This document shows positions 1-64,000 of a stretch of DNA of 64,000 nucleotides, piece by piece (position 1 is the stretch's first letter; every line of letters begins with the position of its first letter). Position numbers and translations under genes: made by a program. The stretch covers positions 4,288,001 to 4,352,000 of the forward strand of contig CBDFLE010000006.1 in NCBI GenBank assembly GCA_965248925.1. The letters run 5' to 3'. Below the pieces are notes generated by a model. It had not been told where the DNA came from, ran no database searches, and saw only the letters and a list, made by a program, of their open reading frames with translations. This stretch comes from Candidatus Multivoradales bacterium (GTDB lineage: Bacteria; Acidobacteriota; Thermoanaerobaculia; Multivoradales; J023).

Positions 1-3000
1 TCCACCGGCTGATGGCGTCGATCGGCGCCGACGGCCAGGTGCAGGAGCTGGTCGGTCGCTTCCTGTCGCGGCGCGGCAATGCTGAGGATCTCTTCGACCC
101 CGTCGATCCCAACGCCGAGCTGACCCTCAAGGCGGCCGATGGCGGCATTGCCGAGACCTTCCTCGATGGCGACGCCTGGCAGCGGCGCTGGAGCGCCTCC
201 AATCTGTCGACCCATTGGCAGCGAGCCGACGGTGCCCTGGTACACACCACCTCGACCTCGGACACGCTGGCCTGGCTGGGCGAAGTCAGCGACGATCTGG
301 CGGTGGCCTTCGAGCTCTTCCTCGACGACCCGCCGCAGGGCGAGATCGCATTGCAATTCGGTGATGGCTGCCGCATCGGCTGGGATGCCGATGGTGGACA
401 GTGGCAGCTACTCGACGCGGCTGGCACTCAGCTGCAAGGGCCGCTGGGCTCGCCACCGGCGATGGCCAGCCACTGGACGTTGGCGATCAAGGCCCGCTCG
501 CTGATGTTCTGGGGCGATGGCCAGCTGCTCTTCAGCCTGACGGATTGGGCCGCCGGGGCCGCCTCGCCGACTCTGATCAGCGGCCCCAACATGCTGGCGA
601 TCCGCAACCTGGCGGTGTTGCGAACGCCACGGATCTCGGTGTCCTATCTCGACGCCGCCGGCAACCAGCGCCAGGGGCAAGCTTTCCTCGGCGGCGATGC
701 CCAGGTGATCCAAAGCGTCACCGACCCGCTGGGCCGCCAGCTGGCGATCACCAAGGCGGCACCGGCCAGCTTCGGCAGCGGCGCCAGCCAACCCAATCTG
801 CGCTATCGAGAGGGCTTTGTCGACGTGCCGGCTTTCCTCGCCTCCCTCGACACCACCTGGGAGATGCACGGGGATGTGGCCGACTACTGGCGCGGCGGCG
901 GCGAGGCACCCTTCGTGCGCTCTGACGACCAGGGCTATCCCTACACCGGCACCCGCTACATCGACGCCCCTCTCGGCCGTGGGGTAGAGGCCGGGGCGGC
1001 CGGCAAGCCCACCTCGATCCACGATGTCTCGACCACCAGCGAGGCACAGCGGGCAACCACCCAATTCGCTTTCGGGGCCACCGACGACGGCGATTTCTAC
1101 AGCCAGACCACAACCACCTCGCTGAAATCGGTGGCGACGGTCGACGGCAGCATCGCCGGCGACACGGTCGGCGCCGGCATGGTCGACAGCAGCGGTCTGC
1201 CACTGGCTCAAACCCACGCCTGCCGCACCTACAGCGGCGACCCGGCGAGCTTCGTCGGTCAGACCTTCCGGCTACAGCTGCCGAACTCCTTCACCAGCGC
1301 CCCGCAGCAGGACCCGGCGGGCTACGTCGGCGAGGTGCTGCAAGATCCGCTACAGCGCACCACCGAGCGCAGCGATCCCGACAGCGGCACCACCCTCTAC
1401 CTCTACGACCGCGGCGGCGCCCTACGTTTCACCCGGCCACAGCTCGATCCGCAGCTGCCGCCCTACTTCCTCTATGCAAAGTACGACGCCCTCGGCCGCA
1501 CCCTGGAGCAAGGCACCGTCGAGCAAGCCTGGGACGCCATCCTGCTGGCCGACAAGGCGGCCAACGATCCCTCATGGCCAGGCGTCGACAGCCAACCCGC
1601 GGTGCCTTTCACCGTCGTGCGTCGCAACACCTATGACGGCGATGGCGATGAGCCGGAGGCGATCGGCATGCTGGAAGCGACCCTGAGTTGCAACCATCCG
1701 GCCCCTGGGGACTCGACCGAACCAATGACGATGGTGGAAGTCAGCGAGACCTACACCTACGACCGCGGCGGCCAGACCCGCTCGGTCTACTCGGCGACGA
1801 ATACCGGCGAGCCGACCACGGTGTCCTACAGCTACAACAATCTCGGCGAGGTGACCCGAGTCGTCTACCCGGCCGGCTCGCCCCTGGGGCAAGCGGTCTA
1901 CCACTATGACGACCAGGGCCGAGTGGTGGCGATCTCCGAGCACGACGACGGCAGCACACCTCTCCTGCGCTACACCTACAGCCCGGACGGTCAGGTGTGG
2001 CTGGAATCCCAAGGCGATCAGCTGCAGACCGCCTATGGCTACGCTTCGCCGGGTTGGCTGGCGTCGATCGAGACCACCAAGGTTGGCGCCAGCAGCCCCT
2101 GCTTCAGCCTCGGCTACAGCTACAACGCCGACGCCACCCCGCGGCAGCAGAGCGCAACGATGGCCTTCGGCGACGGCGAAGACGGCCAGCAGCTGACCGA
2201 CTACACCTTCGACGGGCTGCGCCGCCTACGCTCGGTGAGTACCCAGGACGGGGCCGACGACACCAGCTTTCCGCTCTACGACGCCAACTGCAATCTGTGG
2301 AAGATAAAGCAGAACGGTGGCACCGTCGAGCTGGTCTGCGAGCCCGGCAGCGATCGCTTGCAGAGCGTCCAGGTGGGCGGCCGGCCGGCGGTGGCGGCGG
2401 CCTACGACGCGGTCGGCCGGATGACCACGGTGCCGGCCGCGGCCGGCGATGGCGGCAGCAGCCAGGTGACCTACGATCCGGGCCTCGGACTGCCGAGCCG
2501 AATCGTTCCCGCCAGCGATGCTGAGGAGGTGCGGCTGATCTACGGTGGCCACGGTCAGCGGGTCAGCAAGACGGTCGATGGTGAGCTGCGCAGCAGCTAT
2601 CTGCACGGCTTGTCGAGCCGGCCACTGGTGCGCATCGACAGCGGCGTCGCCACCGCCTTCGTCTATGGACCGACCGGTCTCGGCGCCTTTGTCCGCGACC
2701 AGCTCTACTTCCCGATCAAGGACGCCACCGGCTCACCGCGGCTGGTGCTGACCGCCGGGGGCGATCTGGTGGCCCGCTACGACTACCATGCCTTCGGCGC
2801 GGAGCTGCTCGCCAGCGGCCCCGATCCGGGGGTGCTGTGGTACCGCTTCGGCGGCCAGGAGCTCGATCCCGAGACCGGCTTCTACAACTACACGGCGCGG
2901 CTCTACGACCCCTTCCTGCGCCGCTTCCACACTCCCGACCCGGCGCGGCAATTCTCCAGTCCTTATGTCTATGCCGGCGACGATCCGCTGAGCATGGTCG

Positions 3001-3980
3001 ACCCGAGCGGCCAGATCTCGGTCTGGGCGCAGGTCGGCATCGGCGCGGCGATGGTCGGGGTGATGGCGGTCGGCTTTCTCCTCACCCCGGCCACCGGTGG
3101 AGCTTCGGATGCCGCGGCGGTGAGTGCCGAGGCGGCTCTGGCGGGGGTCGAGGTAGCGGCGGAGGCCACCGTCGCGGTTGCCGAAGTCTCCGCCGCGGCG
3201 GGCGAGGCAGCGGCAGGTGCGGGCGAGGTGGCGGCCGGCGCGGCGGCCGGTGCGGGCGAGGCAGCCGCCAGCGGCGGTGCCGAGGCCGCGGCAGCGACCG
3301 GAGAAGCAGCGGCAGCGGCGGCCAGCGAATCGACCGCCGCCGTTGGCGAGGCGGCCGGTGAGGCCGGCGCGGCGGCGGCGGGCGAGTCGGGGGCGGCCAG
3401 CTCGGCGGCCAGCTCGCTGGCGCAGAACGCTACCTACGTCGGCAAGATGGTCGGCGGCTCTGCCCTCTGGAGCGCCGGCTCCTCGGGTCTGAAATACGAC
3501 ATCCAACACGGTCGCGACTTCACCGCCAAGGGTTTCGCCGCGGCGGTTGGCCTGGGCGCCATCACCGGCGCGGTCTCGGGAGGGGTCAAGGGAATGCTGA
3601 CCATGCCGGTCTCGATGGCCTCGGTGTCGGAGCGCTTTGGCCTCGGCAAGGCCGGGGTGGCGGTCTACAAAGTGCTGGCCTCGGGTGTCGCCGGTGCGGT
3701 GTCGAGCGATGTCTCGACGGTGCTGACCAACTACGCCCAAGGCAACAGCCTGAGCTCGGGGCTGCTCAGCTCGACGGTGTCGGGATTCACCAGCAGCGCC
3801 AGCAGCAACATGACGTCGCAAGCGTTCTCGGCGGTTGCCGGTACGGCCAAGGTGTCGAGCGTGGTCGACAAGTTGAAACAGCTAGCCACCTCGCAGGATG
3901 CCTACATGGTCTACATGACCACCGGCTCGCTGCTAGTCGGCGGCTATGCCATCTGGGGAGCGGCGGAATACAGCGACTGA
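1..3980 (+). CDS. RHS/YD-repeat protein (5' end outside window) with Ala/Gly/Glu-rich linker and hydrophobic Gly/Ala-rich C-terminus
   Basis: YD-like repeats (YDALGR, YDRGG, YDDQGR, YDAVGR). RHS core RFGGQELDPETGFYNYTARLYDP...PYVYAGDDPLSMVDPSG. Frame is open back to the window start. Confidence 0.9.
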   Translation, partial: HRLMASIGADGQVQELVGRFLSRRGNAEDLFDPVDPNAELTLKAADGGIAETFLDGDAWQRRWSASNLSTHWQRADGALVHTTSTSDTLAWLGEVSDDLAVAFELFLDDPPQGEIALQFGDGCRIGWDADGGQWQLLDAAGTQLQGPLGSPPAMASHWTLAIKARSLMFWGDGQLLFSLTDWAAGAASPTLISGPNMLAIRNLAVLRTPRISVSYLDAAGNQRQGQAFLGGDAQVIQSVTDPLGRQLAITKAAPASFGSGASQPNLRYREGFVDVPAFLASLDTTWEMHGDVADYWRGGGEAPFVRSDDQGYPYTGTRYIDAPLGRGVEAGAAGKPTSIHDVSTTSEAQRATTQFAFGATDDGDFYSQTTTTSLKSVATVDGSIAGDTVGAGMVDSSGLPLAQTHACRTYSGDPASFVGQTFRLQLPNSFTSAPQQDPAGYVGEVLQDPLQRTTERSDPDSGTTLYLYDRGGALRFTRPQLDPQLPPYFLYAKYDALGRTLEQGTVEQAWDAILLADKAANDPSWPGVDSQPAVPFTVVRRNTYDGDGDEPEAIGMLEATLSCNHPAPGDSTEPMTMVEVSETYTYDRGGQTRSVYSATNTGEPTTVSYSYNNLGEVTRVVYPAGSPLGQAVYHYDDQGRVVAISEHDDGSTPLLRYTYSPDGQVWLESQGDQLQTAYGYASPGWLASIETTKVGASSPCFSLGYSYNADATPRQQSATMAFGDGEDGQQLTDYTFDGLRRLRSVSTQDGADDTSFPLYDANCNLWKIKQNGGTVELVCEPGSDRLQSVQVGGRPAVAAAYDAVGRMTTVPAAAGDGGSSQVTYDPGLGLPSRIVPASDAEEVRLIYGGHGQRVSKTVDGELRSSYLHGLSSRPLVRIDSGVATAFVYGPTGLGAFVRDQLYFPIKDATGSPRLVLTAGGDLVARYDYHAFGAELLASGPDPGVLWYRFGGQELDPETGFYNYTARLYDPFLRRFHTPDPARQFSSPYVYAGDDPLSMVDPSGQISVWAQVGIGAAMVGVMAVGFLLTPATGGASDAAAVSAEAALAGVEVAAEATVAVAEVSAAAGEAAAGAGEVAAGAAAGAGEAAASGGAEAAAATGEAAAAAASESTAAVGEAAGEAGAAAAGESGAASSAASSLAQNATYVGKMVGGSALWSAGSSGLKYDIQHGRDFTAKGFAAAVGLGAITGAVSGGVKGMLTMPVSMASVSERFGLGKAGVAVYKVLASGVAGAVSSDVSTVLTNYAQGNSLSSGLLSSTVSGFTSSASSNMTSQAFSAVAGTAKVSSVVDKLKQLATSQDAYMVYMTTGSLLVGGYAIWGAAEYSD

Positions 3981-4038
3981 GAATGGCTCACTCAATCACT
4001 CAACCCAACTATTCAAACCAGCTACTGTGGAGACCCTG

Positions 4039-5433
4039 ATGCACACACCAGCCCCTAGCGTCCAGACCGCCAGCAGCACCGCCACGCCGTTCTCTGACAC
4101 CCTTTTCAAAGCCACCCACAACTCCTATTCTGGCGGCAGTCGAGGCTCGATTCCCGAGCAGCTCGACGCCGGGGTGCGCTTCATCGAACTCGACATCAAC
4201 GACGATGATTTCGCATCGATCGGCGACTACCGGATCGGTCACGGCAGACCCGGCTCCTCGGTTTACCACGGCGGTGGCAATCCAGCGAGCAACCTGTTCA
4301 GCGATTGGTTGCAGATGATCGTGCAGTGGTCGGTGGACCATCCAGGCCACGCGCCGATCACCCTCGGCCTCGACATGAAGAACAATCTCTCTTCGGTCGA
4401 TTCGCCGGCCGAGGGCAATCTCTCAGCACTGAACGAGCTGGTGGCCGAGAACCTCGGCAGCCTGCTCTTCACCTCGACCGCGCTGGGCGACGCCGAGTGG
4501 CCCACCACCACGACTCTGAACGACCGCATCATGGTGGTGTTGTCGGGCAACGAGTCCTCGCGCAAGGCCTATCTCAGCGACCAGGGAAAGACCCCAGCGG
4601 TGGCGATCAATGGCACCGGCTGGGTGGTGGAGGTACACAAGTCGCAGGTCAACTCGGGCCTGTGGTACTGGACTGGTCGCTATGGCGACGACGGCCTGAT
4701 CAGCTGGCTGGCCCACGGCAAGATGGCCACGGGCTCGACACCAGCGGTGGCCATCAACAACGCTGGTCAGGTGGTGCTGACTTACGAGGATCGCGGCCAT
4801 ATCTACAGCTGCGTCGGCCTGCTGGGCGACCAAGGGGCGATCTCCTGGGGTGATGCGACCCGGTTCGCCAATGGCAACGCACCATCCCTCGCCTTCACCG
4901 ATCTTGATTCGAATCAGATCGTCGAGATCCACCAAGGCGACAGCGGCAACCAGCAGGTGGTCGGCACCATCGGCACGGGCTTGTGGGTCGGCTGGGGGGA
5001 GCCGACGGCGACTTCCAAGCAGCGCTTCCCCACCACCTCGGCAAGCTCCGGCGGTGACGCGGTGAGCGTCACCACCGGCACCGACTCTGCAGGTACCGAT
5101 GACACTCTGCTGTACTCGACCCCAGCGGTTCAGCAGCAGCGCATCCGCTACCAGCAGCTCTGCTTCGTCGAGTTCCAGAAGGGCAACGCCCATCAGCTGG
5201 AGAACGACCGGCTGTGGTTCTACGCCGCCAGTGCCAGCTCAGGCAACTTGAGCTGGGCCGGCGAACAGCGCAGTGCCGGCAAGATCGTCCGCCTGTGGGG
5301 CTTTGGCGATGACGACACCAGCGTCAACCCACCGATCAACTTCCCGGCCACCGATACGCCGTATGAGACTTGGTATCTCAATTACTGTGAAGTGATCGGC
5401 ACCGACGAAGCTCTCCTAGAAGTGATCTCCTAG
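4039..5433 (+). CDS. PI-PLC-like phosphodiesterase with inserted beta-repeat domain
   Basis: KATHNSY...EQLDAGVRFIELDI...IGHG...HAPITLGLDMK matches the PLC-like X-box. Three TPAVAIN/APSLAF-type repeats follow. GGAG precedes ATG 4039. Confidence 0.7.
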   Translation: MHTPAPSVQTASSTATPFSDTLFKATHNSYSGGSRGSIPEQLDAGVRFIELDINDDDFASIGDYRIGHGRPGSSVYHGGGNPASNLFSDWLQMIVQWSVDHPGHAPITLGLDMKNNLSSVDSPAEGNLSALNELVAENLGSLLFTSTALGDAEWPTTTTLNDRIMVVLSGNESSRKAYLSDQGKTPAVAINGTGWVVEVHKSQVNSGLWYWTGRYGDDGLISWLAHGKMATGSTPAVAINNAGQVVLTYEDRGHIYSCVGLLGDQGAISWGDATRFANGNAPSLAFTDLDSNQIVEIHQGDSGNQQVVGTIGTGLWVGWGEPTATSKQRFPTTSASSGGDAVSVTTGTDSAGTDDTLLYSTPAVQQQRIRYQQLCFVEFQKGNAHQLENDRLWFYAASASSGNLSWAGEQRSAGKIVRLWGFGDDDTSVNPPINFPATDTPYETWYLNYCEVIGTDEALLEVIS

Positions 5434-5679
5434 AAGTGCCAGACGAATCCTGAAAAAGCTCAACTACGGGCCTTTATATTCCCGAAACCCATGCTTGGTG
5501 AGGTCACCGAGAAGGTCCTGATGAGGCTTCCTTGCCGGTACGCGCCCAGGAGAACCCTTAAAGAGGCGAAGGGACAGCTATACGAGCAGCCCATGGCGAC
5601 CAGCAACCGCTCGTTGGATATCCTGCAGGTCCTGTCGGTAGTCCGCCCCGGTAGCGGCGGCGGCACTCGATTTGGACAC

Positions 5680-6621
5680 CTATCCAGGCACCAGAGACTC
5701 AATCGGCCGAACAAAGGGCATCGCGGGAGGAAAGCTACCCTCTGGATAGCCGACGGCGTGATGACCCGCCCGCCGACGTTCTGTCGCGAGGCGAAAAGCG
5801 GCAACGAACTCAGAATAAGCTCTCTCTAGGCGTCGCCGCTGGCGTCGGTCCCAGGGATGAAAACGAGGTGTCGGCGATCTTTTGGTTTGGTTCGGCCGAT
5901 AGTGAGGGTGAACTCTCCTGGCCCCACGCGGGCCACTTGATTCGGTTCCTCGTTTAGCATGCATGGCCAGGGTTTGCTCTTCGATCTCCTCGACCAGGGA
6001 GCGCACTCGGCTCTGCCGCTCTATAGCCGGAAGGTGTCGCCAGCATGGCAAGGGTTCTAGCAAGACCTCCAGTTCCGTGGCAAATGCTCCCAGGGCAGGA
6101 TCTTCTTTCCGCTGATAAGCGGCGAATTCCCGACTGCGATCGAACCAAGTACCACGCAGCGGCTCGCCGGTCAGCAGCGCGATGACTGAGTTAACGCCGG
6201 GCCAATCGCCAGGAGAGTAGACAACACCTTCTTTAGCACCATGACTCAGCAGGTATCGCAGCCGAGCGATCTGGGCTGCGGGCTCGTCGCTGACCGTGAT
6301 CGAGGAGTACCGCCGTCCCCAGATTTTCTCCCGCCAACCGGTGGCGCGACCGATCTCGTGAGCTATCTTGGAGCCGAAGTAGCCCTGGAAACGGGACAAC
6401 TGTAGGGCGCTGTCGACTTCAAACAAGAGATGGGAATGGTTGCTGAGCACGACCGCGCAGACAATTCTCACTCCGTATCGCCGCTTGGCGACGGCGAGGG
6501 TGCCGACGATCATCTCGTTGAAGGTGCGGCTCGGTCGCAGCAGCATGCGGCCTTGCACGATTCTGCAGGTGCTTTCGACTAGGGTTCCCGGTTCTGCGAT
6601 ATAGCGAAGTTTTCTTGGCAT
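5680..6621 (-). mobile_element. REP-associated tyrosine (Y1/HUH, RAYT-like) transposase
   Basis: MPRKLR start, VVLSNHSHLL HUH motif, W-x-x-RY-x-S, RYLLSHG-x-K, DWPG. AAAGGAG RBS upstream of ATG 6621. Confidence 0.8.
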
Positions 6622-6782
6622 TGTTGATCTCCTTTCAATGAAAGGAAACGCGAAACGCTCGGCCAATCTTGCTGCCGAGTGAGAGAAAATTAGACGGGTT
6701 TCGCGAGCCGACTAGGCGGATCTCAAGAGCTTCGGATCAAGATTAACCATACAAAGTAGACCTTAACTTGCAATAGGACTGG

Positions 6783-7193
6783 TCAATCGTCGCCGCTGAC
6801 GATCGCTTCGGCCTCGATCTCCACTCTCCACTGGGGATCGAGCAGCCCGGCGACGACCACCATGGTCGCGGCCGGGTCGGTGCCGCGAAAGAACTCGCCG
6901 TGGGCTTGGCCGACTTGGCGCCAATCTTCAGCATCGAGCAGGAAGATACGGGTGCGCACCACGTTGCTGGCGTTGCCACCGAGGGCTTCAACAGCCTCGA
7001 TGATGATCTCGAAACAGCGCCGGGCTTGCTGATATGCGTCGCCAGCGACGGTTTCACCGTCGGTGCCGATCGGCGCGGTGCCCGATACCAGGATGCGATC
7101 GCCCTGGCGCAGGGCGCGGCAGAAACTGATCTCGGCTTCGTAGGGTGAGGCGGAGCGATAGTGTTGCCGACCCTGACGGTGGCGACGGTTCAT
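6783..7193 (-). CDS. RidA/YjgF/UK114 family protein
   Basis: SPYEAEISFCRA...VSGTAP...NVVRTRIF...HGEFF...PAATMVVVAGLLDP.WRVEIEAEA. ATG 7193 overlaps the upstream TGA (ATGA). Confidence 0.9.
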   Translation of the reverse strand: MNRRHRQGRQHYRSASPYEAEISFCRALRQGDRILVSGTAPIGTDGETVAGDAYQQARRCFEIIIEAVEALGGNASNVVRTRIFLLDAEDWRQVGQAHGEFFRGTDPAATMVVVAGLLDPQWRVEIEAEAIVSGDD

Positions 7194-7891
7194 GTGGTGC
7201 GTTTGGTGCGGGCAGCCCGAATCCAGCCTCTGACCGAGTTGATCAGCATCACCCGGTTGGCGCTGAAGAGCATCTCGCGCGACAGCACGGCCTCGCGCAG
7301 CCGGCCGCGGTCGAGCAGCTCCTGGCGGTAGGTGCCGGGCAGCAGGCCACTGCTGGCGGCGGGGGTCAACCATTCGCCGTCGATTTCTAACGCCAGATTG
7401 GTACGGGTACCCTCGGTGAGTTCTTCGCGCTCGTTCCAAAGGGCCACTTCGTCGACCTCGGGCGAGCGGCCGCGGGCCTCGTCATAAGTCTGGCGCTGGG
7501 TGGTCTTGTGCTGCAAGAAAGGGTCTTCGGAGGACACAGCGCGGTCATCCAAAGTCACTGTCCAGGGCCGCTGGCTGTGGCTGGCGAGGGGCTCGGCCGT
7601 GATCTCATGGTTCCCTCCGCTGGCGACCACCAGACGTACTCGATGGGCCTTTGCCGGTAGCTCGCGCGAGACCTCAGCGAGGTCTGCCCGCAGGTCGCTG
7701 AGGACGGCCGCGAAGTCGAAATAGCGGGCCGAGTCCATCAATCGGCGGAGATGGCGCTCGAGTAGAAAATAGCCGGTGCGCGGTCGCCACAGCAGGGTCT
7801 CCAGGAGTTTGAAAGACGTGCCGGTCTCGGCGCTGGGCTTGGTTTCGATCACGCTGTTTGGGTTACGACGGTAGCCTGAGAATCGCTGCAC
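7190..7891 (-). CDS. Aminotransferase class IV (4-amino-4-deoxychorismate lyase-like); start may be GTG 7852
   Basis: LLETL...HLRRL..SA.YF, HKTT.R..Y, NEREELTEG...N, SGLLPGT.R, INSVRG. Confidence 0.85.
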   Translation of the reverse strand: MQRFSGYRRNPNSVIETKPSAETGTSFKLLETLLWRPRTGYFLLERHLRRLMDSARYFDFAAVLSDLRADLAEVSRELPAKAHRVRLVVASGGNHEITAEPLASHSQRPWTVTLDDRAVSSEDPFLQHKTTQRQTYDEARGRSPEVDEVALWNEREELTEGTRTNLALEIDGEWLTPAASSGLLPGTYRQELLDRGRLREAVLSREMLFSANRVMLINSVRGWIRAARTKRTT

Positions 7892-9164
7892 AGCCCCCGT
7901 CGGGTCGATTGCGCAGCTCTAAGGAGCCGCCGTGAGCCTCGGCGATCTGGCGGCAGAGTACCAGTCCTATGCCAGTTCCTTCCGGTTTGGTGGTGAAAAA
8001 AGGCACGAAAAGATTCTCGGTGCTAGACAGGCCAGGGCCTCGGTCAAGCACTTGCAACTGCAAATGGGCACCTTTCAGGCGCCAGACGACCGCCACTTCA
8101 CCTGCTGTTTCTGCTGCTGCTTCGACCGCATTCTTGACCAGGTTGATCAGCAGCTGTTCCAGTTGATCCGGGTCCGCTTGCAGGGCCAGGTCCGGGCCGC
8201 CGTCGAGACGTACTTGGCGGTTGGGTTCGAGTGCCAAGACCCGGTTCACCAAGGAAGCGACGGACGTGCGGCGGAGATGCGGCGAAGGCAATCTGGCAAG
8301 GCGCGAGTAGGCGGCGACGAAGCGATTCAGCGCTTCACTGCGCTGGGCGATGATGCGCAGGCCGCGCTGGGTGTCTTCGCGCCAGTCTGTCGGCAACTGA
8401 GCTCGGCGTAGCAGCGAAGCCAGGGTGGAGGCAGTGGACTTGATCGGTGCGAGGGAGTTGTTGAGTTCGTGGCTGAGTACTCGGATCAGTTTCTGCCAGG
8501 CTTGCCGCTCCTCGTCGCGCAACGCTTTCGACAGATCGGTCAATACCACCAGCTGGTGTGGCAGCCCACCTTCGCGAAAAGCGCCGCGACGGCTCTGCCA
8601 ACGGCCGGAGCCGCCGGCAAAGGAGCGCTCAAAGGTGCGCACCGCCTCGCCGGTCAGGCAGTCGTCGAGCCCGAGTTCTTGAGCGGTGTGATTTAGCAGC
8701 TGCTCGCGGCGGCGAGCCAGCAAGCGCTCACCGGCGCGGTTGACCAACCGTAGCACCTGTCCCTCGTCGAAGGTGAACAGGGCTACGTCGACCTCGCTGA
8801 TCACCCGTTCGAGCAGTTGGGCCGCGTCGACCGCGCGGAAGCGCTGGCGGCGCAGGATGTCGCCGAGATGATTGACCTCGACCATCACCTCGCCGAGCGC
8901 GTCGCGCGGCCCAGGACTGTTGGCGCGGATCGAATAGTCGCCTTCGCGCAGGGCTTCGATCAGGTTGGCCAGGGTTCGCAGTGGTTTGATGGTGCGCTCG
9001 CGGGCGGCCAGCGCGCAGCCCAACCAACAGCTGCCGACCACCAACGCCACGGTCCAGACCAGCCGCGGTGGATAGGAGCCTGACCACAGCAAGTAGGTCG
9101 AGACCACCGCTCCTGGCAAGCCGGCGCCCAAGGCGAGAAGGAAAATGCGTCTTTGGTGGGTCAT
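7863..9164 (-). CDS. Membrane sensor histidine kinase (NtrY-like)
   Basis: Two TM helices, H-box LIRVLSHELNNSLAPI, N-box INLVKNA, D-x-G-x-G, FVPFFTTK, GTGIGL. Confidence 0.93.
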   Translation of the reverse strand: MTHQRRIFLLALGAGLPGAVVSTYLLWSGSYPPRLVWTVALVVGSCWLGCALAARERTIKPLRTLANLIEALREGDYSIRANSPGPRDALGEVMVEVNHLGDILRRQRFRAVDAAQLLERVISEVDVALFTFDEGQVLRLVNRAGERLLARRREQLLNHTAQELGLDDCLTGEAVRTFERSFAGGSGRWQSRRGAFREGGLPHQLVVLTDLSKALRDEERQAWQKLIRVLSHELNNSLAPIKSTASTLASLLRRAQLPTDWREDTQRGLRIIAQRSEALNRFVAAYSRLARLPSPHLRRTSVASLVNRVLALEPNRQVRLDGGPDLALQADPDQLEQLLINLVKNAVEAAAETAGEVAVVWRLKGAHLQLQVLDRGPGLSSTENLFVPFFTTKPEGTGIGLVLCRQIAEAHGGSLELRNRPDGGCAAILRLPS

Positions 9165-10576
9165 CGGCTCGCCGACAGGCCGAGCTTGTCTAACCGCCGG
9201 TAAAGCGCGCTGCGGCTCAAGCCGAGAGCATGGGCGGCCTCGGTAACGTTGCCCTCGGTGCGCTCCAGACCGCGTTCGATCAGCACCCGTTCGGCTTCCT
9301 CGAGGGTCATCTCGTCGAGTCGTTTGGTCTCCGACGCAGCGGTCAAGCCGAGATCGGCGGACTCGATCTGGGGGCCGGCGGCCATCAACACCGCTCGCTC
9401 CAGCACATGGCTGAGCTCACGAACATTCCCCGGCCAGGAATGCTCTCGCAGCTGGGCCAAGGCGCCGGCGGCGAGTTGCCGGATAGGTTGGCGGTAGCGT
9501 TGGGCGTGCTGGGCCAGGAAATGCTCCGCCAGCGGCCGCAGGTCGGCACTTCGCTCGCGCAGCGGTGGCAGGTGGATCTGCACCGTCTTGAGGCGGAAAA
9601 GCAAATCGCGCCGGAAGCGGTCAGCCGCCACTTCGGCCTCGATGTCGGCATTGGTGGCGGCGATGATCCGGGCGTCGGAACGCAGCGTCTTGGAGGAGCC
9701 GACGCGCTCGAATTCGCCACTCTCCAACACCCGCAACAATCGGGTCTGCTGCGATGGTCGGATGTTGGCGACCTCGTCGAGAAATAGCGTTCCGCCGCTG
9801 GCCAGCTCGAAGCGACCCACCCGGTCACTCTTGGCGTCGGTGAAGGCGCCGCGAACATGGCCGAAGAGTTCGCTCTCGAACACCGTCTCCGCCAACCCCC
9901 CCAGGTTGACTGTGATCAGCGGACCCGTTCGTCGGCGGGAGAGCTGATGCAGGGCTTTCGCCAGCAAGCTCTTGCCGGTGCCGTTCTCGCCGGTCAGCAG
10001 TACGTTGGCGTCGGTAGGGCCGATACGCTCAAGAAGTTCCAGGACTGGCGCCATGGCGGCCGAGCCGGCGATCAGGTCAGGATGAGGAGCGCCGCGTAGC
10101 AGGCGGTTCTCTGCTTCCAGGCGGACGCCGCGGCGTAGGGTGCGGGCGACCTCGGTCTGGATACGTAGGATGCTGACCAGACGCTCGTTGTCCCACGGTT
10201 TTTCAACCAGGTCGCGAGCGCCACGACGTATTGCCTCGACCGCCAGACCGACGCTGGCCCAGGCGGTCATTACCACCACCGGGAGTTCTTGATCGAGCGC
10301 TTGAATGCGGTCGAGCAAGTGCAGCCCCTCTTCGCCAGAGGTGGTGTCGCGAGTGTAGTTAAGGTCGATCAGCACGACATCGAACTCGACTTCGCCTATG
10401 CGCTCGATCAGGGCGTTGGGAGAGGCCACGGTGACTATGGAGAAGCCTTCGGTCTTGAGCAGCAAGCGGAGCGACTCGCGGATGTCGTCTTGATCGTCGG
10501 CCACCAACACCCGCGGCGCAAGGGTGGATCGTCGACTGCTGCTGGCGGCGCTCTTGGTGGGGTTGGGCTGGTTCAT
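9161..10576 (-). CDS. Sigma54-dependent NtrC-family response regulator
   Basis: Receiver (VADD, DLNY), Walker A GENGTGKS, ESELFGH, GAFTDA, WPGNVREL, Fis-type HTH. Confidence 0.95.
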   Translation of the reverse strand: MNQPNPTKSAASSSRRSTLAPRVLVADDQDDIRESLRLLLKTEGFSIVTVASPNALIERIGEVEFDVVLIDLNYTRDTTSGEEGLHLLDRIQALDQELPVVVMTAWASVGLAVEAIRRGARDLVEKPWDNERLVSILRIQTEVARTLRRGVRLEAENRLLRGAPHPDLIAGSAAMAPVLELLERIGPTDANVLLTGENGTGKSLLAKALHQLSRRRTGPLITVNLGGLAETVFESELFGHVRGAFTDAKSDRVGRFELASGGTLFLDEVANIRPSQQTRLLRVLESGEFERVGSSKTLRSDARIIAATNADIEAEVAADRFRRDLLFRLKTVQIHLPPLRERSADLRPLAEHFLAQHAQRYRQPIRQLAAGALAQLREHSWPGNVRELSHVLERAVLMAAGPQIESADLGLTAASETKRLDEMTLEEAERVLIERGLERTEGNVTEAAHALGLSRSALYRRLDKLGLSASR

Positions 10577-10699
10577 TGCGGGCTCCTGCGGCGTTGTTCG
10601 CCGCGGCCCATTCTACAGCCGTGGAGCGGTGGAGGGAGGACCGACCAACCTGGAGCTGGTCGGTCCCTATTCTGAGGAAATGTGGAAGCTTTGTTGTAG

Positions 10700-10873
10700 G
10701 CCGGCAGCGGCTGGGCAGCGGTGGAGTCCCGTGAAGGCCATCTCTAAGATGATGCTCCCGGCGGTGCCTTGATCGTCGCTCGTGATGGCTGACTTGATGC
10801 GGTGCGAGGATCGAGGCTTCCTGATGTCGTCTGGCCTTCACGGAACTCAACCGCTACCGGTGCCGCTGACAGA
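10700..10873 (-). ncRNA. Putative sigma54-dependent hairpin ncRNA (unit C)
   Basis: 27-bp stem, 10832-10858 with 10714-10740 (2 G-U pairs and 1 mismatch on the minus strand), directly downstream of a -24/-12 box. No credible ORF. Confidence 0.6.
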
Positions 10874-10884
10874 AGTGGTTTAGA

Positions 10885-10899
10885 GCAAGCGCGGTGCCA
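10885..10899 (-). promoter_or_regulatory. Sigma54 promoter TGGCACCGCGCTTGC
   Basis: Matches TGGCAC-N5-TTGC with GG-N10-GC spacing. Confidence 0.8.
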
Positions 10900-11017
10900 G
10901 GCTCTACGAGCGAGTAGCAGGTTTTTCCAAGGATTCTTGTATTTGCTGTAGCAAAAGGGGTTGTAGCTTTGTCTGATTTTCGGAGAGCAGCCTGACCTGG
11001 TCTGAAGCCGGCTTTTC

Positions 11018-11078
11018 TGTCCGCCAGCGGTCAGTCAGGTGACCCGCAGCGGTCAACCGCTGACCGCTCGCGAGGTCA
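11018..11078. promoter_or_regulatory. Enhancer (UAS) palindromes TGWCCG-N4-CGGWCA for a sigma54 activator
   Basis: TGTCCGccagCGGTCA 11018-11033 and TGACCCgcagCGGTCA 11040-11055, plus a degenerate copy at 11061-11078; ~120-140 bp upstream of the -24 box. Confidence 0.6.
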
Positions 11079-11089
11079 AGGCCAGGGCG

Positions 11090-11555
11090 GTTGCAGAAGG
11101 CAGCGGCTGTGGAGAAAGTAGGTGGCGAGCGGAAAGGGAGAGGCGAGAAGTAGCCGGGGATGGCGACCGAGAGATCGCTAGCGGTAGACTCCGCGAAGAT
11201 CAGTTAATAGAGGATGGACCGGCCGCCTGAGCTGACGTGGTGTGCTGACTTAGAGGATGCTCAAGCGGCGCTGTTGAAAAGATCTTCGCGGAGCCCTGTC
11301 GCCGGCAGTGCTCGTTTGACCGGCAGCGACGGAGATCCGTGAAGGTCGTCCCGATGTCGATGTCCGCTCGCGAGGTCGCCGCCTTGGTGCGCTGACGTGA
11401 TGATAGGCGACTCTCGCGATCTACCGTGGTACTCGGTGGTGAGCCGGGTTCGCCGGGCCGCCCTTCGTGGTGCAGGACTGGATGTCTAGGTCGACCCGTG
11501 GCAGTTTGCTGCGAGACCTTCAAGGAACTCCGTCGCTACTGGTTCCGTTCACTCT
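11090..11555 (-). ncRNA. Putative sigma54-dependent ncRNA with two homologous long hairpins (units A and B)
   Basis: 29-bp stem 11515-11543/11319-11347. Second stem 11281-11306/11177-11201 with a perfect 13-bp core and inner stem 11259-11269/11222-11232. Both stems are homologous to unit C. The 3' end is a guess. Confidence 0.6.
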
Positions 11556-11566
11556 CCAGAACTAAT

Positions 11567-11581
11567 GCAAGCTAGATGCCA
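11567..11581 (-). promoter_or_regulatory. Sigma54 promoter TGGCATCTAGCTTGC
   Basis: -24/-12 consensus with GG-N10-GC spacing. AT-rich IHF-like tract (minus-strand TTTCAATTGTTTA) at ~11621-11633. Confidence 0.8.
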
Positions 11582-11683
11582 GCTTGGCGGACATTGCCAT
11601 GTCAGCCTGATATTTTGCTGTAAACAATTGAAACTAAGACATTTACTGAATTGTTCAGAAAAAAATAACCTGGCTTGTACTGG

Positions 11684-11739
11684 TGACCGTGGGCGGTCGC
11701 TGCTCGCTAGCGGACAGCCTGGGTGACCGTTAGCGGACA
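11684..11739. promoter_or_regulatory. Enhancer (UAS) palindromes TGWCCG-N4-CGGWCA
   Basis: TGACCGtgggCGGTCG 11684-11699, TGCTCGctagCGGACA 11701-11716, TGACCGttagCGGACA 11724-11739. Confidence 0.6.
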
Positions 11740-11778
11740 GCGGCGGGCGGGCGGTGGTTGAACCGGGACTAGGGAAGC

Positions 11779-13695
11779 TCAGCTAGGGCCGGGGAGCAGG
11801 CCGAAGCGTTCCATGCGGCGGCGCAGCTTCTGTCTCGATATGGCGAGCAGCTTAGCTGCTTGCACCTGGTTGCCGTCGCAGCGCCGTAGCGCCTCGCGTA
11901 CCGCGCGTTGTTCGAGATCTTCTAGCTCGAGGGAGTCCAGTGCTAGTAGTTCTGGACGCGGCTCGCCGTCGCTGGCCGCAGGCGGTGAGGCAGACAGGTC
12001 GAGGGCGCGCGCCGCAGAATCTCCCAGGACGGGGCGAGGGGCGTTCTCGAGCACTGCTTTCGACAGCATCGAAGAGTCGATGGCGGCACCGTCGTGACAG
12101 AGATAGACCAGGCGGCGGACCTCGTTTTCGAGTTCGCGGACATTGCCAGGCCAAGGGAAGTCCACCAGCTGGCGCAGAGCACGCACGGTCAGGCCGCGCA
12201 CCCGCTTGCCGAGGGAACGCGAGCAATCGCGCAGAAAATGCTCGACCAACGCTGGGATGTCCTCGGGCCGATCACCGAGGGGCGGAACGTCGAGCACCCA
12301 CCCGGCCAGGCGGTAGTAGAGGTCGGCGCGAAAGCTGCCGGCCTCAATGCGCTTGGCCAGTTCTTGGTTGGTGGCGGCTAGGACCCGCACATCGATCTTG
12401 ATCGGTCGCATGCCGAGGGGGGTGACCTCTTTCTCCTGCAAGGCTCGCAGCAGCTTGGCCTGAAGACCGGCCGACATGTCGCCGATCTCATCGAGAAACA
12501 GGGTGCCGCCGTCGGCTTCTTGGAAGCGGCCACGGCGTTTTCTGACCCCGGAGGCAACCCCTTCGCCGATGCCGAAAAGCTCTGATTCGAGCAGTTCGGC
12601 AGGAATGGCGGCGCAATTGATAGCCACGAAGGGCTGTTGCCGACGGGGCGAAGAGCGGTGCAGAATCTGCGCCAGATACTCCTTGCCGACGCCGGTGTCG
12701 CCGATGATCAGCACCGGCAGGTCGCCGCGGGCCAGGCTCTCCATCAGGCGGTAAATCCGGCGCATCGCCGCCGACTGTCCGAAGACGAATCCCGCCGGCA
12801 CCACCAGGCTCGGAAAACCGGTGTTCACCGTCGGCTGGTGAACTTCGCCGGGCTGTGGCCGGAAGCGGTCCACAAGCCTCACCACCAGGCGTAGCAGGGG
12901 TTCGCTCTCGCTGCGACCGGCGAAGCTGCCCCACAATGCCAAGGCCAGGGGGGCGGCGTCTTGAGGGGTTAGCAAGACCAGGCTGAGGGGCGCTCCGGCG
13001 GTCGGGTTGAGCAATTCGAAAGCGATAGCATCGGCCTTGGTGGTGGCGTCGGCGAAAGCATGCGGCAGCGCCTCTTGCAGGCTTTCCATGGCGTCGTCGT
13101 CGACCTGGCCGGCGGCGGCGAGGACGATAGGCCGCTCCTCGGCCGGTAGCTCTAGCAGACAGGTGCCACGCAGTTGTAACTCGCTGATCAGCAGCCGCAC
13201 AACGGCGCTGAAATGGCCATCCGGACCCTCCGGCATCTCGGTCACCAATGCTTCGACCAGTTGCAGCCAATGTCGGGTGAGGGCGTCGGCTATGCTGCTG
13301 GTGACCAGCGGTGTCTCGCGTCGCAGTACCGCGGAACTCCGGTCGAGGGGTGGGTAGTCAAGAGCGATGGCGAGTTCGGCGTCTTCGCTGTCCAGCTCTT
13401 CAAGAGTCAGCTCGACAGGGCCAAAACGCAGCTGATCGCCCGGTCGGGCGGTAGCCTGCTCGATGCGTCGCTCATTGAGGTAGGTGCCGTTCTTGCTGCC
13501 CAGATCTTCGACCTGCAACTGGTCGATGCCGAGTGTCAGCCGGGCATGCTGCCTGGAGACGCCAGCGGCACTGAGCACGATTTCGTTCGACGGCAAGCTG
13601 CCGACGCCGTTGGTTGAGCCGAGGACGAAAGAATGCTCACTATCTTGCACTAGGCCGCGCAGGCAGTAGCTGATCTGTGAGGTGGTTGTCGCCAT
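11779..13695 (-). CDS. FHA-domain sigma54 enhancer-binding protein
   Basis: FHA motifs (VSRQHA, DLGSKNGT), AAA+ motifs (GDTGVGKE, ESELFG, GVASGV loop, WPGNVREL), C-terminal Fis HTH. Confidence 0.92.
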   Translation of the reverse strand: MATTTSQISYCLRGLVQDSEHSFVLGSTNGVGSLPSNEIVLSAAGVSRQHARLTLGIDQLQVEDLGSKNGTYLNERRIEQATARPGDQLRFGPVELTLEELDSEDAELAIALDYPPLDRSSAVLRRETPLVTSSIADALTRHWLQLVEALVTEMPEGPDGHFSAVVRLLISELQLRGTCLLELPAEERPIVLAAAGQVDDDAMESLQEALPHAFADATTKADAIAFELLNPTAGAPLSLVLLTPQDAAPLALALWGSFAGRSESEPLLRLVVRLVDRFRPQPGEVHQPTVNTGFPSLVVPAGFVFGQSAAMRRIYRLMESLARGDLPVLIIGDTGVGKEYLAQILHRSSPRRQQPFVAINCAAIPAELLESELFGIGEGVASGVRKRRGRFQEADGGTLFLDEIGDMSAGLQAKLLRALQEKEVTPLGMRPIKIDVRVLAATNQELAKRIEAGSFRADLYYRLAGWVLDVPPLGDRPEDIPALVEHFLRDCSRSLGKRVRGLTVRALRQLVDFPWPGNVRELENEVRRLVYLCHDGAAIDSSMLSKAVLENAPRPVLGDSAARALDLSASPPAASDGEPRPELLALDSLELEDLEQRAVREALRRCDGNQVQAAKLLAISRQKLRRRMERFGLLPGPS

Positions 13696-13745
13696 CTAAA
13701 TCTGGTATTTGGATCTCAGCCGCCAAGCCGACTCGCTCGGCCGAT

Positions 13746-13765
13746 TGTAACCGCATGCGGTTACA
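13746..13765. promoter_or_regulatory. Perfect 20-bp palindrome TGTAACCGCATGCGGTTACA, probable operator
   Basis: Exact dyad in the divergent intergenic region between the FHA activator and the methyltransferase. Confidence 0.55.
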
Positions 13766-13835
13766 GCTCGATCGGCGATCGGATTCAAGGCCGGTGGTGA
13801 GATTCAGGTAGGGTGCGTCGAGGAGATCGCCAACC

Positions 13836-14558
13836 ATGAGTCTACCCTCTTGGGAGCCCCTCGGCAGGGCTCTCGAAGCATATCTCGCCGGGGATATGGC
13901 AGCTGCCGTCGAGGTGCGCCTCGAAGGCGGCCGTCGCAGTACCCTGCCGGCGACTGAGTTGTTTCGCCAAGACGGTTTTCCCGCCGCCGAAAGCGCGGCC
14001 CTCGAGGTAGTCCGTGGCCGGGTGCTCGACGCTGGAGCTGGCGCTGGCAGTCATACATTGGAGCTGCAACAGCGGGGCTTGGAGGTCTTGGCGCTCGACC
14101 TGTCGCCGCGGGCGGTCGCAGTGATGCGGCGGCGAGGGGTGAGGGATGCCCGCTGCGGTGATCTCGAAACCCTGCGCGAGCAGCGCTTCGATACCATTTT
14201 GCTGATGATGAACGGCCTCGGCCTAGCTGGTGACCTAGGCGGACTCGACCGTCTGTTGGTTCAATCCCACGGCTTGTTGCGCGCCGGTGGGGCGCTGGTG
14301 TTCGACGCTTGTGACCTACGCTCTACCGACGACCCGATTGAAACACGGTTGATCGAAGAGCGCCGCCGCGCCGGGCGTTACTTTGGCGAAGTGATTTTCC
14401 AGATGGGTTGGCGAGGTGTGTGGGGTGCTCCCTTCCCCTGGTTGTTTGTCGATGCCGCCACCTTGCGTTACCGGGCGCGGCGGGCGGGTTGGCACACCCA
14501 GGTGATTTATCAGGAAGCAGAAGGTGCCTTTGCCGCTCGTTTGTTGCCGCGTTGGTAG
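13836..14558 (+). CDS. Class I SAM-dependent methyltransferase
   Basis: VLDAGAGAG, ALDLS, FDTILLMMNG. Confidence 0.9.
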   Translation: MSLPSWEPLGRALEAYLAGDMAAAVEVRLEGGRRSTLPATELFRQDGFPAAESAALEVVRGRVLDAGAGAGSHTLELQQRGLEVLALDLSPRAVAVMRRRGVRDARCGDLETLREQRFDTILLMMNGLGLAGDLGGLDRLLVQSHGLLRAGGALVFDACDLRSTDDPIETRLIEERRRAGRYFGEVIFQMGWRGVWGAPFPWLFVDAATLRYRARRAGWHTQVIYQEAEGAFAARLLPRW

Positions 14559-14597
14559 AGATCGCAGAATGACTGCTTGGTCGCTTGAGCACCTTCA

Positions 14598-14634
14598 GAT
14601 CAAGTTGTTGGCCGATGATCAAGTTGTTGGCCGA
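14598..14634. repeat. Tandem direct repeat GATCAAGTTGTTGGCCGA x2
   Basis: Copies at 14598-14615 and 14617-14634. Confidence 0.8.
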
Positions 14635-14665
14635 AGCGTCTTCCGTATTTAGTGTTTGGCGCGGA

Positions 14666-14792
14666 GGCACTCTCAGGCTGAGCTCCGACGTGGCAGAGGA
14701 GCCCGCTGGACGAGCCCGCTCCAATATCCAGCGGCTACCGATTCTCGCCTGAGATCATCAGCCACGCCGTGTGGCTCTGCTACCGTTCAGCC
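14666..14792 (+). pseudogene. IS6-family left-end remnant
   Basis: GGCACTCTCAGGCTGAG resembles IS6 inverted repeats (GGCACTGT...). 14730-14786 translates SGYRFSPEIISHAVWLCYR, matching the IS6 transposase N-terminus pattern (RFPxEII.HAVWLY.RF). Confidence 0.6.
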
Positions 14793-15613
14793 GCCGGTTC
14801 TTCTATCATCACGCCTAGCTCATCGAGCAAGGTGCCGGTGGCGCGCTGAAAAGCGATCAGTTGGCGGCGGTGATTGGTTACCGCGACGACCTCGCGCTGG
14901 CGGGCTCCGGCCAGATCTTCTTGGATGCGTAGCAGGGTGAAACTTGACGATAGGCCATTTTCGTAACGTTTTTGCTCGGCTTCCAGGTTGCGGCGGGTCA
15001 GTTCGCTGGCTAGTTGGGCGGAGTCGATCCGCTGCTGCGCGGTGAGCACCGCGCGGGCGGTCCGACGGACGTTGGCGCGGATCGCCCGGTGCAGTTCTTC
15101 TAGTTCTAGCTGTCCGCGCTCGACGGCCAATTCGGCGCGAGCGTGACGCGCTCGCGCCGCACGATTGCGTAGCGGGTACGACAGGGTCAGGCCAACATTC
15201 CAACCGTCAAAGTCGCCATCGAGCACTTGCTGGATGGCCCCGGCATTGCCTTCTTGTTCGAGCACCAGGTCTGGATCGTTGGGGGTGCCGCTGATGCCAC
15301 TAAATTGGTAGGAAGCATCCAGGTCGAGCTGTGGCCAGCGCTGGCGACGCTCGACTCGCTGGTCGAGGTGGCGGTTCTCCAAGGCCAGCTGTTGGCTGAG
15401 TACCTCGGGCCGTAGCTTGAGCGCCTGTGCAATAGCTGATTTGGTGTCAATCTCGACAAAGCTCGCCTTGGGCTCGGAAATTGGTAACAGCTCTGCATCC
15501 CACAGCGGGCCGGGTTCGAAGCTGAGGAGTTCGCGCAGCAGATCCTGTTGATCGTCGACCAGAGCAGCGAATTGGATGGTGTCTTCCTCGCGCTGGGCAA
15601 CTCCGGCCTGACT

Positions 15614-18144
15614 CCAGAACTCCTGACATACCCTTTTTCTCAAATGTCCGGTTGAGCCTCTCCGGAGGTGTTCCGAGGCCCTGGGAAGGCCAGGCTCCGG
15701 GGTGGCGCCTTCTTGATCGCGAACCGCATCCGTAGCTCGGTGCCGGGGAAGTGGGTGGCGGTAGCGTTGAGTTCTTCGCAGACGGCGGCGATCGCCGCCG
15801 TCTTGTGGGGAGAGCTGAGCGGGTCGATGGAAAGGAGCAGCACGGTGTCGGTAACCTCCATATCGCCGCCGGCCGCGAAAGCGCTTTGGATCAGGGTGCG
15901 TCCCTCCTGCTCGGTGCGGCGGTAGTGGGGTGATAGGAGCCGGAGAAGATCACCTTCGGCCTGGTAGGCGACCATCTTGAGAATATCGGTGAGGTGCTTG
16001 CGCTCGACGGACAGCTTGATGACATCCGCTTCGACGACCTCTTGGACGGGGACGCGGACGGGGAGGGTCGCGCGCTGGTTCTCGAGTTCGGTGATCTGCT
16101 CTATCGCTGCCCGGACCCTGGCGGAGATGGCGGCGTTGGCGATCTTGAATCCGCGCATCGTGCGCCGCCGATCCTCGCGGTTTTCAAGAGCAGCGATCCC
16201 GATGTGGGCCCGGAGCTGCTCGAGATGTGCGTGAGCTTTGCGCAGCTCTGCATTGATCTTGCCGCGCTCGGGATTCGGCACATCGCGGGCGGCGTCCGCT
16301 GGCTCGGTGCCATAGTCCACCAGGGCATCGAGTGCGAATTCTTCGCGCAGGTATTTGAAGAAGTTCTCTTGCCTCCAACGATCGAACATGCGGTAGGCGA
16401 CCTCGAGTGTGGAGAGGTCGCGGCGGGAGGTGATGATGGACGTCTGGTGGCCGTTGTCGCAGAGGCGGGTGACCTGGCGCAGGTACAGCCGCTTGCGCTT
16501 CTTCCTCGGGCCATACTCGAGGTAGATACGCTGATCGGCGAGGAGGTACTCGAGCTTCCGACCGTGGATCGTGTCCTTGATCTGCCCGAACTTGCTCAAC
16601 GGCACCGGACGAAAGGGGGCCTTTCGGTATGTGAGGATGTCGAACTTCTTGGCGATGAGCTTCGCAAACAGCTTCGGGCTCCAACCCCCACGGTCGAAGA
16701 CGACGGTGACTCGCCGGTCTCCGAGTAGCTTTCGTACCTCTTCGAGAATGAGGGGAAGCATCGTCGCAAGCCCCTTGTTGGCCTCGGTGGGGACCACGAA
16801 GAGAGGCTCGCTCTCAGCATCGTTGACCCAGTAGTCGGTGGTGGCCGGCATCGCGATCCGCATCCGCGCTACGTGTGTCTTGGGAATCTCTCGGCCACCG
16901 TGGTAGGCGCGCACATGCCCGTCCACGTAGAGGAAGCCCATGGCATGGCCCCTGGTGGCGACCCGGCGCTGAGCGAGGGCGCGACCGAGATCCGCGGCCA
17001 GGCCATGCGCGGCCAGCCGAGCGAGCTTGTTGCGCAAGGTTTTCACTTCCGGCGCTCGGTCGAGCCCGAGAAGCTGACCCAAATGCCGGGGTGAGCGCTC
17101 CTTGAGCCCTTCGGGTCGCTTGACCCGCAACAGTGCCATCAGCAGCAGGGTTACCAGAGTGGTGCGCAGCCCATAGAAGGCCGGCCCGATGCTGCCGTAC
17201 AGCTCCTGCGCGATGGAGAGCACGCCGCTGTCCACCAGGGCGGGAATCGCCAGCAGAGCACCGGCGCCCGGTAGCTGGGTCGCCGCTCCGAAGATCGGCG
17301 CCGCATCATCGAGGAATCCCAGCCTCGCCAGCAGCCGATCGCTGGCGCGATCCGCTGGATCGAGGTCCAGCGAGAGGGGAACCTGATCTTGCTCGGACGC
17401 AGAAGCGGACAGTTTTGGGTCCGCAGCCGCTGGGTCACCGCCACCCTCAGCGTCGAGCGCAAGATCCGCAGTTTTCAGGGGGCCGTCGACCTGCTGCTCA
17501 TCAGAGGCGGACAGTTTTGGGTCCGCACTCTCGAAGGGCATCGTCATCTGCACTACCGACCGCTCTTTCCAGCCCAGGCGCTTGGCGAGCTTGCGAACGG
17601 CCTTCTCATCGATGCCCAGCCGCCGGCCAATCTCGCGATTCGACACACCCTCGGCCTTCCAGCCGTTGACCGCGTCCAGGCGGCCCTGCGCTACCCGAGA
17701 CTGACCCCGGGGAAAACCGCGCGGCCGGCCCAGAGCAGCCAGCCCACCTTCTTCGAAGCGGCGCTGATTCCGGCGCACAGTCCGCACATCACAAGCGAAC
17801 GCAAGGGCCACCTCGCGTTGCTGTGCCCAGCCCAATTCAACGAGACTCACCATCGCGTGGGCCTCGCCTGTCCTGTCGCCGGCAGCGAAGTGAGCGAGCG
17901 GCATGCCGCTGACCACCACCACCCGATAGCCGCCCCTCTGCTGGAGGCGGCAGCGGTCGTTGATCACCACAACCCCATCGGGGACCCCGGCGTGGTCTGG
18001 GAACAGGACGGTGTGCTCGCTCGTCAGTGCCATGCTCGATCATGCCTCGGCACCGAAAAAAGCGGACAGTTTTGGGTCCGCACCACCTCTGAGGGGCGGT
18101 CCTGTGTTTTCAGAGGGTTAGGAGGGGTAGGTCAGGAGGTCTGG
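15614..18144 (-). mobile_element. IS element copy 1 (2531 bp, 20-bp imperfect terminal IRs, 3-bp ACT flanks)
   Basis: Ends CCAGAACTCCTGACATACCC and GGGTAGGTCAGGAGGTCTGG; ACT at 15611-13 and 18145-47. Confidence 0.93.
15640..18033 (-). CDS. DDE transposase with N-terminal HTH (797 aa)
   Basis: HTH motifs, YVDGH, VFDRGG, MFDRWRQENFFK (IS4-superfamily-like R-x3-E-x2-F-K). Confidence 0.9.
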   Translation of the reverse strand: MALTSEHTVLFPDHAGVPDGVVVINDRCRLQQRGGYRVVVVSGMPLAHFAAGDRTGEAHAMVSLVELGWAQQREVALAFACDVRTVRRNQRRFEEGGLAALGRPRGFPRGQSRVAQGRLDAVNGWKAEGVSNREIGRRLGIDEKAVRKLAKRLGWKERSVVQMTMPFESADPKLSASDEQQVDGPLKTADLALDAEGGGDPAAADPKLSASASEQDQVPLSLDLDPADRASDRLLARLGFLDDAAPIFGAATQLPGAGALLAIPALVDSGVLSIAQELYGSIGPAFYGLRTTLVTLLLMALLRVKRPEGLKERSPRHLGQLLGLDRAPEVKTLRNKLARLAAHGLAADLGRALAQRRVATRGHAMGFLYVDGHVRAYHGGREIPKTHVARMRIAMPATTDYWVNDAESEPLFVVPTEANKGLATMLPLILEEVRKLLGDRRVTVVFDRGGWSPKLFAKLIAKKFDILTYRKAPFRPVPLSKFGQIKDTIHGRKLEYLLADQRIYLEYGPRKKRKRLYLRQVTRLCDNGHQTSIITSRRDLSTLEVAYRMFDRWRQENFFKYLREEFALDALVDYGTEPADAARDVPNPERGKINAELRKAHAHLEQLRAHIGIAALENREDRRRTMRGFKIANAAISARVRAAIEQITELENQRATLPVRVPVQEVVEADVIKLSVERKHLTDILKMVAYQAEGDLLRLLSPHYRRTEQEGRTLIQSAFAAGGDMEVTDTVLLLSIDPLSSPHKTAAIAAVCEELNATATHFPGTELRMRFAIKKAPPRSLAFPGPRNTSGEAQPDI

Positions 18145-18147
18145 ACT

Positions 18148-20678
18148 CCAGAACTCCTGACATACCCTTTTTCTCAAATGTCCGGTTGAGCCTCTCCGGA
18201 GGTGTTCCGAGGCCCTGGGAAGGCCAGGCTCCGGGGTGGCGCCTTCTTGATCGCGAACCGCATCCGTAGCTCGGTGCCGGGGAAGTGGGTGGCGGTAGCG
18301 TTGAGTTCTTCGCAGACGGCGGCGATCGCCGCCGTCTTGTGGGGAGAGCTGAGCGGGTCGATGGAAAGGAGCAGCACGGTGTCGGTAACCTCCATATCGC
18401 CGCCGGCCGCGAAAGCGCTTTGGATCAGGGTGCGTCCCTCCTGCTCGGTGCGGCGGTAGTGGGGTGATAGGAGCCGGAGAAGATCACCTTCGGCCTGGTA
18501 GGCGACCATCTTGAGAATATCGGTGAGGTGCTTGCGCTCGACGGACAGCTTGATGACATCCGCTTCGACGACCTCTTGGACGGGGACGCGGACGGGGAGG
18601 GTCGCGCGCTGGTTCTCGAGTTCGGTGATCTGCTCTATCGCTGCCCGGACCCTGGCGGAGATGGCGGCGTTGGCGATCTTGAATCCGCGCATCGTGCGCC
18701 GCCGATCCTCGCGGTTTTCAAGAGCAGCGATCCCGATGTGGGCCCGGAGCTGCTCGAGATGTGCGTGAGCTTTGCGCAGCTCTGCATTGATCTTGCCGCG
18801 CTCGGGATTCGGCACATCGCGGGCAGCGTCCGCTGGCTCGGTGCCATAGTCCACCAGGGCATCGAGTGCGAATTCTTCGCGCAGGTATTTGAAGAAGTTC
18901 TCTTGCCTCCAACGATCGAACATGCGGTAGGCGACCTCGAGTGTGGAGAGGTCGCGGCGGGAGGTGATGATGGACGTCTGGTGGCCGTTGTCGCAGAGGC
19001 GGGTGACCTGGCGCAGGTACAGCCGCTTGCGCTTCTTCCTCGGGCCATACTCGAGGTAGATACGCTGATCGGCGAGGAGGTACTCGAGCTTCCGCCCGTG
19101 GATCGTGTCCTTGATCTGCCCGAACTTGCTCAACGGCACCGGACGAAAGGGGGCCTTTCGGTATGTGAGGATGTCGAACTTCTTGGCGATGAGCTTCGCA
19201 AACAGCTTCGGGCTCCAACCCCCACGGTCGAAGACGACGGTGACTCGCCGGTCTCCGAGTAGCTTTCGTACCTCTTCGAGAATGAGGGGAAGCATCGTCG
19301 CAAGCCCCTTGTTGGCCTCGGTGGGGACCACGAAGAGAGGCTCGCTCTCAGCATCGTTGACCCAGTAGTCGGTGGTGGCCGGCATCGCGATCCGCATCCG
19401 CGCTACGTGTGTCTTGGGAATCTCTCGGCCACCGTGGTAGGCGCGCACATGCCCGTCCACGTAGAGGAAGCCCATGGCATGGCCCCTGGTGGCGACCCGG
19501 CGCTGAGCGAGGGCGCGACCGAGATCCGCGGCCAGGCCATGCGCGGCCAGCCGAGCGAGCTTGTTGCGCAAGGTTTTCACTTCCGGCGCTCGGTCGAGCC
19601 CGAGAAGCTGACCCAAATGCCGGGGTGAGCGCTCCTTGAGCCCTTCGGGTCGCTTGACCCGCAACAGTGCCATCAGCAGCAGGGTTACCAGAGTGGTGCG
19701 CAGCCCATAGAAGGCCGGCCCGATGCTGCCGTACAGCTCCTGCGCGATGGAGAGCACGCCGCTGTCCACCAGGGCGGGAATCGCCAGCAGAGCACCGGCG
19801 CCCGGTAGCTGGGTCGCCGCTCCGAAGATCGGCGCCGCATCATCGAGGAATCCCAGCCTCGCCAGCAGCCGATCGCTGGCGCGATCCGCTGGATCGAGGT
19901 CCAGCGAGAGGGGAACCTGATCTTGCTCGGACGCAGAAGCGGACAGTTTTGGGTCCGCAGCCGCTGGGTCACCGCCACCCTCAGCGTCGAGCGCAAGATC
20001 CGCAGTTTTCAGGGGGCCGTCGACCTGCTGCTCATCAGAGCCGGACAGTTTTGGGTCCGCACTCTCGAAGGGCATCGTCATCTGCACTACCGACCGCTCT
20101 TTCCAGCCCAGGCGCTTGGCGAGCTTGCGAACGGCCTTCTCATCGATGCCCAGCCGCCGGCCAATCTCGCGATTCGACACACCCTCGGCCTTCCAGCCGT
20201 TGACCGCGTCCAGGCGGCCCTGCGCTACCCGAGACTGACCCCGGGGAAAACCGCGCGGCCGGCCCAGAGCAGCCAGCCCACCTTCTTCGAAGCGGCGCTG
20301 ATTCCGGCGCACAGTCCGCACATCACAAGCGAACGCAAGGGCCACCTCGCGTTGCTGTGCCCAGCCCAATTCAACGAGACTCACCATCGCGTGGGCCTCG
20401 CCTGTCCTGTCGCCGGCAGCGAAGTGAGCGAGCGGCATGCCGCTGACCACCACCACCCGATAGCCGCCCCTCTGCTGGAGGCGGCAGCGGTCGTTGATCA
20501 CCACAACCCCATCGGGGACCCCGGCGTGGTCTGGGAACAGGACGGTGTGCTCGCTCGTCAGTGCCATGCTCGATCATGCCTCGGCACCGAAAAAAGCGGA
20601 CAGTTTTGGGTCCGCACCACCTCTGAGGGGCGGTCCTGTGTTTTCAGAGGGTTAGGAGGGGTAGGTCAGGAGGTCTGG
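18148..20678 (-). mobile_element. IS element copy 2 (head-to-tail with copy 1)
   Basis: Same IRs at a 2534-bp period; ACT at 20679-81; at least 3 SNPs relative to copy 1. Confidence 0.93.
18174..20567 (-). CDS. DDE transposase with N-terminal HTH (797 aa), copy 2
   Basis: Identical to copy 1 except A/G in PKLS(A/G)SDE. Confidence 0.9.
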   Translation of the reverse strand: MALTSEHTVLFPDHAGVPDGVVVINDRCRLQQRGGYRVVVVSGMPLAHFAAGDRTGEAHAMVSLVELGWAQQREVALAFACDVRTVRRNQRRFEEGGLAALGRPRGFPRGQSRVAQGRLDAVNGWKAEGVSNREIGRRLGIDEKAVRKLAKRLGWKERSVVQMTMPFESADPKLSGSDEQQVDGPLKTADLALDAEGGGDPAAADPKLSASASEQDQVPLSLDLDPADRASDRLLARLGFLDDAAPIFGAATQLPGAGALLAIPALVDSGVLSIAQELYGSIGPAFYGLRTTLVTLLLMALLRVKRPEGLKERSPRHLGQLLGLDRAPEVKTLRNKLARLAAHGLAADLGRALAQRRVATRGHAMGFLYVDGHVRAYHGGREIPKTHVARMRIAMPATTDYWVNDAESEPLFVVPTEANKGLATMLPLILEEVRKLLGDRRVTVVFDRGGWSPKLFAKLIAKKFDILTYRKAPFRPVPLSKFGQIKDTIHGRKLEYLLADQRIYLEYGPRKKRKRLYLRQVTRLCDNGHQTSIITSRRDLSTLEVAYRMFDRWRQENFFKYLREEFALDALVDYGTEPADAARDVPNPERGKINAELRKAHAHLEQLRAHIGIAALENREDRRRTMRGFKIANAAISARVRAAIEQITELENQRATLPVRVPVQEVVEADVIKLSVERKHLTDILKMVAYQAEGDLLRLLSPHYRRTEQEGRTLIQSAFAAGGDMEVTDTVLLLSIDPLSSPHKTAAIAAVCEELNATATHFPGTELRMRFAIKKAPPRSLAFPGPRNTSGEAQPDI

Positions 20679-21539
20679 ACTCTGCACCAGCTCGATCTTC
20701 GCCATCGTGCCGACCCGTACTTGGATGGTATTCGAGCGGTGCAATTCGCCAGCTAAGTCTAGACTTTCCTTGGCGACCCCGAGCTGCTCGCGTGCCGCCA
20801 CTAAGCCCCAATAGGCGTTGGCCACCCGCTGCAACACCTCTTCGACGCGCAGTTGAAACTGCTGCCGGCTGATGGCCGAATCGGTGCGCGCGATCAACAG
20901 CCGGCGGGCGGTGGTCGAGCGACCCAGGCCGCGCAACAAAGGCTGGGTCAGGGACAGGCTGGCTCTGGCGTCGTATCGAGGAATCAGGCTGACGGCCAGA
21001 TTGTTGGTCTCGAACTTGCTATCGTTCAAGTTGAAACGCAGATTGGTGCCACTGGGCAATAACAGAGCGGCTCCCAGGCTGGCAGAACTCGACTCATCGG
21101 TCAGCGGTGCCCCGCCAGTGTTCTCCAAAGTACTGGTGGGAGGCTGGGTCGAATCAATGGCTCGCAGACCGGAATTGAGCACCACATCGAAGATCCCCTG
21201 CTCTTCGATGATGCCGAGGCGGGTCTCACGATCTAGCAGGCGCTCGATACGCAGTCGCAAGCTGCTGCTCAGGGCGATTTCAAAGGCCTGTTCCAGAGCA
21301 AGCTCGGTGACGCCAGCTGCGCTGACCTGCAACTCAGGCAAGTGTGCCTGAGCCAGAGAGTTGGGTTGCGGCGCGAGGCAGGTCAGTAGTAGTCCAATGA
21401 TCAGTACGGCGAGGCGCTGCATGCTGGGCTCTCCTTAGATTTCTGGCCGGGAATTTGGTGTTGCTATTTCTTGGACGAGAAGTCGTATGCGGAAGTTGCA
21501 CTATTTCACTGATCGCAGTTGGAATAGTGAGTAGATCGA

Positions 21540-23426
21540 CTATCGGTCGCTGTTGGCGCCGGGTAGAACTAGCCACAGCAACGCCAAGGGCAACACATGC
21601 GTACCGTGGCGCCACAGTATTTGGCTAGTCCGGTCGGCCGCTGGCGGGTGCCACAGATAGGCGGCTAGAGAGAGGATCAGATAGGCGGCGGCAGCGATCA
21701 GCAAGAGATCGGCGTGGCACCTTCCTCGGCGGCGCCAGAGACGCCAGATCAGCACTTGCAAGACGATCAGCCAGATCACTGCCGAGCCCGGTGAGATCAA
21801 CAGCTGAACGGCCGCCACTAGGACCGTGGTCGGTGAGCCGGAAAGCTGCTCGCCGAGGCCGCTTCTGCTGGCCTCGGTGAGTCGCAGCAACCAGCCAGGA
21901 CCCGCGGCGATTCCAACCCAGAGCCCCAGAACAGCGAGGTTGCGGGGCGATCGTGTGTTGCGATCGGCGGTGCCGAACAGAGCCAGCGCCAGGGCCGCCG
22001 CCAGCGCGATGCCAGCGTCGGCGAGAGTTGGCAGCAAACCGAGGCTCAGGGCGCTCAGGGCCAGATCGCCAGCTCTGCGCCGCCGCCGCCAGCGCAGCGC
22101 CGCCAGCGCTGAAATTGCTGCCAGGGTACTCAGCATGGGGTCGACGACGACTCTGCCAGCCAAGGTCCAGAGGTGGCTTAGCGAAGCGAGCGTTGCCACC
22201 GTCATCCATATCAGGGGTTGGCTGCCGCGGTGCTCGGCCACAGTGGCGGCTACCAGCACTAACAGGCCTACCCAGCTGAGTAGCGGCAGCACACCGAGCA
22301 GGCGTTCGTCGGCTTGGCCGAGCCAACCCGAGATCCAGGCCTCGGCCAGGGGCAGGCCGAGGGCGTTGCCAAACTCGACGGCACCGTCGCCCAGGCGACC
22401 CAGGCGAAAGATAGAGCGCCCGACCACGCCCCACTGGGCCCAGCTCTCCATGCTCAGCCACGGGCGACCGAGGGCGAGCAGCGCCACCAGGGCGAGGTGG
22501 AGCAGGGTCACCAGGGCGAGGCCGCCAATCAGCGCTCGCCGTGGCCAACCGCCTGCTCCGTTGGCTGCTGCTGTGGCGGACCCGAGCTGGTGAATCTCCC
22601 TCTGGGTTGCCGAGTCACGATAGCTGAGCAGCGTGAGGGCGGCGGTAGCCAGCGCGAACAGCGGCACTTGCAGATCGAGCGACATGCCACCGCGACTGAG
22701 CAACAACATCGCCCAGCTCAGCTCGGCGCAGCCCAGTGGCCAGGCCGTCGCCCAATGCCGCAAGCCGCCGGCACTGGCTTGTAGCAGCCTCAGGGTGGCG
22801 TTGCCCAGCAGCAGGGGGATGGCCAGCGCGGCGAGCAAGAAAAATGGCCACAGGGGCCTGGGCGGCCGGGGTGATCCCGAGGGACCGACGATCCGCAGCT
22901 CCCCCGCCAGAGGTACCAAGGTGCCGCCGACCAGGCGCACCGCGATGCTGGAACTGAACCGCGGTGCCGGATCGATGCTCAGCAGATGACTACAGCCCAG
23001 CTGCCGCGCTTGATCGATGGCCCTCAGCTCGAAAGCCAGCTGCTCGGTAGGGGAGTGGCGGGGGGCACCGGTGGCGACCGTGGCGAGCGCGCGGACGGGT
23101 CGCGGCGCTAGGGCGTAGCGCGCGCGCTGTAGTAAGGCGTCATCCAGGTCGGGGTCCCAAGCGGCGGTGATCAGCAACACCTCGGCATCGATCGGCAGGC
23201 GGGCGGCAGCGGCCCAGAACAGCTGATGGGGGGTATCGATGGCAGCTTCCAGCTGGGCCGCCGGGTCATGCCAAAGCCGCGCCAGCCGCAGCGCCGGAGC
23301 GAGTTCGGGCTCTAGCAGACGCGGTAGATGCAGCAAGGAGGAGAGCAACATCACCGCCAGCGCAGCCCAAGTAACATGGTTGGAGCTGAGTTGGCGCAGC
23401 AGGCTGGGGCTACTCATTGTCGCCAC
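21540..23426 (-). CDS. Polytopic membrane protein, possibly GT-C/PMT-like glycosyltransferase
   Basis: More than 10 hydrophobic segments; family assignment is weak. Confidence 0.55.
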   Translation of the reverse strand: MATMSSPSLLRQLSSNHVTWAALAVMLLSSLLHLPRLLEPELAPALRLARLWHDPAAQLEAAIDTPHQLFWAAAARLPIDAEVLLITAAWDPDLDDALLQRARYALAPRPVRALATVATGAPRHSPTEQLAFELRAIDQARQLGCSHLLSIDPAPRFSSSIAVRLVGGTLVPLAGELRIVGPSGSPRPPRPLWPFFLLAALAIPLLLGNATLRLLQASAGGLRHWATAWPLGCAELSWAMLLLSRGGMSLDLQVPLFALATAALTLLSYRDSATQREIHQLGSATAAANGAGGWPRRALIGGLALVTLLHLALVALLALGRPWLSMESWAQWGVVGRSIFRLGRLGDGAVEFGNALGLPLAEAWISGWLGQADERLLGVLPLLSWVGLLVLVAATVAEHRGSQPLIWMTVATLASLSHLWTLAGRVVVDPMLSTLAAISALAALRWRRRRRAGDLALSALSLGLLPTLADAGIALAAALALALFGTADRNTRSPRNLAVLGLWVGIAAGPGWLLRLTEASRSGLGEQLSGSPTTVLVAAVQLLISPGSAVIWLIVLQVLIWRLWRRRGRCHADLLLIAAAAYLILSLAAYLWHPPAADRTSQILWRHGTHVLPLALLWLVLPGANSDR

Positions 23427-23663
23427 CCCTTGACCCGGTACCTTGACTCGGAGTTGCTTTCGATCGCTTTGTCTGTACAGGGGCTCATCTGGAGACCGGC
23501 GGTAGGTCTGTACTGAAGAATGAAGGTGGTGAGTCTAGCTGATCAGACCCTGGCTGCCCACGGTGCCGGCGAGCTAGATCGGGCTTCTTCGCTAAAGCTC
23601 GGTTGAGTTGGCAGCGGGTTGATAGCATCGCCGCTCGGCAGCTGTCTAACCCAGGAGATTTCC

Positions 23664-25391
23664 ATGACTGATCGCCATCCCCGTCGCCCGATGCCTCGTG
23701 TTACGACCTTCGCGTTGCTGGTCCTTGGTTGCTTGCTCTTCGCTTGTGCGGGTGAGTCGCCGGCGCCCCGGGAAACAGCTGAGCTGGTGCTGCGAGGCGG
23801 CAGGATCGTCACCCTTGATCCGCAGGGTGCAGAAGTCGAAGCCTTGGCGGCGCGTGGAGGACGGCTGGTGGCGGTGGGTTCGCGGCAGCAGATCGATGCC
23901 TTGATCGGACCGTCCACGCGGGTGATCGAGCTTGCTCCGGGGCAACTCGCCATTCCTGGGCTGATCGAAGGGCACGGCCATTTTCTCGGCATCGGTGACG
24001 CCAAGATCCAGCTCGACCTGCGCTCGGCGGATTCCTGGGCGGCAGTCATCGACCAGGTGCGACTGGCGGCCGCGGAGGTTGACGACGGTGTGTGGATCCG
24101 CGGTCGTGGTTGGCACCAGGACAAATGGCGAGCCGCGCCTGAGCAGACCGTGGCCGGTTTTCCGTTGCACGACGCCTTGTCGGCAGTGTCGCCTGAGAAC
24201 CCGGTGCTGCTGACCCATGCTTCGGGCCACGCCCTGCTGGCCAACGCTCGGGCGATGGCCTTGGCGGGCATTACCGCCGACACTCCGGACCCGCCGGGAG
24301 GGGCGATCATGCATGATTCTGGCGGTCGTCCAACCGGCTTGTTCAACGAGGGGGCGCAAGATCTAATTCACATCGCTCGCAGTAGTGATAGCGCGGCCAC
24401 AAGCGCTGAGGACCAGCGTCGTATCGAGCTGGCGTCGGCCGAGTGTTTGCGCAAGGGGATCACCAGCTTTCACGATGCCGGGACGCCGTTCGCCGCTCTC
24501 GGCGCTTTGCGGCGGGCGGCGGCGGACCAGGCTCTGGGAGTTCGCCTGTGGGTGATGATCCGCGATTCGGTGGCCAATTTAGAGCAGCACCTAGCCGCCG
24601 CCAAAACCTCAGGCGAATACCTCACCATCGGCGGTATCAAGCTGTCGATTGATGGCGCTCTGGGATCGCGCGGTGCATGGTTGCTAGAGCCTTACAGCGA
24701 CCGGCCGGACACCAGCGGTCACAATCTAGTGTCGCTCCAAGACGCTCGGCGTACCGCTGAGCTGGCTTGGCAGCACGGCTACCAGTTGGGCATCCACGCC
24801 ATCGGTGATCGTGGTAACCGCGAAGTGCTCGACATGTACGAGGACTTCTTTGCCGACCAAACCGAGACCGCCGATCATCGTTGGCGCATTGAGCACGCCC
24901 AGCACCTGCATCCCGAAGACATTCCCCGCTTTGCTGCTTTGGGAGTGACCGCCGCTTTTCAGGGCATTCATTGCACGTCCGACGGCCCCTGGGTACCGCG
25001 GCGCATCGGCGATCAGCGAGCCGCCCAGGGGGCCTACATGTGGCGCGCCCTGTGGGACTCGGGAGCCTTGTTGATCAACGGCACCGACGCACCGGTCGAG
25101 GACGTCGACCCGCTAGCCTCCTTCCGCGCCACGGTCAGTCGGCGGATGAACAATGGCGAGGTGTTCTTCGGCGCCCAGGTGTTGAGTCGGGAAGAGGCCC
25201 TGGCCACCTACACCAAGAACGCTGCCCGCGCGGTCTTCGAAGAAGCCGACAAAGGTACTTTGGAAGTCGGCAAGCTGGCCGATATTACGGTGCTGTCACA
25301 AGACTTGCTGAGCGTTCCTGAAGAGCAGCTGGCCGATACCCAGGTGCTCTTCACCATCGTCGGCGGCAAAATGGCGTATTCGCAGGAGTGA
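23664..25391 (+). CDS. Amidohydrolase 3 (YtcJ-like), probable lipoprotein
   Basis: LFAC lipobox-like, PGLIEGHGH, DGALGSRGA, IHAIGD, IEHAQ, GTDAPVE, GKLAD. Confidence 0.92.
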   Translation: MTDRHPRRPMPRVTTFALLVLGCLLFACAGESPAPRETAELVLRGGRIVTLDPQGAEVEALAARGGRLVAVGSRQQIDALIGPSTRVIELAPGQLAIPGLIEGHGHFLGIGDAKIQLDLRSADSWAAVIDQVRLAAAEVDDGVWIRGRGWHQDKWRAAPEQTVAGFPLHDALSAVSPENPVLLTHASGHALLANARAMALAGITADTPDPPGGAIMHDSGGRPTGLFNEGAQDLIHIARSSDSAATSAEDQRRIELASAECLRKGITSFHDAGTPFAALGALRRAAADQALGVRLWVMIRDSVANLEQHLAAAKTSGEYLTIGGIKLSIDGALGSRGAWLLEPYSDRPDTSGHNLVSLQDARRTAELAWQHGYQLGIHAIGDRGNREVLDMYEDFFADQTETADHRWRIEHAQHLHPEDIPRFAALGVTAAFQGIHCTSDGPWVPRRIGDQRAAQGAYMWRALWDSGALLINGTDAPVEDVDPLASFRATVSRRMNNGEVFFGAQVLSREEALATYTKNAARAVFEEADKGTLEVGKLADITVLSQDLLSVPEEQLADTQVLFTIVGGKMAYSQE

Positions 25392-25559
25392 TGGAGTCGA
25401 AGGTTTTTCGGTCCACTAAGAACTCGCGCCTGACCAGGCTGACTCATCCCTCGACTCAGAACATCGGCGTAGAGTCCGCCGAAGAACCGCTGGCCAAGGT
25501 GAGATGGACTTGTCAGTGGCCAGTTGCCTACCCGGCCGCGAGTAGGACAAGCAGTGCCC

Positions 25560-26336
25560 TCAGCCCAGCAGCTGTCTGACTCTGCCGCGGCGGTAGGCGC
25601 GGCTGATGATCAGCCGGCAGCCGTCGTCGAGTTCGACCACCGACTCGGTGCCGAATCCCGGTCGGATGCGGCGGATGCGGTCGATATTGATCATCGTCGA
25701 ACGGTGGATGCGCAGGAAGCGCTGCGGGTCGAGCTTGGCTTCGATGGTGGTCATGGTGGAGCGCATGCGGTGGCACTTTTGGCCGACGTGCAGCTTGACG
25801 TAATTGCGGGCCGCTTCGATCCAGTCGATTTCCTCGACTCTGACGAAGGTCGCGCTGGAGCCCTTGCGCACCACCAAGCGCTCGGCGAAGGTCGGGCCAG
25901 GGTCTTCTTTCGGCTCAGCGGCTAACGCGAGCAAGCCATCGAGCCGTTCTTCGAGTTCGTGCAGACGGCGTTGGCGGTGGTGAGCGAGGGCCTTGTCGAC
26001 GGCGCGATCAAAGCGCTGACGGTCGAAGGGTTTGAGCAAGTAATCGACCGCGTCCCACTCGAAAGCGTCCGCCGCGTGTTCGGCAGCGTTGGTGATGAAA
26101 ATGATGTCCGGCCGGGTCCCGCCATTGAGCTTCTCGAGCACCTCGAAGCCTCCCAAGTCGGGCATCTGGATACCGAGGAACACCAAGTCCGGAGAATACT
26201 CGCGAATTGCCGCCAAGGCTTCCAGGCCATTGCGGCATTCCGCGCGGATGTGGATTTGCCGGCGATGGGTGAGCAAATCCCGCATCTGTTCGCGGACCAG
26301 TGGCTCTTCGTCGACGATGATGGTCTGCAGGGTCAT
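25560..26336 (-). CDS. LytTR-family response regulator with atypical receiver
   Basis: VDYLLKPF, IDWIEA..NYV.LH, FLRIHRS; phospho-acceptor position reads LVFLGIQMP. Confidence 0.9.
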   Translation of the reverse strand: MTLQTIIVDEEPLVREQMRDLLTHRRQIHIRAECRNGLEALAAIREYSPDLVFLGIQMPDLGGFEVLEKLNGGTRPDIIFITNAAEHAADAFEWDAVDYLLKPFDRQRFDRAVDKALAHHRQRRLHELEERLDGLLALAAEPKEDPGPTFAERLVVRKGSSATFVRVEEIDWIEAARNYVKLHVGQKCHRMRSTMTTIEAKLDPQRFLRIHRSTMINIDRIRRIRPGFGTESVVELDDGCRLIISRAYRRGRVRQLLG

Positions 26337-26649
26337 GGTGAAGTACCTCCGAGGTAATCCCTGTGGACACTTGGGCCAGGGGAAGGGTCTCGCAGCTTGA
26401 GCAGACGACGGGGCAAATGTTGTCGTCGCGGTGAGCCTCCCCCCCGAGGTGTATACGGTGAGAATCGGCCTGAGTTACAGTGAATCTACGCAGTGGATCT
26501 GTGCGGCGGATCCATTAGAGTCGTGCCCTAAAGTCTGCGCCGCGACTATTGGTGACAATGTGTCGACTCGGTTTCGCTTGAGGGAAGCTCTGGATCAATA
26601 GTGGCCTCCACCGACCTTAGCGGAATGGGAAGTCCTAGAGGAGAGTCCG

Positions 26650-27228
26650 TTGAGTGATGCCAATGATGTTGACCGAGGCGCGGTGACTGTGCTGCTGATG
26701 GCTTGGCGAGACGGTGACGAGCAAGCCAGGGACCGGCTGGTGCAGGTGGTCTATGACGAACTCCACCGTTTGGCCCACCACTATCGGGCGGGAGAGGGGT
26801 CGAAAGGCTCCTTGCAAACCACCGAGCTTGTTCACGAAGCCTACCTGCGGCTGGTCGACTCGCGCGTTGACTGGCGCGGGCGCCGACATTTTTTTGGCAT
26901 TGCCGCTCGGTCGATGCGCCAGATCTTGGTGGATCGGGCGCGGCGGGCAAGGGCCGCGAAGCGGGGTGGCGGGGAAGCGGACTTGCCTCTTCTCGAACCT
27001 GATCTGGCGCGATTTCCCGCTCGCGATTTGGTCGATCTCGACGATGCCCTGGCGGGGCTGGCGGTGGTCGACAAACGCAAAGCCAAAGTGGTCGATCTGC
27101 ACTACTTCGCTGGCCTGACCATCCCCGAAACCGCTCGCCTGATGGCGCTCTCTACCGCCACGGTCGAGCGCGACCTGCGCGTTGCCAAGGCCTGGTTGGC
27201 GCAGGAGATGGGGGCCGATGGAAACTGA
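26650..27228 (+). CDS. ECF sigma factor (ECF43/TIGR02999-like, kinase-associated)
   Basis: VYDELHRLA...LQTTELVHEAYLRL...MRQILVD.AR...KRGG. Confidence 0.92.
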   Translation: MSDANDVDRGAVTVLLMAWRDGDEQARDRLVQVVYDELHRLAHHYRAGEGSKGSLQTTELVHEAYLRLVDSRVDWRGRRHFFGIAARSMRQILVDRARRARAAKRGGGEADLPLLEPDLARFPARDLVDLDDALAGLAVVDKRKAKVVDLHYFAGLTIPETARLMALSTATVERDLRVAKAWLAQEMGADGN

Positions 27229-29551
27229 ACGCTGGAGTCAGGTAGAGGGTCTCTTTCTGCGCTGTGAGGGCCTGACGAAGGATGCCCAGCGCCAGCTGCT
27301 GGAGGGCGCCTGCGGCGATCAGCCAGATCTCCGTCAACAGGTCGAAGGGATGCTGGCGGGTGACCGGCTCGGCACCGATTGGATGGGGCGGATGATCCGC
27401 CAAGCGCTGGTTCAGGAGCCCGAGGCCCGACCACGGCGAATCGGCCGCTACCGTTTGCTCGGTGAACTCGGTCGCGGTGGTCTGAGCACCGTTCACCTGG
27501 CCGAACGGGCCGATGATCAATACCGTCAGCGGGTTGCCCTCAAGCTGGTGCGGCGGGGCTTGGAGAGTGATGAGACGCTGCGCCGGATGCGTCGCGAACG
27601 GCAGATCCTGGCCGATCTCGAACACCCCAACATCGCCCGCTTGCTCGATGGCGATGCCACTGCCGACGGCGTGCCCTATTTCGTCATGGAGCATATAGAG
27701 GGCCAGCCGATTGCCGCCTACGCCGAACAGCACCGGCTGTCTCTCGACAGTCGCTTACGGCTGGTGGAGCAGGTTTGCGCGGCGGTGCATCACGCTCACC
27801 AGCGCTTGGTGATCCACCGTGACATCAAGCCCTCGAACATTCTGGTGACTGCCGAGGGCGTGCCTAAGTTGCTCGACTTCGGCATTGCCAAATTGTTCGA
27901 TCCGGGGGCCGAAGCCAGCGCCACGGTTACCGGCCAAGGATGGATGACCCCTGAGTACGCCAGCCCCGAGCAGGTACGCGGGGAGGCGCTGACCACCGCG
28001 ACGGATATCTATTCCCTGGGAGTGCTGCTCTACCAGTTGCTTACCGGCATCTCACCGCAGCAAGTCCAAGGGCGGAAGTTGCGGGAGTTGGAAGAAGCCA
28101 TCTGCGAGATGGAGCCACCGCGGCCATCGCTAGCGGTGCGGCAGCTCGAGAGAGAATCGCTGGCGGGCCTGGAGCATTCCACCAGAAAGCTCGCTGAGCG
28201 TCTGAGTGGTGATCTGGACAACATCATCCTCAAAGCGATGCGCAAGCAGCCGGCTGACCGCTATTCTTCGGCCGAGCGGCTGGCGGAAGACCTGCGCCGC
28301 TATCGCCTGTCGCTGCCGGTCAGTGCCCGGCCAGCCACCTGGGGTTATCGGGTGGGGCTCTTTGTCCGCCGCCAGCGGAAGGTGGTGATCGGCGGTCTGT
28401 TGGCTGCTGCTGCGCTGCTAGCGGCGCTGATCGCCGTCGGTTGGCAGGCGCGGGCCGCCCATCGCCAGCGGCACGAGGCGGAGGCTACTCTGGACCTGCT
28501 GTTCAGGATCTTCGACGTGGATGGCCTCAAAGAGAAGATCGATATGCACCAGCTGGTTGAGCGAGGAATTGAGGCGGCTGAGGAGATGGACACTCGGCGT
28601 CCGGCCACTCAGGCCGAACTCTTCGACTTCTTTGGTGGTTTGTACATTGTGCTGGGCACTTACGACGATGCGGGCCACGCTTTCGAGCGGTCCGTCGAGG
28701 TGGGCCGGCAGCTTTTTGCCGCGGGTGACCTTCGGTTGGCAGATGCGCTCAATAGTCTCGGTGAGGTGCGCTTTTGGCAAAGGGATCTGGGCGCGGCTCA
28801 GCAGGCTTTTGAAGAAGCGCTGGAGATCCGCCGCCAGGCGTTGGGCGACCTCCACCTAGACACCGACGAGATCGTGATCAACCTCGGCACCCTGGCGCGC
28901 CACGCCGGTGATCTGGAGCGCGCGAAGTCGCTGTTGACGAACGCCATCGAGCGCCACCCGCAAGCGTTGGCAGAGGGCCACCCTGACCTGCTTTCGGCGT
29001 TGGAGAGCTTGGGATTAGTGTACAGCCTGCAAGATGACTTCGATCGCGCTGAGCAGCAAGTCCGGCGTAGTCTTGAGTTGCGCTTGGCGACCCGTGGCAG
29101 CGATCACCCCGAGGTGGCGATCACCCACGGTCAGCTAGCCGCCATCCTGCACCACCAGGGTGAACTGGAGGCGGCGGAGAGGCATTTCACTGAGACTCTG
29201 AGAATATTGCGATTGGCTTACGGCGATCACCACGTCAGGCTGGTCTCAGTGTTGATCAACCTGGCGGCCTTGCGCCAGGAGCAGGGCCGGATCGAGGAAC
29301 AGGAGAAGGTGCTGCGTGAGGCTTTGGAGGTCGCCGAAGAGAACTACAGCGAAACCCACCCGCGGCGGATTGATGCCGTGCTCCTCCTGGCCCGGTTGCT
29401 GGCAGAGACCGACCGCTGCGGCGAGGCCCGGCCGCTGTTGGCTCAGGCCCTCGGCACCCTTCGAGAAACTGAAGAAGAAGACTCGCCCCAGCTGTCGTGG
29501 AGTGAGTCTCTACTGGCTTCCTGCACAGCGTTGCCTTTACCTTCGGGCTGA
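27218..29551 (+). CDS. Hanks-type Ser/Thr kinase with TM helix and TPR repeats
   Basis: GRGGLSTV, VALK, HRDIKPSN, DFG, TPEYASPEQ, then a TM helix and TPRs. Confidence 0.93.
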   Translation: METERWSQVEGLFLRCEGLTKDAQRQLLEGACGDQPDLRQQVEGMLAGDRLGTDWMGRMIRQALVQEPEARPRRIGRYRLLGELGRGGLSTVHLAERADDQYRQRVALKLVRRGLESDETLRRMRRERQILADLEHPNIARLLDGDATADGVPYFVMEHIEGQPIAAYAEQHRLSLDSRLRLVEQVCAAVHHAHQRLVIHRDIKPSNILVTAEGVPKLLDFGIAKLFDPGAEASATVTGQGWMTPEYASPEQVRGEALTTATDIYSLGVLLYQLLTGISPQQVQGRKLRELEEAICEMEPPRPSLAVRQLERESLAGLEHSTRKLAERLSGDLDNIILKAMRKQPADRYSSAERLAEDLRRYRLSLPVSARPATWGYRVGLFVRRQRKVVIGGLLAAAALLAALIAVGWQARAAHRQRHEAEATLDLLFRIFDVDGLKEKIDMHQLVERGIEAAEEMDTRRPATQAELFDFFGGLYIVLGTYDDAGHAFERSVEVGRQLFAAGDLRLADALNSLGEVRFWQRDLGAAQQAFEEALEIRRQALGDLHLDTDEIVINLGTLARHAGDLERAKSLLTNAIERHPQALAEGHPDLLSALESLGLVYSLQDDFDRAEQQVRRSLELRLATRGSDHPEVAITHGQLAAILHHQGELEAAERHFTETLRILRLAYGDHHVRLVSVLINLAALRQEQGRIEEQEKVLREALEVAEENYSETHPRRIDAVLLLARLLAETDRCGEARPLLAQALGTLRETEEEDSPQLSWSESLLASCTALPLPSG

Positions 29552-29685
29552 TCCCGATCGGTGGGAATCACTAATCTTCCACTGCCGATGAGGGGATTGG
29601 ACCGCGTTCTGCGCATGTCTCTCCAAAGAGCTGCTCTGTGCTCTGCAACGTTTTCCGTTTTGGTTTTGATCAAGGAGGATTCGAC

Positions 29686-30540
29686 GTGTTCCCAGGCAAT
29701 TCAGTGTTGGTCACGATCAACAATGTCGGTAGAGTGCGTCGGGCCGCGGCGATGGTCTGTTTCTTCATAGCCTTTGTAAGCGGAAGTGTGAGCGCATTGG
29801 AGATCATCAGTGTTTCGCCGTCGACGGCAGTCCCCGGTGACTTGGTGACGATCCAAGGGTCCGGATTCGATACCTCGGTGGACAATACCTTGGTGACGGT
29901 GAATTCGCTGGGTAAGCGGGTTGTGCTGAATGTGCTGTCCGCCACTACCGACATGTTGTTGTGCGAGGTGGGGGGAGCTGCGGAGCCGATGGTGGGGGTT
30001 CTGCTCGTCACCAGCGGCCAGACTGCGCACCTCCCCGTCGGTATGACCTATCCGGTCGGTCATGGCGTTTATGAGATTGTTTCCGCGCGAGTGTTCGAGG
30101 GGAATGTTCATTCGGCGTCAGCTAGGCCCTTCACTATTTCTGATGCTTCCGAATGGGTTATTGGTTCAGAGTCGAGCAGCTCCACGTTGCTCTTGAATCT
30201 CGAGGATGAAAACCACGCTTTGGCCAGTGGGGAGGAGGTCAAGAGTAACTCCGTGGATTCTATGTGTGAAGCAATTCAAGATTGTATTGTTGTTTCCAGG
30301 CCGGGCTATTTCCCACTTCCGGATTCTGTGATCGGGGTGGCCGTGGAGACTTTCTATTACCCCAATTCTGACAAGCCGGTTTCAGCTGATGTCCGGGCGT
30401 CTGACAGAGCTGGGATTCTTAATCTTGCTTTTGCCCAGTGGGGTCTGGTCGCGGCTGCGAATGGGTCGGTAGTGGGGGTCGAGTTTGTTGGCGTACCGCT
30501 GCTTGACGGTGCGTATATTTCCCAGATCGTTTTCCCCTGA
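29686..30540 (+). CDS. Secreted IPT/TIG-domain protein
   Basis: Signal-like segment then IISVSP...PGDLVTIQGSGF; AAGGAGG precedes GTG 29686. Confidence 0.65.
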   Translation: MFPGNSVLVTINNVGRVRRAAAMVCFFIAFVSGSVSALEIISVSPSTAVPGDLVTIQGSGFDTSVDNTLVTVNSLGKRVVLNVLSATTDMLLCEVGGAAEPMVGVLLVTSGQTAHLPVGMTYPVGHGVYEIVSARVFEGNVHSASARPFTISDASEWVIGSESSSSTLLLNLEDENHALASGEEVKSNSVDSMCEAIQDCIVVSRPGYFPLPDSVIGVAVETFYYPNSDKPVSADVRASDRAGILNLAFAQWGLVAAANGSVVGVEFVGVPLLDGAYISQIVFP

Positions 30541-30599
30541 CCGCGACGCCTGGTCGGCGTCGGGTCTTCATTGCAATGCCTTGAGAAAGGAGGTCTCTC

Positions 30600-31448
30600 A
30601 TGAGACGTCTAGGGTTCGCTATGCTTGTTTTCGCCTTGTTCTGTTGGGTCGCTACCCCCGCAATGGCTGCGGTGTTGAAGGTGCCAACGGGATTCCTCAC
30701 TATCCAAGACGCCATCAACGCCGCCTCGCCTGGCGACACCATCGTCATCCACGATGGTCTCTACAATGAGAACTTGAAGATAATAGGCAAGAACAATCTA
30801 CATTTAGTGGCGGCGCAGGTGCCGGCCAATGTTGGCGTTCGAGCGGTTGGAATTGGCGCTAGTTTTCCGTTTGGAGTGCAGGTTGTGGGTGTGTTCGATC
30901 CGGGAACACCTTGCCTGCTGATCGAAGACAGCCACCGTGTCTCGATCGTCGGGTTGGCGTTCACGAGCTGTGAAGGACCCGGAATTCGCGTGCTGGGAAC
31001 TGGGCCGCCGATCCGTGACGTTCGACTCTACTCTGTCCAGGTCGATTTGGTGAATGGGGCCGGAATTGAGATTCTCAACGCTCGCCGGGTGCAGGTGCTG
31101 AGTAGTGAGGCGTCGCTGTCGAACTCGTCGAGCGGCTTGGTTGTCGACGGCATCGATTGCCTGGTGGCTGATAGCGTTTTCGCCAACAGCCTCGACGCTG
31201 GCGTGCTGGTCACTGCGAGTAGCAACCGAACACAGGTGATCAACAATGCTGCTGGTGGCAACAGCGTTGGTATTTACGATCTAGGATCACAGTCTCGTGT
31301 CGAGCGGAATTCTGCGTTTTCGAACCCATCTTGCGATATCGACATCGCGATCCCAGCGTCTTTTGCCGACATTGCTGGCAATGAGGCCGGCGTTTACTGT
31401 CTGGGCGGAATCATGATGTCGCCGCCGCCGCTCGGCGAGAATATGTAG
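30600..31448 (+). CDS. Secreted right-handed beta-helix (pectin-lyase/NosD-like) protein
   Basis: Signal peptide, VP..F.TIQDAINAASPGDTIVIHDGLYNE, repeated GI/N..N motifs. Confidence 0.8.
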   Translation: MRRLGFAMLVFALFCWVATPAMAAVLKVPTGFLTIQDAINAASPGDTIVIHDGLYNENLKIIGKNNLHLVAAQVPANVGVRAVGIGASFPFGVQVVGVFDPGTPCLLIEDSHRVSIVGLAFTSCEGPGIRVLGTGPPIRDVRLYSVQVDLVNGAGIEILNARRVQVLSSEASLSNSSSGLVVDGIDCLVADSVFANSLDAGVLVTASSNRTQVINNAAGGNSVGIYDLGSQSRVERNSAFSNPSCDIDIAIPASFADIAGNEAGVYCLGGIMMSPPPLGENM

Positions 31449-31482
31449 TTATCGAGCGGTTTCGTAGCCGCCTGCAAGCCGT

Positions 31483-32673
31483 TCAGGCGCGCATCCGCTC
31501 GGGGCGGAAGAAAGGTGTTTCGACCACCCGAGCCGGGGCCCGCCGACGGCTGTAGTCGACGGTGATTTCCATCTCTAGCTCGCTGCCGAGCCGGCTCCAA
31601 TGGGTTTCTACCGAGGCCAGCGCGATGTACTTTTTGAGTAGCGAGGACCAGCAGCCGGAGGTGGCGCGACCGACCTGACGGCCCTCGGCATAGACCGGCA
31701 CCGGGTCGCGCCAGGCGACCGACGGCAGCTCGGGCATCAGGCCGGCGCTGGCGTAGAGTTCTTCCAGGGGCTCCCAGGCGATCTCCAAACCGACCAAGCT
31801 CCAAGCGCTGCCCTTGGACTGCTCTTGCGCCAGTGCCTGGTGGCCGTTGCAGGCCACTTGCTTGTCCAGTTTGACCGCCCAGCCGAGGCCGAGTTCGTAA
31901 GGAGAGGACAGCTGCGAAGGGATCTGCACTTGCTCGGCAGGCTGGTAGTCGACACCGATCAGGATGAAGCCGGCCTCGACTCGAGAGATGTCCATCGCCA
32001 ACATGCCGCAGGGGCGCGCACCGTGGGCTGGAGCGGCCGCCATCAGCGCTTGCCAGATGGAGGGTGCATCCTCGGCATCGAGCCACAGTTCGTAGCCCAG
32101 ATCGCCGGTGAAGCCGGTGCGCGAGATCACCACTTCGGCGCCCGCCAGGATGCCACGGGTGTGGCGAAAGAACTTCAGACCCTCGATATCGGCCGCGCAC
32201 ACCGCTTGCAGCAACGCCCGCGAGCGAGGCCCCTGCACCGCCAGCGCCGCCTGGCTAGCTGAGCGGTCTTCGATCTCGACTTCCAGCCCGTGGGCCGAGG
32301 TGTGCAACCAGCCGAGGGCTGGCTCAGCGGCGTTGAACTGGAAGGAGTTGTCGTCGAAGCGCAGCAGAGTCCCTTCTTGCAGCATCTTTCCTTGGTCGTC
32401 GCACCAGGGGGTGTAGAGCACCCGGCCGGGTTGGAACTTGCTGATGTCGCGGGTCACTACCCGGTCGAGCAGGGTGGCGGCGTCTCGGCCGCTGATGCGG
32501 TACTTGAGCAGCGGCGAGACATCGATTACGGCGGCGCCGTTGCGGATCGCGGCGTACTCGGGTTGATGAAAGTCGTCGTAGCAGGAGGCGGCGAAGTAGC
32601 CTCCCCAGTGACGCCAAGCGAGGCTCTTGTTTAATGGTGCCGTGCAGGGGTGGAAGGGGGTGCCGGTGGCCAT
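31483..32673 (-). CDS. GcvT-like aminomethyltransferase family protein
   Basis: EYAAIRN, IDVSPL.KY, YTPWCD..GK, LAVQGP, SRTGFTGDLGYE, RVEAG. Confidence 0.92.
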   Translation of the reverse strand: MATGTPFHPCTAPLNKSLAWRHWGGYFAASCYDDFHQPEYAAIRNGAAVIDVSPLLKYRISGRDAATLLDRVVTRDISKFQPGRVLYTPWCDDQGKMLQEGTLLRFDDNSFQFNAAEPALGWLHTSAHGLEVEIEDRSASQAALAVQGPRSRALLQAVCAADIEGLKFFRHTRGILAGAEVVISRTGFTGDLGYELWLDAEDAPSIWQALMAAAPAHGARPCGMLAMDISRVEAGFILIGVDYQPAEQVQIPSQLSSPYELGLGWAVKLDKQVACNGHQALAQEQSKGSAWSLVGLEIAWEPLEELYASAGLMPELPSVAWRDPVPVYAEGRQVGRATSGCWSSLLKKYIALASVETHWSRLGSELEMEITVDYSRRRAPARVVETPFFRPERMRA

Positions 32674-32977
32674 ATATCTAAGCTCCTCGGAATTCGGTGA
32701 CTTGAGGGGCATCTTAAAGCATGGGTTGAAAGTCGCGCCTAGGCGCGACCAGCGGGATTGGATCCTGCGTTTGGCTGGCGGGATTGGGTGAATCGTGGGT
32801 AGTCACCAATCGGTCCATGCTCGGTTCTTGCTCTTGCGGTAGGTGCCTGGTGCGTCCCTGGCGGGACGAGAGCGAGTAGCTGCAGAACTCGCGCGCTCGC
32901 GCCGCCAGGATTGTAGCCGAACGATCCATGCGATGGCATATACTCCCGCCCGATTCCTTTGATCGACAAGACCAAGC

Positions 32978-34579
32978 ATGGCAAAGACCTACGACGCGGT
33001 AATTCTCGGCGCCGGCCACAACGGATTGGCTTGTGCCGCCTACCTGGCGCGAGCTGGCCGTTCGGTGCTGGTGTTGGAGCGTCGGCATCTGGTGGGTGGG
33101 GCGACGGTGACCGAGGAGATCTTCCCCGGCTTTCACTTCTCGGTGTGTTCCTACGTCGTCAGCCTGCTGCGTCCGGAGGTGATCAGCGAACTCGAGCTGC
33201 CGCGCCACGGCCTCGAGATTCTGCCTCTTGATGGCACCCTGACCCCAACCGCGAACGGCGACTACCTGATGCGCTGGCACGACAGCGCCGAGACCTTTCG
33301 CGAACTCGAGCGCCACTCGCCTGCCGATGCCGATGCCTATGGCCGATTCGGCCAATTGATGCACCACCTGGCCAAAACAGTGCGGCCGCTGCTGGCCACC
33401 ACCCCCGTCGACCCGACTTCGCTGGCACCGGGGCAGCTGAAGGGAATGTGGGATCTGTGGCGGCAATTCTCCGCCAGTGGCGAGCACCTTTACGATCTGG
33501 CCAAACTAATGACCATGAGCTCGGCGGACTACGTCGAACAGTGGTTCGAGACCGAAGCGCTGTGCGCCACTCTGTCGGCCAGCGGCATCATCGGCACTTT
33601 CCTCGGACCGCGTTCGCCAGGCTCGGCCTACGTCATGCTGCACCACTACATGGGCGAACTCGACGGGCACCTGCGGGCCTGGGGACTGCCTCGCGGCGGC
33701 ATGGGAGGGCTGGCCAAGGCTTTTGCCGGCGCCGCGCGGGCCGCCGGAGTGGAGATTCGCACTGAGGCGCCGGTGGAGAAGATTCTGGCCCGAGGAGGAC
33801 GAGCCTACGGCGTGGTGCTCGCAGGCGGCGAGGAAATCAGCGCTCGCAAGGTGGTTTCCAGCCTCGATCCGCGGCTCACTTTTGAGCGTTTAATGGATCC
33901 CAGCGAAGTGCCCGCCGAGCTTCTGCTGGCGATGTCGCGCTACAAAAATCGCGGTTCTTCGGCCAAGGTCAACTTGGCGCTCGATGCTTTGCCGGACTTC
34001 AGCTGCCTGCAACGGCTGCGCTCCTGGAGCGGCCTGCCTGTTGAGCGCCATCTGGCGGGGGCGATCTCGCTCAGCCCGTCGATCGATTATTTGGAACAGG
34101 CTTACGACGACGCCAAGTATGGCCGCTATTCCCGCCACCCTTACATGGATATGGTGATTCCCACCCTCACGGATCCGTCGCTGGCGCCGCCGGGCAAGCA
34201 CGTCATGTCGATCTTCGTTCAATACGCTCCCTACCAGCTCGCCGAAGGCACCTGGGAGGAGCAGCGCGAGGCGTTTGGCGACACGGTGATCGATACTCTG
34301 GCAGAGCATGTGCCCAATCTGAAGGACATCATGTTGCATCGCCAGGTGGTCACACCATGGGATCTGGAGCAGCGTTTCGGCCTTACCGAGGGCAACATCT
34401 TTCATGGCGAGTTGTCGTTGGAGCAACTTTTCTTCCTCCGGCCAGCGGTTGGCTGGGCCGACTACCGAACACCGATTCGTAACCTCTACCTGTGCGGTTC
34501 AGGCACCCATCCCGGCGGTGGCGTGATGGCCGCCCCCGGCCGCTTGGCGGCCCAGCGCATCTTGGCGGACGGGAGGTAG
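32978..34579 (+). CDS. Phytoene-dehydrogenase-like FAD oxidoreductase
   Basis: GAGHNGL..AAYLA, ERR..VGG, GNIFHG, LYLCGSGTHPGGGV. Confidence 0.92.
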   Translation: MAKTYDAVILGAGHNGLACAAYLARAGRSVLVLERRHLVGGATVTEEIFPGFHFSVCSYVVSLLRPEVISELELPRHGLEILPLDGTLTPTANGDYLMRWHDSAETFRELERHSPADADAYGRFGQLMHHLAKTVRPLLATTPVDPTSLAPGQLKGMWDLWRQFSASGEHLYDLAKLMTMSSADYVEQWFETEALCATLSASGIIGTFLGPRSPGSAYVMLHHYMGELDGHLRAWGLPRGGMGGLAKAFAGAARAAGVEIRTEAPVEKILARGGRAYGVVLAGGEEISARKVVSSLDPRLTFERLMDPSEVPAELLLAMSRYKNRGSSAKVNLALDALPDFSCLQRLRSWSGLPVERHLAGAISLSPSIDYLEQAYDDAKYGRYSRHPYMDMVIPTLTDPSLAPPGKHVMSIFVQYAPYQLAEGTWEEQREAFGDTVIDTLAEHVPNLKDIMLHRQVVTPWDLEQRFGLTEGNIFHGELSLEQLFFLRPAVGWADYRTPIRNLYLCGSGTHPGGGVMAAPGRLAAQRILADGR

Positions 34580-34585
34580 ACGGCA

Positions 34586-36169
34586 GTGGCGCGCTACGAC
34601 GCAGTGGTGATCGGGGCAGGTGCCGAGGGTTTGGTTTGTGCCGCCTATCTGGCTGGCGCCGGCCGCTCGGTGGTGTTGGTGGATGGTGCCGAGCAGGTAG
34701 GCGGTGGCCTGCAAAGTGATGAGCTGGCGTCCGGGTTCAAGGTGCCAGCGACTTACGCTTCGGTCGAGACCTTCGATCCTGAGATCACCGCCGAGTTGGA
34801 TCTCGGCAGTCTGGGTCTGGAGATCTTGCCAGTTGGCGGGGTGTTTGTTCCCCGCCCCGGCGCTGAGGGTCTTTACCTGCCTCCTCCGGACGACGCTGAT
34901 CCGTTGGCCGCTGCCGTTGCAGCGATTTCTCGATTGTCGTTGGCCGACGCTGAGGCTTTTACTGAGTTTGATGGCTTTTTGCGGCGTCTGGCGACGGTGT
35001 TGCAGCCATTGCTGGCGAATCCCTTGCCCCAGCTGCCGCCACGCGGTGCCAGGGGCCTTCTGGCGTTGGCGCGGCCGGCGCTGGCGGCACGGCGCTTGGG
35101 CACGGCGACCCTGGCCGAGGTATTGCGGTTTGGGCCGATGCCGATCGCCGATGTCATGGGCGAGCGTTTCGAGTCGCATGCGCTGGCGGTGGCGGTGACG
35201 GCCGGCGCCTTGGCGGGGTCTTGGCTCGGCCCTCGCTCGCCGGGTAGTGCCCTCAACTTGCTGCTCCATCGCTGCGGCCGGTGTCGGGGGGCGATCGCCT
35301 ACCCGAGCTTTGCCCGCGGCGGCAGTGGTTCTTTGGCGACGGCGCTAGCGGCGGCAGCAAGAGCTGCCGGGGCTGAACTGCGGCTCGGCACGGCGGTTGA
35401 GCGGATCGAGGTCGCGGGTGGACGAGCGTGCGCTGTTCGCCTGGTGGGCGGCGAGCGTCTTGCCGCCACAACGGTGATTTCCACTGCCGACCCGCGGACC
35501 ACTTTGCTCGATTTGCTGCCCAGCGGTCAGCTGGGGGTCAGCTTCCTGCGTCAGGTGCGGCAGATCCGCGGTCGTGGCGCGTTGGCGACGGTGGCATTCG
35601 CGGTCGATCAGTCGCCGGCTTTTGATGGCGCTCCCCAAGACCCCCACCTGCTCGCCGGGCGAATCCACGTCGCCGCCCATCTTGACGATCTCGAGCGGGC
35701 CTACGACGACGCGAAATACGGCCGCTTGCCCCGTCGCCCCTATCTCGACGTGACGGTGCCGTCGGCAGCTGATCCCAGCCTAGCTCCGGCTGGTCAACAC
35801 GTCGTCCACGCCGTCGTGCAATTTCCGCCCTACACCCTGCGCCAGGGCGACTGGGAAGGGCAGCGGGAGTTTCTTGGCGATGTCGTCGAGAGCACTTTGG
35901 CTGAGGCGGCGCCCGGTTTCAGTGCCACCGTTCTGCATCGTCGGGTGCTGACTCCGCTCGACATCGAGCGCCGATTTGCTGCTCGCGAGGGCTGTCTCTA
36001 CCAGGTCGAACCGGCTCTCGACCAGTTGCTGTGGATGCGGCCGATCCCCGGCTGGAGCCGTCATGATACGCCGATCGAAGGTCTTTGGCTGGGTGGTTCT
36101 GGAAGCCACGGCGGCGGTCCCCTGAGTGGCCTTGCTGGCCGCAATGCGGCTCGGCGCGCGCTCGGCTGA
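34586..36169 (+). CDS. Phytoene-dehydrogenase-like FAD oxidoreductase (divergent paralog)
   Basis: GAGAEGL..AAYLA, LERAYDDAKYG, DPSLAP.GQHV, GSHGGG. Confidence 0.88.
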   Translation: MARYDAVVIGAGAEGLVCAAYLAGAGRSVVLVDGAEQVGGGLQSDELASGFKVPATYASVETFDPEITAELDLGSLGLEILPVGGVFVPRPGAEGLYLPPPDDADPLAAAVAAISRLSLADAEAFTEFDGFLRRLATVLQPLLANPLPQLPPRGARGLLALARPALAARRLGTATLAEVLRFGPMPIADVMGERFESHALAVAVTAGALAGSWLGPRSPGSALNLLLHRCGRCRGAIAYPSFARGGSGSLATALAAAARAAGAELRLGTAVERIEVAGGRACAVRLVGGERLAATTVISTADPRTTLLDLLPSGQLGVSFLRQVRQIRGRGALATVAFAVDQSPAFDGAPQDPHLLAGRIHVAAHLDDLERAYDDAKYGRLPRRPYLDVTVPSAADPSLAPAGQHVVHAVVQFPPYTLRQGDWEGQREFLGDVVESTLAEAAPGFSATVLHRRVLTPLDIERRFAAREGCLYQVEPALDQLLWMRPIPGWSRHDTPIEGLWLGGSGSHGGGPLSGLAGRNAARRALG

Positions 36170-36395
36170 CCGCCGCACTATCGCAGTGGCTTGCCCTTCT
36201 GACCGCGGCACCGGAGGTGTTCACTGATCAGTGGATCCGCCAGTGAAATCTGACTATCACCAGCAACACGTTCCCACTCGTTGCGCGGCTGGCGATGCCC
36301 TAGAGGAATTGCTGCAGCTGCCTAAGCGGCAAGTGCGCTAAGTCCCTCTGGTGGTGGCTGGTGTGTGTCCCGCCTTTGCCTTGTCCGGATATGGG

Positions 36396-36433
36396 AAAGC
36401 CGCCGGTGGGGTCTCCCGCTGGCGGCTTTTTTT
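36396..36433 (+). terminator. Intrinsic terminator (possibly bidirectional)
   Basis: AAAGCCGCCGGTGGG-gtct-CCCGCTGGCGGC followed by T7. Confidence 0.8.
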
Positions 36434-36462
36434 GGCTCCGGCAAAGCCGTGCTGCGGCTGAC

Positions 36463-36666
36463 TCAGTCGTTGAGCACGAAGGTCACTTTGAGGTTGACCC
36501 GGTAGCCGGTGATCTTGCCGTTGTCGCAGACCACTTTCTGGCCATCGACCCAGGCGCCGGTGACGTTCCTGAGGGTCTTGCTGGCACGGGAGACGCCCTG
36601 CTCGATGGCGTGTTGGAAGCTCTTGGGCGAAGTCGAGGTGATTTCGGTAGTTTTGGCAATGGACAT
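36463..36666 (-). CDS. Dodecin family protein
   Basis: 67 aa; TEITSTS..SF..AI.QG..RA..TL...W...YRVNLK.TF. Confidence 0.9.
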   Translation of the reverse strand: MSIAKTTEITSTSPKSFQHAIEQGVSRASKTLRNVTGAWVDGQKVVCDNGKITGYRVNLKVTFVLND

Positions 36667-36681
36667 TTTTGGGCTCCTATC

Positions 36682-36885
36682 TCAGCCTTTGAGGATGAAA
36701 GAAATTTTCAGGTTGACTCGGTAAATGGTGATCCGACCGTTGTCGCACTCGACCTTCTGGCCATCGACCCAGGCGCCGGTGATGCCGTCTAGGGTCTCGC
36801 TGGCGCGGGCCAGCCCTTGGGCGATGGCGTCTTGGAAGCTCACGGTCGAGGTCGAGCTAATCTCTGTGACTTTAGCAATGGACAT
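36682..36885 (-). CDS. Dodecin family protein (tandem paralog)
   Basis: 67 aa; 47/67 identical to its neighbour. Confidence 0.9.
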   Translation of the reverse strand: MSIAKVTEISSTSTVSFQDAIAQGLARASETLDGITGAWVDGQKVECDNGRITIYRVNLKISFILKG

Positions 36886-37072
36886 GGGATTCTATTCCTC
36901 CTGACGTTGAGGGTAGTCGCCCAGGGGCGACCGCCTTGTGGGTTCATAGCTAGCGGAGCTTTCTCCGGGGAAAGAGGTTCATTCTGGTTGAGAGCGGGAA
37001 CTCTCGCCCATCTTACCAGCATCTCGGATGCCGGCTACTAGCGGGTTAAAGGCGGCGGTAGAGAGGTTGAGT

Positions 37073-37756
37073 TCAGCTGACGTCGCCGTCGTCGATCCAG
37101 CCGTCTTTGAGGTTGATCACGCGATCACCGTAGGCGGCGTTGGCTGCTGAGTGGGTCACCTGGATGATCGTCGTGCCGCTCTGATTGAGTTCTTTGAACA
37201 GCTCCATGATCTCCTGCGCTTGGCCGGAATGCAGATTGCCGGTGGGCTCGTCAGCGAGGATCACTTTGGGGCTCATGATCACCGCGCGGGCGATGCCCAC
37301 CAGCTGCTGCTGGCCGCCTGAGAGCTGAGCTGGGAAGAGATCTTTCTTGCCGACAATCTGGAATCGGTCGAGGACATCGCAGACCATCGACTGGCGCTCG
37401 CGCCGCTTGACCTTGCGATAGGTCAGCGGCACTTCGAGATTCTCGTACACGGTCAGGTCGTCGAGCAGATGGTAGCTCTGGAAGACGAAGCCCATGTAGC
37501 GCTTGTGCAGCTCGTTGCGTTGCCGGGTCTTCAGCCGGTGAACGGCGTGACCATCGAGGGTGTACTCGCCCTGCCAGTTGCCATCGAGCATGCCAAGGAT
37601 GTGCAGCAGAGTGGACTTGCCGGCCCCCGAGGGGCCCATGATGGTGACGAATTCACCGTCGGCAATCTCGATACCGATCCGGCGCAACACGTAGGTGCGG
37701 CCGAATCCAGATTCGTAGTACCGCTCCAGGTCGTGGGTTTGGATCAACTTGGTCAT
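37073..37756 (-). CDS. MacB/LolD-type ABC ATP-binding protein
   Basis: [25 protein letters not shown]. Confidence 0.95.
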
Positions 37757-37809
37757 AAGCTACCAGCGAGGCTGAGCGGGGTCGGTGACCCCCGCTAGCT
37801 TCGGTCCAG

Positions 37810-38499
37810 TCAAGCGGCGTCTGCTTCCTCGACCACCCGGCCGTCGAAGAGATGCACACTGCGCTCGGCATGGGCGGCATAGCGTGGATCGTGGGTGACC
37901 ATGCAGATCGTCGAGCCGGCTTTGTGGAGTTCTTTCATCAAATCCATCACCGCTTCGCCATTGGTCGAGTCGAGGTTGCCGGTGGGCTCGTCGGCGAGCA
38001 CGATCGAGGGGTCGCCGACCACTGCCCGGGCCACCGCCACGCGCTGCTGCTGACCGCCTGAAAGCTGTGCCGGGTAATGCTTCATCCGGTGGGCCATGCC
38101 AACCCGCTCGAGGGCTATCTGGACCTTTTTCTTGCGTTCCGCTGAGGCCGTGCCGCGGTAGGTGAGGGGGAGTTCGACGTTCTCGTACACCGTCAGGTCG
38201 CCGATCAGATTGAAGGCTTGGAAAATGAAGCCGACCTCGCGATTGCGGATCCGCGCCCGATCACTCAGGCTGAGCTTGGCGACCGGCTTGCCATTCAATG
38301 TGTAAGTACCCTCTGAGGGGCTGTCGAGTAGGCCGAGGATCGACAGTAGGGTCGACTTACCACAGCCTGAGGGGCCTGCGATGCAGACATACTCGCCGGT
38401 CTTGATGTCCAGGTGAATGCCGGATAGAGCATGGGTTTCCACGTCCTCGGTGTAGAAGACTTTGGTGACTCCTTCGAGCCTGATGAGTGTTTCGGACAT
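37810..38499 (-). CDS. MacB/LolD-type ABC ATP-binding protein
   Basis: [32 protein letters not shown]. Confidence 0.95.
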   Translation of the reverse strand: MSETLIRLEGVTKVFYTEDVETHALSGIHLDIKTGEYVCIAGPSGCGKSTLLSILGLLDSPSEGTYTLNGKPVAKLSLSDRARIRNREVGFIFQAFNLIGDLTVYENVELPLTYRGTASAERKKKVQIALERVGMAHRMKHYPAQLSGGQQQRVAVARAVVGDPSIVLADEPTGNLDSTNGEAVMDLMKELHKAGSTICMVTHDPRYAAHAERSVHLFDGRVVEEADAA

Positions 38500-38640
38500 T
38501 GCTTCTCCTCCTGTGGCGGGCCGCTTGCGCTAAAGGCGCTATCGGTCGAGTCGGTGACTGCTGTGGCTTGATTCGTCCTTAGTCGAGTATACGCATCGAC
38601 TAGCTCGGGTGTTACGTATTACCAGGATTCCATTGGGCGA

Positions 38641-39903
38641 TCAGTTGAGGGTGATTCGGTCGGCCTCGTCCCAGGCGCTGGTGTCGGAGAGGATCACCTT
38701 GTCGCCCTCGCGTAGTCCGCCGAGAATTTCGATGGTCTGCACCGAGGTGCGGCCGAGTTTAACCTGCACCCTATCGGCACTCTTGCCGTCGGCGGCGACT
38801 TGGAACAGACCGACGGTGCTGTTCGGCTGCACGTAGACCGGGCGTTGCACATGCAAGACGTTTTCTAGTCGCTCGAGTTCAACAGTTCCGTCGACGCTGA
38901 GGTCGGGTCGCGCACCTTTGGGCAGCGCCCCGATGAGTTCCACGTCGATGGTCACCGACCCCTGTTGGACTGCCGGATCGATTCGCGAAACTCGGCCTTC
39001 GATGATGCCGTTAACTCCAGCGCGGGTGTCGATGCGGGCCACTTGGCCGATCTGGATATCTTTGGCTTGAGTCTCGTTGATGCGCAGCTCGGCCATCAGT
39101 TTGCTGGGCTGGGCGACTCGCGCCAGGATGGTGGTGGGATCGATGCGCTGCCCTTCTTCGACCGGTACTTCTTGCAGCACGCCGTCGATTCCAGCTCGGA
39201 CCCGCAGTGAGTCGAGCTGGCTGGCACGTAGACCGTACAGGGCGCGTCGCTGTTCCAAGGCCGACTGCTGGGCAGCAAGCTGGGCGTTGATCGACTCGCT
39301 GGTTTTCTCGAGGCGCTCTTCTTCGATGCCCAGCCGCAGTTTCAGCTGGTCCGCGGTGAGCTGTGACTGGCGCAGACGGATATCGGGGATCAAGCCTTCA
39401 TCATTGAGTTTGACATTGGCTTCACGCTCGAGATCGGCGCTTTGGTAGTCGGATTTGACACTGGCCAGATTGGCTTTCTGGTCGAGCAGGTTGCTTTGTA
39501 GCCGGGCTTCCAGGTCGCGATAGGCCGCTACGGCGCCAGCGAGTTGCAGCTGAGCGTCTAGCACTTCCTGCTCCAACGACGGATTGGAGAGTTCGAGGAT
39601 GATGCTGGCGGCGGTGACTATGGCACCGGCGTCGATGATGATGTGTTCGACCCGGCCGTTGGTCTCGGCCGAAATCCAGCGGATCTCCTCCGGCACCAAG
39701 CTGCCGGGGCCACGTACCGCGCGTAGCATTTCGCCGCGCTTGACGGTTTCCACCCAAACGGACGACGCCTCGACCCGCCGAGCGGCAGGCTCCAGCCGGC
39801 TGAGAAAATAGGTGATCAGGGCGACGACCGCGAGGACAGCGACCACGGTCATGATTCGTTTGCGTTGCAGTTGCTTCTTGCGCTCCGGACGTTGGATGTC
39901 CAT
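38641..39903 (-). CDS. Periplasmic adaptor (HlyD/MFP) subunit
   Basis: N-terminal TM, VRGPGSLVPE, coiled coil, RIDPAV..G.VT.D, RPDLSVDG. Confidence 0.9.
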   Translation of the reverse strand: MDIQRPERKKQLQRKRIMTVVAVLAVVALITYFLSRLEPAARRVEASSVWVETVKRGEMLRAVRGPGSLVPEEIRWISAETNGRVEHIIIDAGAIVTAASIILELSNPSLEQEVLDAQLQLAGAVAAYRDLEARLQSNLLDQKANLASVKSDYQSADLEREANVKLNDEGLIPDIRLRQSQLTADQLKLRLGIEEERLEKTSESINAQLAAQQSALEQRRALYGLRASQLDSLRVRAGIDGVLQEVPVEEGQRIDPTTILARVAQPSKLMAELRINETQAKDIQIGQVARIDTRAGVNGIIEGRVSRIDPAVQQGSVTIDVELIGALPKGARPDLSVDGTVELERLENVLHVQRPVYVQPNSTVGLFQVAADGKSADRVQVKLGRTSVQTIEILGGLREGDKVILSDTSAWDEADRITLN

Positions 39904-39929
39904 AGGATCCTCCTGACCGACTTAGTTAG

Positions 39930-40044
39930 GCAAGGCTCATGCCATGGGTTCATGGGCTCTACGTAGTTGGATCCCGCCGGGTTGCGGTGCTGAGTTAGGA
40001 AAAGACCGTCCGTTTGTGGGATGCGGCCGTCCCATGAGCGAACG
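39930..40044 (-). promoter_or_regulatory. Sigma54 promoter TGGCATGAGCCTTGC with two upstream dyad sites
   Basis: -24/-12 box at 39930-39944. Dyads CGTCCG-N5-GGGATG (40007) and CGTCCC-N5-CGAACG (40028). Confidence 0.75.
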
Positions 40045-40125
40045 GCAACGGTTTCGAAACCGCGGCTCGCGGCGACGTTCAGCGGCCCTTGGCCGTAGAC
40101 CCACTGAGAACCGTCGGTAGAGGAC

Positions 40126-40422
40126 TCAATCGTTGGCGGCGGCCAGAGCGTCGATCCGGCGAGCCAGGGCGAGGTCGTGCTCGCTCAGTGCGCCGACATC
40201 GTGGGTGCTCAAATCGATAGTGAGTCGATTGTAGACGTTGAACCACTCGGGATGGTGGCCTTGGGCTTCGGCTACCAGGGCAACGCTGGACATGAAACCG
40301 AAAGCGCTTACGAAGTCGTCGAACAGCAGCTCGCGATGGAGCTTGCCGTCCTTCAGTGTCCAAGCGGTAAGCTCACGGAGGGCTGCTTCGATCTGTGGTG
40401 GGCTGAGTTTCTCGACCGACAT
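40126..40422 (-). CDS. phhB: Pterin-4a-carbinolamine dehydratase
   Basis: F.DFVSAFGFM..VA..AE...HHPEWFNVYN...LSTHD. Confidence 0.92.
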   Translation of the reverse strand: MSVEKLSPPQIEAALRELTAWTLKDGKLHRELLFDDFVSAFGFMSSVALVAEAQGHHPEWFNVYNRLTIDLSTHDVGALSEHDLALARRIDALAAAND

Positions 40423-40537
40423 GAAGTCCTCGCCAAGCGGCTGTGCCCGGCGGGGCTCGAACCTTGTCAATCGGCGCCGCGGGACAGGGTTTAGGGATTT
40501 TCACGATTCATTGCGGTTAGCATAATGGAAGAGTTCT

Positions 40538-42868
40538 ATGCCTGCCCTTGATTCCATCAAAGCCAAGTCGTTCGTAGCTCGGTCATTGGCCATCGTCTTG
40601 CTGGCGATTTTCTCGCTGGTTGCAGGGTACCCGTCAGCGGCTCGAGGAGCTGGGCTGACGGTGGCGTCGTCGTACGCGGTAGTGGTGCGGAAGGCCGTCG
40701 AACCGCCACGAATCGAGTTGCTGTTGGCAGTCGCTGGACTGCGCCATGGTTGGCTCGAAGCGACCTCAATGACCCACCCCGACTTGCCGCCGCGGCTGTG
40801 GCTGCTGGAGCCGGCGGCGGATGCGGTGGAGATGCGACTGGATCTACCGGCCGCCTTCAGTGACCAAGTGGTGATGCTGTGCCGGGCCGCTGAAGCTGAT
40901 GACGACAGTGTTCGCGGGGTGCTTTGCGAGCAGCCTTTCCTGCAAGCCGGAGATCAGTTGCTCCTTTCTTGGACTGAAGGGGCGGCGGTGACCGGCACTT
41001 ACTTGTTTGATCGCCGGCCGATCGCCGGGGTGCGGGTGGCGGCGGTGCCGGCTGGTCTCGGCACCCTACGTCCCTTCACCATGCCGCTGCGGGCTACAGC
41101 AAGCGCCGTGCGTAGGGAAGTGTGGACCGATGCCGACGGCAGCTTCCGCTTGCCGCCCTTGGGTCCCGGCGAATACTTGTTGGAAGCTCTCTTGCCCAGT
41201 GGTCGCATCCATCGCGGTGACCCCTTCGTGTTGGCACCAGCGGTGAGTCTGAGGGCCGAGCTTGGCCTCGATGGGGAAGTTGCGGTAGCCCGCGATCTCG
41301 GGGTGATCTATGTTGACGATGCCCTAGCGGTCGAGATCCTGGCCCGTGATGCGGCGGGACAGTCGTTGGCCGGTGTGCGGGTGGAGGCCCGCCAAGGCCG
41401 GCAGGTGTTCGAGTTACGCACCTTCGAGGGCGAGACTGATGCCGAGGGGCGCCTTGGGCTGAGTGGATTCGAACTGGACTTGCCCGCCACCGTGATCTGC
41501 CGTCGCGACGGTTATCTGCCAGTCGAGCAGGAGTTCGAGCAAATACCAGCGCGGGTGACCTGTGCTCTGGGCCGACCAGCGATGGTCCGTGGCCGGGTAT
41601 TGGACGGCGAGGGTCTGCCGCTGGCTGGCGCCAGAGTGAGCCTGGCGGCCGGCGACAGCTTGCCGATCGAGGTGCAGGCGGCCAGCATCTGCGCCGGCGA
41701 TGGCAAGTTCGAACTCACCGGTCTGAAGGCCGGCGAGGGCTGGTTGTGGCTCAGCGCTGGCGGTCAGGAGATCGAACGCCGGGAGATTTCGCTGGTGGCC
41801 GGTGAGACCGTCGATGTGGGCGATGTTCGGCTGCTGCTGGCCAGCCAAGTACAAGGGGTGGTGCGAGCCGCGAGCAGTGGCGAGCCCTTGGCCGGTATCA
41901 ACGTCCGGGTGCTCGAACCGCCGGGTGCGAAGGTGCTCAGCGATGCCGATGGAGCCTTTGCCCTCAGCGTGCCCCGTTTGGCCGGGGTGCAGGTTGAGGC
42001 GGCGGCGGAGGGCTGGGTGACCTTGGTGGCCGAACTCACCGCCGAGGCAAGCTCGGCTGATCAGCCCTTGACCCTCGCCCTTGATCGCGCCGGTTGGCTA
42101 GGGGTTGAGGTCGAATACTCCGCCGGTCGGCCGTGCCAGGGATGTCGTCTGGAGCTGGCTCCGATCGGCGAACAGCTGCTAACCGATGGCGAGGGGGTGG
42201 CTCTCTCCGGCCCCCTGGCAGCCGGTGAGTACCGCCTCTATTTGCCGCAGATCGACCATCTCGGGTCGGCGGTAATCGAGCAGCGGTACGCCAAGGGCGC
42301 CCGCGCCAGGGTCGTGGCGGGGGAGGTTACGGCGCTGCGTTTGAAGCTCGAAGAACAGCCGTTCGAGGTGCGTTTGACACCATCGCCGACGCCGCTACAG
42401 GACGGCCTGCGGTGGCTGCTTGGCGCCCGCCGCGGCTGGCAATTCGAGCGCCGTCATCCCCGGGCCGACGGCAGCTTTGAACTCGATGCCCGAGCGGGGC
42501 AAGTGATCGAGCTGGCGTTGCTTGGCGCGGATCCGAAGACCGGTGCTGAAGCCGAGATCCGTATCGGCCGCTTGCGCATCGCGCCGGGGCAGGACTCGGC
42601 GGAGGTGGAGCTGTCGAGCAGCTGGTTGGAAGGCCGGGTAGAGATCGACGGCGAGCCCGCGGTCGGCAAGACGGTGTGGTTGATCTCGTTGATCGACTTG
42701 CAGCCGTGGGCGCGGGTCGGAGTGGCCACCGACGGCAGCTTCCACATCCCCCACGCCTTACCCGGCATCTACTCGCTGCGGGTCGATAGTCGCCCGGTCG
42801 ACGTAGTGCGAGTGCCGATCCGTGGCCGGCTAAAGCTCAACACCTACCAGTTGCCGGCGGCCGATTGA
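40538..42868 (+). CDS. Secreted protein with repeated carboxypeptidase-regulatory-like (TD..G.F) domains
   Basis: Signal peptide; repeats of G.V.D..G.PLAGA.V and TDADG.F. Confidence 0.75.
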   Translation: MPALDSIKAKSFVARSLAIVLLAIFSLVAGYPSAARGAGLTVASSYAVVVRKAVEPPRIELLLAVAGLRHGWLEATSMTHPDLPPRLWLLEPAADAVEMRLDLPAAFSDQVVMLCRAAEADDDSVRGVLCEQPFLQAGDQLLLSWTEGAAVTGTYLFDRRPIAGVRVAAVPAGLGTLRPFTMPLRATASAVRREVWTDADGSFRLPPLGPGEYLLEALLPSGRIHRGDPFVLAPAVSLRAELGLDGEVAVARDLGVIYVDDALAVEILARDAAGQSLAGVRVEARQGRQVFELRTFEGETDAEGRLGLSGFELDLPATVICRRDGYLPVEQEFEQIPARVTCALGRPAMVRGRVLDGEGLPLAGARVSLAAGDSLPIEVQAASICAGDGKFELTGLKAGEGWLWLSAGGQEIERREISLVAGETVDVGDVRLLLASQVQGVVRAASSGEPLAGINVRVLEPPGAKVLSDADGAFALSVPRLAGVQVEAAAEGWVTLVAELTAEASSADQPLTLALDRAGWLGVEVEYSAGRPCQGCRLELAPIGEQLLTDGEGVALSGPLAAGEYRLYLPQIDHLGSAVIEQRYAKGARARVVAGEVTALRLKLEEQPFEVRLTPSPTPLQDGLRWLLGARRGWQFERRHPRADGSFELDARAGQVIELALLGADPKTGAEAEIRIGRLRIAPGQDSAEVELSSSWLEGRVEIDGEPAVGKTVWLISLIDLQPWARVGVATDGSFHIPHALPGIYSLRVDSRPVDVVRVPIRGRLKLNTYQLPAAD

Positions 42869-43014
42869 GGCCGCCATGAGCTAGAGAGTGGTGCCAGCCG
42901 GTCGCGGCTGCCAGGCGTAGTCCTTGTTGGGTCGAAGGGTCTTCAGGCGATGCCTGCTAAAGTCGTCGACCGAGGGCTTTCACTGTTTGCCAAGGACCCG
43001 TTGAGGAGATTCCG

Positions 43015-43704
43015 ATGAAAAAGACCGCTACTGTCCTCTCTTTTCTACTGCTTGGCGCCGCGGCGGCGACGCCGCTTATCGCCGCGGGCGGCTCGGCGGC
43101 CAGTACCCCGTCGCCGCAAGGCTCACCGTCGCAGTCCCCGTCGCCGCAGAAGGTGGCCCAGGAGCACTACCGAGTGGGCTTGAGTTTTCGCGACAAGGCC
43201 TGGAAGTTTGAGGAGAAGTTGGGCAAAGCCTCTACCGAGGCCGAGCGCGCCAAGCTGCGCAAGAAGATGCTGGACAGCTATGACCGCGCCGCCGGCAAAT
43301 ACCGCAACGCGATTTCCCGCGACGAGGGCCTCTTCCAGGCGCACAGCAGCCTGGGCTATGCGCTGCGCAAGATGGGCGACTATCCGGCGGCGCTCAAAGC
43401 CTACGACCGGGCTTTGGAGTTGGCGCCCTACTATGCTGAGGCGACGGAGTATCGGGCCGAGGCTTACCTCGGCCTCAATCGTCTGGACGAAGCCAAGGAT
43501 GCTTATATGGACCTCTTCCGCCAGGATCGACCCCGCGCCGATGAACTGTTGGCGGCGATGCAGCATTGGATCGAGAAGCGCAGCGTGTTTCCTGCCGGGG
43601 TCGAGGCGTCGACGATTGATGAGTTCAAAGCTTGGGTTGCCGATCGCGCTGAACTGGCCGAGCAGTCGGCGCAGCTGTCGCAGCAGCTGAATCGGCCCTG
43701 GTGA
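43015..43704 (+). CDS. Secreted TPR protein
   Basis: Signal peptide; AHSSLGYALRKMGDY..ALKAYDRALEL.P. Confidence 0.85.
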   Translation: MKKTATVLSFLLLGAAAATPLIAAGGSAASTPSPQGSPSQSPSPQKVAQEHYRVGLSFRDKAWKFEEKLGKASTEAERAKLRKKMLDSYDRAAGKYRNAISRDEGLFQAHSSLGYALRKMGDYPAALKAYDRALELAPYYAEATEYRAEAYLGLNRLDEAKDAYMDLFRQDRPRADELLAAMQHWIEKRSVFPAGVEASTIDEFKAWVADRAELAEQSAQLSQQLNRPW

Positions 43705-44867
43705 ACCGTTCGGTCGGCTTGCTGAGCGGTCTGGCATGGATCTTGGCCCTCGCGATCAGCTGGCTCGGCAGCGAGCCGCCGGTGGCGCCGCCGGCCGACC
43801 CCGGCGAGTCCTGGATTTGGCGCTTGCCGGCGGGCTTTCCACAGCCACGGGTGCCAGCTGAGAACCCAATGACGGTGGCCAAGGTCGAGCTCGGCCGCCG
43901 CCTGTTCTACGACCTGAGATTTTCTGGCGCGGGCGGCTACGCTTGTGCCAGCTGCCATGAGCAGCGGCTCGCTTTCACCGATGGTCGAGCGCGGGCGCTC
44001 GGCGCCAGCGGCGAGCGCCATTCGCTGAGTTCGATGTCGCTGACCAATGTTGCCTATGCAGCCAGCCTGGGTTGGGCTGATGCCGGTCTCAGGCGACTCG
44101 AAGATCAAGCTCAGGTGCCGATGTTCAATCAGCATCCGATCGAGCTGGGTATGGCCGGCCGCGAGGCTGAAGTCGAAGCCCGGTTGGCGGCCGATTCGCT
44201 GTATCGGCGGATGTTCGCCAGCGCCTTTCCGACGATCGAGAATCCCCTCGATCTCGACCATGCCGTTCTCGCTTTGGCCTCCTTCGAGCGCACCCTGATC
44301 TCCGGCGACTCGCCTTATGACCGACTGCTTTTCCACGATCAGCGCGGGGCCTTGTCGGCGGCGGCTCGGCGCGGCATGCGAATGTTCTTCTCCCAGCGTT
44401 TACGCTGCTTCGAGTGCCATGCCGGGTTCAATTTTTCTGGGCCGGTCGATTTTGTCGGCGCGCAGCCATCGCCGCTGCCGCTGGCGTTTCACAACACGGG
44501 TCTCTACAACCTGGACCTGTTCGGCAGCTACCCGGAGGGTGCTCGCGGTCTTTGGCAACATAGCCGCGAGCCTGGCGACATGGGCCGCTTCAAAGCCCCA
44601 ACCCTGCGCAACATCGCCTTGACGGCGCCCTACATGCATGATGGCAGTGTGCCCACGCTGGCTGCTGTGCTCGACCATTACGCGGCGGGTGGGCGCACTC
44701 TCGCCAGTGGCGCCCACGCTGGCGTTGGCTACGCCAATCCGCACAAGAGCGCGCTGGTGGCGGGGTTCGAGTTCGAACGCGGCCAGCGGGATGATCTGGT
44801 GGCCTTTCTCGACAGCCTGACCGACCAGACCTTGGTTGAGGATCCAGCCTTGGCCAGTCCATTCTGA
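43701..44867 (+). CDS. MbnH-like di-heme enzyme (bCcP/MauG superfamily)
   Basis: P..NPMT.AKVELGRRLFYD, CASCH, CFECH, FKAPTLRNIALTAPYMHDGS. Confidence 0.88.
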   Translation: MNRSVGLLSGLAWILALAISWLGSEPPVAPPADPGESWIWRLPAGFPQPRVPAENPMTVAKVELGRRLFYDLRFSGAGGYACASCHEQRLAFTDGRARALGASGERHSLSSMSLTNVAYAASLGWADAGLRRLEDQAQVPMFNQHPIELGMAGREAEVEARLAADSLYRRMFASAFPTIENPLDLDHAVLALASFERTLISGDSPYDRLLFHDQRGALSAAARRGMRMFFSQRLRCFECHAGFNFSGPVDFVGAQPSPLPLAFHNTGLYNLDLFGSYPEGARGLWQHSREPGDMGRFKAPTLRNIALTAPYMHDGSVPTLAAVLDHYAAGGRTLASGAHAGVGYANPHKSALVAGFEFERGQRDDLVAFLDSLTDQTLVEDPALASPF

Positions 44868-44879
44868 GCTGAGGGAAAT

Positions 44880-47675
44880 TCAGTTTTTGCGGACGCGAAA
44901 CCGCTCAGCCTCGGCCGGCCGGCCGGTGGCCTGGTAGTAGTCGATCAGTCGTTTGCGAGCACTATGGAGGTATTTCGAAGCGGCGGGGTTCGCATGCTCG
45001 GCTTGTAGCTGGTAGCCATCGAGCAGAAACCGCTCGGCTTCGTCGACTCGTCCGGTTCTCAACAACAGCTCACCATGGATGCTCTGTGCCGCACCGCGGT
45101 CGGCTTCGGTGGAGAAATCACCGAAGGGTGGCTGGCTGTGTTGGAGAGCCTTTTCGTAGTGCTTTTCTCGCAGATAAAAAGAAGCGAGGTTGCGGTGGGC
45201 TTGTGCCACCTGCAAGCTGCCTGGGCGGAAGACTTCGAGTTGATAACTCAGGATGCGTTTGAAGTAGCCCTCGGTGGCAGCAGGATCCTCCAGGTCGTAG
45301 CTGACCACCGCCAAATTTAGCAGGATACCGGAAATTTCTGACGGGTTGCCTTCGAGGCCTTCGAATAGCTCAAGTGCCTCTTCATAGCCGTTTCTGGCTT
45401 CTTTCAGCAATTCGTCATCGCCACTCTGCTTCGCCAGCCTCTTGGTTGTCAGAGCTAGGTTGTTCAGGAACGAAGCGCGTTTCTCTGTCCGTGCATCGAC
45501 GAAGAAAGGGCGAGCTTGATTCAAAGTTGTGATCGCCTCTTGGAGTCGCCCTTGCCGGCTGTAGATCGTCGCCAGAGTGGTGAGATCCGCGCCTAGGTCG
45601 ATGTGGTATCGGCCGAGGGCTTCACGATGGAGATCATAGGCCCGCAGTGAAAGCTTCTCTGCTCGTCTCCAACCGCCATGCTCGATTAGCGCGCGGGCAA
45701 CCCGATCCAGGCTGCGGGCGGTCAAGGCGTGATCGGGAACCAATTGTTGGTGAATTTCTAGAGCTTCTTCGAACTCTGCTAGAGCCTTCTCGTGCTGACC
45801 TTGTGTGAGGTGAACCTCCCCCAGATTTTCCAGGTTCTTGGCCAGAGCCAAGCGCGTATCTTCAGAATCGACGCGATTTCGACGCACCTCAACTACCTGG
45901 CGCAGTAGGGACTCACCTTGGTTTAGCTCCCCCTGGTCTACCAATGCCTGGCCGAGGTAGGTTTGGGCGTTGATCAGTTGATTTGCGTAGTCTTCGCCAC
46001 CGGCCTGCAACGGGTCTATCGCTGCGCTGAGTAGGGGGACGGCTTCACTCAGGAGGTTGAGACGCTGGAGGACGAATCCCAGGCTGGCTTGGGTGGAGTT
46101 GGTCTTGGGATGGCGGGCTCCCAGCTCGGCCCGGCGGGTGTCGAGAATCTCGCTGTACAGCTGGCGGGCGTCCTCGAGGCTTTTGAGTCTGCTGTAGGTG
46201 CTTGCCACCAGGGTTAGCAGGTCGGCGCGCAGCAGGGGTCGGTCGGCCAAATCCTGGCGCAGATCTACCGCCAACACATCGAGTCTAACGCTTGTGGGAT
46301 TGTAGGGGTCGTTACTAAACACTGCTTGCCGGAGGAGATCTTGGACCTTCGAGCGGGTGTCCAGTTCGCGGGCGCGGCGAGCTTCGCTGAACGCTACCCA
46401 ACCGAGCAGCACAACACCCAGCACCGCGGCCGCCACTGGTAGCCAGAAGCGGCGCAGGAAGCGGCTGGAGCGATAGGCGAAAGTCTGTGGCCGGGCCAGG
46501 ATGGTGCGGCCGTCGAGGTGGCGGCGCAGGTCTTCGGCGAGTCGGTCGACCGTGGGATAGCGCCGCTCGGGATCCTTCTCTAACGCTTTTAGAACGATGG
46601 TGTCGAGATCGCCGCGCAGCCGGCGATGCAGCTGCTTCGGGTCGACCCCACGGTGTTGGCCGATGATCACCGGGTCGGTTTTCGAACCGCGCTCATTCGG
46701 GTCTCGAGCGGCGCGCAGGCGGCGAACCGCGGTCGAGGGCCGGTTGGGAGATTGGTGAGTGATCGATCGCCCAAGTCCCTCCGGGGTGCTGTTGTTGAGG
46801 TGGTACGGGCGGGCGCCGGTGAGTAGTTCATAGAGCAATACTCCGAGTGAGTAGACATCGCTCGAAGTGGTCACTGGTTCACCGAGGATCTGCTCTGGGC
46901 TAGCGTAGTCCGGGGTCATCGGCCGGTGTTCGGCGAGGGTCAGGAGGCGACTTGACTGACTTTCGTCGGCCAGCAGTTTGGCGATGCCAAAATCCAGCAG
47001 CTTGGGCTCGCCGTTGGTGGTGACCAGGATGTTCGAGGGCTTGAGATCGCGGTGCACTACCAGGTTGCGGTGGGCAAGCGCCACGGCGGAACAGACCTTG
47101 AGGAACAGCCGCAGCCGCTCGCCGATGGTGAGTCGTTGGCCATCGCAGTAGCTGTCGATGGGCTGGCCTTCGACATGCTCGAGGACGAAGTAGGGCAGCC
47201 CGTCCTCAGTGCTGCCGCCATCGAGCAGGCGGGCGATGTGGGGATGCTCGAGGCGAGCCAAGATCTGCCGCTCGTTCTCAAAACGGCGGACGATCTCATC
47301 GGTGTCCATGCCTCGTTTGAGCAGTTTTAGCGCTACCTGCTGTTCGAATCCTTCCTGGCGCTCGGCCAGGTAGACCGCTCCCATGCCGCCCTGGCCGAGC
47401 TTTCGGCGCAGCTGGTAGACGCCGATCCGGCGGCCGATAGCGACATCCTCTGTTGTCTCGTCATTCGTGGTCTGACTGGGAGAGCCGAGGCGAATCACCG
47501 GTTCTTCGATGAAGGTTTCGGCGGCATCTTCCTCGTCAAGTAGGGAGTCGACTTCATCAAACAGCAGGCGATCACCGGCGCAGCGGTCGCGTAGCCAGTC
47601 TCGGCGTTCGGCCGGCTCGACCGCTTCGGCCTCGAATAGCACCTGTTTGATCTCTGACCAGCGCTCTTGATCCAC
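44880..47675 (-). CDS. Hanks-type Ser/Thr kinase with TM helix and TPR repeats
   Basis: GQGGMGAVY, HRDLKPSN, DFGIAK, TPDYASPEQ, TPRs. Confidence 0.93.
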   Translation of the reverse strand: MDQERWSEIKQVLFEAEAVEPAERRDWLRDRCAGDRLLFDEVDSLLDEEDAAETFIEEPVIRLGSPSQTTNDETTEDVAIGRRIGVYQLRRKLGQGGMGAVYLAERQEGFEQQVALKLLKRGMDTDEIVRRFENERQILARLEHPHIARLLDGGSTEDGLPYFVLEHVEGQPIDSYCDGQRLTIGERLRLFLKVCSAVALAHRNLVVHRDLKPSNILVTTNGEPKLLDFGIAKLLADESQSSRLLTLAEHRPMTPDYASPEQILGEPVTTSSDVYSLGVLLYELLTGARPYHLNNSTPEGLGRSITHQSPNRPSTAVRRLRAARDPNERGSKTDPVIIGQHRGVDPKQLHRRLRGDLDTIVLKALEKDPERRYPTVDRLAEDLRRHLDGRTILARPQTFAYRSSRFLRRFWLPVAAAVLGVVLLGWVAFSEARRARELDTRSKVQDLLRQAVFSNDPYNPTSVRLDVLAVDLRQDLADRPLLRADLLTLVASTYSRLKSLEDARQLYSEILDTRRAELGARHPKTNSTQASLGFVLQRLNLLSEAVPLLSAAIDPLQAGGEDYANQLINAQTYLGQALVDQGELNQGESLLRQVVEVRRNRVDSEDTRLALAKNLENLGEVHLTQGQHEKALAEFEEALEIHQQLVPDHALTARSLDRVARALIEHGGWRRAEKLSLRAYDLHREALGRYHIDLGADLTTLATIYSRQGRLQEAITTLNQARPFFVDARTEKRASFLNNLALTTKRLAKQSGDDELLKEARNGYEEALELFEGLEGNPSEISGILLNLAVVSYDLEDPAATEGYFKRILSYQLEVFRPGSLQVAQAHRNLASFYLREKHYEKALQHSQPPFGDFSTEADRGAAQSIHGELLLRTGRVDEAERFLLDGYQLQAEHANPAASKYLHSARKRLIDYYQATGRPAEAERFRVRKN

Positions 47676-47780
47676 AGTTTGCTCCGGAGGACTCGTGCTG
47701 CGGGGGTATCCCGCGTTGGCTCTCCTTATTCTAGAAACGCGTGAAGTAGCGCCGATTTAGACCGTTGGATTGTTGATTCA

Positions 47781-48404
47781 TCATCCATCTCGCTTGAGCT
47801 CACGGAAAAGCCACAGTTTGGCGATCTTCCATTCTCGTTTGATAGTGGTCGGTGAGAGTTCGAGCAAGGTGGAGACTTCTTCGATCGACAGGCCAGCAAA
47901 AAATCGCAGCTCGACGATGCGGCTCTGACGCTGGTCGAAGCGGGCCAAGTCGAGCAGCGCGTCGTCGAGACGCACCAGGTCAATATGTCGCCGCTCGGCC
48001 AAGTCCAGAGCCTCGTCAAGGTAGATCTTGCGCGCTCCGGAGCCGCGCTTGGCAGCGTTGTGGCTGCGTGCGTGATCGACCAGGATCTTGCGCATCAGAG
48101 AGGCCGAGAAGCCGAAGAACTGAAGCCGGTTCTTCCACTGCACCTGGCGCCGATTCTTAAGTCGTAGATAGAGCTCGTTGACCAGCGCGGTGGGTTGCAG
48201 GGTGTGGGCGTCGGATTCACGCCGCAAGTACTGCCTAGCGATCTTGTGAAGCTCGTCGAAGACCAAAGGAATGAGTTCAGCGAGGGCTTCTTCGTTACCG
48301 TCACTCCACTCGAGGAGCACCCTGGTTACGTCTGGCTCGTCGCCGCTGGCGGCGGTTGGGTCGGGCTCGTCAGCCCCATTCTTGTCAGGGGGGTTAGTCA
48401 ACAT
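47781..48404 (-). CDS. ECF sigma factor (ECF43/TIGR02999-like)
   Basis: HTLQPTALVNELYLRL, MRKILVDHAR, VELRFFAGL. Confidence 0.92.
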   Translation of the reverse strand: MLTNPPDKNGADEPDPTAASGDEPDVTRVLLEWSDGNEEALAELIPLVFDELHKIARQYLRRESDAHTLQPTALVNELYLRLKNRRQVQWKNRLQFFGFSASLMRKILVDHARSHNAAKRGSGARKIYLDEALDLAERRHIDLVRLDDALLDLARFDQRQSRIVELRFFAGLSIEEVSTLLELSPTTIKREWKIAKLWLFRELKRDG

Positions 48405-50679
48405 TTTGATCTTCGAACTCGAATTCGGCTTGCAGCAGGGTTTCCTCGCCATCGCTTGCCGAAGTTGCCAGCACCTCGATCAAGTAGACGCCGGGGTACA
48501 GCTCGCGCCGGGAGAAGCTGGCCCGCAGTTGGACATCGTCAGCGATCGCTACCGCCAATGCTGAGCGGACTAGTGGTGGGTGTCCCGCTCGGTTAAGGAT
48601 GATTCGGTAGGAATTATAGACTTTGTCTGGGTCTTTGGGTGGATGAGGAAAATCGAGGGTGTATCCAGCGTCGTCGGCCGGCAGCGAATAGATGGTCGTC
48701 GGGCTTTGGTGGCCACGGTATACGTGGGGCTCTGGCAACGAAATCAGCGCCAGATCACCGCTCAGCAAGCGCTGCTCGAACTGCTGTAGATCGCTGCGTT
48801 CACGGATCAGCCAACCGCTGCCCAGCAGCAGTAGCAGAGACGCGGCGAGTTGCAGTTTGCCCCAATGTCGCCAGCGGCTGTTTGGTTCGGTGGACCGTGA
48901 TTGTGGCTCTGTGGCGCCAGGGGTGGCGCTCAGGCGGCGCCGAGCTTCGGCAAGCTCGAAGCGTGAGCGGTCTTGGTAGAGCGGATCAAGGTCGGCTTCT
49001 TTCAGCGCTAGTGAGGTCTTGTGGACCCCACTTTCGAGCTCTTCCCAGATTCGCCGGGCGGCAGCGGTGCAGCCTTCCTCGAGCTGGTTGCAGGTGTCGG
49101 CCGCGTGCAGCCGGTCTGGTGACAACCACAGGCCGAAGCCACAGCGCAGCACCAGCGGGCCGGTAGCTTGAGTGTCCCGAGTGGCCAAATCACGGCTGCC
49201 GATCAGGGGATCGTCATCGGCCGGAATCAGCAACAGGCTGGCGGGAGTCTCTCGGCGATCGATGACTACCCATTCGACCGCTAGGTCGCTGGTGGTGGGT
49301 TCTAGCAAGACATCTCCTATCCGTGCCTGGTCGCCGGAGCGCGAGGTGTTGGCGCCGAGGCGGCGGCGACCGGCGTCCTCGGCGGCCAGTTGGCGAAGCG
49401 TGTCGTAGTGGACACTGCGACTCATCTGTCGATCTCTCTCCTGCTGCTCGGTGGATTCTCCACCCCGTAGTCTACTAACCGGCTGCGTTGTAGAAATGGC
49501 CGCATGGCAATGCTGTAGCTCCTTGCCTAGGGCCTTGAACATGCCTGGAAGGCGATCGCGGGGGATGTCGAGGGTCTTTGCCAGCCGTCTGTGTGAGGGT
49601 AGTCGGCCGTCTTGGCGCAGCCCTTCGAGGCTGCCGTCACCGGCAGCGAATGCTCGCAAATAGGCCCACAAGGAGAGCAGATAGCGTTGGCTCTTGGGCG
49701 CCGCGGTCGAGGCTCGCAGCTGGCGATCGATGCATGCCACCAACTTGCGGAACAGGTCGCGGTCCTCGATCTCCGGCTCTGGTTCCACCAGCAAAACCGC
49801 TGATCGGCGGTCCTCGTCGTTCTCGATACCCACGGCACCCTGGTCCTGAGCCAGTTGGGCGGCCCAGGCACCGCGAATGTTTGCCTTCAACGGTTGCAGC
49901 AACTCGCCGAGGACAAAGCTGTTCACTCCGTGCTCAGGCAATTCACTGAGTCGTCGAGCAAGACGACGGACGACCTCCTGATGCGCTTCTTGGGTGCCGT
50001 GGAACAGCTTGGGAAGAACTTCTTCCGCCCACCCGGCGACCGCCTTGCTCAGCACCGCGGCCGTTGCTGGCGGGCGGTCGTTCTGGAAGCTCAGTAGCGA
50101 GGCACTGAGCAGGCGTCCGGCCACTGCTTGGCGCAACTGACCCCGCGCTACAAGGGTATCGATGGCCGCCCGGAGACGCTCGAAAACTCGGTAGCCCAGT
50201 GGGTCGTGCTTGCGTTGGGTGTCGTGCAGGAAGTTGCGAATACTACGAAACACTAGACCATCGATATTGGGCTTGTGGGCCAGTTGGCGTACCAGCCCCT
50301 CGATGCGGCGCAGGAAAACGAAACTGAAGCACTCGCTGAGCAGCTCGTCCAGTGGGTCGTCGAGGCCTCTGTCGTTGGGGAGAGCCCAGGCGTTGCAGCC
50401 CAGTACGCCGAGGTAGCTGGGCGGGGTGCTCCAGGCGGAGCGTTTCTTCATCTCACTGATCAAGGCGGCTCGCAGCGCCTGCCAGAGTTCCTCGAACAGC
50501 TCCGCTGGCGGTGGCGTACCACTGCCAACGACGCTGACATAGTGAGTGAAGACCAAGGCGGGCGATTCGTACTTTGTTTGTTTCATAGTGGTCCCAAAAC
50601 CCCCTGATGTTGTTGCCGCCGGTGCGACCTGCCCCTCTCTGACTGAGTGCACCTGCGAGCCGAAATCTTGGCTTCCCAT
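48394..50679 (-). CDS. Hypothetical protein; sigma-like N-terminal region, HTH, TM helix and C-terminal domain (start may be 50586)
   Basis: DELLSECF...IRNFLHDTQRK, PSHRRLAKTLDIPRDRL, LQLAASLLLLLG. Confidence 0.6.
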   Translation of the reverse strand: MGSQDFGSQVHSVREGQVAPAATTSGGFGTTMKQTKYESPALVFTHYVSVVGSGTPPPAELFEELWQALRAALISEMKKRSAWSTPPSYLGVLGCNAWALPNDRGLDDPLDELLSECFSFVFLRRIEGLVRQLAHKPNIDGLVFRSIRNFLHDTQRKHDPLGYRVFERLRAAIDTLVARGQLRQAVAGRLLSASLLSFQNDRPPATAAVLSKAVAGWAEEVLPKLFHGTQEAHQEVVRRLARRLSELPEHGVNSFVLGELLQPLKANIRGAWAAQLAQDQGAVGIENDEDRRSAVLLVEPEPEIEDRDLFRKLVACIDRQLRASTAAPKSQRYLLSLWAYLRAFAAGDGSLEGLRQDGRLPSHRRLAKTLDIPRDRLPGMFKALGKELQHCHAAISTTQPVSRLRGGESTEQQERDRQMSRSVHYDTLRQLAAEDAGRRRLGANTSRSGDQARIGDVLLEPTTSDLAVEWVVIDRRETPASLLLIPADDDPLIGSRDLATRDTQATGPLVLRCGFGLWLSPDRLHAADTCNQLEEGCTAAARRIWEELESGVHKTSLALKEADLDPLYQDRSRFELAEARRRLSATPGATEPQSRSTEPNSRWRHWGKLQLAASLLLLLGSGWLIRERSDLQQFEQRLLSGDLALISLPEPHVYRGHQSPTTIYSLPADDAGYTLDFPHPPKDPDKVYNSYRIILNRAGHPPLVRSALAVAIADDVQLRASFSRRELYPGVYLIEVLATSASDGEETLLQAEFEFEDQNVD

Positions 50680-51093
50680 CGCTGACCATCACCTATTTCC
50701 GGTCGCCGGCCTTGCGGCGGGCCACTGGCCGTGCCCCTTCGCGGCTGCCGTGGTGCCGGTGGTTGCCCTACCCCCACCTCGCAAATCATGGCTTAGAAAG
50801 AGGTCGAGTCTAGCGCCACAAGAGCACTCCAGGAAGAGCCGACGATGTCTCGCTGGTGGCCAATTGCGGGCAAACCCGGCCGTTTTACGGAGGCGCCGGT
50901 TATAGGCCAGCGAGGCAACTCGAAAACAATCAGGCCCGTGGTGCTGGCTCAGCTCCCGAAAGAAAAAATCTAGAGAGTCAGCTGCTCGGGCGATGGCGCC
51001 GGGGGGATCCCGGCCCGGCAGAAGTATGGCTAGCTGAAAGGAGGTGGTAGCGACCTACGAAACTCGTATTGAGGGGGTCTTTTCTGACCCCTC

Positions 51094-51148
51094 GTGACTT
51101 CAAGAAACAGTGACTTCAAGAAGTGATTTCAAGAAGTGATTTCAAGAT
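51094..51148 (+). repeat. 13-bp direct repeat GTGAYTTCAAGAA x4
   Basis: Copies at 51094, 51110, 51123 and 51136 (last ends GAT). Confidence 0.9.
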
Positions 51149-51170
51149 CCAACCTTAATAGGTATTTAAG

Positions 51171-52010
51171 ATGAAACTTTCATGTTGTTTAACGAAATGC
51201 ATCGCCTCTTTCTCTCTTCTCCTACTTAGTTCCTTGCCAATCCATGCTGATGGCGACCATGGTGGCACTTGTGCCGAAGCCAGCGTGGTGGGCCAGAGTG
51301 GGGTTAGCGGTGTTCACGAGAGCGCTGCCGACGCTGATTACTTTCGCATCAATATCGCTGCTGCCGGTGTCTTGACGGTGCAACTAGCTGCCGTCGGCCA
51401 GGAGCCCCGTTTGCAGTTTTTGGGCCGCGACTGTGCGGGTAACCGCGTCGCCGTGCACTATTTGGAGAAGAGCGATGTGATCCAGGTGATGGCGGTCGAC
51501 GAAGGAGGTGACTATTTCTTCGCCGTCGTCGGGCCAGCAACCGGCTCCACCGGCTCCTACAATCTATCGAGCAGTTTCTTCGCCTTGCCGACGCAGGCCA
51601 CTCAACAGGTCACCCTGCCACTCCAGTCGGTCGCCCTCTGTGGTGCGCCGCAGGCGCCGCAGGTGACTCTCGAGGATGGCAATGACCTGATCCAGGTGCT
51701 CGACGACGATCCGGTGGATGATGACGGCTCGGGTGAGCAGGTCGTGGTGATCGATGTCGATCAATTTGGCGCCCTCTGGATTGGCAGCGATTCTCTGGCC
51801 GCTACAGGGTCGCTCTACACTGCCGCCGCCTGCGATAGCAAGAGTCAGATCTTCGGCGATGAGTTGCTCGCCGACGGCGGCACGGTATGGCCGCTGGCGG
51901 CTGGCACCTACTATCTGCGCTTGCGTGCTGTTCCGGCTGGCAACTCTTCAGGCAGCGTTGAGCAAGCCCAGTACACCCTGAAATACGTTGCTCTGCCGAG
52001 TCTGGGTTGA
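51171..52010 (+). CDS. Secreted protein with pre-peptidase C-terminal (PPC)-like domains
   Basis: Signal peptide, DHG.T...A, D.DYFRI....G.LTV, G.Y...V....TGSY.L. Confidence 0.7.
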   Translation: MKLSCCLTKCIASFSLLLLSSLPIHADGDHGGTCAEASVVGQSGVSGVHESAADADYFRINIAAAGVLTVQLAAVGQEPRLQFLGRDCAGNRVAVHYLEKSDVIQVMAVDEGGDYFFAVVGPATGSTGSYNLSSSFFALPTQATQQVTLPLQSVALCGAPQAPQVTLEDGNDLIQVLDDDPVDDDGSGEQVVVIDVDQFGALWIGSDSLAATGSLYTAAACDSKSQIFGDELLADGGTVWPLAAGTYYLRLRAVPAGNSSGSVEQAQYTLKYVALPSLG

Positions 52011-52638
52011 GGCCGATGCGGTAACGGCGAAGATGGCTGATACTCAGATGAGTGAAACTTTTTAGGTTTTTTTAAATCTAGGTGACCAGTTTGGCGCTTA
52101 AATGCGCGTTTAGTAGATGACCGCAAAAACAGAGACGAAGGTCAGAGAGCCCCCAGGAGGCGTCGCCGAAGCATTAGCTTGGACGTCGCCTAACGGTTGA
52201 TCGGAGTCTCGCGGTCATCATGGTTGTCAGTTTCTTTTGCCACGGGAGTCTAAGAAACTATTGATTAGTGGCAATTTGACGGAGCGGTTCTGCTTGAGGG
52301 TCCAACCCCTCAATCGTATCCCGCTGGCCCGCTAGCAGGCCGCTCCTTTGGTTCATAGTATTTTCTTGGCGTAACTCTCTATAGTGATTGTCTGGGGTTG
52401 TGGGGCAGCGCAGCGCGAATGCGTTGCGCTGCCCCTCGCCCTCAAAAGACCCCGCCGGTCACGAACTTCCGCTGGGTGACTGGCGCCGCAACCCCTGAGC
52501 ATCCCGCCTCGGCCCAGCAAGGCACCCAAGAACTCCACCACCTGTTAGCTTGCGGCAGTTCCTTGTTAGATGCTGGGGCGAACCCAGCGGTAGACTTTTT
52601 ATGGCTACATCGTTGCAACTACCAGCAGGAGGTTGTCC

Positions 52639-55533
52639 GTGAGTGCCCTGGCGCGTGGCATTGGGCCACTGATATCGATCGTCGTGGCGGTGATTGTGAC
52701 CGTCATTGTGGGCGGATTGCCGGTCGGGGTTGACCGCTCGCATCAAGATGCTACTGACGCTGCTGCGGTGGAGACGCCGCTAGTGTTGGCCACCAACTTG
52801 GCCCAGGCTGCGGCCCATCCGCACCAAGATCCGGATGCCGCCTACCGTTACTTCCTTGACCAACGCGGCCTTGAGGCCGGTAGCGAGATCGACCTGGGCC
52901 GTCGCTATGCGGCGGCGGTTCGGCAGATGGCGAAAATGCCGGTTCATGTAGCCAGTTCTGGTCGCTGGCGGTCGGCGGCAATGGCCAAGACGGGCGAGCT
53001 TGGCCGCTGGCAGAGTCTCGGACCGGGCAATATCGGGGGCCGCACCCGCGCTCTGCTGATCGACCCGCGGCGGCCGCGGACGATGTATGCCGCCGGGGTC
53101 TCTGGCGGTATTTGGAAGACCACCGACGGTGGAGCCTCGTGGCGCGCTCTGGCCGATCTGCTGCCCAATATCGCGGTCAGCACCCTGGCCTTGGACCCGA
53201 CCAACCCGGAGGTGATTTACGCTGGCACCGGTGAAGGATTTTTTCGCGAGGTGGTGCGGGGTACGGCGTTGCCTCTGCGCGGTGCGGGAATTCTGGTGAG
53301 CCGCAACGCTGGCCAGACTTGGCGGCGGCTGCCGGCTACCGCCCATGCCGACTTTCATTGGGTCAATGACCTGGTGATCTCGAGCAGCGATTCGCGGCGG
53401 CTCTATGCCGCCACCCGCAGCGGTGTGTGGCGCTCGCTGGATAGTGGCGACTCGTGGACACGGATATTGGCCAGCACGGTCAATGGTGGCTGTCTGGATT
53501 TGGCGCTGCGCAGCGACCGCAGTGAGGATGTGCTGTTTGCCGCCTGCGGCACTTTCGAACGAGCCACCGTCCACCGGCGGATCGGTGCCGAGGCCGACGG
53601 GCGGTGGCAGGCGGTGCTGTCCGAGGAGGGCATGGGGCGTACTTCCCTGGCGCTGGCGCCCTCCAATCAAGACATCGTCTACGCTCTTTCGGCGAGCTAT
53701 GTCGGAGGACCGGGGGGACTCTACAACGGTGGACTGCACGCGGTCTTTCGTTCGACCACGGGCGGTGCTCCGGGCAGCTTTCAGCCGCAGGTGCGCAACT
53801 CCGACGGCAACCAGCTCAACACCCTGTTGCTGTCCAATCCCATCGGCCAGACAGTGGTCGCCTGCGGTTTGGGTAGCAGCAATTTCAACTCGACGCTGGG
53901 TTGGTACGCCAATGTCATCGCGGTGGACCCGACCGACCCGCAGGTGCTGTGGGCCGGAGGCGTAGATCTCTTCCGCTCTGACAATGGGGGCCAGGATTGG
54001 GGGCCGGTAAGCTATTGGTTCGAGTCCCCGCCCTCCGCCCATGCCGATCAACACGCGCTGGTCTTCGATCCGCGCTATGACGGGACTTCCAATCGGCGGC
54101 TGTTTGTCGCTGGCGATGGTGGGGTCTACCGCAGTGACAACCCCCGAGCCAGCAAGGGGAGCGGGACGCGTGCGACTTGCAGCCGGCGAGAATCCGATGT
54201 GCGGTGGACTAGCTTGGCGCGGGGCTACGGTGTGACTCAATTTTATCACGGCACCCCCTATCCGGATGGCAGCCGCTTCTTCGGCGGCACGCAAGACAAT
54301 GGAACCGTGCGCGGCTCTTTGGCCGCTGGTTTCGATGGCTGGAATCCGCTTTTTGGCGGTGACGGGGGCTATACCGCGATCGACCCGACGAACACCGACA
54401 TCCTCTACTTGGAGACCCAGCGGCTGAATTTGCAGAAATCTGTCGATGGCGGGGCGACATTCAGCTCGGCGATCAACGGCATTACCGAGACCAGTGGCAA
54501 TTTCTTGTTCATTGTTCCTTTTGTTCTCGACCCCAATGACCCGCGGCGGCTGTGGATCGGTGGTCGCAGTCTTTGGCGTAGCGCGGATCGGGCGAATAGC
54601 TGGAACCGGGCCAGCGCCACCCTGCGCGGCCAAGTCAGCGCCATCGCGGTGGCGTTGGGGAATTCCGACCGCGTGCTGGCTGGCACTAGCGACGGTTGGA
54701 TTCATCGCCACGAGGCGGCGACTAGCAGCGTGGCCGCAAGCACTTGGCAGGCGACTCGGCCGCGTTCGGGCTATGTCACTTGGCTGGCTTTTGATCCTCT
54801 CGATGAGCGCGTGGCCTATGCCACCTATGCTGAGTTTGGTGGTCGCCATGTCTGGCGTACTACCGATAGCGGCATTACCTGGAGCGCGTTGGATGGCCAG
54901 GGCACGGGGCGGCTGCCAGATATTCCAGTCCACTCTCTGGTGGTCGATCCTGGTAACCGGCAGCGGCTGTTTATCGGCACCGATCTAGGAGTGTTCGCGT
55001 CGACCGACGGCGGCGCCAGTTGGGCGGTGGAGAACACCGGCTTCGCCAATACGGTGACCGAATCCCTGGCTTGGGTCGAGCGAGCCGGCGGCCGCCCTCT
55101 GCTCTATGCCTTCACCCACGGTCGTGGTGCTTGGAGGGTCGAGGTCGCGCCATCGATGGGTGGCGGTGGCGGTGGTAACGACGATTCCTGTCCTTGGCCG
55201 CTTGGACACGGCCATTTTTGCCGCGATTGCGGTCCTTGTGCCAACGGCCAGGGGGACTGCGATCGGCTTAGTGAGTGCCAAACCGGGCTCGAATGCGTCA
55301 ACGACATCGGCGCGCAGTTTGGATTCGCGCCGGGGATCGACGTCTGTCGACCGGCTGCCGGTGGCGCTTGCCCATGGCCGCCTGGCCACGGCCACTTCTG
55401 CCGCGATTGCGGTCCCTGCGCCTCTGGCCAAGGCGACTGCGATAATGACTCCCAATGCCAGCCGGGGCTTGCCTGCGTTGACAATATCGGTGCCGAGTTC
55501 GGCTTCAGTGTTGCTATTGATGTGTGTCGCTAA
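52639..55533 (+). CDS. BNR/sortilin-like beta-propeller protein with two C-terminal Cys-rich repeats
   Basis: WQSLGPGNIGGR, many S/T-x-D-x-G-x-x-W Asp-boxes, GGTQDNG, THGRG; AGGAGG precedes GTG 52639. Confidence 0.88.
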   Translation: MSALARGIGPLISIVVAVIVTVIVGGLPVGVDRSHQDATDAAAVETPLVLATNLAQAAAHPHQDPDAAYRYFLDQRGLEAGSEIDLGRRYAAAVRQMAKMPVHVASSGRWRSAAMAKTGELGRWQSLGPGNIGGRTRALLIDPRRPRTMYAAGVSGGIWKTTDGGASWRALADLLPNIAVSTLALDPTNPEVIYAGTGEGFFREVVRGTALPLRGAGILVSRNAGQTWRRLPATAHADFHWVNDLVISSSDSRRLYAATRSGVWRSLDSGDSWTRILASTVNGGCLDLALRSDRSEDVLFAACGTFERATVHRRIGAEADGRWQAVLSEEGMGRTSLALAPSNQDIVYALSASYVGGPGGLYNGGLHAVFRSTTGGAPGSFQPQVRNSDGNQLNTLLLSNPIGQTVVACGLGSSNFNSTLGWYANVIAVDPTDPQVLWAGGVDLFRSDNGGQDWGPVSYWFESPPSAHADQHALVFDPRYDGTSNRRLFVAGDGGVYRSDNPRASKGSGTRATCSRRESDVRWTSLARGYGVTQFYHGTPYPDGSRFFGGTQDNGTVRGSLAAGFDGWNPLFGGDGGYTAIDPTNTDILYLETQRLNLQKSVDGGATFSSAINGITETSGNFLFIVPFVLDPNDPRRLWIGGRSLWRSADRANSWNRASATLRGQVSAIAVALGNSDRVLAGTSDGWIHRHEAATSSVAASTWQATRPRSGYVTWLAFDPLDERVAYATYAEFGGRHVWRTTDSGITWSALDGQGTGRLPDIPVHSLVVDPGNRQRLFIGTDLGVFASTDGGASWAVENTGFANTVTESLAWVERAGGRPLLYAFTHGRGAWRVEVAPSMGGGGGGNDDSCPWPLGHGHFCRDCGPCANGQGDCDRLSECQTGLECVNDIGAQFGFAPGIDVCRPAAGGACPWPPGHGHFCRDCGPCASGQGDCDNDSQCQPGLACVDNIGAEFGFSVAIDVCR

Positions 55534-55624
55534 GCTGGCACCGATGGCTTAGAATGTGCGGCCGGTCGACGCCTGAAGGGGGCTGCGATCGGGCCGGCTT
55601 GGTGCTGCTGAGAGAGGTTTCGAG

Positions 55625-56794
55625 ATGGCTTTCCGCGCATACCCTATTGTCTTGGCGATCTTGGTTCTCGGTTCGCTGGCGGCTTGGTTGCTGCCTTTTG
55701 GGCTCAGTGTCGCAGTGTCATCGCCACTACCCTCGCTATTGCCATCGCTTCTGTCATCGTCATCCGAGCCGCTGATGGTGGAATCACGCAGTTGGCTCTC
55801 CGAGATATACACCGTAGATCGCAAGTACGGTTCGATGATGGGCCCTTTTAGCCAGCGCGAGTTGAGCCTGGGCGAGGCAGGTGCACCGCGCGAACTGCTG
55901 TGGATCACCGGCTACCGTGCAGTGATGGTCAGTGCCGACGGCGAGACCCGAGTAGCCCGAGACTTCATGTGCCACTCCAATCTCGATATCAACTCCGAGT
56001 CCCACCGCCAGGCTTTCTCCACCGATCTGGCGTTCAGTCCGCGTCTCTTCACCCTGTCCCAAGGCCAGTTCGAAATTGAATTTCCGGCCGGATTTGGTAT
56101 TCCGCTGCTCTCTGACGAGGTGCTGTCGCTGGGTACGCAAGTGTTGAATCTTAATATCGAAGGGAAGAGCTTCGCGGTGCGCCATCTGGTGACGGTGAAC
56201 TTCGTTCGCCAGAGCCAACTCGAACTGCCGATGAAACCACTCTTTCCTATCGGCGCCTATGGTCTCAAGCTGCTCGCTGGTGATCACGCTTATTTTGGCA
56301 TCACGCGGCCCGACGGCGAGCGGCATGGTCCCGGGTGTCTGGTCGGCAAGAGTGCATCGGAGCATAGCTACGAAGATGCCCTGGGCCAGACCTTCACCGG
56401 CCATTGGGTGGTCGAACCAGGACGTGAGGTCAACCGCACCCTGGTGACCCGGCTGATGCTGGTGCCCTTTGCTACCCGAGTGCATTACATCGCTGTTCAT
56501 CTACATTCCTTCGCCGAGTCTCTGGAGCTACGCGACCTGACCACTGGCGAGACTCTCTTTCGCAGCAGCGCTCGGGGGCATGAGGACCGCATTGGTTTGG
56601 CGGCGGTGGAGCACTATTCGAGCAGCGACGGGTTCGCGGTCTATCCCGACCACGAGTACGAGTTGGTCAGCGTCTACCACAACACCAGCGATCAGCCCCA
56701 AGACTCGATGGCGGTGATGTACATGTACCTACGTGACCATGAATTTGAGAGTCGCTACGCCGTTCGCCAGGACTTTGACCAGTTGTTGCGTTGA
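55625..56794 (+). CDS. Membrane-anchored protein, copper type II monooxygenase (PHM/DBM)-like
   Basis: N-terminal TM, LSQGQ..I.FP.GFG, HYIAVHLH, Y.N......DSM. Confidence 0.55.
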   Translation: MAFRAYPIVLAILVLGSLAAWLLPFGLSVAVSSPLPSLLPSLLSSSSEPLMVESRSWLSEIYTVDRKYGSMMGPFSQRELSLGEAGAPRELLWITGYRAVMVSADGETRVARDFMCHSNLDINSESHRQAFSTDLAFSPRLFTLSQGQFEIEFPAGFGIPLLSDEVLSLGTQVLNLNIEGKSFAVRHLVTVNFVRQSQLELPMKPLFPIGAYGLKLLAGDHAYFGITRPDGERHGPGCLVGKSASEHSYEDALGQTFTGHWVVEPGREVNRTLVTRLMLVPFATRVHYIAVHLHSFAESLELRDLTTGETLFRSSARGHEDRIGLAAVEHYSSSDGFAVYPDHEYELVSVYHNTSDQPQDSMAVMYMYLRDHEFESRYAVRQDFDQLLR

Positions 56795-56819
56795 ATCGCG
56801 GTCCGTGCCGTCGCTTGAG

Positions 56820-58826
56820 TCAGTGAGGGCAGAGGTCTTGCCAGCTGATTTGTGAGTTCTGCGGCTGGTTTTGGCTCGCTGGCTCGGTGGAGGGTTCCGG
56901 CGTTTTCTGGAACCACGTTTCCTGGAATCCTGCGAGTTGGCGGCGGGCGAGAGAGAGGTCGGGGCTGATGCTGAGGGCTTTGCGGTAGGCCTTTTCCGCC
57001 GTGCTGTGGTCGCCCATGGCTAGCAGGGCATCGCCCAGGGATGCGGCCAGAGCAGCGCGGATCTTGGTGCCGCTACGGTTTAGTTGCGGGACTTCTTGGC
57101 ACAGCAGCCGAGCGGTCAAGGCGGCGTCTTGGGCGATCAAGGGGGCGACGAGTTGGCGTGCCCGAGTCGGGGTTAGCCGGCCCTGCCGCTGATAAACCTC
57201 GATCGGCCATCGCCCGATCAGCGGATAGGAGGCGATCTTGCGAAACTGGCGCTCGAACACCGCCCGCCCGTCGCCTTGGCGGAAGCCAAACATCAAGGCG
57301 CGGCTGCCGAGACCTTGGTGGGCGCGACCCTGGATCATCGAAACTATGAAGTCCGACTGCATCAGGGTCTTGATCACCTGCAGAGGAGCTTCGTAGATCA
57401 GCTGCTCATGGTGCGGTCGACTGAGGTAGGCGAAGGGTCGCGGTGACAAGATCTTGCTGCTGGAGATAAAGCCCACATGCGGTTTGCCTGGGCCACCGCT
57501 ATGCGCGCGACGGACCAACTGAACGATCTCTAGGGCTCGCCAATCGAGAGGGTCAGGCGGTGCGCTGACGCCGGCTAAGATTCGCTGCGAAAGGGTCGGT
57601 GGTTGCTGCCGTGGCTGCCAAGCAGCTTGCCAGCAGATAAGCAGACTACCGAGGACTAGCAGGGAGGTGAAAATCCTGCGGCTACGGCGGTTCTCGAACT
57701 GCTGCACCCAGGCTGCCGCGATCAGTGCCAATAGGGGGTAGGTGGGCACAAAGTAGTAGAAGTTCTTGACCGCCTGAAGCGATAGCAGGAGGGTCGAGCT
57801 GACGCAGCAAGCAGCTAGGAGCAGTACCGCCGATTGGCGTTTGACGATCCCCACCACTAGGCCGATGGCAACGGCTGTCGCCAAGAAGAGGGAAGCGTCC
57901 TGGTGGAAATGCTCGACATACCAGAAGATCGACTGACGGTCGGCCCAGCGCTGTGAGTAGGTGGCTTGAATCTGCTGCGCGAAGCTCAGCGTCTGGCCCA
58001 GTACGCTGAAGTAGAAGGCGCCAGCCAGGGTTACCGTAAGGGCGATCGCGGGTAGCATTCGCCGAAAGATTCGTTGTTTCAGATTGCGCCAGAGGACGGC
58101 TCGGGCGGGCTCGCTGCGGCTGGGATCGGCGAGTCCGTCGCCGAGGGCCAGCAGGCAGACCAGGGCGCAGGGGGCGAATAGAAAGATCGCCGGATAGACC
58201 GATCGCATCAGCAGCCCGTAGCCGAGGATCAGGCCGAAGAGCAGGGAAAAATCGAGTCGGCGCAAGCGATCCGTTTTGAAGATGGCGTAGGTGCCGAGGG
58301 TGGTGATCGCCACCACTCCAAAATGGGGCCAGAAGATCCTCGCCAACACGCCGACATGGGGGGCAGTGGTAGCCAGCAGCATGCCCAGCAGTGCTGTCCG
58401 CCGGTCGAAAAGCAGCTGGCCGAGGGCATATGTCGAGAAGACCAGCATTGCCAGGTAAATGGAGTTGACCCCCAAAATAGCGACGTCGCCACGGGTGCCA
58501 AAAGCGGCATAGAACGGTGTTGCCAGGCCAACAAAGAAGAAGGTTGGCCGCACACCGAGACGCTGGAAGTAGGTTTCCCGCAGGGTCACTCGACTCGGCG
58601 AGCGCAACATCTCGTAAGTGTCCAGACTCTTGCTCAAGTAGGAGGCTTCGTCCCACAGCGGATTCAGATGGTCGGCTCTCAGCCAGTAGGCGTTGTGGAG
58701 AATTGAGCCGAGGAGTAGGAGCAAGGCGCCGGCAAGGTGCCCGCCTCGCGGCAGGTCACCAACTAGCTCGCCGAATAGGCGCCGCCACGCTGAGGAGGAT
58801 TCGGCGGCTGAGTTCAGTGCTTGCAT
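56820..58826 (-). CDS. ArnT/GT39-like polytopic glycosyltransferase with C-terminal TPR
   Basis: WDEA.YL after TM1, STYALG..LF, many TM helices, final TPR. Confidence 0.7.
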   Translation of the reverse strand: MQALNSAAESSSAWRRLFGELVGDLPRGGHLAGALLLLLGSILHNAYWLRADHLNPLWDEASYLSKSLDTYEMLRSPSRVTLRETYFQRLGVRPTFFFVGLATPFYAAFGTRGDVAILGVNSIYLAMLVFSTYALGQLLFDRRTALLGMLLATTAPHVGVLARIFWPHFGVVAITTLGTYAIFKTDRLRRLDFSLLFGLILGYGLLMRSVYPAIFLFAPCALVCLLALGDGLADPSRSEPARAVLWRNLKQRIFRRMLPAIALTVTLAGAFYFSVLGQTLSFAQQIQATYSQRWADRQSIFWYVEHFHQDASLFLATAVAIGLVVGIVKRQSAVLLLAACCVSSTLLLSLQAVKNFYYFVPTYPLLALIAAAWVQQFENRRSRRIFTSLLVLGSLLICWQAAWQPRQQPPTLSQRILAGVSAPPDPLDWRALEIVQLVRRAHSGGPGKPHVGFISSSKILSPRPFAYLSRPHHEQLIYEAPLQVIKTLMQSDFIVSMIQGRAHQGLGSRALMFGFRQGDGRAVFERQFRKIASYPLIGRWPIEVYQRQGRLTPTRARQLVAPLIAQDAALTARLLCQEVPQLNRSGTKIRAALAASLGDALLAMGDHSTAEKAYRKALSISPDLSLARRQLAGFQETWFQKTPEPSTEPASQNQPQNSQISWQDLCPH

Positions 58827-58942
58827 GGGAGCGTAATTCCGACCGACGCCGCGGTGGGGAAGAACGCCGCGCCGTGCTTCGTTGATAGTGTCGCGGGAAG
58901 AATAACCTACGTCGGACTGATCTCTGACGCCGAGGAGCCTCT

Positions 58943-60490
58943 GTGCTGAGACGATGTAGTAGGACACTTCGAGAACTGGCGCGCCGAGAGTGGGTTGGGG
59001 GGCTGAGCGGACTGCCGGCGGCGCTACTGTTGCCGCTGGCGCTGCCGTTAACTTTAGCTATGCTCGGTGGCTGTCAGCAACCGCCGGCAGAGGGCGAGCC
59101 CGGCGGCGAGGTCGTGAGTCTACCCGCCAAGTCCCACAACGTCGTCATCATGCTGATTGATACGCTGCGCGCCGATCGTTTGGGAGTTTACGGCTACGAG
59201 CACCCGACTTCCCCCAACATCGACCGCTTGGCGGCCGAGTCGGTGCTTTTCGAGCGAGCCCACGCAGCGGCGCCTTGGACCTTGCCCTCGGTGACTTCGC
59301 TGATGCTTTCACAACCGCTGTGCGAACACGGGGTGGTCTATGATCGTCAGACCTTGCAGCCCGCGGCGCGGCCGCTAGCCTTGCGGCTTAACGAATTCGG
59401 CTACCGGACCGCGGCTCTCTTCGTCAATCCCTATGCCGGCAAGCTCAGTGGGTTGGATTTGGGATTCGAGACTAGCCGGCTCGAAAGCCGGCAAAACGAT
59501 GGGGCGCGAGTGGCCGAGTGGTTGGCCGAGTCGACCGGCGAACGGCCCTTCTTCCTCTACCTCCACAACACCGAGCCACACAATCCGCCGGCAGCCAAAA
59601 GGCGTTTCCTCGATGCCCTGGGCTATCGCATCGATCAGCAAGAGCGGCAGGAGCTGGCTAGCTTGATTCGCCGCTATCGGCAGCTGACCCGAATCGACTT
59701 CGTTCGCGGCCAAGTTCTGGGAACCACCGATAACACGGTCGAGCAGCAGCGGGCCTTGGCCCGTCTCGACCAGTTGCGGCCGCTTCACGAGCAGCTTTAC
59801 GATGCCCAAGTGATGGCCGCTGATGAGCGCGTCGGCAGTGTCGTCGAGACCCTTCGAGACCACGGCCTGTGGCGGGACACGCTGTTTATTCTGTTGGCGG
59901 ACCATGGCGAAGAGATGGCTGACCACGGGGGTTGGCAGCACGACCAATCGGTCTACGAGGAGCTGATCCATGTGCCGTTGCTGGTCAAGCTCCCCGGGGG
60001 GTCGCACGCTGGTGAGCGGGTTGGCGCGCGGGTCAGCTTGCTCGATGTTCTGCCCACCGTGATGGCGGTTCTTGGACGCTCCGACTTGGCTCAGAACAGC
60101 CGCGGTAGGAGCCTGCTGGCGTTGCTCGGCGACGGCGAAACCACTGCCGAATACAGCGGCATGCGGGTCACCAGTCTGCGGCACAACGCCAAGAAGTACT
60201 ACCGGCCCTGGTTCGAGCAGCGTGGAGATGTCAATGTGGTGGTGGTCGACGAACCTTGGAAGGGAATCTACAACGCCGAGGTGCCGTCCTTCGAACTCTA
60301 CGATCTATCTCGCGATCCCGGCGAGCAGAACGATCTCAGCAGTCGTTTGCGGCGCCGTACCCGAGCCATGTTGCGCTGGGCCGAGGAGTATCGACAGAGT
60401 TGCTTGGCTCTGAGCCTCAATGCCCCGCCCTCGGCGGTGGTCGAGGCTGATCAGTTGCGGGCGCTCAAGGCTCTGGGCTACGTCAACTGA
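58943..60490 (+). CDS. Sulfatase/alkaline-phosphatase superfamily protein (start uncertain)
   Basis: IDTLRAD, TSPNID.LA, PWTLPS, RPFFLYLH, ADHGE, HVPL, ELYDL..DPGE. Confidence 0.9.
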   Translation: MLRRCSRTLRELARREWVGGLSGLPAALLLPLALPLTLAMLGGCQQPPAEGEPGGEVVSLPAKSHNVVIMLIDTLRADRLGVYGYEHPTSPNIDRLAAESVLFERAHAAAPWTLPSVTSLMLSQPLCEHGVVYDRQTLQPAARPLALRLNEFGYRTAALFVNPYAGKLSGLDLGFETSRLESRQNDGARVAEWLAESTGERPFFLYLHNTEPHNPPAAKRRFLDALGYRIDQQERQELASLIRRYRQLTRIDFVRGQVLGTTDNTVEQQRALARLDQLRPLHEQLYDAQVMAADERVGSVVETLRDHGLWRDTLFILLADHGEEMADHGGWQHDQSVYEELIHVPLLVKLPGGSHAGERVGARVSLLDVLPTVMAVLGRSDLAQNSRGRSLLALLGDGETTAEYSGMRVTSLRHNAKKYYRPWFEQRGDVNVVVVDEPWKGIYNAEVPSFELYDLSRDPGEQNDLSSRLRRRTRAMLRWAEEYRQSCLALSLNAPPSAVVEADQLRALKALGYVN

Positions 60491-60715
60491 GCGGCCCTCG
60501 CCCGGCGGTTGAGGCCTCGATTTGAGGCTGGACAAGAGATAGCCAGAATGGCATACTAGCGTACGAGCGTTATTCAGCCCGCCTCGGCACATCGAGACGG
60601 AGCCGCAAATGGCGTTTCGCCACGCAAAACGCCTATCGCTTCTCAGAACAGCAGACGTTCAAGACAGAAGACGCTACAGGCTAATCAGAGACCCAGCGAC
60701 TTGGAGGAATTTGAA

Positions 60716-61357
60716 GTGAAGACTTTGCACCGCCCCTCGACCCTCGTGATTGGCCTGCTGATGGCCTTTGTGGCCGTTGCGGCCTTCGGTCAGAACACCC
60801 TTGCCGTCACTGGAGCCGCAGCGCTCAACGGCACCAATTTTGGCCTCGAAGTAATCCTCGACGGCTCGACCAACAATGTCTTCGTGCGCGATGACTCGCC
60901 GGCTGACGAAAGCGTCTACCGGGCCATCTTCTGGCTCGATCCGAATGCGCTGACCATGAACGCATTCGACCGTACCGCGGTGATCAGCGGCCGTAGCGCC
61001 GGCAACCTTGAGATCATCCGCTTGCAGTTGCAGCACAATGGCTTCAGCTACCGGGTGCGCGCCGCTTGCCTGAACAACGCGGGAGTCTTCAAATTCGCCC
61101 GCGTCAACGGCAACGCCCAGAAGTACATCGTCATTGGCGACAACTCGACCGAGGTTACGCTGGAGACCGTCTTCGACAACAGCAACTTGGGCAGCTGCGA
61201 GCTCAGCGCCAATGGCCAGACGATCTTCAACAACGGCTACCAGGCCGGCAGCTACGCGGTCACCAGCATCCGCTTCGGCACCAAGAACCCGAACCCGACG
61301 ATGAGTGGCACTTACTATTTGGACGAGTTCTCGTCCTTCCGCACTCTGGCTCCGTAA
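60716..61357 (+). CDS. Secreted hypothetical protein
   Basis: GGAGG then GTG, signal peptide, beta-rich body, strong codon bias. Confidence 0.8.
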   Translation: MKTLHRPSTLVIGLLMAFVAVAAFGQNTLAVTGAAALNGTNFGLEVILDGSTNNVFVRDDSPADESVYRAIFWLDPNALTMNAFDRTAVISGRSAGNLEIIRLQLQHNGFSYRVRAACLNNAGVFKFARVNGNAQKYIVIGDNSTEVTLETVFDNSNLGSCELSANGQTIFNNGYQAGSYAVTSIRFGTKNPNPTMSGTYYLDEFSSFRTLAP

Positions 61358-61393
61358 GAGTGGCCCTGTAAGCGGTTTTTCTAGATCGCTGAT

Positions 61394-61430
61394 CGAAAGC
61401 CCGGTTTCCTCACGGATGACCGGGCTTTCG
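61394..61430. terminator. Hairpin terminator between convergent genes
   Basis: CGAAAGCCCGGT...ACCGGGCTTTCG, 12-bp stem. Confidence 0.7.
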
Positions 61431-61486
61431 TGCGTTTGCGGGAGGCTCGGGCCCGGGCCCGGGCCCGAAGCGGCTGGCGATCGGGG

Positions 61487-62809
61487 CTAGCGGCCGGCAC
61501 ACTGAAGAACCCAGCTGGCTAGCACCTCGTTCTCCTCGATGTCGGGATGGACGATCGCCGAGTGCCCGTCCACCACCGCTAGTTGCAGGCCGTTGCGTAG
61601 ATCTTGCAGCAGACTGTCGAAGAGATCGAAGTCCGCGGTCTGCCGCGGGTCGCGATACACCCGAGGGATGCAGTCGAGCAGCGCTCGGGTAGCCTCGGCC
61701 GGGCCGCCGTGGATGGCGCAGAAGGCTAGCAACATCAGCAGATAGGGCATTGCCGCCAGGCCGTGGGTGCGCGAGGCTTGGCGCGGTCGCTCACGAGGCA
61801 TGTTGGTTTCGGCATAGTAGAAGTAGTCGCTGTCGAGCAAGCGTCGGTACTTGGCCAGGCCGGTGGCGATGTCGTCGTGCTCGTCATAATCGGCATGGCG
61901 AATGCTGCCGCCCTGGTCGATGGCGATGTCGATCACCGCCGCGCCGCGGCGCATGCGGCGGATATGATGATCGAAGTCGCAGACCTTCTCGGCGGCACTG
62001 GCGCCGCTGCGGTGGGCGAAAACGATGCCGATGGCGTCGTCGATCGCCTCCTCCGTGAGTTCGGTGGCGAAGGTCACTCGCGAATAACCGAGTTTCTCGA
62101 GTTCGCCCGCGAGGCGCTCGGTGGCGGCTTGGAAGCACTCCACAACCACCAATTCGGTCTCTTTGGGCAGCTCGCGGATGGCGGCGAAACCGGCTATGCC
62201 GCCGCCGACTACCACCACTCGACCACTGCCCAAGCCGTTCTTTGTCACTCCTTCGAGCAATTTCTCGCCCGCTACCGAACCAGCGAAGCGGGACATGCTG
62301 GCGACGATGGGGGTGCGGTCGATGTCGTTCGACAAGTAGGCGCAGCCGCCGACCGTGCCGCCGTCGAGAATGGCGCTGAAGTTGCGCCGTCGTAGCAGCT
62401 GGCACACCGCTGGCGGTTTGCTGGCCAAGTGCAGAGCTCCGAGACGCAGAAATGGCCCCGGTAGCTCGGCTTCCCAGCCGGTGGGTTCTTTGAGGGCATG
62501 GACCAGATCGAAGGGGCCGTGCTCGGCCAACTGATCGAGCTCAAGAACTTGGGCGCGAGCGTCGCGGTATTCCTGGTCGCTGGCCCTGGCCCGCTCGCCG
62601 GCTCCGGCGACGACGTAGAGCTTCGGTTGCAGGCCAGTGCTCTCCAGGTCCAGGCGCAGGCGGTGGATGTGCGACGGAGTCAGGGCGACCCGGGTTTCGT
62701 GGCCGATGTGTTCGTCGGTGCCGAGCAGCATGCTGACCCGTGGTCGGGCCCACTGGTGGTGGGCTAGCCGCTGCACCAAGGCGGTCTGTAGTTGATCGAT
62801 GGTTGACAT
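61487..62809 (-). CDS. Alanine dehydrogenase/PNT-like protein (divergent)
   Basis: ETRVALTP, GAG, LKEP, MS.FAG, VVVGGGIAG, IDIAIDQGG, NMP. Confidence 0.7.
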   Translation of the reverse strand: MSTIDQLQTALVQRLAHHQWARPRVSMLLGTDEHIGHETRVALTPSHIHRLRLDLESTGLQPKLYVVAGAGERARASDQEYRDARAQVLELDQLAEHGPFDLVHALKEPTGWEAELPGPFLRLGALHLASKPPAVCQLLRRRNFSAILDGGTVGGCAYLSNDIDRTPIVASMSRFAGSVAGEKLLEGVTKNGLGSGRVVVVGGGIAGFAAIRELPKETELVVVECFQAATERLAGELEKLGYSRVTFATELTEEAIDDAIGIVFAHRSGASAAEKVCDFDHHIRRMRRGAAVIDIAIDQGGSIRHADYDEHDDIATGLAKYRRLLDSDYFYYAETNMPRERPRQASRTHGLAAMPYLLMLLAFCAIHGGPAEATRALLDCIPRVYRDPRQTADFDLFDSLLQDLRNGLQLAVVDGHSAIVHPDIEENEVLASWVLQCAGR

Positions 62810-62813
62810 CGGG

Positions 62814-64000
62814 CTAGTCCTCCTGGCGAGTTACCAGGTGGTATTTCTTCTGTCCGCGGCGAATAATGAGGACCCGGCCGCCGAGGAAGTCGTCGCCTGA
62901 TACTTGGTTCTTGGCGCTGTCGACGCGGTGGTTGTTGAGGTAGATCCCGCCATCGCGCAACAGCCTCTTGGCGGCGCCTTTAGAGTCGGTGACGCCGCAG
63001 CGGACTAGTAAGTCCGGGATCGGCAAGCCTCCTTCGAGGTCACTGCTGGTCAGGCTGCTCGAGGGGACGTCTTCGAAGATATCGAGGATCTCACTCACTT
63101 CGAGGGAGTCAATGGCTTCACCGAAGAGGATTCGCGCCGACGCTTCAGCCCGTTCCAAGGCGGTTGGGCCGTGGACTCGCTCGGTGATGTCGGCGGCCAG
63201 CCGGCGCTGTGCGGCACGAGCGCTGGGGTTGTCGCTCAGCTGCTGTTCGAGATCGCCGATCTCGTCTTGGTCGAGGTAGGTGAAGCTCTTCAGGTAGTTC
63301 ACCACGTCGCTATCGCTGGTGTTGAGCCAGAACTGATAGAAGCGGTAGGGGGAGGTTCGGGCGGCGTCGAGCCAAATAGCGCCGGCTTCGGTCTTGCCAA
63401 ACTTCTGCCCGCTCGAAGTGGTGACCAGGGGGCATACCAGACCGTGGGCGCGGCGCCGTTCGACGCGGCGGATCAGCTCGGTGCCAGCGGTGATGTTGCC
63501 CCATTGATCACTGCCGCCCATTTGCAAAGTGCAACCGTAGCGGCGGTTGAGCTCGAGGAAATCGTAAGACTGGAGCAAGAGATAGCTAAACTCGGTAAAG
63601 GAGATGCCCTCTTCCTGCGCCAGCCGGCGGCTGACAGACTCCTTGGCCAGCATGTAGTTGACGGTGAAGTGCTTGCCAATATCGCGTAGGAAGTCGATCG
63701 TCGGGATGGTGGTGAGCCACTCCGCGTTGTCGATGATCCGTGCCGGATTGGACGGGGATTCGAAATCTAGGATCTGGCTCAGCTGTTGGCGAATACCCAC
63801 CAGGTTCTGCGCCACTTTCTCGGCGGTCAGCATGTCGCGTTCAGTGGATTTACCACTCGGGTCGCCGATCAAGCCGGTGCCACCACCGACCACCGCGATC
63901 GGACTGTGGCCGGCTCGCTGCATGCGCGCCATGTTCATGATCTGCAGCAGATTGCCGACATGCAGACTGGCTGCGGTGGGGTCGAAACCGATGTAGAGGG
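62814..64000 (-). CDS. tyrS: Tyrosine--tRNA ligase (5' end outside window)
   Basis: YIGFDPTA.SLHVGN, GDPSGK, EFSY.LLQ.YDF, QMGGSDQWGNI, KFGKT, C-terminal S4 domain. Confidence 0.97.
   Translation of the reverse strand, partial: LYIGFDPTAASLHVGNLLQIMNMARMQRAGHSPIAVVGGGTGLIGDPSGKSTERDMLTAEKVAQNLVGIRQQLSQILDFESPSNPARIIDNAEWLTTIPTIDFLRDIGKHFTVNYMLAKESVSRRLAQEEGISFTEFSYLLLQSYDFLELNRRYGCTLQMGGSDQWGNITAGTELIRRVERRRAHGLVCPLVTTSSGQKFGKTEAGAIWLDAARTSPYRFYQFWLNTSDSDVVNYLKSFTYLDQDEIGDLEQQLSDNPSARAAQRRLAADITERVHGPTALERAEASARILFGEAIDSLEVSEILDIFEDVPSSSLTSSDLEGGLPIPDLLVRCGVTDSKGAAKRLLRDGGIYLNNHRVDSAKNQVSGDDFLGGRVLIIRRGQKKYHLVTRQED

Follow-up and report, generated by a model that had tools for sequence, protein, structure and literature searches.

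GlmY/GlmZ, CrcZ and NrsZ are sigma54-dependent sRNAs of the Proteobacteria, some of which work by protein sequestration; as is predicted for the locus described here, sigma54 promoters and activator sites drive non-coding RNAs. To our knowledge, the regulatory RNAs of the Acidobacteria are almost unknown, and the class Thermoanaerobaculia consists of largely uncultured lineages. Judged by analogy, the closest counterpart of the present locus is Pxr of Myxococcus, including its tandem paralogues in Cystobacter. According to the excerpts of PMC5568312 that serve as the source here, Pxr is intergenic, lies downstream of the sigma54 activator gene nla19 and is apparently transcribed by sigma54; it is lineage-restricted and occurs as a single copy in most species, and Cystobacter has three tandem, diverged paralogues, each with its own sigma54 promoter. 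The Vibrio sRNAs Qrr1–5, for which the same excerpts are the source of paralogue numbers, are under LuxO and sigma54, and Qrr1 is activatable by two enhancer-binding proteins, LuxO and SypG (excerpt of PMC10162802).

The locus analysed here lies within a 64 kb window (the whole stretch of DNA that was examined) and occupies a 1.2 kb gap that is flanked by the gene of an FHA-domain sigma54 activator on one side and by an NtrC-type regulator/kinase operon (7863–10576, minus strand) on the other. The FHA-domain enhancer-binding protein (638 aa; 11779–13695, minus strand) comprises an FHA domain, an unassigned middle region, an AAA+ sigma54-interaction domain and a Fis-type HTH, with Pfam E values of 8.5e-16 for FHA, 2.9e-59 for Sigma54_activat and 6.1e-11 for HTH_8; orthologues were found in 13 related genomes, at 52–56% identity. 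The operon encodes an NtrC-type response regulator/sigma54 activator (471 aa; 9161–10576, minus strand; Pfam Response_reg, Sigma54_activat and HTH_8), with orthologues of 60–68% identity in 18 of 23 family genomes, and a histidine kinase (7863–9164, minus strand; HisKA and HATPase_c) whose gene overlaps the end of the regulator gene. Both rpoN and hfq were found in the genome, and a transposase gene is situated 4 kb from the array. The gap itself holds three hairpins, in the order A, C, B on the minus strand, an arrangement known from one genome of its genus.

On the sequence comparisons presented below, these hairpins are assigned to a previously undescribed sRNA family, of which the window has three tandem, diverged copies. 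The best explanation overall, and in our judgement a probable one, is that A, C and B are tandem diverged paralogues of an sRNA family that is sigma54-dependent. The initial annotation had proposed non-coding RNA genes of an unrecognised family, with sigma54 promoters, behind an FHA activator. That proposal of non-coding genes is borne out by homologous loci, covariation, a fixed promoter distance and common enhancer dyads, together with the lack of both a conserved ORF and an Rfam match.

The two −24/−12 boxes reported earlier on the minus strand are confirmed as promoter A, TGGCATCTAGCTTGCA (11581–11566; TGGCAT-N5-CTTGCA), and promoter B, TGGCACCGCGCTTGCT (10899–10884; TGGCAC-N5-CTTGCT). On both strands together, the 64 kb window has no further match to the consensus TGGCAYNNNNNYTGCW, and 0.33 matches would be expected by chance. 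From the usual sigma54 spacing, transcription is predicted to start near 11555 (A) and 10873 (B). Upstream of each promoter are dyads of the form TGWCCG-N4-CGGWCA, and the matching offsets claimed for them hold. Enhancer A (11684–11739, minus strand) contains TGTCCGCTAACGGTCA (11739–11724) and TGTCCGCTAGCGAGCA (11716–11701), which end 143 and 120 nt before promoter A, as well as a third, weaker dyad, CGACCGCCCACGGTCA (11699–11684), that was absent from the initial annotation; enhancer B (11018–11055, minus strand) contains TGACCGCTGCGGGTCA (11055–11040) and TGACCGCTGGCGGACA (11033–11018), ending 141 and 119 nt before promoter B. When a dyad cluster is defined as at least two dyads, each with at most one mismatch, 15–50 bp apart, these two enhancers are the only occurrences in the whole 8 Mb genome. 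Alignment shows cassettes A and B to be collinear, with dyads, −24/−12 boxes and arms kept and spacers diverged. Unit C, unlike A and B, has neither a sigma54 promoter nor upstream dyads; in this it also differs from the Cystobacter paralogues, each of which has a promoter in the excerpted account (PMC5568312).

The arms of the hairpins begin at 11542 (A) and 10860 (B), 25 nt past the box coordinates given in the initial annotation, and are identical at 22 of 28 positions, as had been stated. The three compensatory changes between A and B (A-U/G-C, C-G/U-A and U-A/C-G) were likewise verified. Unit A (11320–11555, minus strand) has arms at 11542–11515 and 11347–11320 that enclose 167 nt, and folds at −101.7 kcal/mol (z = −3.2). 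Unit C (11177–11307, minus strand) follows directly and folds at −62.2 kcal/mol (z = −4.9), and unit B (10700–10873, minus strand), a long hairpin whose 3′ arm ends near 10715, folds at −86.0 kcal/mol (z = −6.3). The enclosed regions had been described as unrelated. This does not apply to B and C, which have in common AAGUCAGC and CACG(A/U) within the apical loop as well as ACA(U/G)C downstream of the stem, so that the interiors are better called not wholly unrelated.

No U-tract follows units A, B or C (0/3), and on the RNA strand of the array a simple terminator scan turned up no convincing intrinsic candidate. Unit C is probably co-transcribed with unit A. After unit C there is a C-rich, G-poor tract (49% C, 16% G; 11080–11170, minus strand), which is a possible zone of Rho-dependent termination. 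A GC-rich hairpin without a U-tract (10638–10667, minus strand) lies between unit B and the regulator gene; it has no second copy in the genome and is a possible terminator.

Searches of Rfam 15 gave no matches at the gathering score over the whole window, nothing relevant in 10300–12000 at E values up to 10, and no match over the RNA in 12 homologous loci. Rfam 15 presumably includes Pxr, Qrr, GlmY/Z, CrcZ and 6S. The window region is unlike Pxr, with no sequence or structure match in the Rfam search; unlike Qrr, with no Rfam match and a different fold; and unlike GlmY/GlmZ, CrcZ and NrsZ, with no Rfam match and with unrelated sequence and phylum. Literature searches turned up no description of this sRNA family. 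A search at the DNA level with the 1.2 kb region in 40 related genomes returned only a 26-nt chance match.

Covariance models and a search of related genomes, both suggested in the initial annotation, did yield homologous loci. The family comprises 30 copies in 15 related genomes, all from one family of Thermoanaerobaculia. Of 24 genomes searched in that taxonomic family, 14 have the RNA by model R1, which was built from seven closely related syntenic copies; with model R3, 13 of 21 family genomes were positive and none of 129 genomes across the order's 11 other families. A pattern scan of 185,579 species genomes gave 28 loci, 26 of them confirmed by R1, and of the latter 22 are labelled Acidobacteriota or Thermoanaerobaculia and four are unclassified. 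As far as these searches reach, the distribution of the sRNA does not extend beyond one family of Thermoanaerobaculia (Acidobacteria), a different phylum from that of Pxr. Two further candidates in related genomes were set aside: a dyad pair away from any sRNA match (L207), which has no sigma54 promoter, and a weak extra model match (L208), which has neither the pattern promoter nor the 5′ motif.

A canonical member is encoded by a gene that stands alone, and is an RNA of 120–170 nt that starts with GAGAGCGGGCUCC, a 13-nt motif unchanged in 29/29 canonical members. Its closing helix, which is made up of three segments and spans about 30 bp with compensatory changes, surrounds a G-poor interior holding a second hairpin. 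The promoter starts 23–26 nt before the model start in all 29 members. Two or three dyads form the canonical enhancer, about 100–250 nt upstream (the dyad clusters of the window lie 100–160 nt upstream), and upstream dyads were present in 26/29 members, compared with 0/29 downstream control regions. A U-tract (at least five U in 10 nt) directly follows the closing helix in 28/29 members, and this helix therefore appears to double as an intrinsic terminator; Pxr, in contrast, is described as three stem-loops. Each genome has one to four copies, every one with the same enhancer, which points to a small regulon whose paralogous RNAs answer to one activator. This resembles Qrr1–5, where several paralogous sRNA genes per genome each have a sigma54 promoter and sites for the same activator, and where one sRNA gene adjoins the activator gene. 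Dispersed extra copies with a common enhancer are not described for Pxr in the excerpts of PMC5568312.

The structure is supported by covariation. In a MAFFT alignment of 29 members, 88.1% of the cells of 33 pairs were paired, compared with 81.3% after shuffling (reached in 0/500 shuffles), and 17 pairs had changes on both sides (reached in 1/500). Sliding the partner columns lowered pairing to 49–59%, a control that is itself at a disadvantage because the tested structure came from the same alignment. It is apparent that the members have no conserved ORF: three lack any start-to-stop ORF, there is no common ATG, and the longest ORF on the sense strand varies both in position and in length, from 0 to 73 aa. 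The loci do not fit a small protein gene, as no reading frame is conserved among the homologues.

The initial annotation had also proposed a check of synteny with genes for FHA-type enhancer-binding proteins, and one copy in the relatives does hold the position found in the window. In these syntenic loci the FHA-activator gene is followed by a sigma54 promoter and a single long hairpin with its U-tract, beyond which lies the gene for the NtrC-type regulator. The comparison with Pxr that had been drawn is apt, in that Pxr is downstream of a sigma54-dependent regulator and the Cystobacter paralogues are in tandem, each with a sigma54 promoter; the Cystobacter array, set against single copies elsewhere, parallels the array of the window and the single syntenic copy of its relatives (PMC5568312, excerpts). 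In this genome the syntenic copy would have multiplied in tandem, A and B retaining their own enhancer and promoter; the U-tract and the greater part of the 5′ motif would have disappeared from all three units. The dispersed copies have unrelated neighbour genes.

These positions also bear on a different reading, in which the regulator/kinase operon is transcribed from the sigma54 promoters, and the hairpins serve it in cis as leaders or attenuators, with the role of a regulated terminator. Unit B and the syntenic copies are indeed co-directional with the regulator gene, some 60–300 nt upstream, and the window units have no U-tracts, so that read-through is conceivable. Yet a strong U-tract ends 28/29 canonical copies, five of nine examined dispersed copies converge on the gene that follows, and what comes next after units A and C is another enhancer and promoter, not a gene. 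In relatives, the start codon of the regulator gene is preceded, at 5–8 nt, by a −10-like box of the TAGACT type, an indication that the regulator has a separate and leaderless transcript. A leader function is accordingly considered improbable.

The models place two of the three window units in the family. R1, run with filters off, gave marginal scores on the window (10.4 bits for unit C, 8.4 bits for unit B), and broader models were therefore needed. R2, built from 16 members with the window sequence excluded, scored unit B at 28.4 bits (E = 2.5e-5) and unit C at 26.5 bits (E = 7.2e-5), the first and second matches in the 64 kb window with filters off; these two units were also its only sense-strand matches in the 8 Mb genome, with B as the best match there too. 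With R3 the scores were 25.7 bits (B) and 22.6 bits (C), and across the window and 80 unrelated activator loci the only matches were B, C and the antisense of B. The 80 loci came from a metagenome scan with the FHA-activator protein, in which the best identity was 45%, no locus was a close relative and none had the RNA. The matches of B and C are local (model positions 19–147 and 28–138), and the two units thus lack the invariant 5′ motif and the GGAGC plus U-tract. Both have segments 2 and 3 of the closing helix (…GYGRYGGRG UUCCGCGAAGRCC … GGUCUUCACGGAA …) in the R2 matches, and the interior of unit C aligns to the family-model consensus.

Unit A was missed by R1, R2 and R3. It is alignable with the 5′ region of the family, its 5′ arm carries AGCGACGGAG and its 3′ arm CUCCGUCGCU, and the same 10-mers are present in the syntenic copy of a related genome (L015). 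Arm identity with B, these 10-mers and its position tie unit A to the family. In place of GAGAGCGGGCUCC, unit A reads GAGAGUGAACGGAACC and unit B CAGCGGCACC, and the 3′ GGAGC plus U-tract of 28/29 canonical members is seen in 0/3 window units; for these reasons the window units, which are atypical also in being tandem, are best called diverged derivatives of the sRNA family.

Divergence of this degree could also be read as a sign that the window units no longer have a function, being either relics in decay or a mobile inverted-repeat element (MITE). The loss of the 5′ motif and the U-tract, the expanded interior of unit A, which the models miss, and the transposase gene 4 kb away would all fit. 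However, both promoters have the full sigma54 consensus and both enhancers are intact, three base pairs have changed in a compensatory manner between A and B, and U-G pairs of the helices would be A-C mismatches on the opposite strand. A MITE or other repeat was rejected, as blastn (E 0.01) found no other copy in the 8 Mb genome. We regard absence of function as very improbable, and retain the reading of diverged sRNA paralogues. A second pair of arm motifs, about 90 kb away on the same contig, has no promoter and falls within what appears to be a coding region; it was taken as a chance occurrence.

The choice of activator is less clear-cut. We lean slightly towards the FHA protein encoded upstream as the activator at the dyads. 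An FHA-activator orthologue is present in 13/15 sRNA-positive genomes and in 0/8 sRNA-negative genomes; two sRNA-positive genomes have no clear FHA orthologue. Positive genera (g1, g2, g5, g6 and g10) and negative genera (g3, g4, g7, g8 and g9) are separate, and since the co-occurrence follows genus boundaries it may reflect a single gain or loss. The earlier attribution to the FHA protein is weakened accordingly: the NtrC-type regulator gene is equally well placed, and the co-occurrence, being confounded with phylogeny, favours FHA only moderately.

It is possible, at somewhat less than even likelihood, that the NtrC-type response regulator, with its kinase, is the activator, or that both proteins form an OR gate; the RNA family would be the same. 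The sRNA is directly upstream of the regulator gene in nine syntenic loci, and one genome has the order kinase, sRNA, regulator, with the FHA orthologue on a different contig. There are precedents for this arrangement in the excerpted sources: Pxr adjoins nla19, a response-regulator-type activator and not an FHA protein (PMC5568312), and the activation of Qrr1 by both LuxO and SypG (PMC10162802) parallels dual control. Unlike in Qrr, two activator genes flank the sRNA here, one of them with an FHA domain. Against the NtrC-type regulator, orthologues of 60–68% identity are kept in 7/8 genomes with neither the sRNA nor dyad clusters, and the regulator gene has its own −10-like box near the start codon, which makes it a separate transcription unit. 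Upstream of the regulator in these sRNA-negative genomes there was no model match at any of seven loci, and there were no dyads at six of them, the seventh having only 57 nt of upstream sequence. Totals of strict dyad sites did not separate the two groups (37 in five sRNA-positive and 26 in five sRNA-negative genomes) and were discarded as a discriminator. Only the pairing of sites and their co-location with sRNA loci separate positive from negative genomes: 14 of the 37 sites are at sRNA loci, and none of the 26 are paired.

In the proposed circuit, an activated enhancer-binding protein would bind the dyads and fire both promoters; the NtrC-type regulator would take the place of the FHA protein or supply a second input. 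We put forward, tentatively, that the FHA activator is a dedicated switch whose output is only RNA, through which a phosphothreonine signal would become, via sigma54, a burst of paralogous sRNAs, with the NtrC-type two-component system from the other side of the sRNA as second input at the same promoters. The direct conversion of signal into sRNA is suggested by the occurrence of the enhancer solely at the two sRNA promoters in the genome. The signal would originate with one of the many Hanks-type Ser/Thr kinases that this genome encodes. This kinase input, also part of the initial annotation, has lost ground, in that the FHA domain throughout the orthologous group has Ser/Ala at what we take to be the site of the canonical phosphate-contacting Gly-Arg arginine.

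As to the action of the RNAs, we see an even chance that they work in trans; the probable mode is base-pairing by the G-poor, C/U/A-rich loops, for which Hfq is available. The loop motif UCCUC is found in only 9/32 units, which makes the idea of a seed weak. Feedback on the two adjacent activator genes gave no clear signal: duplex energies of the sRNA interior with the region around each mRNA start were within 1.9 sd of the locus background, by a crude method. Alternatively, though this appears unlikely, the RNAs might sequester a protein without pairing to mRNA, as 6S does with RNA polymerase or CrcZ with Hfq/Crc. The architecture of a long imperfect hairpin would agree with this, as would an unpaired interior rich in A and C (A 32%, C 37%, G 10%) and a 13-nt 5′ motif invariant beyond what pairing alone requires, and multiple tandem copies would suit titration. 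However, the Rfam searches returned neither 6S nor another family, no repeated protein-binding motif was found (the commonest 5-mer is present in 9/32 units), and csrA was not found in the genome.

A small circuit is thus defined from sequence alone, with dyads, a sigma54 promoter, a covariation-backed structure, a terminator and variation in copy number. Models R1–R3 define the family and could be used to seed a database entry and to mine metatranscriptomes. The recurrence, in a distant phylum, of the Pxr/Qrr design and of paralogue expansion suggests, by analogy, convergent evolution of the placement of an sRNA beside a sigma54 activator. With two flanking activator genes, one of the FHA type, signal integration at an sRNA promoter becomes testable. 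If the proposed circuit is true, it would be without precedent both as an sRNA regulon under an FHA-type enhancer-binding protein and as a regulatory RNA circuit defined in the Thermoanaerobaculia.

The array lies in the 1202 non-coding bases that separate the gene for an FHA-domain sigma54 activator (11779-13695, minus strand; 638 aa, with matches to FHA, sigma54-interaction (AAA+) and Fis-type HTH domains) from that for an NtrC-type response regulator (9161-10576, minus; 471 aa, with receiver, AAA+ and HTH matches), the latter followed by a histidine kinase gene (7863-9164, minus). All of the elements listed in the initial annotation are present: two sigma54 promoters, dyads, related arms, compensatory changes and a third hairpin. 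Promoters A (TGGCATCTAGCTTGCA, 11581-11566, minus) and B (TGGCACCGCGCTTGCT, 10899-10884, minus) match the full consensus; a search of both strands of the 64 kb window found these two alone, against an expectation of 0.33. TGWCCG-N4-CGGWCA dyads end 143 and 120 nt before promoter A and 141 and 119 nt before promoter B, and no other two-dyad cluster was found in the 8 Mb genome. The 5′ arms of units A (11320-11555) and B (10700-10873) start 25 nt past the boxes, are identical at 22 of 28 positions and show three compensatory pair changes. On alignment the two cassettes are collinear, with dyads, -24/-12 boxes and arms kept and spacers diverged. Unit C (11177-11307) is a third hairpin, without its own promoter, immediately after unit A. 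Relative to shuffled sequence, fold stabilities correspond to z values of -3.2 (A), -4.9 (C) and -6.3 (B). A 91-nt tract after unit C (49% C, 16% G) and a GC-rich hairpin after unit B may represent transcript ends. Elsewhere in the window (14780-18033, minus), a 287-aa ORF for an outer-membrane efflux (OEP) protein adjoins a Transposase_29/HTH gene of 797 aa, an arrangement that may reflect an insertion-sequence insertion beside a shortened efflux gene.

A repeat element or a protein-coding gene, either of which had been raised as an alternative to an RNA array, was not found: blastn detected no second copy of the array sequence in the genome, and no reading frame is conserved among the homologues described below. 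The RNA family, not recognised in the initial annotation, was likewise absent from Rfam 15, with no match at gathering score over the window, nothing relevant at E values up to 10 over the array region, and no match over the RNA in 12 homologous loci. A near-threshold match to Acido-Lenti-1 (34.2 bits versus a gathering score of 37) was observed in one related locus, L033 (2043-2086, plus strand), approximately 400 nt from the sRNA, upstream of the sRNA promoter and in the opposite orientation to the sRNA, which is encoded on the minus strand at this locus. Searches of the literature did not bring up any sigma54-dependent sRNA described from Acidobacteria or Thermoanaerobaculia.

Since DNA-level similarity to the array region was nil across 40 related genomes, relatives were sought via the FHA-activator protein. 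Clear orthologues (52-56% identity, E values of 1e-175 to 1e-209) were identified in 13 genomes from the taxonomic family to which the window belongs, the line being drawn at the gap to the best paralog in the window's own genome (1e-150). Downstream of the orthologue, nine loci share one layout: a sigma54 promoter, an invariant GAGAGCGGGCUCC about 14 nt further on, a single long hairpin, GGAGC with a U-tract, and then the NtrC-type regulator gene. Dyads lie upstream in eight of the nine; in the ninth, L005, two dyad positions are mismatched. A covariance model built from seven of these copies (R1) also detected further copies in unrelated surroundings, as many as four in one genome. Of 24 genomes of the family, 14 were positive, and a sigma54 promoter was present at all 25 loci inspected. 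When one genome per prokaryote species was scanned for the promoter plus 5′ motif, 28 loci were obtained, 26 of them confirmed by R1 (22 in MAGs labelled Acidobacteriota or Thermoanaerobaculia, four in unclassified MAGs). R1 did not match the other two loci, from an Agromyces genome and a Gemmatimonadetes MAG, and these were set aside as chance matches. With a broader model of 29 members (R3), 13 of 21 genomes of the family were positive, compared with none of 129 from the order's 11 other families. In total, the model building and search suggested initially yielded 30 sense-strand loci in 15 genomes, excluding the window. The proposed synteny with FHA-activator genes holds in the nine loci; other copies are dispersed. 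In two genomes of one genus (L009 and L011), the regulator gene almost directly follows the FHA-activator gene with no sRNA between; each carries four dispersed copies elsewhere.

The canonical members have a uniform anatomy. The promoter starts 23-26 nt ahead of the model start in 29 of 29 aligned members, and at least one dyad (up to one mismatch) occurs within 260 nt upstream in 26 of 29, versus 0 of 29 downstream control regions. The motif GAGAGCGGGCUCC (RNA positions 6-18 of alignment A4, 29 canonical members) is invariant at 11 of 13 positions, with one or two members differing at the other two; its conservation far exceeds the needs of its pairing partner, and it includes a small DNA palindrome, GAGC-GG-GCUC. 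Covariation was assessed on a MAFFT alignment fitted to no structure. With the structure derived from that same alignment, the 33-pair closing helix exceeds its controls, being 88.1% paired versus 81.3% in shuffles (0 of 500 reach this value) and 49-59% in slid controls, with 17 pairs changed on both sides (1 of 500 shuffles). Most members are also predicted to form an inner hairpin, which shows double changes in a seven-sequence alignment. At least five U residues occur within 10 nt past GGAGC in 28 of 29 members, which suggests that the closing helix doubles as a terminator. The unpaired interior is G-poor (10% G versus 28% overall); its commonest 5-mer, UCCUC, is confined to 9 of 32 units. 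The neighbours of dispersed copies are unrelated (trypsin-like, BamB-like, flavin monooxygenase, PhzF-like, PilT-like ATPase, HAD hydrolase and others), and the next gene is convergent in five of nine examined, indicating stand-alone genes rather than leaders. Taken together, the comparison provides good support for a real family of predicted sRNAs.

A model of 16 members that excluded the window sequence (R2) was run over all 64 kb with filters off. Its best matches were unit B (10715-10857, 28.4 bits, E value 2.5e-5) and unit C (11186-11296, 26.5 bits, 7.2e-5), the only sense-strand matches in the whole genome. R3, applied to the window and 80 unrelated metagenome activator loci, matched only B, C and the antisense of B. 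The R2 matches are local, lacking the 5′ motif and the GGAGC/U-tract, and no U-tract follows any of the three units. Unit A, with its 167-nt interior, was found by no model; its ties to the family are arm identity with B, promoter spacing, position, and 10-mers (AGCGACGGAG/CUCCGUCGCU) identical to those of a syntenic copy in another genome. The window copies thus appear to be atypical derivatives of the family and candidate sRNA genes; A, C and B would represent a syntenic copy that expanded in tandem and has since diverged.

Both genes flanking the array encode sigma54 activators with HTH domains. The balance tips modestly toward the FHA protein as activator of the sRNA promoters: of the 15 genomes with the sRNA, 13 have its orthologue, whereas none of the 8 without the sRNA does. 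This co-occurrence follows the division into genera and could stem from a single event. A role of the NtrC-type regulator, by itself or as an additional input, is a lesser though appreciable possibility. No clear FHA orthologue is found in two sRNA-positive genomes; in one genome a kinase gene and the regulator gene flank the sRNA, and the FHA orthologue is on a different contig; and published precedents (PMC5568312, PMC10162802) associate sigma54 sRNAs with response-regulator activators, Qrr1 being fired by two activators. However, seven of the eight sRNA-negative genomes have a regulator orthologue at 60-68% identity, with no model match upstream at seven loci and no dyads at six (the seventh offers only 57 nt of sequence). 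The distribution of strict dyad sites likewise favours the FHA protein: 14 of 37 in five sRNA-positive genomes are at sRNA loci, and none of 26 in five sRNA-negative genomes is paired. An intergenic pair of perfect dyads, 18 nt apart, in a related genome (L207, about 783-816) stands apart from any recognisable sRNA or sigma54 promoter, and may be another target of the same activator. As for the regulator gene itself, six loci of related genomes (L091, L092, L093, L101, L103, L104) carry a -10-like TAGACT (or TATGCT/TAGTCT) 5-8 nt before its start codon, suggesting a leaderless mRNA; the window has TAGAAT 33 nt upstream (10610-10615), with an AGGAG Shine-Dalgarno instead.

The Ser/Thr kinase signalling proposed initially is weaker still than assignment of the FHA activator. 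Matches to Pkinase (Hanks-type Ser/Thr kinase) number at least 82 in the genome, two of them in genes of the window (about 27449-28282, plus, and 46785-47417, minus), alongside 16 matches to the sigma54-activator domain, and the FHA orthologues all keep the SRxH and NG motifs. All, however, have G-S/A-L at about residues 32-34 (window 13585-13600), the place of the canonical phosphate-contacting Gly-Arg arginine; phosphothreonine binding is therefore not assured.

The precedent of Pxr drawn in the initial annotation proved to be the closest analogue. As described in PMC5568312, Pxr is a lineage-restricted, mostly single-copy sRNA downstream of a sigma54 activator gene, and Cystobacter, a case now added, carries it as three diverged paralogs in tandem, each behind a sigma54 promoter of its own. 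Qrr1-5 offer a parallel in their several copies and shared enhancer. The RNA described here belongs to neither Pxr nor Qrr; its family is new, though of a known kind. The genome contains rpoN and hfq; csrA was not found in it. A crude search gave no signal of pairing between the sRNA and neighbouring activator mRNAs. A protein-binding role of the RNA is conceivable, but the family most likely comprises trans-acting RNAs that would pair with their targets via G-poor loops.
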